From positions 1-34,899 of the forward strand of contig JBFGZE010000020.1 of assembly GCA_041586955.1 (NCBI GenBank): a stretch of DNA of 34,899 nt. The letters run 5' to 3'. Under the pieces are notes generated by a model. That model saw only the letters and a list, made by a program, of their open reading frames with translations. It was not told the DNA's origin and searched no databases. The translations under genes and the position numbers were made by a program. How positions within the stretch are numbered: position 1 is the first letter of the stretch; each line of letters begins with the position of its first letter. Below, in pieces: positions 1 through 34,899 of this stretch. The stretch comes from Bacteriovoracaceae bacterium. GTDB taxonomy: Bacteria > Bdellovibrionota > Bacteriovoracia > Bacteriovoracales > Bacteriovoracaceae.

Positions 1-246
1 AATGAGAGATAATTTTATCTTATTGCAATAATTATCAAAGAAATTATTATTAGCTTTAATCAGACAAACTCCTTTTACCCCTTTAAATCTTTTTTTGGGG
101 TAAATCTTGATGGTTCTTTCAGCAGAGAGCTGAGCATCATGATTAAAGCTATCTGAGGTGCCCGAGGTCCCATTTCCGTTTTGCCATAAGGAACATGAAA
201 CGATTAAGATCGGGAGGCAATATGTTAAGAAAGTGTAAATTTTCAT
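1..246 (-). CDS. Putative lipoprotein, 3' end runs off the window
   Basis: Not in the ORF track; translated by hand. ATG at 246 overlaps the upstream stop (ATGA) and follows a GAGGGG SD. Open to the window edge: MKIYTFLTYCLPILIVSCSLWQNG... with a lipobox-like IVSC. Confidence 0.7.
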   Translation of the reverse strand, partial: MKIYTFLTYCLPILIVSCSLWQNGNGTSGTSDSFNHDAQLSAERTIKIYPKKRFKGVKGVCLIKANNNFFDNYCNKIKLSLI

Positions 247-1442
247 TCTTCCCCTCTTTGCTGGCCGATGGCCAATTTTTCGATCATTTCAATCTTTATG
301 GTTGCCAGTGAAACCATTTTAACCCAAATGGGAGTGAGTACAATACTAAAAAAGATTATATATATTGTGAGCTGATACGAATATTCATTAATGACATTTT
401 GCTGTAATCCTATGGCGGCCAGAATAAAACTAAACTCTCCCACTTGGGAGAGGTAACTTGAGGCCAACAAAGACTCCCCCCAAGTGCGACCAAGTATTTT
501 TAAAACAAATGCGTTAATAACAGTATTTATGACGAGGGCCAACAAAGTTAAAGATAAGATAATAATGTAATGAGATCTAAAAAAAGCAATATCAAGGAGC
601 AGTCCAATGGATGAAAAAAAAATGGCGGTCATCACAATTTGAAAAGGCAATAATGATGTATGAAAAATTTCCCCAAGCTTCAATTGGGTAATGATCCCCC
701 CTGCGATAAAGGCGCCCAAAGCGGTGGACAATTCCGCCATTCCACTGAGTAATGCAAGTCCAAAAGAAAATGAAAGACAGAATAAGAGAATAATTTCTCG
801 ATCTTTTCTTATATTATGGGTCATAGGTAATTTAAAATGGCCCATTTTAGTTGACCCCCAAATCAAAAGGCCCAGGCCAAGCATACCACAAACCTGTTTA
901 CTTATTTGAATACTGTCCAATTTATCATGACCCATAAAACTGATAATAATAAGCATTGGGACAACGAAAATATCCTGAGAGATAAGTATGGCCATAGCAT
1001 CGCGGCCAACTCTCGTTTTGGAAATTCCTTTATCTTTTAATAATTTGATAACCATCGCACTGCTACTTAAGCTGATCACAAACCCCAAAAGTATCGAACG
1101 GGATATTGGCCAATCCAAGTATTGACCCACGCCCAGAACACAAATAACACTAAGAAAGATCTGTAAAAGTGTCCCAAGAATGGTAATTTTCCATTCCCTC
1201 ATGAGGTCTTGTAACGAAAGCTCCATACCAACAAAAAATAATAACAGCACTACCCCAGCTGCACCGAGGTGATTGATGATAGATGTTTTTGTTACGATTG
1301 ATAGGACTTCCGGGCCGACAATGACTCCAGCCATCAAAAACCCGATCGCGCTGGGAATACGCAATAATATAGATGTCGCACCGAGAGCTAACATGATCAA
1401 AAGAACGAGAGACACCTCTTGAAAATAAGGATCTAAATGCAT
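243..1442 (-). CDS. CPA2-family monovalent cation:H+ antiporter (KefC-like membrane domain only, no RCK/KTN domain)
   Basis: About 12-13 hydrophobic segments and CPA2 motifs GVVLLLFFVGMEL, SLSSSAMV, LISQD, LGAFIAG, SQVGEFSFIL. Start moved to ATG 1442 (AAAGGTG SD). Confidence 0.9.
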   Translation of the reverse strand: MHLDPYFQEVSLVLLIMLALGATSILLRIPSAIGFLMAGVIVGPEVLSIVTKTSIINHLGAAGVVLLLFFVGMELSLQDLMREWKITILGTLLQIFLSVICVLGVGQYLDWPISRSILLGFVISLSSSAMVIKLLKDKGISKTRVGRDAMAILISQDIFVVPMLIIISFMGHDKLDSIQISKQVCGMLGLGLLIWGSTKMGHFKLPMTHNIRKDREIILLFCLSFSFGLALLSGMAELSTALGAFIAGGIITQLKLGEIFHTSLLPFQIVMTAIFFSSIGLLLDIAFFRSHYIIILSLTLLALVINTVINAFVLKILGRTWGESLLASSYLSQVGEFSFILAAIGLQQNVINEYSYQLTIYIIFFSIVLTPIWVKMVSLATIKIEMIEKLAIGQQRGEE

Positions 1443-1725
1443 TTTACACCTTTCATTTTTGTCCGATTGGCCTGTCGTTTGCAATCATTCCTTAAATTAA
1501 ATGAGCTAGAACATGAACAAATGAACCATGGAGAACTTGCATAGTACACCGGGTTTTGGAAATAAATCAAGATGGATAAGGGGCGAAATTAAGGATATGT
1601 AACTAACCGTCGCTCACAGAAAAATCGCCAAAAATAACGCTACCTGCCTTTTGCCCTATTATCTAAATGGGTCATATTAACCATTTATCATGTGCCTGAA
1701 AACGATTCTCTTTCTAGGAAAAGTT

Positions 1726-4116
1726 ATGATCAAATTTATCCTTCCGCTAATCTTAATACTGAGTATTTGTCATTCCTTTGCAAACTTATCCTCAATTGAG
1801 CTAGAGAGCAAACAAAAGACCTTAATAGGAATTAATACGGAAATCGTCGTTATAAATACCTATATCAATCAATTGAAAAGTAGAGAGGACCGTATTTTTG
1901 AGTTTAAAATTAAATTTAGCGATTTAATTACATCGTTTACCACGAACAGTATGAGTAAAATTGCATTTAAAAAAAACCGCAAAGAGCTTGAAGGCCTAGA
2001 AGTTGAGACGAACGTGTGGTTTGAAGAGGCGGGAATAAAATACGAAAAAATGAAGGATTTGCTCTCTGTCCTTGAACAATTAACAATTTCCTATAAAGAA
2101 GCCGCGGCCAAAGCTCTTACGACTCAACAAGATATCCTCAATGAAATGATCGCAGAGTCCGAAGCCTATAAGGCCCGGCTTCTTATTTTATTAAAGAAAA
2201 TTGAAGATCATTTAGCATTTTTGAAAAAATTCCGTGCTGATACGGACCAATGGAAGAACTTTCTTATCACTAAAATAAGCAAAGGCCTCGATGTCAACCT
2301 CATCAAATGGTCTCTTAATCCAGTATTTCTTCAACCAATTGAATCTTCTCAAGGCCTTATAAGGGAGATACGAGGCCCTATTAAAGAAGCTCAATCCTTT
2401 GAGTTTTTACCCTTTATCCAGCAAAACAAAGGAGTGATCTTATATCGTTTTTTTCTCGTCGCTATATTGGTGGCCATAACTTCTTATCTCAGTCAGTTTT
2501 TTAAAAAATGGATTCTAAGTAGGGAGGCAAAGTTATTGGACCCCTCCGTTTCCTCAATTTTGGCCATTTGTGTAAAAAAACGCTATTTCTTAGTCTTATT
2601 TCCATTTTTGATTTTGGTTCCAAGCGAAATACCATATGGCCCCTACCAAGGTTATCCTGTGGTTTTAGGATATTGCCTCGCGATTTTTCTCTTTACATTT
2701 TTGTGGTGGGGGCTTGCGTACCCATTAATCAACTTCTTTACCAAGGAACTTAATAAGACTATTAAAAATAAAATATCCTTTGAACCAATCTCAATGATGA
2801 TTTTTATCATCACGAAAACTGGCCAAAATTTCTTTGAGCTTGATAACGGTCTTATTTATTTTATCAATAGTATCTTATTGGCCATCATCAGTTATCGTTT
2901 CTTTAAGTTATGCTTTCATTTTAAAATTAATGAGCAAAAATACCTCCATAAGGAGTTCGTGATTTCCCTGAGGTCCGGAAAATGGGTAATGATATTTTTT
3001 GCCGTCGCATTTTTTGCTTCATCAATTTTAGAAATAATTGGTTTTACTTATCTGGGTGATACCATTCAAACAGTTCTCGTTGAAAATATATCTTACTTTG
3101 GACTGGGTTGGATCACGTATCAAATTTTAAATTACCTCGTGATTCGAAAAGAGAATAAAATTTCCCAACAGGAAAAAAGAAAGCTTGAATTTATTTCTTT
3201 GGCCCGAAATGCTCTTAATATGAGCTTTGTCCTGGCAATTATTTTGATTGTGGTCAAATCATGGCATAGCACAATATATATCTTTGCTGACTTTTGGGAG
3301 ATAACATTATTATCGCTAGGTGAATATCGACTCACTATCGATAAACCTCTCAAATTGATAATTAGTTATTATATCATCCATTTCATCTATATTTTTATTT
3401 TGTTCTCTTTGGAATCAGCTCTTTTGCGTAAATATAATATTTCAAAAAAGTATGCGCCAAATATTGCCGCTATTCTGCGATACACTCTAATGATTATTTA
3501 TATTGGTATTGGGGCGGCCATTCTGGGTGCGACCTATAAAAATCTTATCATTTTTGCCAGTGCACTAGGCGTGGGGATTGGCTTTGGTTTACAAAATATT
3601 GTCAGTAATTTTATTTCCGGAGTAATTTTACTTTTTGAACGGCCAATACGTGTTGGCGATATTATTGAAGTAAATGGTTTTTTTTCTAAAGTCAAGAATA
3701 TCGGGATTAGGAGCACAATAGTTGAATCACTGGAAAACTCCTCCGTTGTCATCCCTAATTCAGAAATATTATCCAATAAAGTAATTAATTGGACTTTAAA
3801 TGGCAATATCATCGCAATCAAATGTCGTGTTGGTGTGGCCTATGGTACCGATACAAATCTTGTCTCAAAGATACTGGAGGAAGTTGCTGACCAAAATATC
3901 GACGTTCTCGATTTACCAGGATACCAGGTATGGTTTAATGAATTTGGTGATAGTAGCTTAAACTTTGTCCTCAAAGTGTGGATCAACAGGCCTTCTGACA
4001 AATTTATGATTCATAGTGATTTAATGCATAAGGTGAACGAAAAGCTAAAGGAACATAATGTGACGATCCCCTTTCCACAAAGAGATGTCCATTTGTATAA
4101 AAAGGAGGAGGAATGA
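1726..4116 (+). CDS. Large MscS-family mechanosensitive channel (MscK-like architecture)
   Basis: Signal peptide, coiled-coil periplasmic region, multiple TMs, and C-terminal MscS signature ALGVGIGFGLQNIVSNFISG...FERPIRVGD...FGDSSLNF...IPFPQRD. ATG 1726 preferred (AGGA SD). Confidence 0.92.
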   Translation: MIKFILPLILILSICHSFANLSSIELESKQKTLIGINTEIVVINTYINQLKSREDRIFEFKIKFSDLITSFTTNSMSKIAFKKNRKELEGLEVETNVWFEEAGIKYEKMKDLLSVLEQLTISYKEAAAKALTTQQDILNEMIAESEAYKARLLILLKKIEDHLAFLKKFRADTDQWKNFLITKISKGLDVNLIKWSLNPVFLQPIESSQGLIREIRGPIKEAQSFEFLPFIQQNKGVILYRFFLVAILVAITSYLSQFFKKWILSREAKLLDPSVSSILAICVKKRYFLVLFPFLILVPSEIPYGPYQGYPVVLGYCLAIFLFTFLWWGLAYPLINFFTKELNKTIKNKISFEPISMMIFIITKTGQNFFELDNGLIYFINSILLAIISYRFFKLCFHFKINEQKYLHKEFVISLRSGKWVMIFFAVAFFASSILEIIGFTYLGDTIQTVLVENISYFGLGWITYQILNYLVIRKENKISQQEKRKLEFISLARNALNMSFVLAIILIVVKSWHSTIYIFADFWEITLLSLGEYRLTIDKPLKLIISYYIIHFIYIFILFSLESALLRKYNISKKYAPNIAAILRYTLMIIYIGIGAAILGATYKNLIIFASALGVGIGFGLQNIVSNFISGVILLFERPIRVGDIIEVNGFFSKVKNIGIRSTIVESLENSSVVIPNSEILSNKVINWTLNGNIIAIKCRVGVAYGTDTNLVSKILEEVADQNIDVLDLPGYQVWFNEFGDSSLNFVLKVWINRPSDKFMIHSDLMHKVNEKLKEHNVTIPFPQRDVHLYKKEEE

Positions 4117-4139
4117 GTACCTTATTAACTTTGTATCAT

Positions 4140-5159
4140 TTACTTTTTATCTTGTTCCACTATTCCACGCAATAACCGCCCAAGTATATCTGCTCCTGTA
4201 ATAACCTTTCTTATATTATCGCTCCATAAAAGCACGATGTCGTGTTTAATCACGTCATCCTCAGCATCTGTGCCATAAACCTTAAACTGGTAAATGACAT
4301 CTGCCATTTTTGTATTTATATCTTTAAAAATTATGGGGCGATGACAATATTGATAGGGTTCCTTTAATAAACCAGAATAAAAGGCCTTTATATAGCCGTC
4401 AGTATCTATAACTAAAACAGGTTCATTTTCTTCATTCAAAAAAATCCCCCATTTGACCGGACATAGACTTAATTTTTTTATAATGTTTGCAAATTCAGTA
4501 CTTTTAAGTGGAGGAAATTCCGGAAGATCTAGTTTCAACGGCAATTGGAAAATACTGTCTGGATGAACTGCTTCACCTTCCTCGGTTATTGATAAGTCAT
4601 CCATTTTGAGGAAATTAAGCGCCCCCATTCCCTCAAATTTTTCAATTTCCGTTTCCGATGAGTTTATATGTTTACGTAGTAGTACTTTAAGAGTTTCCTC
4701 AGAAAAAAAGTGTAGCCCTTCTGGCCCTAACCACCTGTCTAAAATCATTCCGGAAGGCCTCGCTAGTGGGTAAAATAATAATTGGAATAATTTAACCAGT
4801 GGAGTTAAGGCGCTGCCAACTTTTAAAGCATTACGAGAAAACCATGCTTGAGGAAAAATTTCACCAAAGAATGTAATCACAAATGTCGTAAAAAAAAAAG
4901 CGTTGACACCAGACATAACAGATTCTGTCAGCAAGGCCAATAATGTGTTAACTGAAACATTTCCCCAAAGAAGAGTCGTTAAAAGAAAACTCGAGTCTTG
5001 TCGCAATTTCAACACATTTTGAGCGGCGATATTGCCGGCGCCAGCTTCACTTTCAAGGCGAAGCTTTCCTAGCCCAAACAGGCTTAATGTGAGTCCTGAA
5101 AAAATCCCTGACAGGACGACACAAACGGCTATAATTATCCAAACATATTTCTCGTAGAT
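4140..5159 (-). CDS. DUF21/CNNM (CorB-like) membrane protein, probable metal (Mg2+) transport; likely non-AUG start
   Basis: LLTTLLWGNVSVN and FGEIFPQ DUF21 motifs. The frame stays open upstream of the tracked GTG (5015) and encodes the first TM (WIIIAVCVVLSGIFSGLTLSLFGL). ATC at 5159 follows AAGGAA. Start position is less certain than the family call. Confidence 0.85.
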   Translation of the reverse strand: MYEKYVWIIIAVCVVLSGIFSGLTLSLFGLGKLRLESEAGAGNIAAQNVLKLRQDSSFLLTTLLWGNVSVNTLLALLTESVMSGVNAFFFTTFVITFFGEIFPQAWFSRNALKVGSALTPLVKLFQLLFYPLARPSGMILDRWLGPEGLHFFSEETLKVLLRKHINSSETEIEKFEGMGALNFLKMDDLSITEEGEAVHPDSIFQLPLKLDLPEFPPLKSTEFANIIKKLSLCPVKWGIFLNEENEPVLVIDTDGYIKAFYSGLLKEPYQYCHRPIIFKDINTKMADVIYQFKVYGTDAEDDVIKHDIVLLWSDNIRKVITGADILGRLLRGIVEQDKK

Positions 5160-5179
5160 GGTTATTTCCTTTTTTTATA

Positions 5180-6079
5180 TTAAATCTTTTTAGTTATTAA
5201 AATAGAGGACGGTGTATTTCTAATAATAAACTCACAAAAGCTTCCAAAGTATAATCTTTCAAATCCTCGCCTGCCACTTGAACCCATGATAATCAAATCT
5301 GAGTTCAAATTTATTATTTCATTTAATAAACTATCTTTTTTTTTAAGATTGGCGCCTGCTTTAATTAGTATTTTTTTGATTACTTTTCTATTGATCAGTC
5401 GATCAAATTGTTTTTTTAGATTGATGTATTCAGGTGTATTCAATTCCAGATCAACAAATTCTAATTCATTAATAACATTATTATCGCCGAGTTTAATTTC
5501 ATTTTTATCTGCAATATGAATAGGAATCAATTCCGAGTTAAAAGTTTCTGCCAAAATTTCCGCAAAACAACAGGCATCCTCGGAAAGTCCCTGAAAATCG
5601 AAAGGAAGTGTAATGGTTTTAGGCGTTAGGGACCTCTGGTCTTTAACCAACAGAACAGGAATACCAACGTAACGAATCAATTTTTCGGACATTTTTCCTA
5701 AAAAATTGAAAGCTGTATCTCTCAGGTCATTTGTCCCAATGATAACCATTTTTCCATTGTATTTCTCTATGACTTCATCTAGCTCTTTGGCATTATCACT
5801 ATAAAACACCAGACCTTCAACATCGACATTATCGCCAATCAATTGCTTTTTTTCATTAATTTTTTCCAATAATGAATCTTCAAGCATCGTATGAAGCTCA
5901 GAAATCCGAAGTTCATATTCCGGAAAAATGGAAATCAATTGGCCAAGTGTCTCCTTTCGATGAAAATGGATCAAAAGAAGTCGACAACCTAGTTTTTCGG
6001 CCCAAGTTGCACCAGTACGAATCGCCAAACTTGAAAAATTGGTTAAGTCAGAGGGAACAATAATTGTACTTTTTCCCAT
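5180..6079 (-). CDS. Tandem-domain universal stress protein
   Basis: Two USP domains (IIVPSD...LLLIH; ITLPFDF...DLIIMGSSGRRGFERLYFGS, a G-2x-G-9x-GS motif). ATG 6079. Confidence 0.88.
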   Translation of the reverse strand: MGKSTIIVPSDLTNFSSLAIRTGATWAEKLGCRLLLIHFHRKETLGQLISIFPEYELRISELHTMLEDSLLEKINEKKQLIGDNVDVEGLVFYSDNAKELDEVIEKYNGKMVIIGTNDLRDTAFNFLGKMSEKLIRYVGIPVLLVKDQRSLTPKTITLPFDFQGLSEDACCFAEILAETFNSELIPIHIADKNEIKLGDNNVINELEFVDLELNTPEYINLKKQFDRLINRKVIKKILIKAGANLKKKDSLLNEIINLNSDLIIMGSSGRRGFERLYFGSFCEFIIRNTPSSILITKKI

Positions 6080-6111
6080 AAACAAACCTTTTTATAAAAA
6101 AAAAGTTAATT

Positions 6112-8361
6112 TTAACTCTTTGACTGCGCCGAAATAAAAAGTAGCGGTACATCACAAGCTGTTAACACTGACTCTGTAACACTACCTAGCCTTACGAAAT
6201 CCTTCCTTTCCAGCCCCCCTCTTCCATGGGACACCATCGCAATTAAGTCAAAATTTTCATTATTGGCATAATGAAGAATTGTTCTACTGGGACCAGATCC
6301 GTCTACAAGGCAACTCACCTTTAGATGTTCATCAAAATATTTCTCCTTGATTCCTTTAAGATATTTCAACAAATTAGCATTGATTTTTGAATCACCTTGA
6401 ATCTCAGGTACACTTAATAAAGTTACATTGGATTCATATTCACTAGACCAGGCAGCGGCGTATGGTAAGACCTGTTCACTAATCTCTGAGCCATCAAGGG
6501 GAATTAAAATATTTCGAAAGGTTGTTGTCCTGGAACGCCAATTTATAGTGGGCCTAAAAAATAAAATGGGTGGTGTTGTGGCGTACACAATTTTAAAAGG
6601 AAGTGGCTCCCTCAAAATTCTTTCCGGCGAATCCATTTTAGATGAGGCCATACAAATTAAATCAAATCCACCATTAACACAGAGGTTTAAAAGTTCAATA
6701 GTTTTATCTCCCTCAAGTAATAAAGGGCTAATTGAAAAAGTCTCACTGGACCATTGGTCCTTAAGATTTTCCAAGTACATTTTAGGTTCCACTAATTTTT
6801 GTAATTCAGGGTCCTCAATATAAACCGGATACAACTCAGAACCAAATTTTGTTGAAATCCTCAATGCAGCATGGAATGCGACTTCCGGTTCAGTGGCGCC
6901 ATTTAAGGGGATGAGAATCTTATCGATTCTATAATTAATAATATTACGCGATTCTATAACGTCTAATGGAGAACCACTTATTACCGCAGATAAACGTTTC
7001 TCGATAAACACAGGAGGGGCACCTAAACGCCGTCTATAATAATCAAAAGCAACATATAATAGAGGAACTAATAAAAAATAACTCCATGCACCCTCAAAAA
7101 ACCTTTCCTTAAAAATAATAATGGTTGCTAATGTTGCACAAACAGAAGAAAAGATTGTAACCCAAACTCCTACAAAATTTTCAATGTTTTTTTCTTTTAA
7201 AAAGTATCTAAAAAAGCGTTTACACGCAGACCAACCTGTCATAGAGAGAAGGATAAATACTCCGGCGGCATATAGTGCCAAATATGTTTCCTCATGCGTT
7301 CCAAAAAAGATAAAGGAAATAATGACAATAAAAACTTGGGCCCAGGAGGGTATGCCCGGGACATCAAATTTATTGCGAGTTCCCCATTTGGCAGGAATAT
7401 AATGGCGCGCCCTCAATCCGAGGGCCAAATTCTGGATCCCCTGGGTGCTTGCAGCCGCGGCAGATAAGAGCACCGCGACTCCGATTAATGTCCCCGCGTA
7501 AGAAAGCCAAACAGGTAATAAATGATCCATCGTCTGAGTAAATACTGATTTACTGGTGTCGAGAGGATTGGCGTTTTCAAAAATGGCCGGGCCAACAACA
7601 ATCATGGTCATCACAGTTGTCCCCATGACAATTAGCATACTACCAAATGCCCGCTGACTTTTCTGGCGAATACTTCCCTCATAGGATGCGACAAGATTGG
7701 CAAAAATTTCTATTCCTGTCATAAGCGCCAAAATCCTGGCAAAACCGCCGAGTGTAATTTTAAAGTGGTTAGCATCAAAAGCACGGAGGTCTATACGCGG
7801 TAAATGAAGACCCTTTTGCCATATCACTGAAAATATCATGACCCATAAAAAAATGAGGATCAGGCCCGTCGCTGGCCCAAAAAATTGACTTGTCATTTTT
7901 GGACCACGATTCACCGTATAGGCCACGAACATAGACAATCCAATGGCGACAATTGTTCGCAGGTCAACAAACCCAATATTTGAACTTAAGGCAGGGATTC
8001 TATCGGCAATAAAGGTAACTAAGGCGGCCATACTCACAAGAAATGTGAGAGTGTATTCGATTACTGTAATGGCGGCATTGACCTTTACCGCCCAGCTGCC
8101 AAACTCCTCCTCACTCAAACCGCTTCCGCCACTACCATCAGTGACCCATTTCATGACATAACGATACATAATCGCCACAGATGCGACGGTAAACACTGCT
8201 AACCATATTGAGGCACCAAAGGTAATATTGGCCACTCCTGCCGATACAATTAACGCTAGAAATGGTCCGAAGACATAGAGGGGCGATGTGGCGGGGTCAC
8301 CTCCACCTGCGAGGGCTCCTTGAAGTGAGTTTTTTAGCTTATAAGAAACTGTTGCGCCCAT
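6112..8361 (-). CDS. APC-superfamily transporter fused to two C-terminal USP domains
   Basis: About 12 TMs with GGDPATSPLY, DGSGGSG and ALMTGIEIFAN motifs resembling YdaO/KimA-type APC permeases, then two USP domains (KILIPLNG; ILIPLDGS...MVSHGRGG...LGSVTE). ATG 8361 with AAAGGTG SD. Confidence 0.85.
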   Translation of the reverse strand: MGATVSYKLKNSLQGALAGGGDPATSPLYVFGPFLALIVSAGVANITFGASIWLAVFTVASVAIMYRYVMKWVTDGSGGSGLSEEEFGSWAVKVNAAITVIEYTLTFLVSMAALVTFIADRIPALSSNIGFVDLRTIVAIGLSMFVAYTVNRGPKMTSQFFGPATGLILIFLWVMIFSVIWQKGLHLPRIDLRAFDANHFKITLGGFARILALMTGIEIFANLVASYEGSIRQKSQRAFGSMLIVMGTTVMTMIVVGPAIFENANPLDTSKSVFTQTMDHLLPVWLSYAGTLIGVAVLLSAAAASTQGIQNLALGLRARHYIPAKWGTRNKFDVPGIPSWAQVFIVIISFIFFGTHEETYLALYAAGVFILLSMTGWSACKRFFRYFLKEKNIENFVGVWVTIFSSVCATLATIIIFKERFFEGAWSYFLLVPLLYVAFDYYRRRLGAPPVFIEKRLSAVISGSPLDVIESRNIINYRIDKILIPLNGATEPEVAFHAALRISTKFGSELYPVYIEDPELQKLVEPKMYLENLKDQWSSETFSISPLLLEGDKTIELLNLCVNGGFDLICMASSKMDSPERILREPLPFKIVYATTPPILFFRPTINWRSRTTTFRNILIPLDGSEISEQVLPYAAAWSSEYESNVTLLSVPEIQGDSKINANLLKYLKGIKEKYFDEHLKVSCLVDGSGPSRTILHYANNENFDLIAMVSHGRGGLERKDFVRLGSVTESVLTACDVPLLFISAQSKS

Positions 8362-8625
8362 AATCAAGCACCTTTGTACTTATCGTTTTTAACCTGCTCA
8401 CCAATTCTATTGATCTCTTTGTATCGAGAACAAAGATCCAATAATAAAAGAGCATAATATTAGTATTACGCCAAAGTAAACAAGACGTATTGAGTCAGAA
8501 TTCGAGGGCCAGAAAGTCGTTTTTTGCTCATTCTTAGTAAAGGAACCGAGAGGTCACGATTAGCCCACTCAGGGGACAATGCTATTTTTGATGCTTATTG
8601 AATCTTACAGATCTAAAAATGGAAC

Positions 8626-9333
8626 TCACAAATTTCCACTTTCTGCTTCGGTTTTTATGGGAATAGCATTCATCGTGGACATAAATTTCCGATAAAAGTC
8701 CGTTTCGCGTAACTGATTGGCCTCAATTCGTTTTTCCATGGCACCAATAAACTTCACTGGCCATTTCTTCTGAATAATATTACTAATCCACATCGGAATC
8801 ACACCCCCCATATCGCCAATAAACTTGAAATCGACAATAGTCTTTCCTCCCTTGGGAGTAAGTGCAACTTCTAGATAGCGAACCCCAGCGCGCACATAAT
8901 TTTTATTAACTCGATCATCACCTTCAAAGTCCCGCGCCCAAAAGGTAACCTTTCCGGCCTGCTTTCTCACACCACCGATTAAAAGCATTTGCCGGTCATA
9001 AAAAGGCCAGGGAGTATGATAATACTCACTAAAGATATGCCCCTTCCCCTTGATGGATTCATAAAGTTCCACTTTTTTTAATTTTGGAATCCATTTGCTT
9101 TTTTCTTCCCAATCAATAAGCAGGCGAACAAAGCTATCTAGCGGATAAGAGCATAACTTCACCGCTCGAAAAGGGATAACTCCTTTTTCCTGGGCCGGTA
9201 ATTGATAAAGCTTAATCCCCTCTATTTCTTCAATGAATTGCCAGTTCTTGGCCAATTCGAACCCATTTGAATGAGCGGAGGAAGAAGAAATTAAAAATGT
9301 GATTAAAACTGTTAAAAGTGAAAATCTCGCCAT
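8626..9333 (-). CDS. Exported START/SRPBCC lipid-binding domain protein
   Basis: Signal peptide; START-like motifs GIKLY, KWIP, TPWPFYDR, DMGGVIPMWISN. Confidence 0.75.
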   Translation of the reverse strand: MARFSLLTVLITFLISSSSAHSNGFELAKNWQFIEEIEGIKLYQLPAQEKGVIPFRAVKLCSYPLDSFVRLLIDWEEKSKWIPKLKKVELYESIKGKGHIFSEYYHTPWPFYDRQMLLIGGVRKQAGKVTFWARDFEGDDRVNKNYVRAGVRYLEVALTPKGGKTIVDFKFIGDMGGVIPMWISNIIQKKWPVKFIGAMEKRIEANQLRETDFYRKFMSTMNAIPIKTEAESGNL

Positions 9334-9368
9334 GAAAAAGTCCTTAATTTTTTTTATTCACGCTGAAT

Positions 9369-9420
9369 CAAAAACTCCCTGCAAAGAACGTTGTGTCCAT
9401 TAACAGGGAGTCATTTTTTT
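9369..9420 (-). terminator. Probable intrinsic terminator of the histone gene, with an unusually long loop
   Basis: 8-bp inverted repeat ACTCCCTG (9374-9381) / CAGGGAGT (9404-9411) with a 22-nt loop. Followed by a T-run on the minus strand and also by a T-run on the plus strand. Confidence 0.65.
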
Positions 9421-9438
9421 AATATTACATTTTCTGTT

Positions 9439-9675
9439 TTAAAAATCTGAAGGGCGAACCGTCTTGCGGCCATTGGCGATACAACGCTCACGTGCCTTTT
9501 CGACTAATTCATGAACAGCTTCATTAAACGCCACGAGAGCATCACCTGAAACATTTAAAGTATTCTTACCTGAACCCTTTAACGCATCTTTTGTTTTAGA
9601 GCCGACCAAAAGCATTTCTACTGATTTTTTTGTAGATTTTTTAGCTATTTTTTTTGTCGCTTTTTTCTTTGCCAT
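9439..9675 (-). CDS. Bacterial histone-fold protein (Bd0055-like singlet) with Lys-rich N-terminal tail
   Basis: 78 aa from ATG 9675 (AAGGAG SD). The core MLLVGSKTK...NVSGDA...LVEKARERCIANGRKTVRPSDF has the histone-fold RKTVxxxD loop2/alpha3 signature and resembles Bdellovibrio Bd0055 (LVVTSKVK...GRKTVMARD, from recall). Confidence 0.88.
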   Translation of the reverse strand: MAKKKATKKIAKKSTKKSVEMLLVGSKTKDALKGSGKNTLNVSGDALVAFNEAVHELVEKARERCIANGRKTVRPSDF

Positions 9676-10061
9676 CTTAAAACTCCTTTTTATGTGATGA
9701 GGTCGCAAAATTCTAGGAACTTCCTGGCCGTCTGTAAAGAGCCTTGGCGCCAAAACTCGTCAGCGTATTTTCAGTACAAATATGATTAGGCCTTTAATCA
9801 GGCGCTACAATATGAATGATATGGAAAAATCTTATTTCGAATTGGTCATTAAAGGGGAAAAGTAGCTCATAGGAATTTTGATAGAAAATCAATAAAAGAC
9901 CAGTTATCTCAATTAAAAAACTTTTACTTTGATTTCCCCCGGGCCATCCGATTTACTTTTTTACTTTTGTAAAGATTGCAAGACTAATCCCGGGGAGTAC
10001 AAAGGCCAAGTTGAACTGGTGTTTCAATACAAATCAGGTCTTTCTACAAAAATACTCTCCA

Positions 10062-11855
10062 TTAATGAGAGCAAGACTTCCTGCCAACTTTATAACGACC
10101 ACTTTCACAAAGGGTCAGGTTGAGATGGTATTTAAAATCTAGATTTTTCAAAAAATACTTCCGTACCAATGGATAATTATGCCCCGCGCGGTCACGATAA
10201 AGGATTGGCCAACGAACCTCAATTTCAACAGGAGTATCACCCTTATCAAAACCAAAGATCAGACCTTCCGCATTTTGAGAGGGCAAGAAACCAGAGCTCA
10301 TATGGTTCATCCGAGTCTGGTTCATTTTTGTTGATGTAACAGTGATCAAGGCCCCAATCCCCTTAGAATTGGCCTTATCTCCTTGCAAAAAAAGGCGTAA
10401 GCTTCGGCGCCCATTCCAATTATATTGATTGGTCATTAGATACATTCGTTGATTAAGCTGAGCATGGCGAATATTAGTTTGACCAGTCAGAAAGTCTGGC
10501 CGCCCATCAGCATTAAAATCACCCACGACAGAACCAGATGGGTTTAAGATATCAAGACCGCGAACCGAAGCTAAATCAGCAAAGGCGTGATCAGTGCTCT
10601 GCTCGAAATAGATAAAGCGACTCTTAGGGGGAAAACCAGCATTATCAATAATCAAATCGACATGGCCATCCAGATTAAAGTCGGCCCAAACTCCCCTCTT
10701 ATCGCCCTGGGTCCATTGGCCACTCCCATCATCCATATGATACTCCGTGCGGATAAATTTAGGAGGGTATTCATAGCGAGTACCAGTTAAAATACTCGAA
10801 CGATCGCGACTTTCTGGATCATGCGCCTGAAAAAGCTCTCCCACTGCCACGTCCATAATACGGTCATTATTATAATCAATACATTCTGTATAGAAGCTAT
10901 AACCGCCACCCCGTTTTAAAAATTTCCCATCTTCATCCATATGAAACTGAGATTCTTTACCAACATCTTTAAAAATGCGGCCAATTGAATTCCCTGACTG
11001 ACGATCCAAAACATTGAGCCATAAATGATTTGGCAGTCCACCAAACGATGCTGTTAAAATATCTGCATAACCATTTTGATCCATATCGCATAGAGAAGAA
11101 CCATAGGTAGGGGTGGCATTAATAAATGGCCCACGTTGGCCATTTTTTTTAAACTCGCCTTTTAAAAGATAAGAAGAATCTGTAAATTTTAATCCATTAC
11201 CTTTATAAAGACGGTCTGGAGTGGCGATGGCACGTCCTTTTTTAAATGTATAGGCGTTGCCAATAAAAAGATCGAGATGACCATCCAAGTCAAAATCGAT
11301 TGGCACTAATGAGGCCGTCGGCATAGGGATAGACGGAAAGGCATTATCAACTTCGTGAAGAGAATAATTTCCCTCATCCAATTGTCCTTTAAATAAGCGC
11401 AAAGGCAAATGTCGAAGTTCTGTTTTTTGGTTAAAAACCGCCACAATCACATCGAGTATTTGGTCTTTATTAAAATCGGCAAATACTAAAAATGAGGCCC
11501 TTAATTCTTTGCCAAAAGGATTGTACTCTAACGCAGAAAAGCGTTTATTCTTTTTATCAAATTCGAAAAAAAGGGGTTTATTAAAAAATGATTCTAAAAT
11601 GACCAAATCATCATCACCATCATTATCCCAATCGATAAGATAGTTAAGAACCGCCTTTTGTTTACTAAGACCAAAGTTTTCCGTCTGGTCTTTAAAAGAA
11701 CCATCACCTTTACCAGTCGGTCCCTCTTGATAGATGATCTCTATGCTTTTCTTAGGCGATTGTTTTTTGAAAAACTTTTGAGGTAGACTTGAGCATCCCA
11801 CCAAGAGGATGAGAGTACCCAAGCATAACTGATGAAACAAAGACAAATTAATCAT
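10062..11855 (-). CDS. CRTAC1-like lipoprotein: FG-GAP/VCBS repeats plus ASPIC/UnbV domain
   Basis: Lipobox LVGC; about 7 DxD/NxDGxxD repeats (DWDNDGDDD, DFNKDQILD, DFDLDGHLD, DMDQNGYAD, DYNNDRIMD, DFNLDGHVD, DFNADGRPD); C-terminal NSKGIGA...GFLPSQ...FG...VRWP. Confidence 0.85.
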   Translation of the reverse strand: MINLSLFHQLCLGTLILLVGCSSLPQKFFKKQSPKKSIEIIYQEGPTGKGDGSFKDQTENFGLSKQKAVLNYLIDWDNDGDDDLVILESFFNKPLFFEFDKKNKRFSALEYNPFGKELRASFLVFADFNKDQILDVIVAVFNQKTELRHLPLRLFKGQLDEGNYSLHEVDNAFPSIPMPTASLVPIDFDLDGHLDLFIGNAYTFKKGRAIATPDRLYKGNGLKFTDSSYLLKGEFKKNGQRGPFINATPTYGSSLCDMDQNGYADILTASFGGLPNHLWLNVLDRQSGNSIGRIFKDVGKESQFHMDEDGKFLKRGGGYSFYTECIDYNNDRIMDVAVGELFQAHDPESRDRSSILTGTRYEYPPKFIRTEYHMDDGSGQWTQGDKRGVWADFNLDGHVDLIIDNAGFPPKSRFIYFEQSTDHAFADLASVRGLDILNPSGSVVGDFNADGRPDFLTGQTNIRHAQLNQRMYLMTNQYNWNGRRSLRLFLQGDKANSKGIGALITVTSTKMNQTRMNHMSSGFLPSQNAEGLIFGFDKGDTPVEIEVRWPILYRDRAGHNYPLVRKYFLKNLDFKYHLNLTLCESGRYKVGRKSCSH

Positions 11856-13621
11856 TAAAACTCAATAATGTCGAGGCCGTAACCATCCATTTCGCAAACC
11901 GTTTCGCTTAGTGCACGAACCGTTTTATCAATATTATTGCTCATCTCTTTATAGCTTCCCATAAATGAGTAATAGGCTTCACGACAAGCATGATTGGCCA
12001 AGTTTAAGCAATAATCCTTTTTCTTATCATCAATACTCTCATCATTAAGGATATTAGTGGTACGACTAATCACACTGACCATGACATAAAGCTGAATGGA
12101 CATATCCGCCAATCGCTTCTGTGGTAATTCATGATCAATAATATTTTTTCCATACTTAATCAGAGTATTTTCAACTTGAATGGCAAAGGTTCCCAATAGG
12201 GCACTGAAAGAATTTGACCATTCTTCCAATTTAGGATGACTCTTAGTTAAAGATTTTGAACCCACCATATTAGAAATTCTATTTTTGGCAAAGTCCGTTA
12301 GAACCCCTAATGATTTAATAGGATCTTGTAAGGCAGAAGAAACATCTGTTGTAACTTTACCCAATTCTTTAAGCCCTTCAGAAGGGCCACGCACTCCAGA
12401 TAATGCGAGAAAGCAACGTAAAATTTCGTTCGTTCCTTCAAAGATTAAGTTGATCCGTGTATCACGCATAATACGCTCGTAAGGATACTCACGCATATAA
12501 CCATTACCCGCCGCAATTTGTAGACCAGTATCCACAACTTTCCATAAAGATTCGGATCCAAAAATCTTACAGACCGCTGTCTCCAAATAATAATCATTCA
12601 TGCCTTTGAGCATATTACCAGTGGTCATATAGACCATGCTTTCTGTGGCATAACAATAACTGGCCATCATCGCCAATTTTTCCTGGATCAGGCCAAATTC
12701 AGTAATACTTTTATCAAATTGTTTTCTATTTTTTGCATGCTCCGTTGCCAATTTGATTATAGTTCTCATACCTCCGATACAACCTGCTCCTAACGACAGA
12801 CGACCAGAGTTAAGAACATTCATCGCAATCTTGAAGCCCTTGCCTAATTCACCAATGACATTTTCTTCAGGTATTTGAACCTTATCAAAATAAACGGCAC
12901 GGGTCTCACTCGCTCTAATCCCCATTTTGTTTTCTTTCTCTCCGAAAGAGAGACCTTCCATCCCCTTTTCAACGATGAAGCAAGAGATCTTCTCAACAGT
13001 CTTTCCATCAATTTCATGGTCAGTTTTAGCGAATACCGAGTAAAACTCCGCCATGCCACCATTTGTGATCCACAACTTCTGACCTGTCAGGGTAAAAGAT
13101 CCGTCAGCGTTACGTGTCGCCTTCGTTTTAATTGAATAGGCATCACTACCGGAGCCAGGCTCTGTCAAACAAAAAGCAGCAATGCTTTCACCACTTGCTA
13201 AGCGTGGTAACCATTTGGCCTTTTGTTCATCACTACCTTCATTAAGAAGGGCGCGGTAACCAATTGATTGGTGGGCACCAAGAAAGGTCGCTGTTGAGCC
13301 ATCCAATGAAGCGATTTCCGAAAAGACTCGCGAATAAAGGGAATAATCAAGCCCCATGCCTCCCATATCTTCAGGGACGCCAAGTCCACAGAGTCCAAGC
13401 TCCGCAAGTCCTTGAATCACTTCTTTGGGAATTTCAGCAGCTTCATCAAAGGCCGCCCCATCGATATTGGCCTCGCCAAATTTAGAAACAGCATCAACCA
13501 TTTCTTTTGCAAACTCTTTTTGATCTGAATTAAAATGTGGATAAGGGAATATGTCATTCTCTTCCACTTCCCCATAAAAAAAACTTCCTACAACAGAATT
13601 AATAGGACTATTATCGGTCAT
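11855..13621 (-). CDS. Acyl-CoA dehydrogenase, long ACAD9/VLCAD-like form
   Basis: FCLTEPGSGSDA, GQKLWITNG, KMGIRAS, RKQF, IFEGTNEI motifs plus a C-terminal extension; 588 aa. Confidence 0.95.
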   Translation of the reverse strand: MTDNSPINSVVGSFFYGEVEENDIFPYPHFNSDQKEFAKEMVDAVSKFGEANIDGAAFDEAAEIPKEVIQGLAELGLCGLGVPEDMGGMGLDYSLYSRVFSEIASLDGSTATFLGAHQSIGYRALLNEGSDEQKAKWLPRLASGESIAAFCLTEPGSGSDAYSIKTKATRNADGSFTLTGQKLWITNGGMAEFYSVFAKTDHEIDGKTVEKISCFIVEKGMEGLSFGEKENKMGIRASETRAVYFDKVQIPEENVIGELGKGFKIAMNVLNSGRLSLGAGCIGGMRTIIKLATEHAKNRKQFDKSITEFGLIQEKLAMMASYCYATESMVYMTTGNMLKGMNDYYLETAVCKIFGSESLWKVVDTGLQIAAGNGYMREYPYERIMRDTRINLIFEGTNEILRCFLALSGVRGPSEGLKELGKVTTDVSSALQDPIKSLGVLTDFAKNRISNMVGSKSLTKSHPKLEEWSNSFSALLGTFAIQVENTLIKYGKNIIDHELPQKRLADMSIQLYVMVSVISRTTNILNDESIDDKKKDYCLNLANHACREAYYSFMGSYKEMSNNIDKTVRALSETVCEMDGYGLDIIEF

Positions 13622-13786
13622 TTTATAACTCCTTTTCCAATCACAAAGCGAAAATTTTGCCGCTTATATCATATCATAAATGTTCAAGTCGACGAGGACT
13701 ATTTCAGACCTCCTCACTCTGACCCTTAAAAAGGACTGGTTTACAAAAATAATTCCATTAGTTGACCAAATTTCGTGAAAAGGCAC

Positions 13787-13815
13787 TTGCTGCAAACGCC
13801 AGTGAAATTTACAAT
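13787..13815 (+). promoter_or_regulatory. Putative sigma70 promoter of the gsp operon
   Basis: TTGCTG-N17-TACAAT, 42 nt upstream of the gspC ATG. Confidence 0.55.
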
Positions 13816-13857
13816 AGAGATAGGAAAAGGAAAAATTACCGATTTTTTTGATCAACT

Positions 13858-15243
13858 ATGAAAGAAAAATTTCAAGGGCTTGTAAACAAGCTACTTCAAT
13901 TACTTCGCAGGAAAAAATCATCTAAAGATGATTTAGACCCCTATCTCCCATCTGCACCAGAAGAAATGCCACCTCCTCCTCCAGTGCGAAAGATTGAGGA
14001 GATGTCTGCCCATGCAGATGATGAAACAGCAGTCGAAACGCAATTTAATCAATTTGAAGAATTTGAATATAAAAAGCTTATAAGTACAGACCTTACCTTG
14101 ATGGGCAAGGTCAAGGCCCTTACCAAATTTTATCTAAGCATCGTGGTCAAAGAGCTACGCCGGCGCTTCCAGCAAATAAAAACGAAACTCATTAGCAGAG
14201 ATAGTAGTGGCGGAGGTGACAACGGTGATGGCAAAGGGCCAGATTTCAATAAGGGCATTCAACAATTAAAAAAAATTGAATTCGATAAAGTCTATGACTT
14301 TATCTTCGGTCTGCCTCAAAGACCGATGATCAATAATATTTTTGTTATTGCCCTTCTCTCCACCAGTTTCTACCTGATTGGACGAACGATTGCCCTTATG
14401 GTGCGACCTGATGTGGAATTGGCGCAAAGTAATAAGGCATCAATGGAACGCTTGGGCCCTATGAAGAATTACCGCCAAGACTTTGCCAATGTTAGGAAAA
14501 ATGACCTATTCCGCGCGAAAGGTAAAGTGATTAAGCCCCTACCCGACGGAACAGGCACACCAAAACTTAGTATTGATAAGAATAAAAAATGCTTTGAAGC
14601 AGATCGGAAAAGTAACCTCAGTATTAAGTTGATGTCCACTATGGTTATGCATGATAGCGTTAAATCCCTTGCCTCTGTTCAGGTGCGCTCCTCTGATAAA
14701 TATCTATCCGTACGCGAAGGTGAAAAAATCAATAATGACGCTGAAGTAGGACGTATTAAAAACCTCAAAATGGTCATTAAAAATTTAACAAATGGTAATT
14801 GTGAATATATCGAAAATATTAAGTCCAAACTCAATAAGCCCAACCCTATTTTGGTAGAACGCAATCCTAAAAAAGTTTTACAACGTAAAAAAGAAATTAA
14901 AGATTCCCGTGTTGTGCAGCAAGGAAATAATTTTAAAATCAAAAAATCATATCGTGATGATGCCTTGAAAAATATTTCAGAGGTTCTCACCCAAGCACGG
15001 GCCATAGAAATTAAAAATCCCGATGGTAGTCTCTGTTTTCGCATAATAGAAATTCAGCCGGGATCCATTTATAGTACGTTAGACATCCGTAATGAAGATG
15101 AGATCTGTCAAATTAATGGCAAACCGATTAAGAGTCAAAATGAAGTCTTAGGACTTTTTGGTAGAATCAAAGATGTTGATCATTTAGAACTTTCTGTTAA
15201 AAGAGAAGGTTCCCAAAGTGCAATGTCTTATGATTTTGAATAA
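13858..15243 (+). CDS. gspC: Type II secretion protein C (TM, HR and PDZ domains) with long N-terminal extension
   Basis: First gene before the secretin; single TM near aa 160-180; HR-like region; C-terminal PDZ (IQPGSIY...EDEICQINGKPI...VKREG). Confidence 0.85.
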   Translation: MKEKFQGLVNKLLQLLRRKKSSKDDLDPYLPSAPEEMPPPPPVRKIEEMSAHADDETAVETQFNQFEEFEYKKLISTDLTLMGKVKALTKFYLSIVVKELRRRFQQIKTKLISRDSSGGGDNGDGKGPDFNKGIQQLKKIEFDKVYDFIFGLPQRPMINNIFVIALLSTSFYLIGRTIALMVRPDVELAQSNKASMERLGPMKNYRQDFANVRKNDLFRAKGKVIKPLPDGTGTPKLSIDKNKKCFEADRKSNLSIKLMSTMVMHDSVKSLASVQVRSSDKYLSVREGEKINNDAEVGRIKNLKMVIKNLTNGNCEYIENIKSKLNKPNPILVERNPKKVLQRKKEIKDSRVVQQGNNFKIKKSYRDDALKNISEVLTQARAIEIKNPDGSLCFRIIEIQPGSIYSTLDIRNEDEICQINGKPIKSQNEVLGLFGRIKDVDHLELSVKREGSQSAMSYDFE

Positions 15244-15257
15244 AAATTGAGGTTTTC

Positions 15258-17636
15258 ATGAATAGCAAAGGTATTATCACGTTGAGCTTAAGCAGTCTTC
15301 TGACGGTGACTCCTGCATCTGTCTTGGCCCAAGAATTTAATAAATTTAAAAGTAAAACCCGTTATAATCAAGGCCAAAAAGGCGCTGCAACTAAATTGCT
15401 TGATAAGGCCGTGAAGGTCGAGCCCTCTGTTCCCGATTCTAACTCGCAAGCAAAAAAAACAAGGCCAGACATTTTTGGTCGAGGAACTGGAATTGCTGAT
15501 TCAAAGGCCGGGGTAAAAGACCCCAAATATGTTCTTCTTAATCCTGAAACGGCCTTTGGCCCAGAGTTAGTGGAAAGTTTTGACTTTCAAAATGCCTCAT
15601 TGGTTGAATTAACCAAATATATGCAAGACTTAACAGGTATCAACCTTATCCTGGATAAAGAGCTAAAAGGTAAAATTTCCATTATGGCGCCCACCCCTAT
15701 TACTGTTGGTGATGCCTGGAAGGCCTTTTTAACTGCCCTTAATATTAACGGCTATACTCTGGTTCGCAGTGGTGCCTTTTATAAAATTGTAAATTCTAGG
15801 GATGTGCGTTATACGCCTACAAAAATCTATACCGGAAATTACACGCCAGACACTGAAAACTATGTAATGCGTGTTATTCCACTCAAAAATATTAACTCCA
15901 CCGAAGTCACAAGAAGTTTCCGTCCTTATATGTCACGTTATGGGCGAATAATTGATATCAAGCAAACCAATACTGTTATTGTGCAGGATACTGGCTCAAA
16001 TATTAACCGTCTCATGCGATTAATTAAGTTTATTGATGTTCCTGGGCATGAAGAATCATTACAAATCATGACCGTTAAATATAGTTCGGCCCAGGAAATT
16101 GCCAAATTATTAGATCAAATTCTTAAAAGTGGTGGTAGTACTGGGAAGTTCCGAGCATCGGGCGGTGGAAAGTCGGGACAAAATATTTCCAAAATTATTG
16201 CTGAGCCTCGAACCAATACTATTATTGCCATGGCCAATGCTTCTGGCGCCAAGCAATTGAGAAAGTTGATTCAACAATTAGATGTCAAATCGGTCGCCAC
16301 CAATGGTGGAAAAATCCATGTTTATTATCTTAATCATGGTGATGCTGAAACTCTCTCAAAAACTCTTTCTTCACTCGTTTCCTCGACCTCCAAGGGTGCA
16401 ACAGGAACTCGCTTTTCGAAAACGGCACCCACCTCTACAGGGCTGTTTTCCGCTGAGGTTAAAATTACCTCTGATAAAGAAAATAATGCTATTGTCGTAA
16501 CCGCCTCCCCCACCGACTACCTGACAATTAAGGATGTTATTGGAAAATTGGATATCGCCCGAGACCAGGTTTATGTCGAAGGCCTAATGATGGAAACTCA
16601 AGTATCAAAGGCCAAGGCCTTTGGTATTTCAGTGATTGGCGCTTATGGTTCGGGTAATGCCCAACGAGCTGGTTTTACTCAAGGTTCAGATGATGGTCTC
16701 TTTGGACTTCTCAATAATCAAATTACTAGCCTCGGTGGCCTTTTTGCTGGAATTGGGATTGGAAAATCAATTGATTTTGATCCCGGAACAGGCAGTACAA
16801 TTAAAATTAATACCATTAATGGTTTGATTACCGCCATTGCCAGTCACGGCCTAACTAATGTCTTAGCGACTCCTCAAATCTTGGCCCTTGATAATGTCGA
16901 GGCGACTTTTGAATCCGGTGAAAGTATTCCAACACCAGAGAGAACGAATGCCGCCAACGGATCTAGTACAGTTGCCCTCAAGCCCCAGAAAGTTGGTCTG
17001 ACTCTTAAAATTACGCCACAGATTAATAAAGTGACTCGTTTTGTAAAACTTAAAATCGATCAAAAGATTCAGGATTTTTCTCAACGGGCGCTCCCGGATG
17101 GTATCAAAAAAGATGGTGTCGCAACTGTTGAGCGAAGTGCTCAGACGACTGTTGTGGTCCGTGACCGAGATACTATCGCCATGGGTGGCCTTATGCGTGA
17201 TAAAGAAATTTCGTCTGTTAGTAAAGTTCCTCTTTTGGGTGATATCCCCATTCTAGGTTGGCTCTTCAAAAATAAAAAGAGTACTATTGAAAAGGTGAAT
17301 CTCTTGTTCTTTCTCACTCCGCGAATTTTGGCCAATTATCAAAAAGAGGTTTCTCATAAGGTTCGAGATGTGCTCAATAGAAGAAATATTCACCTAAAGG
17401 ACGCCATCGGCGAAAGAGATGCCTTTGGGTCCACGGCAAAAGGTCTTTATGATAAGGCCAAGAAACAAGGCGAAGGTCCTCTTTACGATGTTGAGGAAGC
17501 TTCACGTTATAAAAGACAAAATGAAGGACCTGGTATCGGTAATAGAGAAGATGACCAGTCCATGTATGAAATTCCCAACTATAAAGAGATTGAGCAAGAA
17601 GTTCAAAGTCTTCGGTCTGGGATTCAAAAGAAATAG
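15258..17636 (+). CDS. gspD: Type II secretion secretin
   Basis: Signal peptide; N0-N3 domains; secretin motifs NVLATPQILALDN, GLTLKITPQI, SKVPLLGDIPILGWLFK...FLTPRI. Confidence 0.97.
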   Translation: MNSKGIITLSLSSLLTVTPASVLAQEFNKFKSKTRYNQGQKGAATKLLDKAVKVEPSVPDSNSQAKKTRPDIFGRGTGIADSKAGVKDPKYVLLNPETAFGPELVESFDFQNASLVELTKYMQDLTGINLILDKELKGKISIMAPTPITVGDAWKAFLTALNINGYTLVRSGAFYKIVNSRDVRYTPTKIYTGNYTPDTENYVMRVIPLKNINSTEVTRSFRPYMSRYGRIIDIKQTNTVIVQDTGSNINRLMRLIKFIDVPGHEESLQIMTVKYSSAQEIAKLLDQILKSGGSTGKFRASGGGKSGQNISKIIAEPRTNTIIAMANASGAKQLRKLIQQLDVKSVATNGGKIHVYYLNHGDAETLSKTLSSLVSSTSKGATGTRFSKTAPTSTGLFSAEVKITSDKENNAIVVTASPTDYLTIKDVIGKLDIARDQVYVEGLMMETQVSKAKAFGISVIGAYGSGNAQRAGFTQGSDDGLFGLLNNQITSLGGLFAGIGIGKSIDFDPGTGSTIKINTINGLITAIASHGLTNVLATPQILALDNVEATFESGESIPTPERTNAANGSSTVALKPQKVGLTLKITPQINKVTRFVKLKIDQKIQDFSQRALPDGIKKDGVATVERSAQTTVVVRDRDTIAMGGLMRDKEISSVSKVPLLGDIPILGWLFKNKKSTIEKVNLLFFLTPRILANYQKEVSHKVRDVLNRRNIHLKDAIGERDAFGSTAKGLYDKAKKQGEGPLYDVEEASRYKRQNEGPGIGNREDDQSMYEIPNYKEIEQEVQSLRSGIQKK

Positions 17637-17644
17637 GAGTCAGG

Positions 17645-19375
17645 GTGGCAATCTCGGATACGGCCCTTGAGGAATTAGAAGATCAAAAGGTCAAAATTGG
17701 CCAATTATTATTGAAGTATACTTCTCTCACAGAAGAGCAACTCAATGAGGCCCTGGAGATTCAGGCCGAGTCGGGTATGTTAGTCGGTGAAATTCTTCTC
17801 GAAAAAAATTATATTCATCCCCATGACGTGATTAAAGTGCTCTGCCATCAAATCAATATCCCCTATATTCTAGATATTCATATTGATGAAATTGACCCGG
17901 ATATTGTCATGAATATTCCCATCAATTACGCCAAGCAAAATGAGGTGCTCCCTGTCCTCGACACGGACTCGACTCTGACAGTGGTCATTTCAGACCCCTT
18001 TAACTTTAATGCCATCAATGACCTGCAGGAAATTTTTCAAAAAGAAATTAAACTATTGGTCTGCCCTCCCCTTAAAATTAATGATGCAATCAATAGGGTC
18101 TATGAAAAAGGGAATCGCAATCTAGTCGAATCTCTCGAAGAGGAATTTGACGAAAATATGGACCTCGATGGCCCGATCGATATCCTCGATGCCGGCGAGG
18201 ACGACGCCCCAGTTATTCGTTTTGTTCACTCCATCATCTTCAAGGCGGTTAAAGAGGGTGCCTCAGATATTCATATTGAGCCCTATGAACGTGAAACGAT
18301 TTACCGCTTCCGCGTCAATGGTGTCATGTCAGAAGTTCTACGCCAACCGTTAAAAACTCATTCTGCCGTTTCTGCGAGAATAAAGGTTATGGCGAAATTG
18401 GATATTGCCGAAAAGAGGCTACCCCAAGATGGTCGAATCAAGATTAAAATTGCCGGTAAAGATGTTGATATTCGTCTCAATACCGTTCCGGTGCAAACCG
18501 GAGAGCGGGTTGTCATGAGGGTTTTGGAGAAAAGCTCCAAAGTACTCACTTTGGAGAATTTAGGTTTCCATGGCAAGACCTTACATGACCTCGATGAATT
18601 AAGTAAACGCAAACACGGAGTCCTCTATGTCTCTGGCCCAACTGGTTCTGGTAAGACCACTTCCTTATTCGCTATTTTAGAGCGTATTAACGATCCGGAT
18701 AAAATGATTATTACGGTAGAAGATCCAGTGGAATATGAAATTCCTGGCGTCTCACAAATCCAAGTGAATTCTAAGATTAACCTATCTTTTGCCGTCGCTC
18801 TACGCGCCATTGTCCGTCAGGATCCAGATGTCATTATGGTGGGGGAAACACGGGATGGGGAAACGGCTTCGATGGCGATTGAGGCCTCCTTAACTGGTCA
18901 CTTTGTCTTATCCACCATTCACACCAATGATTCATCCTCAGCGCCTGGCCGTTTAATCGATATGGGTATCCAGCCTTTTCTAATCGCTTCCTCACTTGCA
19001 GGGGTTTTGGCCCAGCGACTCGTCCAGACTCTTTGCTCAGAGTGTAAAAAACCCCATCACCTAACAGCTGCAGAATTAAAGGTCTTAGCAATTGAAGAAA
19101 TCCCCAGCGGCTCAATCGTCTACCAGGCAGAGGGTTGTCCCAAATGTAGCTATCGCGGTTATGACTCTCGAACGGTCGTTACCGAATTATTATTAATCAC
19201 CGATGAAATTCGTGAACTCATCTTGAAGAAATCAGATGCGGGAACCATTAAAAAGAAGGCCGTATCTCAAGGTATGACGACTTTGCGTCAAGATGCAGTT
19301 GATAAAGTTCTCCGCGGCATTACCTCACTTGAGGAAGTTTTGCGGGTAATCAACGAAGAAGAAAACCAGGCTTAG
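17645..19375 (+). CDS. gspE: Type II secretion ATPase
   Basis: ASDIHIEP, DIAEKRLPQDGR, Walker A GPTGSGKT, RQDPDVIMVGETRD, TGHFVLSTIHTN, tetra-Cys (CSEC...CPKC). GTG start with AGGAG SD. Confidence 0.97.
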   Translation: MAISDTALEELEDQKVKIGQLLLKYTSLTEEQLNEALEIQAESGMLVGEILLEKNYIHPHDVIKVLCHQINIPYILDIHIDEIDPDIVMNIPINYAKQNEVLPVLDTDSTLTVVISDPFNFNAINDLQEIFQKEIKLLVCPPLKINDAINRVYEKGNRNLVESLEEEFDENMDLDGPIDILDAGEDDAPVIRFVHSIIFKAVKEGASDIHIEPYERETIYRFRVNGVMSEVLRQPLKTHSAVSARIKVMAKLDIAEKRLPQDGRIKIKIAGKDVDIRLNTVPVQTGERVVMRVLEKSSKVLTLENLGFHGKTLHDLDELSKRKHGVLYVSGPTGSGKTTSLFAILERINDPDKMIITVEDPVEYEIPGVSQIQVNSKINLSFAVALRAIVRQDPDVIMVGETRDGETASMAIEASLTGHFVLSTIHTNDSSSAPGRLIDMGIQPFLIASSLAGVLAQRLVQTLCSECKKPHHLTAAELKVLAIEEIPSGSIVYQAEGCPKCSYRGYDSRTVVTELLLITDEIRELILKKSDAGTIKKKAVSQGMTTLRQDAVDKVLRGITSLEEVLRVINEEENQA

Positions 19376-19383
19376 GATAAAAT

Positions 19384-20598
19384 ATGGCGATCTATACTTA
19401 CAAAGGGATCGATAAAACAGGTAAAGAACTTAAGGCCAATATCAATAGTGAATCTATTAATATGGCCAAGCAAAAACTACGCGCTCAAGGGATTATGCTC
19501 CTGGAAATCAAGGAGAATAAAACCGATAAGGCCGGCCAACAAAAGGGCTCTATTAGCTTTGGCGCCTCCGTTAACATTGAAGACCTCTCCCTGATGACTC
19601 GCCAATTGGCGACACTCGTGCGCGCCAAAATACAAATCGTCGATGCTCTCGCCGCTTTAATGGATCAAACAGAAAATGCTAAATTACGCCTCATTTTGTC
19701 AGAAGTGCGGCAGAAGGTGAATGAAGGGATTAGCTTGGCGAAGGCCTTCTCTGATTACCCCAAAGTCTTTAATAATGTTTATGTCAATATGGTGGAGGCG
19801 GGTGAACAATCAGGTAACCTGGAAATTGTTCTTTTACGCTTGGCCGATTTTACTCAGGCGCAGACCCAATTAAAAAATAAGATTAAGGGTGCTGTCACCT
19901 ACCCTGTTATTATGGCGCTTGTCGGTATGATTATGTTTGGCATCATCTTTACTGTGGTCATTCCCAAAATTACTAAAATTTTTGTCTCTATGAAAAAAGA
20001 CATCCCCTTACCGACCCAAATTTGCATTTGGATCAGTTATGTCATTCAAAATTATTGGTATCTCATCATCGGCGGTGCAATAGGTGCTTTTCTTATTTTT
20101 TATAAATGGATCCATACCCCTAAAGGAGAGGCGAAATGGCATGCCTTCCTCCTTAAAGTTCCCATTATAGGCCCTTTGGTGATGATGATTAACGTCAGCC
20201 GGTTCTGCTCGACTTTAGGGACCCTTCTCAACTCGGGAGTGCCCATTCTCACCTCATTAAAAATTGTGAAAAATTTGATTGCCAATGTTCATATGCAAAG
20301 AGCAGTCGAAGAAGCGCGGACTTTTGTGCAAGAGGGGGCCTCTATGGCGGTACCGCTCAAGAATTCAGGTTTATTCCCTCCCATGGTCATTCATATGATT
20401 ACACTCGGAGAAAAAGCGGGTGAAATGGAAGATATGTTAAAGATTGTGTCAGAGAATTATGAGGATCAAGTCAATACTAAACTTACTGGCTTGACTTCAG
20501 TCATCGAACCCATAATGATGGTAGTTATGGGTGGTCTAGTAGGTTTTGTCGTTTTTGCTGTTGTGGTTCCCATGATGGAGTTGAACTCTGTTAACTGA
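19384..20598 (+). CDS. gspF: Type II secretion inner-membrane platform protein
   Basis: TRQLATL, GEQSGNLE, YP, GEKAGEME and IEP motifs; 3 TMs. Confidence 0.96.
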   Translation: MAIYTYKGIDKTGKELKANINSESINMAKQKLRAQGIMLLEIKENKTDKAGQQKGSISFGASVNIEDLSLMTRQLATLVRAKIQIVDALAALMDQTENAKLRLILSEVRQKVNEGISLAKAFSDYPKVFNNVYVNMVEAGEQSGNLEIVLLRLADFTQAQTQLKNKIKGAVTYPVIMALVGMIMFGIIFTVVIPKITKIFVSMKKDIPLPTQICIWISYVIQNYWYLIIGGAIGAFLIFYKWIHTPKGEAKWHAFLLKVPIIGPLVMMINVSRFCSTLGTLLNSGVPILTSLKIVKNLIANVHMQRAVEEARTFVQEGASMAVPLKNSGLFPPMVIHMITLGEKAGEMEDMLKIVSENYEDQVNTKLTGLTSVIEPIMMVVMGGLVGFVVFAVVVPMMELNSVN

Positions 20599-20637
20599 TA
20601 ATGATAAACTACGTAAAAATTAATTGAGGAGTTTTGT

Positions 20638-21105
20638 ATGAAAAAATTGAGTTTCTTTCTGCGTGCCAATCGTCAGGTAATGGCCGGCCAAGCAGGTTTT
20701 TCCCTAATGGAAATCCTTATATCTCTCACCCTTTTAGGGATTGTCGGTACCTTTGTCACGGGTAAAGTTTTAGAGCAACTACACGAAGGTAAAGTGAAGG
20801 CCGCTCATATTCAGATGAAAAATTTTGAAGGTCGGCTCAAAGAATTTAAAAGAAAGTGTGGATTCTTTCCTGCGACAGAGCAAGGACTTGACTCCCTTAT
20901 CAATAAGCCTACAGGTGGCCGTGAATGCCGAAATTACCCACCAAATGGCTTCATCGATGGAGAGCAAGTGCCTAAAGACCCATGGGATGAAGATTATATC
21001 TATGTTTTTGAGGGCAAAAACTTTAATATTATCAGCTACGGTGCCGACAATGTTGAAGGTGGTGAAGGTGAAGACCAGGATCTATCTCTTAGGGGCAATA
21101 AATAA
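20638..21105 (+). CDS. gspG: Major pseudopilin
   Basis: Prepilin site AG|FSLME; PATEQGL, PKDPW and SYGADNVEGGEGED motifs. Confidence 0.95.
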   Translation: MKKLSFFLRANRQVMAGQAGFSLMEILISLTLLGIVGTFVTGKVLEQLHEGKVKAAHIQMKNFEGRLKEFKRKCGFFPATEQGLDSLINKPTGGRECRNYPPNGFIDGEQVPKDPWDEDYIYVFEGKNFNIISYGADNVEGGEGEDQDLSLRGNK

Positions 21106-21108
21106 AAC

Positions 21109-21792
21109 ATGAAGTTCAAAGGCATGGATTCTGACCAAGAAGGCTTTTCATTAATAGAAATCCTTATTGGGCTTCTTTTGGTTGGACTCATTTTGTCTAC
21201 ATTAAATTTTGGTGGGAGTAGTGGTAGTCGCCGTTCTCTTGACCAATTTCTCAAAAAAATAGAACGTGGAGTGCGTTTTTCAATTGATGAAGCAGCATTG
21301 CGTAATTCAATAGTCCGCCTCCACTTTGACCTCGATAAAAATCCTCAATCTCTCGTCGTTGAATTTGGCCCCAACGATAATTTTATTTTGCCGATTGATA
21401 TCGTCACGAAAAAAGGCGGTAGTCTATCAGAAGAGAAAAAAAGACAAGACGGTCTCAAAAAGCTAAATAATCAATTTTCTAAGGTTAAAGAATTCCAAGA
21501 AAAGTCCTTTGAAGTTCCCCCTGGAGTCAGAATTATTGGCGTGGGAACCTCCCTCACTAATCAATTCCAAACAGAGGGACATGCTGCTGTGTATGTCTAC
21601 CCCACAGGGGAGAAAGATGATGCTATAATTATCTTGGGAACTGATGATGAGGTCGCCGGCCTTAAAATTGAAGCCTATAACCTTGACATGGAGCGTTTCT
21701 ATGAAGAAATAGAGGCCCAAAATGTTGAGGAAGATATAGAGGCCTATGAAACCAAGGCCATAGGATTATTTGAGGAATGGTTACAAAAATAA
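21109..21792 (+). CDS. gspH: Minor pseudopilin, GspH position
   Basis: Prepilin site EG|FSLIE plus hydrophobic helix; assigned by operon order. Confidence 0.75.
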   Translation: MKFKGMDSDQEGFSLIEILIGLLLVGLILSTLNFGGSSGSRRSLDQFLKKIERGVRFSIDEAALRNSIVRLHFDLDKNPQSLVVEFGPNDNFILPIDIVTKKGGSLSEEKKRQDGLKKLNNQFSKVKEFQEKSFEVPPGVRIIGVGTSLTNQFQTEGHAAVYVYPTGEKDDAIIILGTDDEVAGLKIEAYNLDMERFYEEIEAQNVEEDIEAYETKAIGLFEEWLQK

Positions 21793-22295
21793 AACTCATT
21801 CACCAATTAAAAGCAGCTCAAGGCTTCTCTCTGATTGAAGTGATGATCGCCATTGCCATTTTTGCAGTATTTGTCGTGAGTTTTATGACCGGACAAGGTT
21901 TTAATTTATTAGACTCTACCCAAATGAGAGAAGATTCAAAATTAGAGCAATTGGCGCAAATGAAGTTTAATGAAATCATCGTCGACCCTCCTCCCTTTCG
22001 AGAATCTCTGACCTCGGCCAGCAAGGAAACCAAACCATTTGAGGAAGATCCCGGATTCACATGGACCACAGAATTAACGAAATTTACCATTCCCGATCTA
22101 ATGGCCTTAACTTCCTCTCAGGATGAAGACCCCGACCCCATCCAGGCGAGAATATTTGAGCAATTTAAAAAGAATATGGAAAAAATGTTATGGCAGATGA
22201 AATTGACGGTCACCAATAAGGAAACGGGTCAAGAGTATGTGGTCTCTGGTTGGCTGTATAACCCCAAAGCGAAGGTGCAAATCCAAGGTCTATGA
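21777..22295 (+). CDS. gspI: Minor pseudopilin, GspI position
   Basis: Prepilin site QG|FSLIEVMIAIAIFA; operon order. Confidence 0.78.
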   Translation: MVTKIKLIHQLKAAQGFSLIEVMIAIAIFAVFVVSFMTGQGFNLLDSTQMREDSKLEQLAQMKFNEIIVDPPPFRESLTSASKETKPFEEDPGFTWTTELTKFTIPDLMALTSSQDEDPDPIQARIFEQFKKNMEKMLWQMKLTVTNKETGQEYVVSGWLYNPKAKVQIQGL

Positions 22296-23197
22296 AAAAA
22301 GAAAATGAAAGCGGATTTACTCTCCTTGAAATTATCATTGCGATGACGGTGCTTTCTTTTTTAATGGCGTTCCTTTATACCATTGTCGATGACTCAACTC
22401 GCACTAAAAATGATGTCATTAGTGAAGACCAGGATTTTCTCCAAGTCCAAACGGCCTTGCATCGCATGAATTTGGACTTTTCACAGATTTACTCTCCTCT
22501 TTATCATAGTGTTGATCATGAATTCTATGAAGAATATGACTCCGAAGAAGATGTCCCTATAGATGAATTAGAGCAACGTCAAAAAACAAAGTACAAGGGC
22601 ACCCCTAATTTTCCTTTGGCCTCTATAAAAGGTGTTCCCGCCCCAATAATTCTCCAAGAAGATAAAACCCATATCCAATTTTTCACCACGGCCAATAGAC
22701 GACGGTTGGCCAACTCTAAACAATCTCAATTTACTTGGGTCGACTATTCTCTGGAAAGTATGGGGGAAAAAGAAAATAAAGATGAAACTGACCTACGCCA
22801 AGGCCTCTCCCAGCTAGTGAGACGAGTCATTAATGAAAATGTTTTTGCTGATGAATTCGACTGGACTAAGATTAAACCCCAAATTATCTTAAAAAATATT
22901 AAATCTATCGAGTATCACTTCTGGCATCATAAAAGGAAAAAATTTGTCGATACTCTTAATTCTCTTGAGGAGTTTGAACAATATACTCCTCGCGCTGTTA
23001 AAATTAAAATTTTATGGGTCAACAAAACGAATCAAGATCAAGAAACCATTCGCGTTTTCCGCCCCCTCTTTCCCTACTTTGATCCCGTTAAGGATGAATT
23101 ACGTCGTAATCCCCCGTCAGGAAGGCCTATCGAAAGTGAAGAGGGTGAAATAATAGTATCCGAGGAAGAGGGCGATTTTGAAGATGGAGAAGAATAA
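22292..23197 (+). CDS. gspJ: Minor pseudopilin, GspJ position
   Basis: Prepilin site SG|FTLLE; C-terminal PRAVKIKI; ATGA overlap with gspI. Confidence 0.8.
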   Translation: MKKENESGFTLLEIIIAMTVLSFLMAFLYTIVDDSTRTKNDVISEDQDFLQVQTALHRMNLDFSQIYSPLYHSVDHEFYEEYDSEEDVPIDELEQRQKTKYKGTPNFPLASIKGVPAPIILQEDKTHIQFFTTANRRRLANSKQSQFTWVDYSLESMGEKENKDETDLRQGLSQLVRRVINENVFADEFDWTKIKPQIILKNIKSIEYHFWHHKRKKFVDTLNSLEEFEQYTPRAVKIKILWVNKTNQDQETIRVFRPLFPYFDPVKDELRRNPPSGRPIESEEGEIIVSEEEGDFEDGEE

Positions 23198-23198
23198 A

Positions 23199-24599
23199 AT
23201 GAAAAAATTCTTATCTGCCCCTCGGATTTTAAAAAATGAACGCGGAATGGCGATCATTATGGTGGTAGGTGTTGTCACCATTTTGACCTTTTTATTGGCA
23301 GATTTTACCTTTGATACAAAACTCAATAAAATTAAAATATATAATTATCAAGACAAACTACAGGCACGCCTCAATGCAGAGTCAGGCCTCAATTTTGCCC
23401 TCTCCAAATTAAAACTCTACCAAAATGCCCGTAATTTATTGGAAAAAAATACAAGTGCTCAATCGGTACTCGATCTCTCAAAGCTGGAATCAATTGTCAC
23501 CAACCCGCCGTTTATTATTCCCATTACTCTCCCCAGCAATTCCAATCTTATTCAAAAATCCGCGCTCGAAGATTTTACCAAAAACAATATTCTCCCAGGG
23601 CAATTATCCGTTTTTATCTCCCCTGTCCGTGGCTTTCTCAACCCAAACAATATGCGTATCCCCAAAAAGGAAAAAAAGAAAAACGATTTGGGGAATCAGG
23701 AGGCTTCCAAAGAAGAGGAGGCCGCCCAAAAGAGTAATATCATCAGAGATGCCGATGGCAATGAAGTCCCTGCTCACGCCTATATTGAAAATAAACTGAT
23801 TGAAGATTTAGAAAAGGCGATTGAGCGAAAAAAGGAACATGATGAGGACTTTGATGCCACTTACCCCAATATCGAGGCAAAGTATCTAATCAAAGAGTTA
23901 AAGTACTATGTCTCCCATAAAAACTCTTTTGAAGACGATTTAAAAGACGATATTGTGCGTGCTTTTGCCGACAAAAATATCATACCTAAGCATGGCCCCC
24001 TTACCTCAATTTACGAACTCTACACCCTCCCCTCCTGGGATGATCAAATTGTTGACCTAATTAAAGACCGTATCTCTGTTCATGAGGCGGCGATCATCCA
24101 AGTCAACGAGATCACCTCCAATCAACTGAAGACGCTATTCCCCAATATTACTCCTGAACAATTGGAAGAGTTTTTCAATTACCGCGATGGTAATAACGAA
24201 TTAAAAATGAAACCCCATAAATTCAAAAATGAAGAGGACTTTAAAAATGTCATTGTGGGAACCTTAGGAGTGGTCGGTGAAGAAAGTTACCGCGACCGTA
24301 TCAAGGAATTTGAAGCGGCCGGTCTAAAAATTGGCGTCGCGAGTAAGCTCTATAAAGTAACTTCCGTTGGCAAAATTAACCGCTCCGAGTACCGCATCGT
24401 TGCATTTATTGACCTCCCCATTAAGCCGCCCAAAAAGGTCAAGAAAAAGGCCAAACAGAGTAATGCCGACAAAGAAAGCGATAAAAAGGAAAATGAAACG
24501 GATAAAGCTAAAGAAGAACCATCAACTAATGACGACAAAAAAAAGAAAACTAAAATTGAATTGATGGAACCCCGAGTAATTGAAGTTCGACTTGAATGA
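23199..24599 (+). CDS. gspK: Minor pseudopilin K
   Basis: ERG|MAIIMV without Glu+5 (GspK hallmark); QARLNAESG. ATG 23199 with GGAG SD chosen over TTG 23178 and ATG 23184. Confidence 0.82.
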   Translation: MKKFLSAPRILKNERGMAIIMVVGVVTILTFLLADFTFDTKLNKIKIYNYQDKLQARLNAESGLNFALSKLKLYQNARNLLEKNTSAQSVLDLSKLESIVTNPPFIIPITLPSNSNLIQKSALEDFTKNNILPGQLSVFISPVRGFLNPNNMRIPKKEKKKNDLGNQEASKEEEAAQKSNIIRDADGNEVPAHAYIENKLIEDLEKAIERKKEHDEDFDATYPNIEAKYLIKELKYYVSHKNSFEDDLKDDIVRAFADKNIIPKHGPLTSIYELYTLPSWDDQIVDLIKDRISVHEAAIIQVNEITSNQLKTLFPNITPEQLEEFFNYRDGNNELKMKPHKFKNEEDFKNVIVGTLGVVGEESYRDRIKEFEAAGLKIGVASKLYKVTSVGKINRSEYRIVAFIDLPIKPPKKVKKKAKQSNADKESDKKENETDKAKEEPSTNDDKKKKTKIELMEPRVIEVRLE

Positions 24600-24613
24600 T
24601 TTGTGAAATAATA

Positions 24614-24649
24614 TTGGCCCCCACCGCCTGATCTGGTAAAATAATACTA
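24614..24649 (+). promoter_or_regulatory. Putative internal extended -10 promoter giving a leaderless gspL transcript
   Basis: TTGGCC-N17-TAAAAT with a TGn extension; the -10 ends 6 nt before the ATG; no SD. Confidence 0.6.
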
Positions 24650-26226
24650 TGAATTTGTTGTGTATTGACCTTGGCTCTTATTCAGTTAAATTTGCTGAGT
24701 ATTCATTGGCCAGAAAAAATATTGTTCTCATCCAATTCCAAGAATTGTCTCTGGCCGAAGCCCGGATGCAATTTGACGAGGACATTTCAAATAATCAATT
24801 AAAATTAGAAATTGTCAGGGCGTTTATTAAAGACCATGGCAGTGATCTAAAAGTAATTTTTCAAGTTCCCAATGAAATGATCACTGCTCGCTTTCTCCAT
24901 TTGCCTGTCATACAGAGGAAAAAAGTCGAGGCGATGATTCCATTCCAATTGGATGATAACCTACCCTTTCCCCTTGAAAAAATCATATACCGCTTTACCT
25001 TAGAAAAAGAGGGTAAAGGTAGTTTTGCTCAAGTCGCCATTGCTGAAAGAGAGGCCTTTGCCAAATTTTTTGGCCTTCTTGATACAAAGCAATGCATGCC
25101 CTCACTATTAACGACTGAATTAAGTATAAATAATTCATTTGTGAATGAACGAGCGGATCATTCATCCTATCTTATCATCGACCTTGGGCACTCTTTAACC
25201 AAAGGCTATGCGGTTGAAGAAAAGCGCATTGTTGCCAACCATCTATCTCATACCGCCTCTAGACAGATCGACACCATCATTGCCAAAACCTATGGTATTT
25301 CCAACCAAGAAGCGGTTAATTATAAGCATGAGCAGGCCTTTATTTTCACCGAATCTCAATATGAGGATGCTGATGGCGAGCAGGCGGAATTTTCCCTCTT
25401 AATGAAGCAAACCCTTGCGCCTTTGGTTTTAGATATAAGGCGATGGATCATTGGCCATCGCGCCAAATTTGGTAACCCTATTTTAAAAATTTATCTCACC
25501 GGTGGTGGCTCCAAATTAAATAATATCATCCCTTTTCTCTCCGAAGAACTTAGTATTAATATCGAGAGACTCGAGCTTAATCACGGTCAATTGCGGGCGG
25601 ACAACGAATTCAGCCAAGATCCCTCTTATCATTTTTGTTATACTCAGGCCTTGGCACAGAATGCCACAATTCGCCCCCTCAACTTTTTAACAGGTGAATT
25701 CTCTTCTCGCTCAAACCAGGGATTCCCGCTCTATTCCACGGGATTTTTATTGGTGCGAACCAGTATCCTGGCCGCTAGTATCGTTTTCTTATTATTATTA
25801 CAAAATATGATTATCAGTGGATCCACTAAAAAGCTCACCAAAAAACTCGCCACGATGAGTAAAAATCCCAATTTAAAATTAACCAGGTCCGATAAGAATA
25901 AATTAAGACGCAAGCCCGATCTTTTTCTTAAAGTTTTACAAAAAAAGAATAAAGACCTCAATTCTCATATTAAGCAATTAAAAGCACTCGGTAAAGTTAA
26001 TGCCGTTGAAACTCTTTTTAAGCTCAATAGTTTGGTGAGTGGTAGTGATAATTATTTTTTACAGAAATTCGTTTCAGAACAAGGCCTCACGACTGCCACT
26101 TTTAGCGGCAATCAAATCGACCAATTGGAAAGTCTCAAAACGGTTCTCGATGGGCTGACTCTTAATAATAAGGGTCTCGAGCTCAACCGCAAGTCAAAAA
26201 CAATTCAATTGGTATTTGAGGAGTAG
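24649..26226 (+). CDS. gspL: GspL, with PilM-like actin-fold cytoplasmic domain, TM and periplasmic domain
   Basis: IDLGSYSVK, IIDLGHS and LTGGGSKL motifs; TM near aa 365-390; position after gspK. Confidence 0.82.
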   Translation: MNLLCIDLGSYSVKFAEYSLARKNIVLIQFQELSLAEARMQFDEDISNNQLKLEIVRAFIKDHGSDLKVIFQVPNEMITARFLHLPVIQRKKVEAMIPFQLDDNLPFPLEKIIYRFTLEKEGKGSFAQVAIAEREAFAKFFGLLDTKQCMPSLLTTELSINNSFVNERADHSSYLIIDLGHSLTKGYAVEEKRIVANHLSHTASRQIDTIIAKTYGISNQEAVNYKHEQAFIFTESQYEDADGEQAEFSLLMKQTLAPLVLDIRRWIIGHRAKFGNPILKIYLTGGGSKLNNIIPFLSEELSINIERLELNHGQLRADNEFSQDPSYHFCYTQALAQNATIRPLNFLTGEFSSRSNQGFPLYSTGFLLVRTSILAASIVFLLLLQNMIISGSTKKLTKKLATMSKNPNLKLTRSDKNKLRRKPDLFLKVLQKKNKDLNSHIKQLKALGKVNAVETLFKLNSLVSGSDNYFLQKFVSEQGLTTATFSGNQIDQLESLKTVLDGLTLNNKGLELNRKSKTIQLVFEE

Positions 26227-26228
26227 CC

Positions 26229-26858
26229 ATGCAACAAATCATCAAATTATTCAAATCAATTGATGAATTTGTCTTTAGCAAATTAGATCAATTGCAAAAC
26301 TCCAACCCTTATCAAAGCTTTTTTGCGACCATTGAAAGTAATCTCGATGAGCAAAGCCGTTTAATTGTGGAAAAGATCTTAGCGATTGTCTTGGTCTTTT
26401 TACCACTCTTAATCGCTCTTGTTTTTCTTCTTTTAAACTTAAATGTAAGAGGAAAAAGAGAAACCCAATTAGAGATACTCAAGCATATGAAAGAATATAC
26501 TCAAAACTATTCTCTCTATAGCGCCTTAAGCTCAAGGATGAAGTCCGCACATCCCATTTCAAATAAAAACGACCTTAAAGCACGAATCACCCAAAGCTTA
26601 AACCGCAAGAATATTAATGCCACGGCGATCTCTATTGGTGAAATTCAAACCCAAGACCTGACTTCTAGCTTATCTCAAAGTAGCGGTGCTCTTAAATTCT
26701 CTGGTTTATCTACGCAAGCGCTAAGTGGTTTAATGGAGATCTTAGTCTCAGAACTCAGAATCAAAATTCATAAAATTCATATTACCAATAAATTGGTGGA
26801 AAGCACTCTCAATGGAAGGATTGATTTCTACCATTTTGGTACTGAAAGGAATAAATAA
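26229..26858 (+). CDS. gspM: Probable GspM (bitopic membrane protein)
   Basis: Single TM, coiled coil and small C-terminal domain; lies between gspL and gspN. Assigned mainly by synteny. Confidence 0.65.
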   Translation: MQQIIKLFKSIDEFVFSKLDQLQNSNPYQSFFATIESNLDEQSRLIVEKILAIVLVFLPLLIALVFLLLNLNVRGKRETQLEILKHMKEYTQNYSLYSALSSRMKSAHPISNKNDLKARITQSLNRKNINATAISIGEIQTQDLTSSLSQSSGALKFSGLSTQALSGLMEILVSELRIKIHKIHITNKLVESTLNGRIDFYHFGTERNK

Positions 26859-26861
26859 ACG

Positions 26862-27785
26862 ATGACAAAGAAAGCATCAGCCCTCAGAGAAAATCAAATT
26901 GATGATTCTATCTATACTCCGGTGGCAAAAAATTCCTTTCGCTATACTATAATTATTTGCAGCTTTCTTCTTATCGGCTTTCTCTCCTCTTTCCCCATTA
27001 AAGAAGTTCTCAAATTTAAAATCGCCCAGCTAATCAATCAAAATAATGCCTGTCCTATTTCCTATAAAGATTTGGACCTAAGTTTATTAATGCCAGAACT
27101 CACGCTTAAAAGTCCTATTATTGCCGGCAGCTGTTTTGGTAAGCCCTCGGCCCAGATTGCTTTTAAATCGCTTATTATTGCTCCCAGACCTCACCTTTCC
27201 CCACTGGGAATTAAGCTTAATATTCGCGGTGATGGCAGTGGTATCAAATTACGAGCATTTCCCCTAATTAGTAGTGATGTCGTCCGCCTTGCACTCAAGG
27301 ACACAATCATTAATGTTGAAAAGATCAAGGATATTATTAATATGCCCATAAAAATGGTGGGTGACGTCAAAGTTGATATTATCAACGCAGTTTTAAAAAA
27401 TGGCAAAATCACCCGTGGCCAATTTAAAATTGAATCCAATAATTTTGACATTAATGGCCAAAAAGTCCGTGGCCTCATCCTTCCTGCCTTTAATCTTAAA
27501 GGGATGAGTCTTAAGGCCGAATTAGTCGATAGTAAAAAGCTCATGATTAATCGTTTAGAACTTGGCAACAAAAAGTCGGATGTCTTCGTTCAATTAGAGG
27601 GTAATATTGCACTTCATCAAAATATGGCCGAAAGTAGACTCAACCTCCAAGGCAAGATCGGCCTAAGTTCTCAATTTGAGGAAAAAGTTCCTTTAATGCC
27701 TCTTTTACTCCCAGGAAAGAAACCTGTTGATGGTGCTTATGTTGTTAAAATCCAGGGAAAAATAGGAAAACCTCAATTCCAATAA
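26862..27785 (+). CDS. gspN: Probable GspN
   Basis: N-terminal TM ending in SFP, beta-rich body, C-terminal IQGKIGKPQF; last gsp gene. Confidence 0.72.
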   Translation: MTKKASALRENQIDDSIYTPVAKNSFRYTIIICSFLLIGFLSSFPIKEVLKFKIAQLINQNNACPISYKDLDLSLLMPELTLKSPIIAGSCFGKPSAQIAFKSLIIAPRPHLSPLGIKLNIRGDGSGIKLRAFPLISSDVVRLALKDTIINVEKIKDIINMPIKMVGDVKVDIINAVLKNGKITRGQFKIESNNFDINGQKVRGLILPAFNLKGMSLKAELVDSKKLMINRLELGNKKSDVFVQLEGNIALHQNMAESRLNLQGKIGLSSQFEEKVPLMPLLLPGKKPVDGAYVVKIQGKIGKPQFQ

Positions 27786-27803
27786 CGTCAATTCTCTATT
27801 ACA

Positions 27804-28778
27804 ATGCCCGTCATGAAAGCAACGGCGACAAAAATAGAACCCCCAAAATATCAAGAGATCTTTGACCAGGCCTTGGCCCATTATTTGGCATTGGCCTGTC
27901 CCAAAGATTTCGCCTATGAAATGTATAGCTACGCTGTGCTCCCGGCCGGCAAATTATTCCGCCCCAGTTTAGCTCTGGCCATGGCCTTAGATAAGGGCCT
28001 TGATGCAACCACCATTCATCGTGACCATCCCTTAATAAAGGCCTGCTGCGCCCTTGAAATACACCACGCCTATACCTTGGTCCATGACGATCTTCCCTGC
28101 ATGGATGATGACGATATCCGCCGTGGTCGGCCCAGTCACCATAAAAAATTCAATGAATGGATGGCGGTACTAAGTGGTGATGGCCTATTGAATTTAAGCT
28201 ATGGCCTTCTTGCCGACTTACCGCCACAGGCATTGCCTCATTATTTAAAATACTTCTCTCATTGCCTTGGCCCGAAAGGCCTTATTCACGGCCAAGTCCT
28301 CGATCTAAAAGGGGCCAATCAATCCCATTCGATGGCGCATTGGGCGCGTATTCACCAATTAAAAACATCACGCTTAATTCAGGTATCCTTAATCTTAGGA
28401 CAAATTTTTGCGACGACAAGGCCCAGCTTCAATGAGCTCAAACTTACTCATCGCTTTGGCGCCAATTTGGGTTTAGTTTTTCAATTTGTGGATGACCTTA
28501 TTGAATTGGCCGAAGACCAGGTGCAAGGCCATGAATTAGAGATTAACCCCTGGATCATCTCACCCGATCGAACTCTCGCCTTCACACTTTCTAAACTTGA
28601 AAAGGTGATTGAAGAGTTAGGCCAAAGCCAATATTTAAAGGGAGTCATCGATCAATACTTCATTAAAATGAAATTAATTATCGATTCTGGTGAGGAAAGA
28701 ATTCAATCTTTTATGCCTGACCAAAGGAAATTAGAGATCAAGCCATTGGTGGCGCTCTTGGATCTCAGTGGTCAATGA
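27804..28778 (+). CDS. ispA: Short-chain polyprenyl diphosphate synthase (IspA-like)
   Basis: GKLFRP, FARM DDLPCMDDDDIRRG, GQVLD, KT, and second motif FQFVDDLIE. Tyr at -5 before the FARM suggests a short-chain product. Confidence 0.88.
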   Translation: MPVMKATATKIEPPKYQEIFDQALAHYLALACPKDFAYEMYSYAVLPAGKLFRPSLALAMALDKGLDATTIHRDHPLIKACCALEIHHAYTLVHDDLPCMDDDDIRRGRPSHHKKFNEWMAVLSGDGLLNLSYGLLADLPPQALPHYLKYFSHCLGPKGLIHGQVLDLKGANQSHSMAHWARIHQLKTSRLIQVSLILGQIFATTRPSFNELKLTHRFGANLGLVFQFVDDLIELAEDQVQGHELEINPWIISPDRTLAFTLSKLEKVIEELGQSQYLKGVIDQYFIKMKLIIDSGEERIQSFMPDQRKLEIKPLVALLDLSGQ

Positions 28779-29174
28779 CATTAAGGTTTGAAGGTCCTTT
28801 TTGGCCATCTCTAACTTATTGAGATCATCACGACTTAGACCTTGCCTAATGATTTGCGGTAAGGAGTTAATTTCCTCTTCGTCATCATCATTATCCAAGT
28901 GGCCATAATTTTCATTGGCCGATAATAAAATTTTTATATCGGCCTTGGCCTTTTCAATATTAAGTTTATCTTCAAATAATAATTTTTTAATGACAGCAAC
29001 GGCCTCGATATCTTTATGTTCATAAAGCTTTTGGCCACTCGAAGAAGTGATAGGGTTAACCTCATCAAATTCTGCTTCCCAAAACCGTAGTACATACGGT
29101 TTTACTCCCGTTAAAGAACAAACTTCATTTAACTTAAAAAGAGATTTATTGGGGATTTCAATAAGACTGGCCAT
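28731..29174 (-). CDS. MerR-family HTH protein of the ihfA-associated type
   Basis: IPNKSLFKLNEVCSLTGVKPYVLRFWEAEF, typical of the MerR gene that follows ihfA. Confidence 0.9.
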   Translation of the reverse strand: MASLIEIPNKSLFKLNEVCSLTGVKPYVLRFWEAEFDEVNPITSSSGQKLYEHKDIEAVAVIKKLLFEDKLNIEKAKADIKILLSANENYGHLDNDDDEEEINSLPQIIRQGLSRDDLNKLEMAKKDLQTLMSLTTEIQERHQWLDL

Positions 29175-29185
29175 TCTATCTACCT

Positions 29186-29593
29186 TTACATATCAGAATC
29201 TAAATCTGATTCCTCTGAATTATTCATAAAAGAACTAAGAGCGCGTGAAGTTCCGTCCCGAGAAGGAATCGATGTATCTTCTTTCCCTTTATCATCTAAA
29301 CGGTGAGAATAGCGAACAGTAACATCTTCTTTTAAAACCTGAGACGGCTTGAAGGTTAAGACGCGACGAGCAGATATTTCCATAGCGTCACCTGTTTGAG
29401 GGTTTCTCCCCATTCGGGTGGCCTTGTCTCTGATAGAAAAATTTCCGAAACCAGAAATCTTTACTTTTTCGCCTCTAGCTAAAGTGTCTTTAATGACTTT
29501 GAAGACCATATCAACGAGGTCGGCTGCTTCTTTTTTAGAAAAACCAGCTTCCTTGTAGACTCTTTCAACAATATCGGCCTTTGTTAAACTCAT
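29186..29593 (-). CDS. ihfA: Integration host factor alpha subunit with C-terminal extension
   Basis: MSLTKADIVE...VKISGFGNF...GRNPQTG...ISARRVLTFKPSQVLK; GGAGG SD. Confidence 0.93.
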   Translation of the reverse strand: MSLTKADIVERVYKEAGFSKKEAADLVDMVFKVIKDTLARGEKVKISGFGNFSIRDKATRMGRNPQTGDAMEISARRVLTFKPSQVLKEDVTVRYSHRLDDKGKEDTSIPSRDGTSRALSSFMNNSEESDLDSDM

Positions 29594-29689
29594 AAATTTC
29601 CTCCATGAAATCCATAAACGTCAATTTATTTCCTAATATTGATAGGTTAGCAAAATATCCCTTCCGATGCTAGAAGAAATTTGTCGCTA

Positions 29690-31126
29690 CTAAGATTTTA
29701 TGCGTCTTTTCTTAGTTTTTTTGCCAGGTTTTTGAATCTTTTTAAATAATTGATCTGTTTCCCTGTCTTTTTGCTTGAGCCAATCAGTCATATACTCTTT
29801 AACTTCCATCAACTCTTCAATCAATTTCTTAGACACTAACTTTTGAGAGCCAGCAACCTTTTTATATTCTTTTAATTTAATCGAATCTTCTTTGACCATC
29901 AGTTTACGTTTCGCTACTTCCTCTTTAGTCATGCGATAAATAGGCATATCAGCGAGATAATCACTGAAGAAATATTTTTTCTTAAGCAAGTACTCTACAT
30001 ACGACTTACGATTCTTTTGCTTAGTAGCGGCTTCATATTCTTTGTTTTTAATGAATTTGATAATTTCATTATTTTGGCGAATTTTAGTCTCAAATTCCTT
30101 GCAGAGGAGCTCATAGCGGCGAAGGACAACCTGTAATCGCTGCTCAGTAAAAATCTCAATAATTTGCTCTGGCCGATCAAAAATCCTCACACCCCGCTCT
30201 GAAATAAGGGTGTAATTAGGAGATAATGAAGCACTCGTCCCCATAACCTTTTCAACTTCAGCAAGAGTTGGGGTTTGGCCACGCTTAAAAATTAATTCAA
30301 TCCGGACATTATTATTAACTGTCGAGTCAATATAATCCTTTAGAAAATCAGCTTCTATATGCTTATTAAGAAAACGATAGGTCTTGGTTCCATCATAGCC
30401 TTTGGGCAATTCAATAATATAGATCTTGCCGTCTTTTTCCTCAAACTTCATCGGAAAAAGATAACGGCCACGATCCGCTTCAATCTTGGCCGTATAATTA
30501 TGAACATAAGGTTTTAACTTTTTGGCCTTTTTTGTTTTAACGTATTCGATCATTGAATCACAGATGTCTTTATGATGAAAACTTGGAATCATAGAAGAAA
30601 AACCTGTTCCAATTCCTTCCGCACCATTGAGTAACATCAACGGGAGCTTTGGCAATAAGGCCGCAGGCTCAACAACTGTTTCATCATAATTGGGGATCAT
30701 CTCAACTTGGTTCATATCATCAAAAAGAATAAAATTAGTCATCTTCGATAATTTACATTCAATGTATCGACCAGCTGCAGGAGATGTTTCCATCCGTTCG
30801 CCAAAATACCCTTTCTTTTCGATAAGTGGGTAATTATTAGCAAAGGTATAATCCTGGGCCATATTAACAATGGCAGTCTCAATAGAAGCAGGACCGTGGG
30901 GGTGTAAGGTTAAAACTAAACCTGTTGCTGCGGAAACTTTAACTAACCCTTTACTTTGATTTTTATAGAGGGTGAAAAGAATTCGCCTTTGCCCGGGTTT
31001 CAGGCCATCTTGCAAATACGGAATCGCCCGATCCATAAGAGTATAAATTTGATAAATACGGTACTCCTCTCGCACAATTTGATCGAGAGGGACAGTCTCA
31101 AGAGAATGAAGATAAGTCTCTTGCAT
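29690..31126 (-). CDS. Atypical type IIA topoisomerase A subunit (breakage-reunion domain only, no CTD pinwheel)
   Basis: DRAIPYLQDGLKPGQRRIL, HPHG, MAQ, catalytic AAGRY, LLNGAEGIGTG; only 478 aa. Confidence 0.92.
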   Translation of the reverse strand: MQETYLHSLETVPLDQIVREEYRIYQIYTLMDRAIPYLQDGLKPGQRRILFTLYKNQSKGLVKVSAATGLVLTLHPHGPASIETAIVNMAQDYTFANNYPLIEKKGYFGERMETSPAAGRYIECKLSKMTNFILFDDMNQVEMIPNYDETVVEPAALLPKLPLMLLNGAEGIGTGFSSMIPSFHHKDICDSMIEYVKTKKAKKLKPYVHNYTAKIEADRGRYLFPMKFEEKDGKIYIIELPKGYDGTKTYRFLNKHIEADFLKDYIDSTVNNNVRIELIFKRGQTPTLAEVEKVMGTSASLSPNYTLISERGVRIFDRPEQIIEIFTEQRLQVVLRRYELLCKEFETKIRQNNEIIKFIKNKEYEAATKQKNRKSYVEYLLKKKYFFSDYLADMPIYRMTKEEVAKRKLMVKEDSIKLKEYKKVAGSQKLVSKKLIEELMEVKEYMTDWLKQKDRETDQLFKKIQKPGKKTKKRRIKS

Positions 31127-31148
31127 GATCCATTCCTTTTACTAAAAT

Positions 31149-33296
31149 TTATTTTTTCTTAGTCGTTTTCTTTTTCTTTACTGTTTTTTTAGCTACTTTT
31201 TTCTTAGTGGCCTTTTTCGCTGTCTTTTTGGCCACCTTTTTCGTTACTTTCTTAGTCGCTTTTTTAGCTACTTTTTTAGCTACTTTTTTAGCCACTTTTT
31301 TAGTCACTTTTCGACTAACAGAATCTCCACTAGCAGAGAAGACCATATCTTCACTCGTATCCATTAAAAGATCTTTACGAGGAGAAGAATCTTTTCCAAA
31401 ACAGACTCCCAGCATCTCTTTGGCAGAAGTTAAGTCATCGATATGGATTTCAGTATACTTTTCCTTATCCAATACATATTTCCAGGCCTGCGGGGACATT
31501 TCTCCCAGCCCTTTATTGCGATGAATGGCCCTAATCTTTGGATTTTTCTTTTTTAATTCTTCTAATTGGTTCGGTGTTTCGACATAAATCGTATTTTTAT
31601 CTGTCACCACCTCAAAAAGAGGGGCCTTGGCCAATTCGATAACCCCATTTTCAAATAATTCCGGCCAAAAGGTAAAAAAGAAATTCGTTAAAAGAGTATT
31701 AATATGGCCACCATCCACATCAGAATCCGCGAGGAAAACAATTTTCGAATAGCGCATTTTTTCAATCACCGCTGGTTGGCCAATGGTTAATCCCACAGAG
31801 GCCATAATATCGGAGAATTCTTGATTATTGAGAATATCTTTAATTGTCGATTGAGCGACATTCATCGGCTTTCCTCGCAGGGCAATTCCCCCTTGAGTTA
31901 ATTTATTCCGCGCCGAACGCAGCCCCCCAATGGCCGAGTCCCCTTCACAAATAAAAAGCATACATTTGCTACGGTCTCTTCTTTCGTTAGCGTCTAATAA
32001 TTTTTCAACCCGTTGCTTTTTTTGCTTTCGTCCACGTTTAGAGGCATCTTTTAATTCTTGGAATTTATGCCGCGCTTTACCACGTTCCACCACTAATTCT
32101 AGATAGTCTTTATTTTTACGCATAAATTTATCGATAAATTTTGCCATAAATGATTCGAGACTTTTTTCGAGATGGGTATCACGCACTAATTTTCTTTTAG
32201 TTTGTGATTCAAACCGTGGGTTGGGCATGGTAATTCCCATAATAAAGGTCAAACCAGTCAGAACATCATTGTCAACAACAGTAATTTTCTCTTTTTTGGC
32301 AGTCCTTTCTAATTTCTCTTTAACCGCATTGATAAAAAGCCGTCGGATCCGGTCTTGATGAAAGCCACCGTCAAACGTGGGTGTGGAATTCACAAAACTA
32401 ATAAAGCGCTCACGCTCTTCAGACTTGCGGTCAATAACCAGGGAGGTGTGAACATCTATTTTCCCTTTAACTTTCTTGCCTTTTATATTTTTGCTTTCAA
32501 AAACATAGGAGTGCTCACCTAATAATTGTGCCCCTTCCTCGTTAATCTGAGTGGCCAATTCGTAAAGACCTTTTTTAAAGACAAACTTTTCCTTATTAAA
32601 AAAGAAAATGAGACCAGGATTATTATAGGCCAAATCGATGATTCTTTTACGAAGAAGATCAGGATCAATAACCGGATCTTTATAAACTTCTTTCGATAAC
32701 ACCACCTCAACTCGCACACCAGAATGACCGGTAAAGGTTTTGGGCCTAGTTTGCTTAACCTTCAATGCCCCATCGATAAAAGTAATGGTTTGCTCTTTTT
32801 TAGAATTATAGTGGCGGACACGAACTTTAAAACTATCTGCGGTCAAACAGGTGGCCGCTGCTCCAAGACCATTTTGGCCTAGAGTCCGGTGTAAGAAACC
32901 TTTTTCGTCCACTTCCTCATCTTTAAATTTAGAGCCTGTACGGAATTCACTATAGACCTGCTTCACCTTACTCAAGGGAAAACCGATACCATTGTCTTCA
33001 ACCGCCACAGTTCGCCCGTCATCTGATAAAGTGGTGTGAATTTCCGTGACGTGGCCACGATAATATTCATCAATACAATTATCGAGAATTTCCTCGATGG
33101 CCTTACTTTTCGCTTGGTGGAACTTCACCTGCTGAAAGGAAACGCCTTTATCAGTATAAAGATATGTGTCTAAATCTTCGATATCATTAGAACCAAAAAC
33201 CAAAGTGATGCGATTCCGGCAATGCCAGCGCTGATCCTTACTCTCAATAAGAGCATCTTTAGCTTTACCTTTCCTTTTTATCGATCCAACTGCCAT
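31149..33296 (-). CDS. Atypical type IIA topoisomerase B subunit (GHKL and TOPRIM) with Lys-rich tail
   Basis: EILDNCIDE, DNGIG, GQNGLGA, FESQTK, EGDSA, LRGK, DSDVDGGHI, KGLGEM. ATG 33296 with GGGAAG SD. Confidence 0.93.
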   Translation of the reverse strand: MAVGSIKRKGKAKDALIESKDQRWHCRNRITLVFGSNDIEDLDTYLYTDKGVSFQQVKFHQAKSKAIEEILDNCIDEYYRGHVTEIHTTLSDDGRTVAVEDNGIGFPLSKVKQVYSEFRTGSKFKDEEVDEKGFLHRTLGQNGLGAAATCLTADSFKVRVRHYNSKKEQTITFIDGALKVKQTRPKTFTGHSGVRVEVVLSKEVYKDPVIDPDLLRKRIIDLAYNNPGLIFFFNKEKFVFKKGLYELATQINEEGAQLLGEHSYVFESKNIKGKKVKGKIDVHTSLVIDRKSEERERFISFVNSTPTFDGGFHQDRIRRLFINAVKEKLERTAKKEKITVVDNDVLTGLTFIMGITMPNPRFESQTKRKLVRDTHLEKSLESFMAKFIDKFMRKNKDYLELVVERGKARHKFQELKDASKRGRKQKKQRVEKLLDANERRDRSKCMLFICEGDSAIGGLRSARNKLTQGGIALRGKPMNVAQSTIKDILNNQEFSDIMASVGLTIGQPAVIEKMRYSKIVFLADSDVDGGHINTLLTNFFFTFWPELFENGVIELAKAPLFEVVTDKNTIYVETPNQLEELKKKNPKIRAIHRNKGLGEMSPQAWKYVLDKEKYTEIHIDDLTSAKEMLGVCFGKDSSPRKDLLMDTSEDMVFSASGDSVSRKVTKKVAKKVAKKVAKKATKKVTKKVAKKTAKKATKKKVAKKTVKKKKTTKKK
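31152..31313 (-). repeat. Degenerate 12-bp tandem repeat encoding KK(V/A/T)(A/T) units
   Basis: Plus-strand units such as TTTTTTAGCTAC x2, TTTTTTAGCCAC and TTTTTTAGTCAC; encodes 54 aa containing 29 Lys. Confidence 0.9.
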
Positions 33297-33395
33297 AGAA
33301 ACTTCCCAGTCAAAGTTTGATTTGTTATTTTTGAAGGGACCATATAAATGTCTAAAATCAAGATTAAAGGGCCATTGGATTGGTGAAAAGGCGCA

Positions 33396-34010
33396 ATGCA
33401 AAAAATACAATACTTTCTATTTATCAGTTTTTTCCCCTATTTACACCTCTCGGCAGGGGTTATTACCCCCTCCACCAAGGCCTTTGAGAGATTTGGTCCC
33501 GAGGCGAATCAGGCCATCTTGAGTGGTGAAATTTTTATTAATACACAAGTAAAAGACTTCGCTCAAAGCAAAGGACCTAAACAACAAACCCTTAATTTTC
33601 GCATTGGCGGCCTACATCCTCGCAATTGCCAGTCCGCGTTACGAAAGTTATCACAATACGAGAATTTCTCCAGATGGATTGGGTTTATTGATAAAAGTAC
33701 TTATGATGAAAAAAAGCAAAGGCCGACCTTCCATCTCAAAAGTAACCTCCTACCCTTTAATATGACCCTTGATTTTCATTTGCCCCGCATCCGGCAACCT
33801 GGTGTTTATGAGTTTCAATTTGACCGGGGGTTTTTATCAGGACTCAAGGGAAAAATCTATGTTCACTCTCATAAAAAGCGCTGCTTTTTTGAAAGTGAGG
33901 CCTATTGGCGTGGTCCCCACTCCAGTATCCCGAGCTCTGTTTTTGAATTCTTCTCTGATGCACTAGGTCGTCTCGCAATGGAAAACCTCTTCCGTATTTC
34001 ACGCTCTTAA
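33396..34010 (+). CDS. Exported hypothetical protein, possibly SRPBCC-like fold
   Basis: 204-aa ORF with a signal-peptide-like N-terminus. LSQYENFSRWIGFI, GFLSGLKG and a C-terminal IP helix loosely resemble SRPBCC; fold call is weak. Confidence 0.65.
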   Translation: MQKIQYFLFISFFPYLHLSAGVITPSTKAFERFGPEANQAILSGEIFINTQVKDFAQSKGPKQQTLNFRIGGLHPRNCQSALRKLSQYENFSRWIGFIDKSTYDEKKQRPTFHLKSNLLPFNMTLDFHLPRIRQPGVYEFQFDRGFLSGLKGKIYVHSHKKRCFFESEAYWRGPHSSIPSSVFEFFSDALGRLAMENLFRISRS

Positions 34011-34075
34011 CAATAATGACAAAGGATGAGGGCCCATGTATAAGCTGCTTATATCGTTTTATACTCGGGAGGATT

Positions 34076-34513
34076 ATGAAAGTTTTGAGAATCTCAGGAA
34101 ATGATACTCGGTCAATTCGCCACCAGGTCCTCAGACCTGACCTTGGAATAGACTCCTGTGTTTTTCCCCACGATGATGATGATCAGACATTCCATCTTGG
34201 TGCCTTTATCGATAATAAATTAGTTAGTATTGCCTCTTTTTATTTTGAGGTAAACGAGACTTTTGATGACGAAAACCAATACCGCCTACGAGGCATGGCC
34301 ACCTTGCCTGAATTCCGGCAAAAGGGTCTCTCTTCTGAATTATTAAAAATGGCCTTCCCCATTATCAAACAAAATTTTTGTACTTTATTATGGTGTAACG
34401 CCCGCACCTCAGCGAGCGGCTATTATCATAAGGTTGGATTTGAAAAAATTGGTGAAGAGTTTGATATTCCTGAGATTGGACCCCATATACTCATGTATAA
34501 ACCTATTATTTAG
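34076..34513 (+). CDS. GNAT-family N-acetyltransferase
   Basis: IRHQVLRP, YRLRGMATLPEFRQKGLS (AcCoA motif A), LWCNAR...YYHKVGF. ATG 34076 with GGGAGG SD. Confidence 0.92.
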   Translation: MKVLRISGNDTRSIRHQVLRPDLGIDSCVFPHDDDDQTFHLGAFIDNKLVSIASFYFEVNETFDDENQYRLRGMATLPEFRQKGLSSELLKMAFPIIKQNFCTLLWCNARTSASGYYHKVGFEKIGEEFDIPEIGPHILMYKPII

Positions 34514-34892
34514 TCCCCTTATCACTCGGAAGGTTCAACATCTCAGTAGGCTGACAGAAGTATAAATTCTGGGGGTGATCCACCTGTTTTTGTTGCTCCT
34601 GCACACATTTCTCACTGGAAATAAAAGGCCTAAGAGGAGCACATTGCAGATTATCTTGCCCTTTTCTTTGTGCTTTTTCTCTCCACCCCCGGCATTTATC
34701 GGCACTATCTTTATTCACGCAAGCAAAGTGACTATGGCGGCAATCATAAATAAGGTAGGAACCCCGAATAAAATCCTTAGAAATAATCAATTCCACATCA
34801 TGCTGTAAGCGTATATCGGAATAGGCCTGGCCCTGCCCTGCGGTCAAGATCACAGTGAAAATAATGAGCATGGTAAATTTCTTCAGTTCCAA
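34506..34892 (-). CDS. Small exported Cys-rich hypothetical protein
   Basis: Signal peptide (…GQGQA) and 6 Cys in the mature part. The frame is open to the window edge, so the start is uncertain. Confidence 0.65.
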   Translation of the reverse strand: MELKKFTMLIIFTVILTAGQGQAYSDIRLQHDVELIISKDFIRGSYLIYDCRHSHFACVNKDSADKCRGWREKAQRKGQDNLQCAPLRPFISSEKCVQEQQKQVDHPQNLYFCQPTEMLNLPSDKGTK

Positions 34893-34899
34893 TGGACTC

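Follow-up and report, generated by a model that had tools for sequence, protein, structure and literature searches.

A histone with a lysine-rich N-terminal tail in a Bacteriovoracaceae bacterium: predicted FtF class and variable tails among its relatives

The closest described histones and the window gene

Bacterial histones have been recognised only recently and, to our knowledge, two have been characterised both structurally and biochemically, HBb and HLp, neither of which has a real tail. In the available text of Schwab et al. 2024 (PMC11390915), the alpha3-truncated family is described as having a three-helix histone fold in which alpha2 is shortened and alpha3 reduced to 3-4 residues, and as comprising face-to-face (FtF) tetramers and 'bacterial dimers'. 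The FtF histones, which occur in the Bdellovibrionota class Bacteriovoracia, share the conserved logo positions R48, N52, R54, T56 and D61; dimers such as Bd0055/HBb are there said to lack R48 and N52. The same text reports basic tails without conserved sequence on bacterial FtF histones, which is the phenomenon seen here, and labels them 'H3-like', although the tails treated below consist of K/A/T/S with almost no Arg or Gly. A tetramer/FtF motif has also been defined from the structure of HLp of Leptospira perolatii (PDB 9QT0/9QT1/9QT2), which in the available part of its description (PMC12701072) forms a tetramer wrapping about 60 bp of DNA. Its tetramer interface sets R49, S52 and N53 against R55, T61 and F63, and 52% of its DNA-binding energy comes from R59, K21, K15, S14 and K17. 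Bd0055/HBb of Bdellovibrio bacteriovorus (PDB 8CMP, 8FVX, 9EZZ) is, in the published material available, an essentially tailless dimer that bends or coats DNA.

The window, which is the whole 34,899-nt stretch of Bacteriovoracaceae DNA analysed here, contains only one histone-fold ORF (profile search of 406 six-frame ORFs, E 8.7e-35; the next match has E 4.3). The features of this gene are collected in Table 1. The original prediction, a 78-aa protein with a strong Shine-Dalgarno motif and its own terminator, agrees with what is found. The promoter-like site is a consensus match only, with 2 such sites in the region against 2.2 expected in shuffles. The terminator-like hairpin has a z-score of -3.6, with equally good folding in 1/200 shuffles; having a loop of more than 8 nt, it was overlooked by a simple terminator scan. 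As the next gene downstream starts at 9333 on the same strand, beyond this hairpin, the histone gene looks monocistronic. A mechanical ORF list gives a 104-aa frame from TTG 9753, extending the protein upstream by 26 aa. This extension is spurious, as the original prediction held; the promoter-like site lies inside it, so that the TTG start is probably not transcribed, and the Shine-Dalgarno motif is positioned for the internal ATG.

Table 1. Features of the tailed histone gene in the window
Feature	Positions	Strand	Remarks
Promoter-like site, TTTACA (9738..9733), 17-nt spacer, TAGAAT (9715..9710)	9710..9738	minus	10/12 consensus
Shine-Dalgarno AAAGGAG	9683..9689	minus	7 nt 5' of ATG 9675
Histone coding sequence, 78 aa	9439..9675	minus	ATG 9675 to TAA 9441..9439
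N-terminal tail, residues 1-20	9616..9675	minus	9 Lys, net +9 before E20, predicted disordered
Histone-fold core, residues 21-78	9442..9615	minus	AF2 pLDDT 84-95
FtF signature R64-x3-N68-x-R70-x-T72-x4-D77	9445..9486	minus	predicted tetramerisation residues and RxTxxxxD motif / RD clamp
Intrinsic-terminator-like hairpin, 10-bp stem, then U run	9367..9412	minus	-22.4 kcal/mol

The core shows the layout of the alpha3-truncated fold, as judged from the AF2 helices and the top Foldseek matches. In the AlphaFold2 model (built on 83 relatives, mean pLDDT 80.8), alpha1 spans residues 25-33, loop 1 34-43, alpha2 44-67, loop 2 68-74 and a one-turn alpha3 75-77. General profiles find the protein only below their gathering cut-offs (Pfam CBFD_NFYB_HMF 18.1 against 21.4 bits, Histone 15.2 against 26.4 bits), and a search of NCBIfam gives no match. 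Among PDB sequences, the best phmmer match is HLp (9QT0, E 1.3e-6, query 19-78), and the archaeal HTkC also appears (9F2C, 0.016). Foldseek against the PDB likewise places HLp first (9qt1_A, target-normalised TM 0.90, rmsd 1.5 A, 39-41% identity), with HTkC at 0.89; the top nine matches are chains of HLp, HBb or HTkC only, and eukaryotic histones and NF-Y follow later at TM <0.5. The histone fold assumed for the core ending in GRKTVRPSDF is thereby borne out for residues 19-78.

The window histone resembles HLp in fold, in the R-x3-N-x-R pattern and in its C-terminal D-F end. The interface residues of HLp (PMC12701072) align with R64, A67 and N68 on one side and R70, S76 and F78 on the other in the phmmer alignment, with two changes, S52 to Ala67 and T61 to S76, the latter conservative. 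The five residues that contribute most to DNA binding in HLp are all identical in the window histone (5/5; R74, K33, K27, S26 and K29, in the order given above for HLp); the PDB chain numbering is that of the paper plus 2, an offset recognised by matching residue identities. Loop 1 is 3 residues longer than in HLp, and overall identity is about 40%. The main difference lies at the N-terminus, where HLp has ~7 unstructured residues, unseen in its crystals (PMC12701072), and the window histone has 20 with a charge of +9. With Bd0055/HBb, the window histone shares the phylum, the alpha3-truncated singlet form, the RKT loop and the RD clamp, but it differs in being tailed.

The tail is rich in lysine. 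Residues 2-18, AKKKATKKIAKKSTKKS, contain 9 Lys and 4 Ser/Thr, in line with the count first made for this protein (9 Lys in the first 17 residues, several Ser/Thr), and neither Arg nor Gly is present in this K/A/T/S make-up. There is no acidic residue in positions 1-19. The pLDDT of the AF2 model is 53 for residues 1-10 and 56 for residues 11-20, and secondary structure is absent before residue 25. Lys makes up 8.6% of the 10,870 residues in 28 window ORFs, from which 0.035 17-residue segments with at least 9 Lys would be expected; two window proteins have them, the histone and a topoisomerase subunit (see below), so the lysine density of the tail is far from chance. The DNA encoding the tail is A-rich (35/54 bases, with A runs of 6, 8, 6 and 7), which fits slippage-driven growth. 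Together with the tails of its relatives, whose composition, lengths and in-frame indels are given below, it can be classed with the lysine-rich low-complexity tails of bacterial nucleoid proteins, in which a DNA-binding fold bears a repeat-like, K/A-rich extension of variable length. We consider it likely that the gene encodes a monocistronic FtF alpha3-truncated histone bearing a translated, disordered and non-specific polycationic DNA arm of labile length.

Tails across the family and paired paralogs

The distribution of tails was surveyed in species-representative genomes and protein collections. A word-indexed search gave 167 relatives, of which 120 were listed and 114 parsed; among these best 120 of 167, the N-terminal segment has at least 10 residues in 63/114 and at least 15 in 57/114. 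The net charge is +4 or more in 58 of the 63 proteins with segments of at least 10 residues (among the matches listed). A set of 50%-identity representatives, which includes likely mis-called starts and doublets, gave 137 relatives at E <=1e-3; 81 were parsed, 52 of them with at least 10 residues, and 32 of these 52 are strongly basic. Basic N-terminal tails are thus widespread in the bacterial histone family to which the window protein belongs, and the novelty originally ascribed to this one was overstated. The available part of Hocher et al. 2023 states that 'most' bacterial singlets lack long tails. Tails are not discussed in the Bacteriovorax chromatin paper or in a Peredibacter genome paper, both of which describe doublet histones. 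Since such tails have already been noted in print, the window gene is best regarded as a good new example of a tailed bacterial FtF histone, and the parts most worth following are the pairing of paralogs and the lability of tail length.

A scan of species-representative genomes with a 25-sequence alignment gave 484 encoding stretches, and the best 80 of these were examined; the loci nearest to the window histone in this set belong to Bdellovibrionota MAGs. The N-terminal segment, counted up to the position of Met21, could be parsed in 79/80 (L061 escaped the pattern) and ranges from 5 to 38 residues, with at least 12 in 23 loci and 9 or fewer in 54. A maximum-likelihood tree built from the core sequences alone (80 rows, 60 columns) is poorly resolved in detail, but contains a robust clade B (46 rows, 100/96) with C-terminal ends of the ...IRPYDILA type and K-rich N-termini, made up of 21 tailed, 22 short-stub (KKK) and 3 tailless rows. 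Outside this clade, 29 of the 34 rows are tailless. The 80-row tree requires at least 13 changes of tail state, compared with a mean of 37.1 for shuffled states.

The window histone itself groups with L001, L002 and L003 (99/88), of which L001 is tailed and the other two have only a KK/KKK stub. The position of this group depends on the rooting. With midpoint rooting it lies beside the tailless clade, and with outgroup rooting outside a grouping of the tailless loci and clade B (78/88, not starred); a tree constrained to place it with clade B is also acceptable (p-AU 0.39). The corresponding subgroup in the protein collection has 20 members, of which three have segments of at least 12 residues (the window protein 21, P0002 17 and P0015 17), 16 have segments of 7-9 residues and 1 is truncated. 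No other member of the subgroup has a tail as long as that of the window protein, which seems to have expanded recently.

Overall, the length of the tail is labile in evolution, as would be expected from the argument made by Hocher and Warnecke 2024 (PMC10919886, available part). In their view lysine-rich tails arise readily and independently from AT-rich upstream sequence, 'easy come, easy go', and the Leptospira histones and mycobacterial HupB are given as examples. The labile length, the constrained composition and the in-frame repeat indels (see below) bear on the origin of histone tails, and taken together they support easy gain and loss and disfavour the view that the tails are relics shared with eukaryotes.

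Two histone loci occur in 12/67 assemblies, most of them MAGs, among the best 80 of 484 loci. Each of these (12/12) combines a tailed locus, with 14-31 residues and a net charge of +5 to +14, with a tailless one that has 5-8 residues and a net charge of -2 to 0. The pairs include the closest relative of the window histone, the tailed L001, whose tailless partner in the same assembly is L052. The tailless paralogs have conserved neighbours in 18-21 loci (DUF374, DUF2288, DUF1499 and a Crp-like protein), none of them related to chromatin. Clustering of the flanking genes of the 80 loci reveals no conserved neighbour of the tailed genes; the only cluster enriched beside them consists of the ORF that shadows the histone gene on its antisense strand. 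Tailed/tailless paralog pairs were unmentioned in the literature searched, where the word 'paralog' occurs 0 times in the main text of PMC11390915, and the pairing may be new. If general, it would provide a tractable bacterial model for histone variants.

From this pairing, the tail could be thought to serve mainly in partner choice, disfavouring tailed homodimers and driving the formation of mixed dimers or tetramers in which a tailless paralog, encoded at another place in the genome, takes part. The consistent occurrence of one histone of each type in the two-locus assemblies speaks for such a role, as does modelling, reported in the available part of the review PMC10919886, in which the presence of tails shifts eukaryotic H2A towards heterodimers. 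However, the 35-kb window holds no tailless paralog, and genomes with one type only also occur among the best 80 of 484 loci, where bins may be incomplete, so that partner choice seems an unlikely main function. A broader and still doubtful possibility is that Bacteriovoracia-like predators use a two-variant system, consisting of a tailless FtF histone and a tailed one whose arm is varied by repeat slippage from ~3 to nearly 40 residues. Mixed tetramers would then determine how many tails each particle has, and in this way grade the compaction of the nucleoid, for example between attack and growth phase. Were this so, it would be an independently evolved bacterial counterpart of histone variants and of linker-histone-like compaction, and the window gene would represent the tailed member in a subgroup most of which still has only the KKK stub.

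Possible roles of the tail

In the reading preferred here, that of a polycationic arm on an FtF histone, core residues 21-78 would dimerise by the histone handshake, as expected from homology with HLp, and two dimers would close into a ring-shaped tetramer via R64/N68/R70 and the C-terminal S76-D77-F78. DNA (about 60 bp, if as in HLp) would wrap non-specifically round the exterior of this tetramer, contacted by the RKT loop and by S26, K27, K29, K33 and R74. A few residues separate the tail from the 'paired ends of helices' contact formed by G25-S26-K27, and the tail should therefore emerge at the DNA surface. Counted from the sequence, the core has a net charge of about +2 and the tail of +9, so that four tails would lift the net charge of the tetramer from about +8 to about +44. 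Acting independently of DNA sequence, such arms may neutralise phosphates and stabilise the wrap, and may also reach neighbouring duplexes, giving rise to bridging and compaction, as the analogy with the tails of HU and Hlp/Ku suggests. Tail length, a tunable property that evolves fast, would change as AAA/AAG-GCN-ACN repeats are gained or lost in frame, with no conserved sequence motif.

We infer the role of a non-specific DNA arm largely from systems that have K/A-rich disordered extensions of the same kind, namely the N-tail of D. radiodurans HU and the PAKKA repeats of mycobacterial HupB/Hlp and Ku. According to the published accounts available, these tails make extra low-affinity, multivalent or bridging contacts with DNA, and that of D. 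radiodurans HU, through low-affinity multivalent contacts, aligns DNA. They belong to unrelated folds, and many are C-terminal and Pro-rich, whereas Pro accounts for only 2.2% of the residues in the tails studied here. Removal of a comparable tail from M. smegmatis Ku was reported to raise its affinity for DNA, so a basic tail need not simply strengthen binding. H1-like compaction, which had been suggested for the window histone at the outset, is plausible on the same analogy. For phase separation, suggested at the same time, the neighbouring genes offer no support. A literature search for experimental work on a bacterial histone tail found none; the window gene, being a clean and compact tailed FtF histone, is suited to testing the effects of a tail on wrapping, bridging and compaction.

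The composition of the tail is shared by its relatives. In 22 tails with a total of 464 residues, K accounts for 48.5%, A for 28.0%, T for 10.8%, and S and R for 4.3% each, with not one Asp or Glu. The tails of Asgard archaeal and eukaryotic core histones are also disordered, basic and N-terminal to the histone fold. Those of eukaryotes have a conserved sequence and defined modification sites, and the window tail, having no Arg or Gly, stands apart from them in composition; the bacterial tails also vary even between near-identical cores, unlike the conserved eukaryotic ones. Homology between the window tail and eukaryotic or Asgard tails is not detectable, and the match to the Pfam 'Histone' profile (E 0.026) spans positions 47-114, with nothing aligned to positions 1-46. 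The tail had been called eukaryote-like, a description that is apt for its charge and disorder, but extends neither to its composition nor to any alignment with the N-terminal part of the Pfam profile.

These comparisons also bear on the idea that the tail serves chiefly for regulation, as in eukaryotes, with Lys acetylation and Ser/Thr phosphorylation switching compaction on and off. A disordered segment with 9 Lys and 4 Ser/Thr could accommodate such marks, and the window contains a GNAT acetyltransferase gene (34016..34513). That gene, though, lies 24 kb from the histone and belongs to no specific family (best NCBIfam score 25 bits against a cut-off of 194), and among the best 80 of 484 loci the histone has no recurrent neighbour that is an acetyltransferase, deacetylase or kinase. 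Furthermore, it is the composition of the tail that is conserved and not its sequence, which fits bulk charge better than site-specific marks. A mainly regulatory role is therefore distinctly improbable, and the polycationic arm remains the preferred reading of the tail.

Oligomeric class, start codon and genomic surroundings

The original prediction placed the protein with Bd0055-type singlet histones, from which a Bd0055/HBb-type 'bacterial dimer', bending or coating DNA and with a tail added, would follow. Both proteins are alpha3-truncated, both types occur in Bdellovibrionota, and the matches to HBb are significant (phmmer 8CMP 6.4e-4 and 8FVX 7.3e-4; target-normalised TM 0.78-0.82 with 36% identity). 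They are nevertheless weaker than those to HLp in both sequence and structure (1.3e-6 and 0.90), and the tetramer HTkC also matches better in structure. The residues R64, N68, R70, T72 and D77 correspond to FtF logo positions 48, 52, 54, 56 and 61, and the RxTxxxxD motif reads R70-K71-T72-V73-R74-P75-S76-D77. N68, R70, T72 and D77 do not vary among the 83 aligned relatives, and R64 is retained in at least 90% of them. In the phmmer alignment, Bd0055 has Ser and Asp in place of R64 and N68. The 257 collected relatives have R-x3-N in 218 cases and K-x3-N in 16 (234 in total), and, the mostly truncated or frameshifted remainder aside, none has a Bd0055-like pattern at the tetramerisation positions. 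As R64 and N68, the equivalents of the R48 and N52 that bacterial dimers lack, are present and HLp and HTkC are closer than HBb, the assignment to the Bd0055 type gives way to one as an FtF alpha3-truncated histone, a tailed dimer of the HBb kind being very improbable. Tetramer formation is predicted from the conserved interface residues.

That the tail is real and translated is almost certain. Between related loci with identical or nearly identical cores, 7/7 indel runs in the tail DNA are multiples of 3 (12, 3, 9, 57, 3, 48 nt and so on), which together with the lack of any acidic residue in the 464 tail residues points to selection on the tail peptide. Ten tailed relatives have Val (GTT) at the position of Met21, and in these there can be no internal start. 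The N-terminus of the relatives opens with M-A-K-K-K. An SD-like motif precedes the codon that opens an M-A/S-K N-terminus in 78/79 loci, although this count is not an independent test, as the starts of the relatives were chosen by a rule favouring Shine-Dalgarno motifs. Initiation at Met21 is unlikely, and a tailless 58-aa histone, or the production of both forms from one mRNA, is hardly to be expected when GGAG, GAGG and AGGA are all absent from the 20 nt before that codon, a strong motif precedes ATG 9675, Met21 is replaced in the ten relatives and the tail is under selection, even if Met21 is conserved among close relatives, the database entries P0031 and P0101 begin there, and a longer annotated form of HLp was judged wrong on Shine-Dalgarno grounds in the available part of PMC12701072.

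The histone is not the sole nucleoid protein, since an IHF-alpha homologue is also encoded in the window (138 bits against a cut-off of 111). The genes flanking the histone gene encode a 235-aa protein that matches no Pfam family and an FG-GAP/ASPIC protein, neither of them linked to chromatin. In a comparison with L001-L003 and L052 reaching about 3 kb in each direction, no similarity is seen outside the histone gene, and the surroundings offer no clue to function. For the type II secretion ATPase encoded at 17645..19372, the best named relatives come from Bacteriovoracaceae, Halobacteriovoraceae, Oligoflexia-labelled and Bdellovibrionales MAGs, with a top identity of 78%. The host is an uncultured bacterium of the Bdellovibrionota with ties to Bacteriovoracaceae and Halobacteriovoraceae. 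The G+C content is 35-44%. Rfam and tRNA scans of the window gave nothing.

A divergent type IIA topoisomerase B-like subunit (31149..33410) has a C-terminal tail of ~55 residues rich in K/A/T/V, of the same kind as the histone tail, which supports a generic role for such tails. Its short topoisomerase A-like partner, also in the window, has a basic C-terminal stretch.

Paired paralogs and their relatives

Among the best 80 of the 484 histone-encoding loci there are 12 assemblies with two loci each, and in all 12 one paralog carries a long basic N-terminal tail while the other is without it. The pairs of loci are L001/L052, L018/L067, L021/L059, L023/L039, L024/L040, L025/L065, L031/L043, L034/L044, L035/L051, L037/L073, L042/L075 and L074/L062. 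The papers and literature searches consulted made no mention of such pairing. The tailless paralog resides in a conserved neighbourhood that includes DUF374, DUF2288 and DUF1499 proteins, a Crp-like regulator and a cNMP-binding protein; within the same 80 loci, no conserved neighbours were found among the genes flanking the tailed paralogs.

Relatives of the window histone with 60–75% identity also occur, among these 80 loci, in MAGs labelled Omnitrophota, Gemmatimonadota or Lysobacterales (L012, L013, L017, L019, L020, L022, L026–L030, L032, L036, L048, L049, L068 and L080). The Gemmatimonadota copies have a GTG start codon and G+C-rich surroundings. The presence of close relatives in these MAGs points to horizontal transfer or mis-binning. 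Of the 137 representative protein hits (E up to 1e-3), 26, within the range P0121–P0246, match the window histone in two stretches and are 97–204 aa long. They are doublet histones, with two FtF-like (face-to-face) folds per chain, a type already reported for Bacteriovorax and Peredibacter.

Tail repeats and tail DNA

The most H1-like tail among the collected relatives is that of the histone relative P0148, in which 51 residues are made up of three near-identical AAKTTKKAPAKK-type repeats. In the window histone, the DNA encoding the tail contains homopolymeric A runs of 6, 8, 6 and 7, which are potentially prone to slippage during replication or transcription. A frameshift within them would alter the length of the tail or abolish the protein.

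Other genes of the window

The type IIA topoisomerase pair is divergent, and the score of its GyrB/ParE-like subunit is far below all NCBIfam cut-offs. The C-terminal end of this subunit is a Lys-rich tail of ~55 residues (11 Lys in one 17-residue window), of the same K/A/T/V kind of composition as the tail of the window histone. At just 478 aa, the A-like subunit has no domain other than the breakage-reunion domain, and its C-terminus is a basic stretch. The IHF-alpha homologue has a C-terminal extension of ~40 residues that is acidic and rich in Ser, Asp and Glu, and so is opposite in charge to the histone tail. The type II secretion genes encode a GspD secretin, GspE ATPase, GspF, GspG major pseudopilin, minor pseudopilins and a PilM-like protein.

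Positions of the features (window coordinates unless a locus is named)
Feature	Position	Strand	Remarks
Histone tail DNA with A runs	9622..9672	-	
Type II secretion gene set	15258..27785	+	complete-looking
MerR-family regulator gene	28731..29174	-	directly downstream of IHF-alpha homologue gene
IHF-alpha homologue	29186..29593	-	135 aa; 138 bits vs cut-off 111
A-like type IIA topoisomerase subunit	29690..31126	-	478 aa
GyrB/ParE-like type IIA topoisomerase subunit	31149..33410	-	753 aa
Conserved neighbourhood of tailless paralog	L039 330..4826		also at about 18–21 other loci

Follow-up and report, generated by a model that had tools for sequence, protein, structure and literature searches.

The window analyzed here, a stretch of DNA of 34,899 nucleotides from a Bacteriovoracaceae bacterium (assembly GCA_041586955.1, contig JBFGZE010000020.1), carries a type IIA topoisomerase pair consisting of two minus-strand open reading frames, the B subunit gene (31149-33296) and the A subunit gene (29690-31126), located to the base where a preliminary description had placed them. 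The two genes are 22 nt apart and encode separate polypeptides, and not the single fused chain of eukaryotic and NCLDV Top2. The features of the locus are as follows.

31149 to 33296, minus strand: B subunit gene, GyrB/ParE-like, 715 aa (open reading frame, Pfam, aligned motifs and ortholog N-termini)
31149 to 31331, minus strand: stop codon and lysine-rich tail with KKVAKK-type repeats at the C-terminus of B, approximately residues 656-715 (residue 655 is the last one in the homology envelope of B)
29690 to 31126, minus strand: A subunit gene, GyrA/ParC-like, 478 aa, without a C-terminal domain (CTD) (open reading frame; PF00521 only)
30764 to 30766, minus strand: codon of the catalytic tyrosine, Y121 in AAGRYIE, aligning with the active-site RY of the GyrA/ParC/gp52 family
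29690 to 29743, minus strand: stop codon and short basic tail at the C-terminus of A, KKIQKPGKKTKKRRIKS, residues 462-478 (pLDDT below 50 at residues 469-478)
29186 to 29593, minus strand: gene of an HU/IHF-like DNA-binding protein, 135 aa (PF00216, 3e-31), a conserved neighbour downstream of A

The A subunit comprises a WHD with the catalytic Tyr121, a tower and a coiled-coil C-gate, and residues R120-Y121 were found to be invariant across the alignments. PF00521 is the only Pfam family matched (1.6e-84); no match to the beta-pinwheel repeat PF03989 was obtained on this 478-aa protein in the Pfam profile search, and the beta-pinwheel with a GyrA box that typifies gyrase is thus absent. Since the five PF03989 matches in the whole assembly all lie within the canonical 824-aa GyrA frame (contig C80), a separately encoded CTD, or a frameshift restoring a normal A subunit, can be ruled out. 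A K/R-rich C-terminus is present in all the 19 Bacteriovoracaceae orthologs examined. The AF2 model of A (pLDDT 90.5, pTM 0.85) superposes on the breakage-reunion cores of type IIA enzymes (T6 gp52, GyrA, ParC, and Top2) with TM values of 0.74-0.86, and the structure search based on this model did not separate phage cores from bacterial ones. The GyrA positions anchoring quinolones are altered in the A subunit (HPHGPASIETAIV, that is, S83 to A and D87 to T in an alignment made by eye); since these positions differ, the response to drugs should not be assumed from that of topo IV. The HU-like gene is followed by MerR-like and polyprenyl synthase genes downstream of A, both in the window and at 9 of the 19 ortholog loci.

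The B subunit consists of a GHKL ATPase, a transducer with a QTK loop, a TOPRIM domain and a tail domain; Pfam matches to HATPase_c, DNA_gyraseB, and Toprim were obtained, along with a GyrB_C match below the cut-off. The open reading frame spans positions 31149-33410, and the ATG at 33296, which gives 715 aa, was taken as the true start because it matches the N-terminus conserved in 15 orthologs, MAxxxVKR(K/R)GKxK..IESKDQRWHCRNR. The alignment includes the motifs E..N..D, GQNGLGA, ESQTKRKL, EGDSAI, DSDVDG, and KGLGEM. The translated protein contains GQNGLGA, DNGIGFP, and HCRNRITLVFGS, which align with the canonical GyrB/ParE motifs GGLHGVG, D(D/N)GRG(I/M)P, and RKRPGMYIG. The preliminary description had reported these B strings and the divergent N-terminal motif at the positions of the canonical motifs, as well as a 478-aa A subunit with a short basic tail and no beta-pinwheel, and the translations, alignment and Pfam data bear it out on all these points. 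The lysine-rich B tail is more variable: among the 19 ortholog loci and the window, it is present in 10 of the 20 sequences, reduced to a short basic end in five, and lacking in five (L175, L176, L178, L180, and L307). All the features of a type IIA topoisomerase were found, namely the domains, the catalytic motifs on both subunits and the fold of A, and the pair looks like a complete and active A2B2 enzyme, the activity being predicted by homology.

Neither subunit fits the profiles available for gyrase or topo IV. The best scores with the NCBIfam gyrA, parC, gyrB, and parE models are below the cut-offs in the case of both A (171 vs 654 bits) and B (302 vs 740 bits). The gyrase equivalog models gave 138 bits vs 877 for A (TIGR01063, gyrA) and 292 bits vs 882 for B (TIGR01059, gyrB). 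With the parC models (TIGR01062, TIGR01061, NF007208, NF007209, and NF009397), A scored 105-150 bits vs cut-offs of 598-813, and with the parE models (TIGR01055 and TIGR01058), B scored 208-228 vs 723-900. The PHROG matches of the pair are not discriminating.

Outside the family, the closest relative is a chromosomal pair of Leptospira (A, 33-34% identity, E 3e-67; B, 26%, E 3e-60), which belongs to a set of short A and 711-aa B proteins from Leptospiraceae and other Spirochaetota annotated as "DNA gyrase/topoisomerase IV, A subunit". It carries the signatures of the window pair and falls into the same clade, and in the two Leptospira genomes checked, GyrA and this short A are the only type IIA A subunits. 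Some differences were observed: in Leptospira, A precedes B with a 4-nt overlap, whereas B precedes A in the window; the basic tails are lacking, A stopping immediately after the C-gate helices; the transducer loop reads QDK instead of QTK; and the GHKL region of B is about 50 aa longer.

As judged from the alignments, this clade shares indels and motifs with the viral/eukaryotic type. Its A subunits lack the GPDFPT segment found between the WHD and the tower in canonical ParC, and carry the Top2-type 2-residue insertion and the NN motif; the Leptospira A reads KPWYKDFKGEV. Its B subunits show an extra segment after the N-terminal strap, a QNG lid where canonical ParE has GGLHGVG, EGDSAI, and FxxWPEL. 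The canonical rows, among them P0162, a divergent and short ParC-like sequence, keep GPDFPT, sometimes in a modified form; ParC_Verruco retains only part of it.

The A tree (IQ-TREE, LG+C20+F+G4 with PMSF, 77 rows and 453 columns, UFBoot/SH-aLRT, unrooted) recovers the Bacteriovoracaceae (100/100), the Leptospiraceae (100/100), and both together with P0145 (98/89). The canonical GyrA plus ParC group (100/99) and the viral plus fused side (100/98) both exclude this clade, and the same three-clade pattern was obtained in three further trees. In the B tree (quick search, 67 rows and 637 columns, SH-aLRT), the canonical group is supported at 99, that of Bacteriovoracaceae plus Leptospiraceae at a modest 74, and the T4-like plus fused group at 74. 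The trees were built without the Chlamydia ParC/ParE and without the TopoNM of M. smegmatis itself. Holding the clade with crown ParCs was rejected in an AU test (cost 169 lnL, p 1e-59), and nesting within crown ParC can therefore be discarded. The claims that the enzyme is neither gyrase nor standard topo IV, and that it represents a separate lineage, thus agree with the profile scores, with the position of both subunits outside the canonical and the viral/fused groups, and with this rejected constraint. On these sequence trees, the lineage is an old branch with the bacterial enzymes on one side and the phage and eukaryotic ones on the other. We consider it likely that the window pair and that of the Leptospiraceae and other Spirochaetota form a third type IIA clade, distinct from canonical GyrAB/ParCE and from viral/eukaryotic Top2, with a predicted role as an ATP-dependent relaxase/decatenase. 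Our literature search yielded no publication on this Bacteriovoracaceae-Spirochaetota lineage.

The pair might instead be a very fast-evolving ParCE (topo IV) that has lost its CTD, as in Chlamydia and some Actinomycetota, in which case its separateness would be a long-branch artefact. This seems unlikely. The divergent ParC-like rows of the A tree do split off one after another, on long branches, in the direction of the viral side, a pattern which long-branch attraction can give, and joining the clade to Verrucomicrobiota/Bacteroidota-type ParCs costs only 31.6 lnL (AU p 0.047, a borderline value); the genes are chromosomal, with a normal gyrase alongside and the usual topo IV role, and B has kept the canonical-like KGLGEM. 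However, apart from the exclusion from the canonical clade at 100/99 and the rejection of the crown-ParC grouping, the other divergent ParC-like rows (P0162, P0209, the Bacteroidota type, and the Mycolicibacterium second A subunits) have a segment of the GPDxPT type and no NN insertion, the segment being partial in ParC_Verruco, whereas the clade shows the opposite. The scores with the NCBIfam GyrA/ParC models point in the same direction, since the window A (171 bits) resembles phage proteins (167 and 158 bits), whereas P0162 scores 391 bits.

Orthologs showing 61-79% identity were identified in 35/35 genomes of the window's family (Bacteriovoracaceae/Halobacteriovoraceae), and in a wider sample, in 112 of 119 genomes at E<=1e-100, representing 50 of 54 genera; one of the seven genomes giving no match at this threshold is 98% complete. 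Sampling of the rest of the phylum (165 genomes) yielded no orthologs. The contigs bearing them reach 3.9 Mb, and the carriers include Halobacteriovorax marinus and Bacteriovorax stolpii. The pair is therefore chromosomal and vertically kept in the Bacteriovoracaceae.

This distribution contradicts a recent capture on a prophage, one of the two forms in which the pair could be a phage topo II of the T4 gp39/gp52 type, the other being an ancient domestication in the ancestor of the family, in line with the viral origin that the preliminary description had raised as a possibility; taken together, these two forms are very unlikely. The phage enzymes likewise have two subunits and no CTD, are of comparable size (442 aa in the case of gp52), and share indels and motifs with the pair. 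The nearest non-bacterial relatives are proteins of 430-460 aa on contigs of 130-200 kb, identity with phage proteins amounts to 28-32% over about 90% of the length, and the ESM Atlas neighbours beyond the pair's own cluster are mostly viral, which serves as a lead only. Placing the clade beside the four nearest phage-size proteins was not rejected (AU p 0.096), this group having been picked after the tree was seen. As regards recent capture, however, the gene occurs in nearly all the family genomes, its neighbours are conserved, its G+C content is ordinary, its nearest relative outside the family is the chromosomal Leptospira gene, and no close copy was detected by a two-motif scan among 120 IMG/VR relatives, the best full-length identity being 25-30%. 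As regards ancient capture, the clade is not nested in the sampled phages in the best trees, which put all the viral and fused sequences on one side (100/98), and the direction of transfer is not readable from an unrooted tree. The T4 gp52 and RsoM2USA proteins lie deep in the viral side of the A tree, apart from the Bacteriovoracaceae-Leptospiraceae clade.

In the window genome, which is only 88% complete, the type II set found consists of gyrAB and the pair described; the check for gyrAB without parCE proposed in the preliminary description was run, and no ParC-type gene or topo VI-A was found there. All the 35 family genomes carry exactly two PF00521-type genes (the A subunit described and GyrA), and neither a ParC-type gene nor topo VI-A was found in any of them. 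The suggestion that the pair stands in place of ParCE thus fits the gene content, the pair being the only type II enzyme found besides gyrase in these 35 genomes. Of the 201 genomes searched, 138 carry topo VI-A, and every one of these belongs to the 165 non-family genomes; topo VI is present in most other families of the phylum. Family f2 has, in its stead, a pair consisting of a ParC-like protein of about 770 aa and a ParE-like protein of 820-850 aa. In the small-genome families f4, f6, f11, and f15, both topo VI-A and a second A subunit are missing from 14 genomes, which indicates that a second type II enzyme is not obligatory in this phylum.

In terms of mechanism, homology suggests that B would close an ATP-operated clamp on the transported DNA segment, that the gate segment would be cut by TOPRIM together with Tyr121 of A, and that the transported segment would leave through the coiled-coil C-gate. 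Lacking a DNA-wrapping beta-pinwheel domain, the enzyme is not expected to supercoil DNA negatively; the predicted activities are the relaxation of supercoils and the unlinking or unknotting of DNA, as in T4 topo II, eukaryotic Top2, and CTD-less topo IV. The disordered basic tails, conserved in A and variable in B, probably add unspecific DNA affinity in place of the CTD. From the domain logic and the gene content, the pair is most likely the cell's ATP-dependent relaxase/decatenase, and probably acts as the chromosome decatenase, filling the role of topo VI or ParCE in the other families of the phylum.

These results bear on how type IIA enzymes are sampled. In passages of a 2021 review, the bacterial kinds are given as gyrase, topo IV, and the isolated TopoNM only (PMC8084294), and an excerpt from another account counts four or five type IIA subfamilies in all (PMC2647321). 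The bacterial set of a 2022 study on the viral origin of eukaryotic Top2 is described, in part of its text, as GyrA/GyrB homologs plus E. coli ParC/ParE only (PMC9752973). A conserved, vertically inherited bacterial enzyme with Top2/T4-type states changes the taxon sampling for this question, and the clade provides a cellular reference point between the bacterial and the viral/eukaryotic enzymes. More tentatively, the clade may conceivably represent a cellular lineage that has survived where the two groups of enzymes meet. In one version, tailed phages would have acquired their Top2 from this bacterial stock and passed it on to NCLDV and eukaryotes; in the other, a phage enzyme would have been domesticated long ago in two unrelated phyla, taking over from topo IV or topo VI. 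If true, either version would supply a missing link, and possibly the root, for the tree on which the case for a viral origin of eukaryotic Top2 has been built. The phylum also offers a natural case of non-orthologous replacement, the decatenase role being filled by topo VI, a ParCE-like pair, or the enzyme described. The latter is a compact CTD-less model open to study in predators that can be cultured (Halobacteriovorax marinus and Bacteriovorax stolpii), and its clade also includes the second type II enzyme of Leptospira, whose current annotation is that of a gyrase or topo IV subunit.

Among the known systems, a second type II enzyme, the TopoNM of Mycobacterium smegmatis, was reportedly described by Jain and Nagaraja in 2005. 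Second A subunits of three Mycolicibacterium species, which we take to be of the TopoM type, M. smegmatis itself being outside the sample, are 715-738 aa long, with about 230 residues beyond the core, show the GPDW segment in its canonical form, and group with the canonical sequences and not with the window's clade. That the window pair is a specialised enzyme of this kind, relaxing DNA and introducing positive supercoils instead of serving as a housekeeping decatenase, is extremely improbable: these A subunits differ from the window A in the respects just given, and the pair is universal in the 35 family genomes and the only candidate decatenase there. The likeness consists in TopoNM being, in parts of the published accounts, an atypical second two-subunit type II enzyme beside gyrase (PMC8084294), whose reported branching point lies between Bacteria and T4 phages (PMC2647321), where the clade also sits.

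Bacterial topo IV is likewise a second type IIA enzyme beside gyrase without a GyrA box, and the job of the window pair is probably the same. It differs in that the pair falls below all the NCBIfam parC/parE cut-offs and outside the canonical clade, has Top2-type insertions, and lacks GPDFPT. A Chlamydia topo IV without a CTD is on record in a section of PMC8216471, and the pinwheel is therefore not essential to a bacterial decatenase. Of the two marks of T4-like phage and eukaryotic topo II put forward in the preliminary description, the GxNGxG lid stands, being common to T4-like and fused Top2-type enzymes, but the loss of the CTD does not, in view of this Chlamydia enzyme.

The motifs shared by the clade with eukaryotic and NCLDV Top2 are GxNGxG, AQ(D/N)F..NN, PWYKGFKG (in the Leptospira member), and FWPEL, and the best PDB sequence matches of the window A are Top2 cores (6ca8, 3e-37). 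In Top2, however, both moieties are fused into one chain, which has a long C-terminal region without homology, whereas the window enzyme has two subunits, and the fused sequences are separate from the clade in both the A and B trees.

The T4/T6 topo II (gp39[+gp60]/gp52; cryo-EM 8ylu and 8yo3; PMC11461880) also consists of separate B-like and A-like subunits without a CTD, the A subunit having 442 aa vs 478 in the window. Both have the GxNGxG lid, EGDSAI, FxxWPEL, and the extra post-strap segment, and both lack GPDFPT; the best Foldseek match of the window A is 8ylu_A (TMt 0.86). By analogy, relaxation and decatenation without supercoiling would be expected in the window pair too. A CTD-less A and a separate B with Top2-type motifs thus link it to the T4 type, but it shows neither the position in the phage clade nor the location on a phage genome: identity with the phage enzymes is only 26-32%, B keeps KGLGEM where the phages read KGLG(S/T), and, unlike that of T4/T6, the window pair is chromosomal, vertically inherited in bacteria, and equipped with basic tails.

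The two topoisomerase genes are encoded on the reverse strand, with the gene of the B subunit (GyrB/ParE-like) separated by 22 nt from that of the A subunit (GyrA/ParC-like), the start of which is preceded by AAGGA. Both lie exactly at the coordinates of the preliminary description. The genes concerned are as follows:

31149–33296, reverse strand, start ATG at 33296: B subunit, 715 aa, with HATPase_c, DNA_gyraseB and Toprim above the cut-off and GyrB_C weak
29690–31126, reverse strand: A subunit, 478 aa, with the PF00521 breakage-reunion region (E 1.6e-84) as its sole Pfam domain
29186–29593, reverse strand: HU/IHF-like gene, with a PF00216 domain and a C-terminal extension of about 45 aa, acidic and serine-rich
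28731–29174, reverse strand: MerR-family gene, following the HU/IHF-like gene

The open reading frame of B reaches a TTG at 33410 upstream; since the ATG at 33296 fits the N-terminus conserved in 15 orthologs, B is taken to be 715 aa long. The motifs of B had been described as non-canonical, and the alignment bears this out: GQNGLGA, DNGIGFP and the divergent HCRNRITLVFGS occupy the positions of GGLHGVG, DxGRGIP and RKRPGMYIG, respectively, in canonical GyrB/ParE. The catalytic residues of B are all present in the alignment (E..N..D of GHKL, the QTK loop, and EGDSA and DxDxD of TOPRIM), as is the catalytic pair R120-Y121 of the WHD in A. The AlphaFold2 model of A (35-row alignment; pLDDT 90.5, pTM 0.85) shows a WHD, a tower and a long coiled-coil C-gate, residues 469–478 being disordered. 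Residues 75–91 of A (HPHGPASIETAIV) align by eye with the quinolone-resistance region of GyrA and, in E. coli numbering, presumably carry Ala in place of Ser83 and Thr in place of Asp87. The Leptospira A subunit reads HPHGDKSIQDALS over the same segment.

The absence of a beta-pinwheel CTD from A, where PF00521 stands alone, is not compensated elsewhere: no separate or frameshifted CTD was found in the assembly (3.46 Mb, 194 contigs, 88% complete), in which the PF03989 repeats are confined to the GyrA encoded on contig C80. This assembly carries two PF00521 and two PF00204 genes, namely the canonical gyrB-gyrA pair on C80 and the window pair, which bears on the earlier question whether gyrAB is present and parCE missing. 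Topo VI-A was not found in it either.

The A subunit ends in KKIQKPGKKTKKRRIKS (ORF translation), and each of the 19 A orthologs checked from the family finishes in a K/R-rich tail. In B, the Lys-rich tail varies: about half of these orthologs have a long one, some a short one and five none. Genes encoding HU/IHF-like, MerR-like and polyprenyl synthase proteins lie downstream of A in the window and at 9 of the 19 ortholog loci, and many genera retain the HU/IHF-like and MerR pair in this downstream position. The G+C content of the locus is unremarkable.

Among the 120 best matches listed, the close homologs of A (70–79% identity, 467–494 aa) belong to Bacteriovoracaceae, Halobacteriovoraceae and 'Bdellovibrionales' records, lie on contigs of up to 3.9 Mb and bear the generic name 'DNA gyrase subunit A'. 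In a 200-genome sample of the phylum, the ortholog was identified in all 35 genomes of the window's own family (61–74% identity, E<1e-190), each of which carries one GyrA and no further gene of that protein family, and in none of the 165 genomes from 27 other families. In a class-wide sample (E<=1e-100), it was present in 112 of the 119 family genomes and in 50 of the 54 genera; the seven genomes lacking a match at this threshold are mostly fragmented MAGs, one being 98% complete. The class has one further family, represented by a single 0.9-Mb genome, in which it was not found. Bacteriovoracaceae-type A genes (68–74% identity) also occur in MAGs labelled Sulfitobacter sp., Epsilonproteobacteria bacterium and Flavobacteriaceae bacterium (loci L276, L278 and L302), apparently through wrong labelling or binning of contigs.

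Topo VI-A occurs in 138 of the 201 genomes of the phylum sample and in none of the 35 family genomes, and the possibility that topo VI acts as a hidden second enzyme was rejected, none having been found in these genomes or in that of the window. For Bdellovibrio bacteriovorus, a gyrase and a topo VI but no topo IV have been noted (PMC11302465). Family f2 of the Bdellovibrionota has neither topo VI-A nor the enzyme studied here, and carries ParC-like genes of about 770 aa and ParE-like genes of 820–850 aa instead. On these gene contents, three different solutions provide the second type II enzyme within a single phylum. In four other families (f4, f6, f11 and f15; 14 genomes of 1.2–2.2 Mb), one GyrA-type gene and no topo VI-A were found, and with the queries used gyrase appears to be the sole type II topoisomerase of these small genomes. 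One genome of family f14 carries, besides gyrase and topo VI-A, a 1089-aa ORF encoding a single-chain fused B-A topoisomerase II (L172, G117:C4:96500-103000), which joins the 1000–1900-aa fused NCLDV/eukaryote-like set in both the A and B trees.

To collect the relatives of A, HMMER was run exhaustively against 1.84 billion representatives. After the family clusters, the best match was a 462-aa protein of Leptospira santarosai (34% identity, E 3e-67), followed by many 430–460-aa proteins, several of them on 130–200 kb contigs; fused Top2 proteins of 1000–1900 aa, sea-urchin TOP2A among them, were also found, and only three of the best 150 relatives were 780–805-aa proteins. No close copy was found among the 120 IMG/VR relatives picked up by a two-motif scan, the best full-length identities being 25–30%. 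The short A of Leptospira is kept across Leptospiraceae (50 loci, 73–97% identity), and two Leptospira genomes carry GyrA and the short A and nothing else of that kind. Other Spirochaetota MAGs contribute further members of the clade, as does the group around P0145, an A-subunit sequence from the protein search.

The PF00521-homologous core of 192 sequences, from which three over-long cuts were removed, gave 189 A rows: the family, Leptospiraceae, HMMER-search representatives, T4 gp52, RsoM2USA, 29 GyrA (26 diverse phyla, the window's own genome, Leptospira and E. coli) and ParCs from E. coli, Neptuniibacter, Bradyrhizobium, a Bacillota species, a Verrucomicrobiota MAG and family f2. Chlamydia ParC/ParE and the M. 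smegmatis TopoNM lay outside the sampling, three other Mycolicibacterium species being used for TopoNM. FastTree separated these rows into three blocks. In the more careful tree (IQ-TREE LG+C20+F+G4, PMSF, 77 rows x 453 columns; UFBoot/SH-aLRT), the family (100/100) and Leptospiraceae (100/100) group together with P0145 (98/89) as a third clade beside the canonical GyrA and ParC (100/99), which include P0209, the divergent short ParC-like P0162 and the Verrucomicrobiota ParC, and beside the group of all phage-size and fused proteins (100/98). The addition of a Bacteroidota-type ParC and of the second A subunits of three Mycolicibacterium species, all of which fell in the canonical clade, left this picture unchanged. 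The unrooted A tree is a three-way junction in which the sister pairing depends on the root.

The same three clades were obtained with B (quick search, 67 rows x 637 columns): family plus Leptospiraceae (74), T4-like plus fused proteins (74), and canonical GyrB/ParE plus three gyrase-like phage proteins (99). The latter, the 'topoisomerase II large subunits' Ph_WRP3, Ph_Molly4 and Ph_PaBG (L194, L193 and L195), lie away from the T4-like proteins, so the type IIA B subunits of phages comprise two kinds or more. As regards the added A sequences, the second A gene of Mycolicibacterium psychrotolerans is split into adjacent open frames of 291 and 490 aa (L441/L442, G233:C1:1425326-1426632) and is whole (715–738 aa) in three related species. 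A Bacteroidota-type ParC (NF009397/NF007209 above the cut-off) was identified in 1 of 25 genomes of the class of the 'Cytophagia' MAG G205 (G208-G231), the others having a GyrA-like match only.

Both subunits thus belong to a clade outside GyrAB/ParCE. Its nesting inside ordinary ParC is excluded by the AU tests (47 rows, quick trees), since placing it with crown ParCs costs 169 lnL (p-AU 1e-59); placing it with Verrucomicrobiota/Bacteroidota-type ParCs costs 31.6 lnL (p-AU 0.047), and with the four nearest phage-size proteins, picked after the tree had been seen, 36.8 lnL (p-AU 0.096). More than one attachment of the third clade along the canonical-to-viral axis is therefore compatible with these tests. 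The window subunits reached no NCBIfam cut-off, A scoring 171 bits on the GyrA/ParC models vs 167 and 158 for phage-size proteins and 391 for P0162. This, together with the AU result, upholds the preliminary description of an enzyme that is neither gyrase nor standard topo IV.

Two comparisons were dropped as indications of lineage. The PHROG matches (B, 472 bits on phrog_543; A, 356 bits on phrog_551) do not discriminate because higher scores were obtained with the controls (own GyrA 538, own GyrB 550, E. coli ParE 497). Foldseek with the A model ranked T6 gp52 first (TMt 0.86), and this carries no lineage signal because the cores of GyrA, ParC and Top2 follow closely (0.74–0.83).

The pair has a complete type IIA catalytic apparatus without a wrapping domain, under strong purifying conservation. 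Type IIA enzymes assemble as A2B2. From what is known of the family, the window pair would be an ATP-driven strand-passage enzyme relaxing and decatenating DNA and unable to supercoil it, which beside gyrase might unlink chromosomes and relieve replication forks; the basic tails might provide extra DNA contacts. No alternative decatenase was found in the 35 family genomes sampled, and the fact that all of them carry the ortholog and GyrA only, without topo VI-A, agrees with the earlier proposal that the pair takes the place of ParCE. We infer from gene content that it probably stands in for topo IV.

In the freely accessible literature on the type II topoisomerases of Bdellovibrio/Bacteriovorax and Leptospira, no description of this lineage was found, and it is unmentioned in the available parts of PMC9752973, PMC11302465, PMC8084294, PMC8216471, PMC2647321, PMC11461880 and PMC12642874. 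The finding is real and the preliminary reading essentially right: the pair is a type IIA topoisomerase that is non-canonical, lacks a CTD and belongs to a lineage of its own, shared with Spirochaetota. The origin of this lineage may be viral, or it may form a cellular link to viral and eukaryotic enzymes.

The Leptospira pair consists of the short A followed by a 711-aa B with a 4-nt overlap; this B shows 26% identity with the window B (E 3e-60) and has the lid GQNGVG, and neither subunit has a basic tail of the kind seen in the family. Two indels in the A alignment split the groups cleanly. The canonical rows carry an 8-residue GPDFPT(G/A)G segment between the WHD and the tower, which is modified in P0162 and the Mycolicibacterium protein, partial in the Verrucomicrobiota ParC, and missing from the family, Leptospiraceae, P0145 and every viral/fused row; at this site, the Leptospira A has KPWYKDFKGEV, which resembles PWYKGFKGxI in Top2-type proteins. 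A two-residue insertion with an NN motif is common to the family (AQDYTFANNYPL), Leptospiraceae (AQDFTFANNIPL) and many Top2-type rows (AQDFVGSNNINLL), the canonical sequence being AQPFSLRYPL. In the available part of PMC2647321, Forterre and Gadelle argue from an insertion common to phages and eukaryotes that the T4 topo II is not derived from bacterial enzymes; since the same insertion logic applies here, the third clade would not be a derived ParCE. In B, a segment of about 13 residues after the N-terminal strap, which canonical GyrB/ParE lack, is common to the clade and the viral/eukaryotic proteins, as are EGDSAI, FxxWPEL and the QNG lid, the latter as anticipated from the GxNGxG lid of T4-like and eukaryotic enzymes, whereas KGLGEM in the clade is a canonical-like state.

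Follow-up and report, generated by a model that had tools for sequence, protein, structure and literature searches.

A lysine-rich KKxx tail on the B subunit of a Bacteriovoracaceae type IIA topoisomerase without a CTD: a labile polycation tag and probable DNA anchor

In a member of the Bacteriovoracaceae, one type IIA topoisomerase has a B subunit that ends in a 54-residue, lysine-rich tail of KKxx units (positions 31152..31313, minus strand). It is encoded in the window studied here, that is, the whole stretch of 34,899 nucleotides that was analyzed. This striking repeat had seemed to be a private code linking topoisomerase and histone, and turned out to be a generic, labile polycation tag. 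In the reading that we favor, with a probability of roughly 0.6, the tail, located C-terminally on the B subunit, is a disordered, polycationic and sequence-non-specific nucleic-acid anchor of a CTD-less enzyme, which it probably helps to hold DNA.

The tail was characterized by its translation, codon table, charge, spacing, rarity and 12-nt period. Translation of 31152-31313 on the minus strand gave 29 Lys, 1 Arg, 8 Val, 8 Thr and 8 Ala, with neither acidic nor aromatic residues, which corresponds to 54% Lys and a net charge of +30, and a KK pair recurs every four residues for nine units running. These values agree with the preliminary description of the tail (54 residues, 29 of them Lys, in KKxx units), as does the acidic and serine-rich linker reported ahead of it: 15 residues with a net charge of -3 (31314..31358, minus strand) separate the tail from the end of the conserved core (...RKDLLMD). 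In tail-less orthologs, the stop codon is found 1-15 residues past this same core motif. One reason for reading the tail as an anchor is that a segment with 54% Lys and no acidic residues closes the protein, preceded by a Ser/acidic linker. Against the background of ORFs of at least 200 aa, in which Lys makes up 7.7% of residues, finding 29 Lys in 54 positions has a binomial P of 1.4e-18, and a 54-aa window with at least 24 Lys occurs in 10 of the 2302 ORFs of that size in the same genome. The codons are mixed (Lys AAA 21, AAG 8; Ala GCT 5, GCG 2, GCC 2; Val GTA 5, GTG 3, GTT 1), confirming the diversification noted before, and a 12-nt period persists in the tail DNA, with 7.2 copies and 81% matches. 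A search of the B subunit against the linker-histone and HC2 profiles of Pfam gave zero matches at E <= 0.01, and the likeness of the tail to histone H1 is, judged from sequence, one of composition only. An antisense ORF (31207-31524, plus strand; 105 aa, FLATFL repeats) was rejected as a gene, being a mirror reading of the tail.

The tailed subunit itself (31149..33296, minus strand; 715 aa plus stop) was delimited by Pfam domains, ortholog starts and alignment. Its start, MAVGS, was picked by aligning 22 orthologs, and a longer TTG start at 33410 was dropped, as the orthologs agree on the ATG start. Matches above cut-off were obtained for PF02518 (HATPase_c; 33.2 bits against 26.4), PF00204 (DNA_gyraseB; 77.2 against 27) and PF01751 (Toprim; 39.7 against 23.1), while PF00986 (DNA_gyraseB_C), precomputed for many homologs, scored 25.4 bits, under the cut-off of 29.8; the motifs EGDSA and DSDVDG are invariant across the 22 B-subunit orthologs. 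The A gene (29690..31126, minus strand) begins 22 nt past the B stop codon and encodes 478 aa, consisting of a breakage-reunion domain only, with a short basic end. The single Pfam match, PF00521, reached 284.7 bits and covers profile positions 1-431 of 432, and an ...AAGRYIE... stretch may represent the catalytic-tyrosine motif, which it resembles. No PF03989 (beta-pinwheel) repeats were found in the A subunit, all five matches in the genome falling in GyrA on contig C80, so that the earlier statement that this subunit lacks a CTD stands. Gyrase apart, the CTD-less A/B pair is the only type IIA enzyme found in the genome, and it occupies the place where topoisomerase IV would be expected, yet it should not be filed as a canonical topoisomerase IV because its A subunit lacks the PF03989 repeats. 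Directly downstream of the A gene, and given here as context only, lies a gene for an IHF/HU-like protein (29186..29593, minus strand; PF00216) that bears a conserved C-extension and whose end is acidic; of 12 relatives sampled, 9 have it in this position.

An A subunit without a CTD had led to the proposal that the B tail replaces it, doing the job of the GyrA/ParC beta-pinwheel by capturing or steering the transported segment and being needed for normal activity. Such a role would suit the predicted exit of the tail near the DNA gate, as judged from fusion constructs, and would recall the basic stretches of the mycobacterial TopA CTD, for which participation in strand passage is proposed in the account given in PMC5714199. 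However, the tail is missing from 10 of 23 orthologs, and the A subunits adjoining tail-less B subunits (472-478 aa) are equally short and no longer than the others; among the 120 best A-subunit homologs, all measure 467-494 aa regardless. Leptospiraceae relatives do without both CTD and tail: 50 loci yielded 45 B subunits, none of which ends in a Lys tail. What stays constant across the family is a different basic element, not the B tail: all 120 best homologs of the A subunit have a short K/R end, with a median count of 14 K/R over their final 30 residues. Moreover, enzymes of the phage T4 type and of eukaryotes function with no beta-pinwheel, which also counts against a surrogate function. 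The proposal could not be sustained in this form, and we regard it as quite unlikely.

The host organism is a predatory bacterium. In its genome, a strict scan found the KKxA grammar in 12 ORFs, among them topoisomerase B, topoisomerase I (with the module at its N-terminus), a SWIB protein, the histone, an HC2-like protein, IF2, fumarase alpha and a PNP-family phosphorylase; a looser scan for Lys patches returned 26 ORFs, the extra ones mostly with short basic patches, hence the strict 12 were retained. The peptide KKATKK was counted 25 times genome-wide, in 6 ORFs. The DNA proteins with the module are both topoisomerases, the histone and the SWIB protein, and its presence on topoisomerase I, the SWIB protein, the histone and the HC2-like protein again favors an anchor. 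With the HC2 profile, only the C142 protein matched, weakly and below cut-off, and two further proteins, on contigs C23 and C35, combine a coiled-coil N-terminal part with a Lys tail. At the DNA level, the topoisomerase tail reaches a best identity of 69-80% with the other tails in the genome. This rules out recent copying of tails between genes, and the likeness of the peptides therefore appears to reflect selection on composition. As about a dozen proteins share this type of tail, it is better described as a general sticky tag than as a private histone code.

Among the carriers, fumarase alpha, the PNP_UDP_1 phosphorylase and IF2 have no known DNA role, and DNA may therefore not be the sole or main ligand of the module. 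Conservation of the tag on metabolic enzymes, for example fumarase alpha, raises the question of whether its ligand is DNA, RNA or polyphosphate, the latter two being candidates. The fumarase alpha tail was found in 12 of 16 orthologs, where it is conserved and 60-140 aa long, and the phosphorylase tail in 5 of the 10 orthologs parsed by pattern, out of 23 loci. The preliminary description had itself named tails on non-DNA-binding proteins as an observation that would tell against its proposal, and these three proteins provide it. One may also suppose that the module is a hitch-hiking tag for polyanions, parking chosen proteins, including non-DNA enzymes, on the nucleoid, on polyphosphate or in a charge-driven condensate, for example for sharing proteins among progeny or packing them into the compact attack-phase cell. 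Besides the tailed fumarase alpha and PNP-family enzyme, the C23 and C35 proteins would fit this idea, as they resemble PhaF and AlgP, whose H1-like tails, according to PMC11894788, attach granules of PHA and polyphosphate to the nucleoid. Nevertheless, a topoisomerase is more simply read as binding DNA directly, and the set of tagged proteins varies between related genomes, so that we consider the idea rather improbable.

We then turn to the relatives, in which the tail is labile. Its absence from orthologs had been named beforehand as an outcome that would weaken the case for it, and the outcome was divided: the tail is present in 13 of 23 species-level B orthologs and missing in the other 10. 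Tailed orthologs always carry it in frame and rich in Lys, in unalignable versions of 36-111 aa; none of the 23 orthologs has a frameshifted or stop-broken tail, and the narrow K/A/V/T composition is kept throughout. Two well-supported sister pairs each join a tailed with a tail-less genome (G010 and G022, support 100/98; G007 and G017, support 100/99), and the tail label is no more clustered on the tree than shuffled labels, 360 of 500 shuffles being as low. As it is missing in 10 of 23 orthologs, differs between sisters and does not cluster on the tree, it follows that the tail can be dispensed with, and it could be close to neutral. Naturally tailed and tail-less orthologs also offer a ready-made comparison for the effect of a polycationic tail on a type II topoisomerase. 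In a list biased to close relatives, 113 of the 119 parsed best B homologs have a tail of at least 30 aa with at least 10 K/R, and at least 11 Lys precede the Toprim domain in 16 of 17 TopA orthologs of the family, as compared with 0 of 8 from other families. The retention of the TopA tail within the family, and that of an always in-frame tail in close B homologs, are two further grounds for the anchor reading.

The same lability could be taken as a sign of neutral low-complexity growth, the tails arising by slippage on an A-rich repeat of 12 nt, being tolerated at protein ends and having no selected function here. Presence and absence that flip between sister genomes, a label unclustered on the tree, lengths spanning 0 to 111 aa, a 12-nt period still there at 81% matches and tails on metabolic enzymes too are all in line with such growth, and the size of chlamydial Hc2 is likewise described as varying with the number of Lys-rich repeat units (PMC2848022). 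On the other hand, every tail is in frame and of the same composition, with none broken, close B homologs and the TopA orthologs of the family nearly all keep theirs, and codons have diverged while the peptide grammar was retained. Weighing both sides, we find purely neutral growth unlikely.

Under the anchor reading, each A2B2 enzyme would carry two +30 tails, for which we assume disorder from their composition. At the DNA gate, the C-terminus of B would adjoin A's N-terminus, as suggested by functional ParE-ParC and GyrB-GyrA fusion constructs among solved structures, and from there the tails could contact DNA electrostatically, either next to the gate segment or on a second duplex. Such contact would lengthen the residence of the enzyme on the nucleoid and would probably raise its processivity. 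The tail is one instance of a low-complexity module spread through the lineage, (KK[AVT][AVT])n, and no dedicated device of the topoisomerase. In Bacteriovoracaceae, a number of proteins bear this module at their ends, and it grows, shrinks and is lost fast, probably by slippage on the 12-nt repeat, while selection would hold its frame and composition.

The window also encodes a bacterial histone of 78 aa (9439..9675, minus strand), recognized by solved-structure matches and a weak match to PF00808, which has an 18-aa N-terminal KKxx tail (9622-9675) followed by the histone fold. Residues 19-78 match the solved bacterial histones 9qt0 (1.3e-6), 8cmp (6.4e-4) and 8fvx (7.3e-4), and the presence of GRKTV points to an RKT-motif bacterial histone fold, a candidate for the Bd0055/HBb-like, alpha3-truncated 'bacterial dimer' type. 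Its orthologs begin with MAKK, and a longer TTG start at 9753 was dropped for the ATG start common to them. It was correctly noted before that this histone, about 21.5 kb from the topoisomerase, starts with the KKxx grammar, and that KKATKK occurs in both proteins (twice in the topoisomerase tail, once in that of the histone). From this, a shared tail code had been proposed, by which the common grammar would recruit the topoisomerase specifically to histone-coated chromatin. Both proteins do carry the grammar inside one 35-kb window, and the organism belongs to a histone-bearing group. However, the grammar extends to 12 ORFs and KKATKK to 6, the second histone of the genome is untailed, and two like-charged tails have no obvious mutual recognition; in addition, Schwab et al., in what they report on bacterial histone tails, describe these as having no conserved sequence (PMC11390915). 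No co-occurrence emerged across the 23 genomes either, since 5 of the 13 genomes whose topoisomerase is tailed yielded a tailed histone, as did 2 of the 10 whose topoisomerase is not (Fisher p = 0.41); restricted to genomes in which this histone type was found, these counts become 5 of 10 and 2 of 4 (p = 1.0). A tail code is thus extremely unlikely.

As for the host enzyme, it is a CTD-less type IIA topoisomerase found family-wide, and its sequence is closer to phage and eukaryotic enzymes than to topoisomerase IV. The best solved matches of the A subunit are eukaryotic topoisomerase 2 (6ca8, 3.3e-37), the T4 medium subunit (8ylu, 4.6e-32) and ParC (2inr, 4.8e-32), and the B subunit matches ParE/GyrB (1e-49) slightly better than the phage large subunit (8e-43). 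Similarity to the phage T4-type (8ylu/8yo3) and eukaryotic topoisomerases II lies in the absence of a beta-pinwheel CTD, in two-gene or fused form, whereas the identity of only 28-35% and the chromosomal location of the gene in a whole bacterial family set this enzyme apart. Eukaryotic topoisomerase II has a basic disordered region after its A part, not after its B part. A quick FastTree run, rooted with the first 500 residues of GyrA, included 145 sequences (135 of the 150 best cluster representatives and 10 added), with 75 representatives shorter than 600 aa and 44 of at least 1000 aa, i.e., fused; support for the position of the Bacteriovoracaceae clade was weak (0.78). By similarity ranking, the nearest relative outside Bacteriovoracaceae is the Leptospiraceae enzyme, but the quick tree does not group the two. 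Among the papers that we searched, none described a family-wide CTD-less topoisomerase of this phage- and eukaryote-like kind with Leptospiraceae as nearest cellular relatives.

A joint reading, which we hold to be very unlikely, is that histone-rich Bacteriovoracaceae and Leptospiraceae both swapped topoisomerase IV for a CTD-less topoisomerase II of phage/eukaryote type, the tail being a by-product. Equally speculative within it, histone-coated DNA would favor a crossover-sensing enzyme without a DNA-wrapping CTD, and the tails on topoisomerase, TopA, histone and other proteins would, with as little likelihood, form one charge-based chromatin-association layer in Bacteriovoracaceae. Its premises are that histones are reported as major chromatin proteins in Bacteriovoracaceae (Bdellovibrio relatives) and Leptospiraceae, and that the enzyme of each lineage is the closest cellular relative of the other by similarity.

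Lysine repeats are known from several bacterial systems, and the earlier statement that they aid DNA binding and processivity in TopA and HupB agrees with what PMC5714199 and PMC5676037 relate: Streptomyces TopA without its lysine repeats forms a destabilized DNA complex and is less processive (PMC5714199), and HupB's C-terminal domain is required for nucleoid binding in vivo (PMC5676037). These two proteins offer the experimental precedent that further supports the anchor reading. Similar to the repeats of Streptomyces coelicolor TopA, as presented in PMC5714199, the tail is a terminal, repetitive low-complexity stretch of Lys with Ala/Thr on a topoisomerase, is absent from homologs in other lineages, and belongs to a type found on many proteins per proteome, with DNA-binding proteins over-represented and not alone; that account counts 554 proteins with lysine repeats across 22 Streptomyces proteomes, and 175 of these proteins carry a DNA-binding annotation. 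The tail differs in its host, a type IIA enzyme whose B subunit bears it C-terminally (TopA is of type IA), and in its denser Lys, with KKxx units and 54% Lys as compared with the pattern K1-2(A/T/N)3-5 given in PMC5714199. A further difference is that the topoisomerase B protein has no terminal acidic pair. Lysine repeats were also suggested to go with GC-rich genomes (PMC5714199); with a host genome of 39% GC, the present case indicates that, contrary to this suggestion, they are not limited to such genomes. The C-terminal PAKK/KAAK domain of mycobacterial HupB (PMC5676037) and the PAKKA repeats of Ku (PMC3553676) are likewise H1-like basic tails on DNA proteins, but these are, as described there, other host proteins from another phylum, with Pro-containing units where Val/Thr/Ala units are found here. 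AlgP and PhaF (PMC11894788) and chlamydial Hc2 (PMC2848022) are also described as having long Lys-rich repeats, through which DNA is bound and cargo is tethered to the nucleoid, and whose number varies between strains; unlike these dedicated nucleoid or granule proteins, the tail is here an appendix on an enzyme. Altogether, the best reading of the tail is that it resembles the lysine repeats known from actinobacterial TopA, HupB and Ku, and would act as a fast-evolving, non-specific polycationic anchor.

The topoisomerase B subunit (31149-33296, minus strand; 715 aa) carries GHKL ATPase, transducer and Toprim domains according to Pfam, and its translation ends in a Lys-rich tail of 54 aa (31152-31313, minus strand), separated from the end of the conserved core by a 15-aa Ser/acidic linker. 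Of the tail residues, 29 are Lys and one is Arg, while Val, Thr and Ala account for 8 each; the net charge is +30, and KK pairs are spaced four residues apart over nine units. Given the 7.7% Lys found in long ORFs, the chance of 29 Lys in 54 residues is 1.4e-18 (binomial), and a 54-aa window with at least 24 Lys is present in only 10 of the 2302 ORFs of at least 200 aa of this genome. The codons are mixed and the DNA of the tail retains a 12-nt period (81% matches); the repeat probably arose by slippage that is not recent. An ORF on the opposite strand with FLATFL repeats (31207-31524, plus; 105 aa) is not a gene, but the antisense reading of the tail.

The lysine repeats of Streptomyces TopA are reported to stabilise its complex with DNA and to confer high processivity; across 22 proteomes, such repeats are present in 554 proteins, 175 of them annotated as DNA-binding (PMC5714199). 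Likewise, HupB is reported to need its tail to bind the nucleoid in vivo (PMC5676037). Based on this known role, we interpret the B-subunit tail as a polycationic anchor without sequence specificity, which would lengthen the residence time of the enzyme on DNA, a reading to which we assign a probability of about 0.6.

The A subunit (29690-31126, minus strand; 478 aa), whose gene starts 22 nt downstream of the B gene, matches only the breakage-reunion family (Pfam PF00521). Two A-type subunits (GyrA and the window's) and two B-type subunits (GyrB and the window's) are encoded in the genome, with beta-pinwheel repeats restricted to GyrA. No canonical ParC/ParE was found in this 88% complete assembly (3.46 Mb, 194 contigs, 39% GC), and therefore the window's enzyme would take the place of topoisomerase IV. 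Named homologs assign the window to Bacteriovoracaceae/Halobacteriovoraceae, which are predatory relatives of Bdellovibrio. Of the 24 other family genomes, 22 have a B-subunit ortholog, with 68-74% identity; the 16 genomes sampled from the phylum's other families have none and gave only GyrB-level matches (27-31%). Throughout Bacteriovoracaceae, the role of topoisomerase IV would fall to this CTD-less type IIA enzyme (29690-33296; loci L004-L025 and L142-L191); our literature search retrieved no paper describing it. Directly downstream of the A subunit lies an IHF/HU-like gene (29186-29593, minus strand) with a conserved C-terminal extension (...RALSSFM...) and an acidic end, which occupies the same spot in 9 of 12 sampled relatives (loci L192-L199 and L203). 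The three relatives without it at that position (G001, G006 and G018) all have tail-less B subunits.

The solved structures best matching the A subunit were eukaryotic topoisomerase 2 (3.3e-37), the phage T4 medium subunit (4.6e-32) and ParC (4.8e-32); by similarity, the enzyme appears to resemble phage T4-type and eukaryotic enzymes more closely than ParC/GyrA. Among the best 150 cluster representatives, those following the family members are mostly of approximately 430-460 aa, or fused proteins of more than 1000 aa, and the tree of 145 sequences (135 of these 150 and 10 added sequences) holds 75 representatives shorter than 600 aa and 44 of at least 1000 aa. The closest non-family representative among the 150 is a Leptospira protein of 462 aa (34% identity, E 3e-67). 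A search with it matched at least 50 loci; those listed all belong to Leptospira, Leptospiraceae or other Spirochaetota, the A gene precedes the B gene there, and none of the 45 B subunits seen at these loci has a Lys tail. By similarity, the nearest cellular relative would be this A subunit, conserved across Leptospiraceae; a quick GyrA-rooted tree placed the Bacteriovoracaceae clade outside all non-family representatives with weak support (0.78).

These data bear on the proposal of the preliminary description, whose account of the tail, A subunit and histone was correct in all elements by translation, Pfam and structure matches, that the tail replaces the missing A-subunit CTD. A subunits paired with tail-less B orthologs do not differ in length (472-478 aa), CTD and Lys tail are both absent from the Leptospiraceae enzyme, and the constant basic feature across the family is the short K/R stretch ending the A subunit (the last 30 residues include a median of 14 basic ones; 120/120 homologs). 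Hence, the enzyme does not seem to need the tail in lieu of a CTD.

Moreover, the tail is labile. Among species representatives, 13 of 23 B subunits have a Lys-rich tail (11-40 K/R) that continues for 36-111 aa beyond the core motif, and the remaining 10 stop 1-31 aa after this motif; among the best 120 database homologs, a sample biased to close relatives, a tail was present in 113 of 119 parsed. On the B-core tree the tail label costs 8 changes, at least 3 of them forced by well-supported branches, its clustering is no better than that of shuffled labels (360/500 shuffles as low), and tail state differs within the sister pairs G010/G022 and G007/G017. Neutral low-complexity growth agrees with such lability, but is unlikely, being at odds with the strict keeping of frame and composition and with the near-universal tail of topoisomerase I, which has at least 11 Lys before Toprim in 16 of 17 family members (0/8 in other families). 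In 21 of 119 close homologs (P0278-P0378; L004, L007) the tail is capped by a conserved short peptide, ...GLLGHLEY or ...LADMIDYLD, which looks like a candidate docking motif ending a flexible tether; the window's own B subunit lacks it.

A six-frame scan of the genome for at least 4 consecutive units of K2-4 plus small residues yielded 12 ORFs. According to Pfam, these comprise the topoisomerase B subunit (C-terminal) and histone (N-terminal) of the window, topoisomerase I (N-terminal KKTA run), a small SWIB/MDM2-domain protein with an N-tail of about 140 aa (L033, C2:21922-22617), class I fumarate hydratase alpha (L037, C19:32418-33671; N-terminal extension), a PNP_UDP_1 phosphorylase (L034, C4:12769-13911; N-terminal tail), IF2, a weakly HC2-like protein and three proteins without family match; the last is a fragment at a contig edge. 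GyrA, GyrB and a second, tail-less histone (L066, C79:9582-9758) were flagged by none of the Lys-tail scans. The other tails are 69-80% identical in DNA to that of the topoisomerase, and therefore none is a recent copy. Two similar Lys/Asn-rich ORFs at the starts of contigs C161 and C162 (KNKKK, PKKPKK; up to 17 Lys per 24 residues) follow a grammar unrelated to the KKxA tails. Fumarase alpha is an unexpected location for a histone-H1-like tail; the extension (approximately 60-145 aa) is found in 12 of 16 family orthologs (loci L104-L113 and L117), and the PNP-family tail in 5 of 10 pattern-parsed orthologs (23 loci in all). Tails on these two enzymes would be accounted for by a hitch-hiking or condensate tag, with PhaF and AlgP as precedents (PMC11894788); we consider this distinctly improbable as the role of the topoisomerase tail, although it is compatible with DNA anchoring. 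The ligand may also be polyphosphate or RNA.

This spread, tail lability and the absence of co-occurrence (below) contradict a specific code common to histone and topoisomerase, as previously suggested; the supposed linking peptide KKATKK occurs 25 times in 6 ORFs, and most hexapeptides of the topoisomerase tail are present in 2-12 ORFs. The histone-fold gene (9439-9675, minus strand) has an 18-aa N-terminal KKxx tail, followed by a stretch (residues 19-78) that aligns to the solved bacterial histone structures 9qt0 and 8cmp. Among relatives, the histone N-tail is either missing or up to 36 aa long, with tailed and untailed paralogs within one genome. Positively charged tails have been described as common on some bacterial histones, without conserved sequence (Schwab et al., PMC11390915). 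Defining tailed histones by at least 8 K/R, they were found in 5 of the 13 genomes whose topoisomerase is tailed vs 2 of the 10 others (Fisher p = 0.41), or 5/10 vs 2/4 (p = 1.0) where this type of histone, tailed or not, was found; even this weak trend is overstated, because related genomes are not independent. Several relatives (L062, L063, L070, L072) encode longer histone-fold proteins (146-161 aa), whose N-terminal part is rich in Cys and which probably correspond to the ZZ-type histones of Schwab et al.

Regarding the anchor reading, solved ParE-ParC and GyrB-GyrA fusion constructs lead us to infer that two tails would exit near the DNA gate. Lys-repeat tails on DNA enzymes are already known; to our knowledge, this is the first at the B-subunit C-terminus of a type IIA enzyme lacking a CTD, and in an AT-rich genome. 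The main-text portions of the Bdellovibrio and Bacteriovorax chromatin papers (PMC10627809, PMC11789641) mention neither these tails nor the enzyme. In the relative G001, a topoisomerase-I-like gene (L099) at a contig end finishes in SWIB-like sequence, recalling the chlamydial TopA-SWIB fusion. Finally, two small proteins without Pfam match (L038, C23:14562-15107; L039, C35:18591-19217), with a coiled-coil-like N-terminal part and a C-terminal Lys-repeat tail, share the architecture of PhaF/AlgP.
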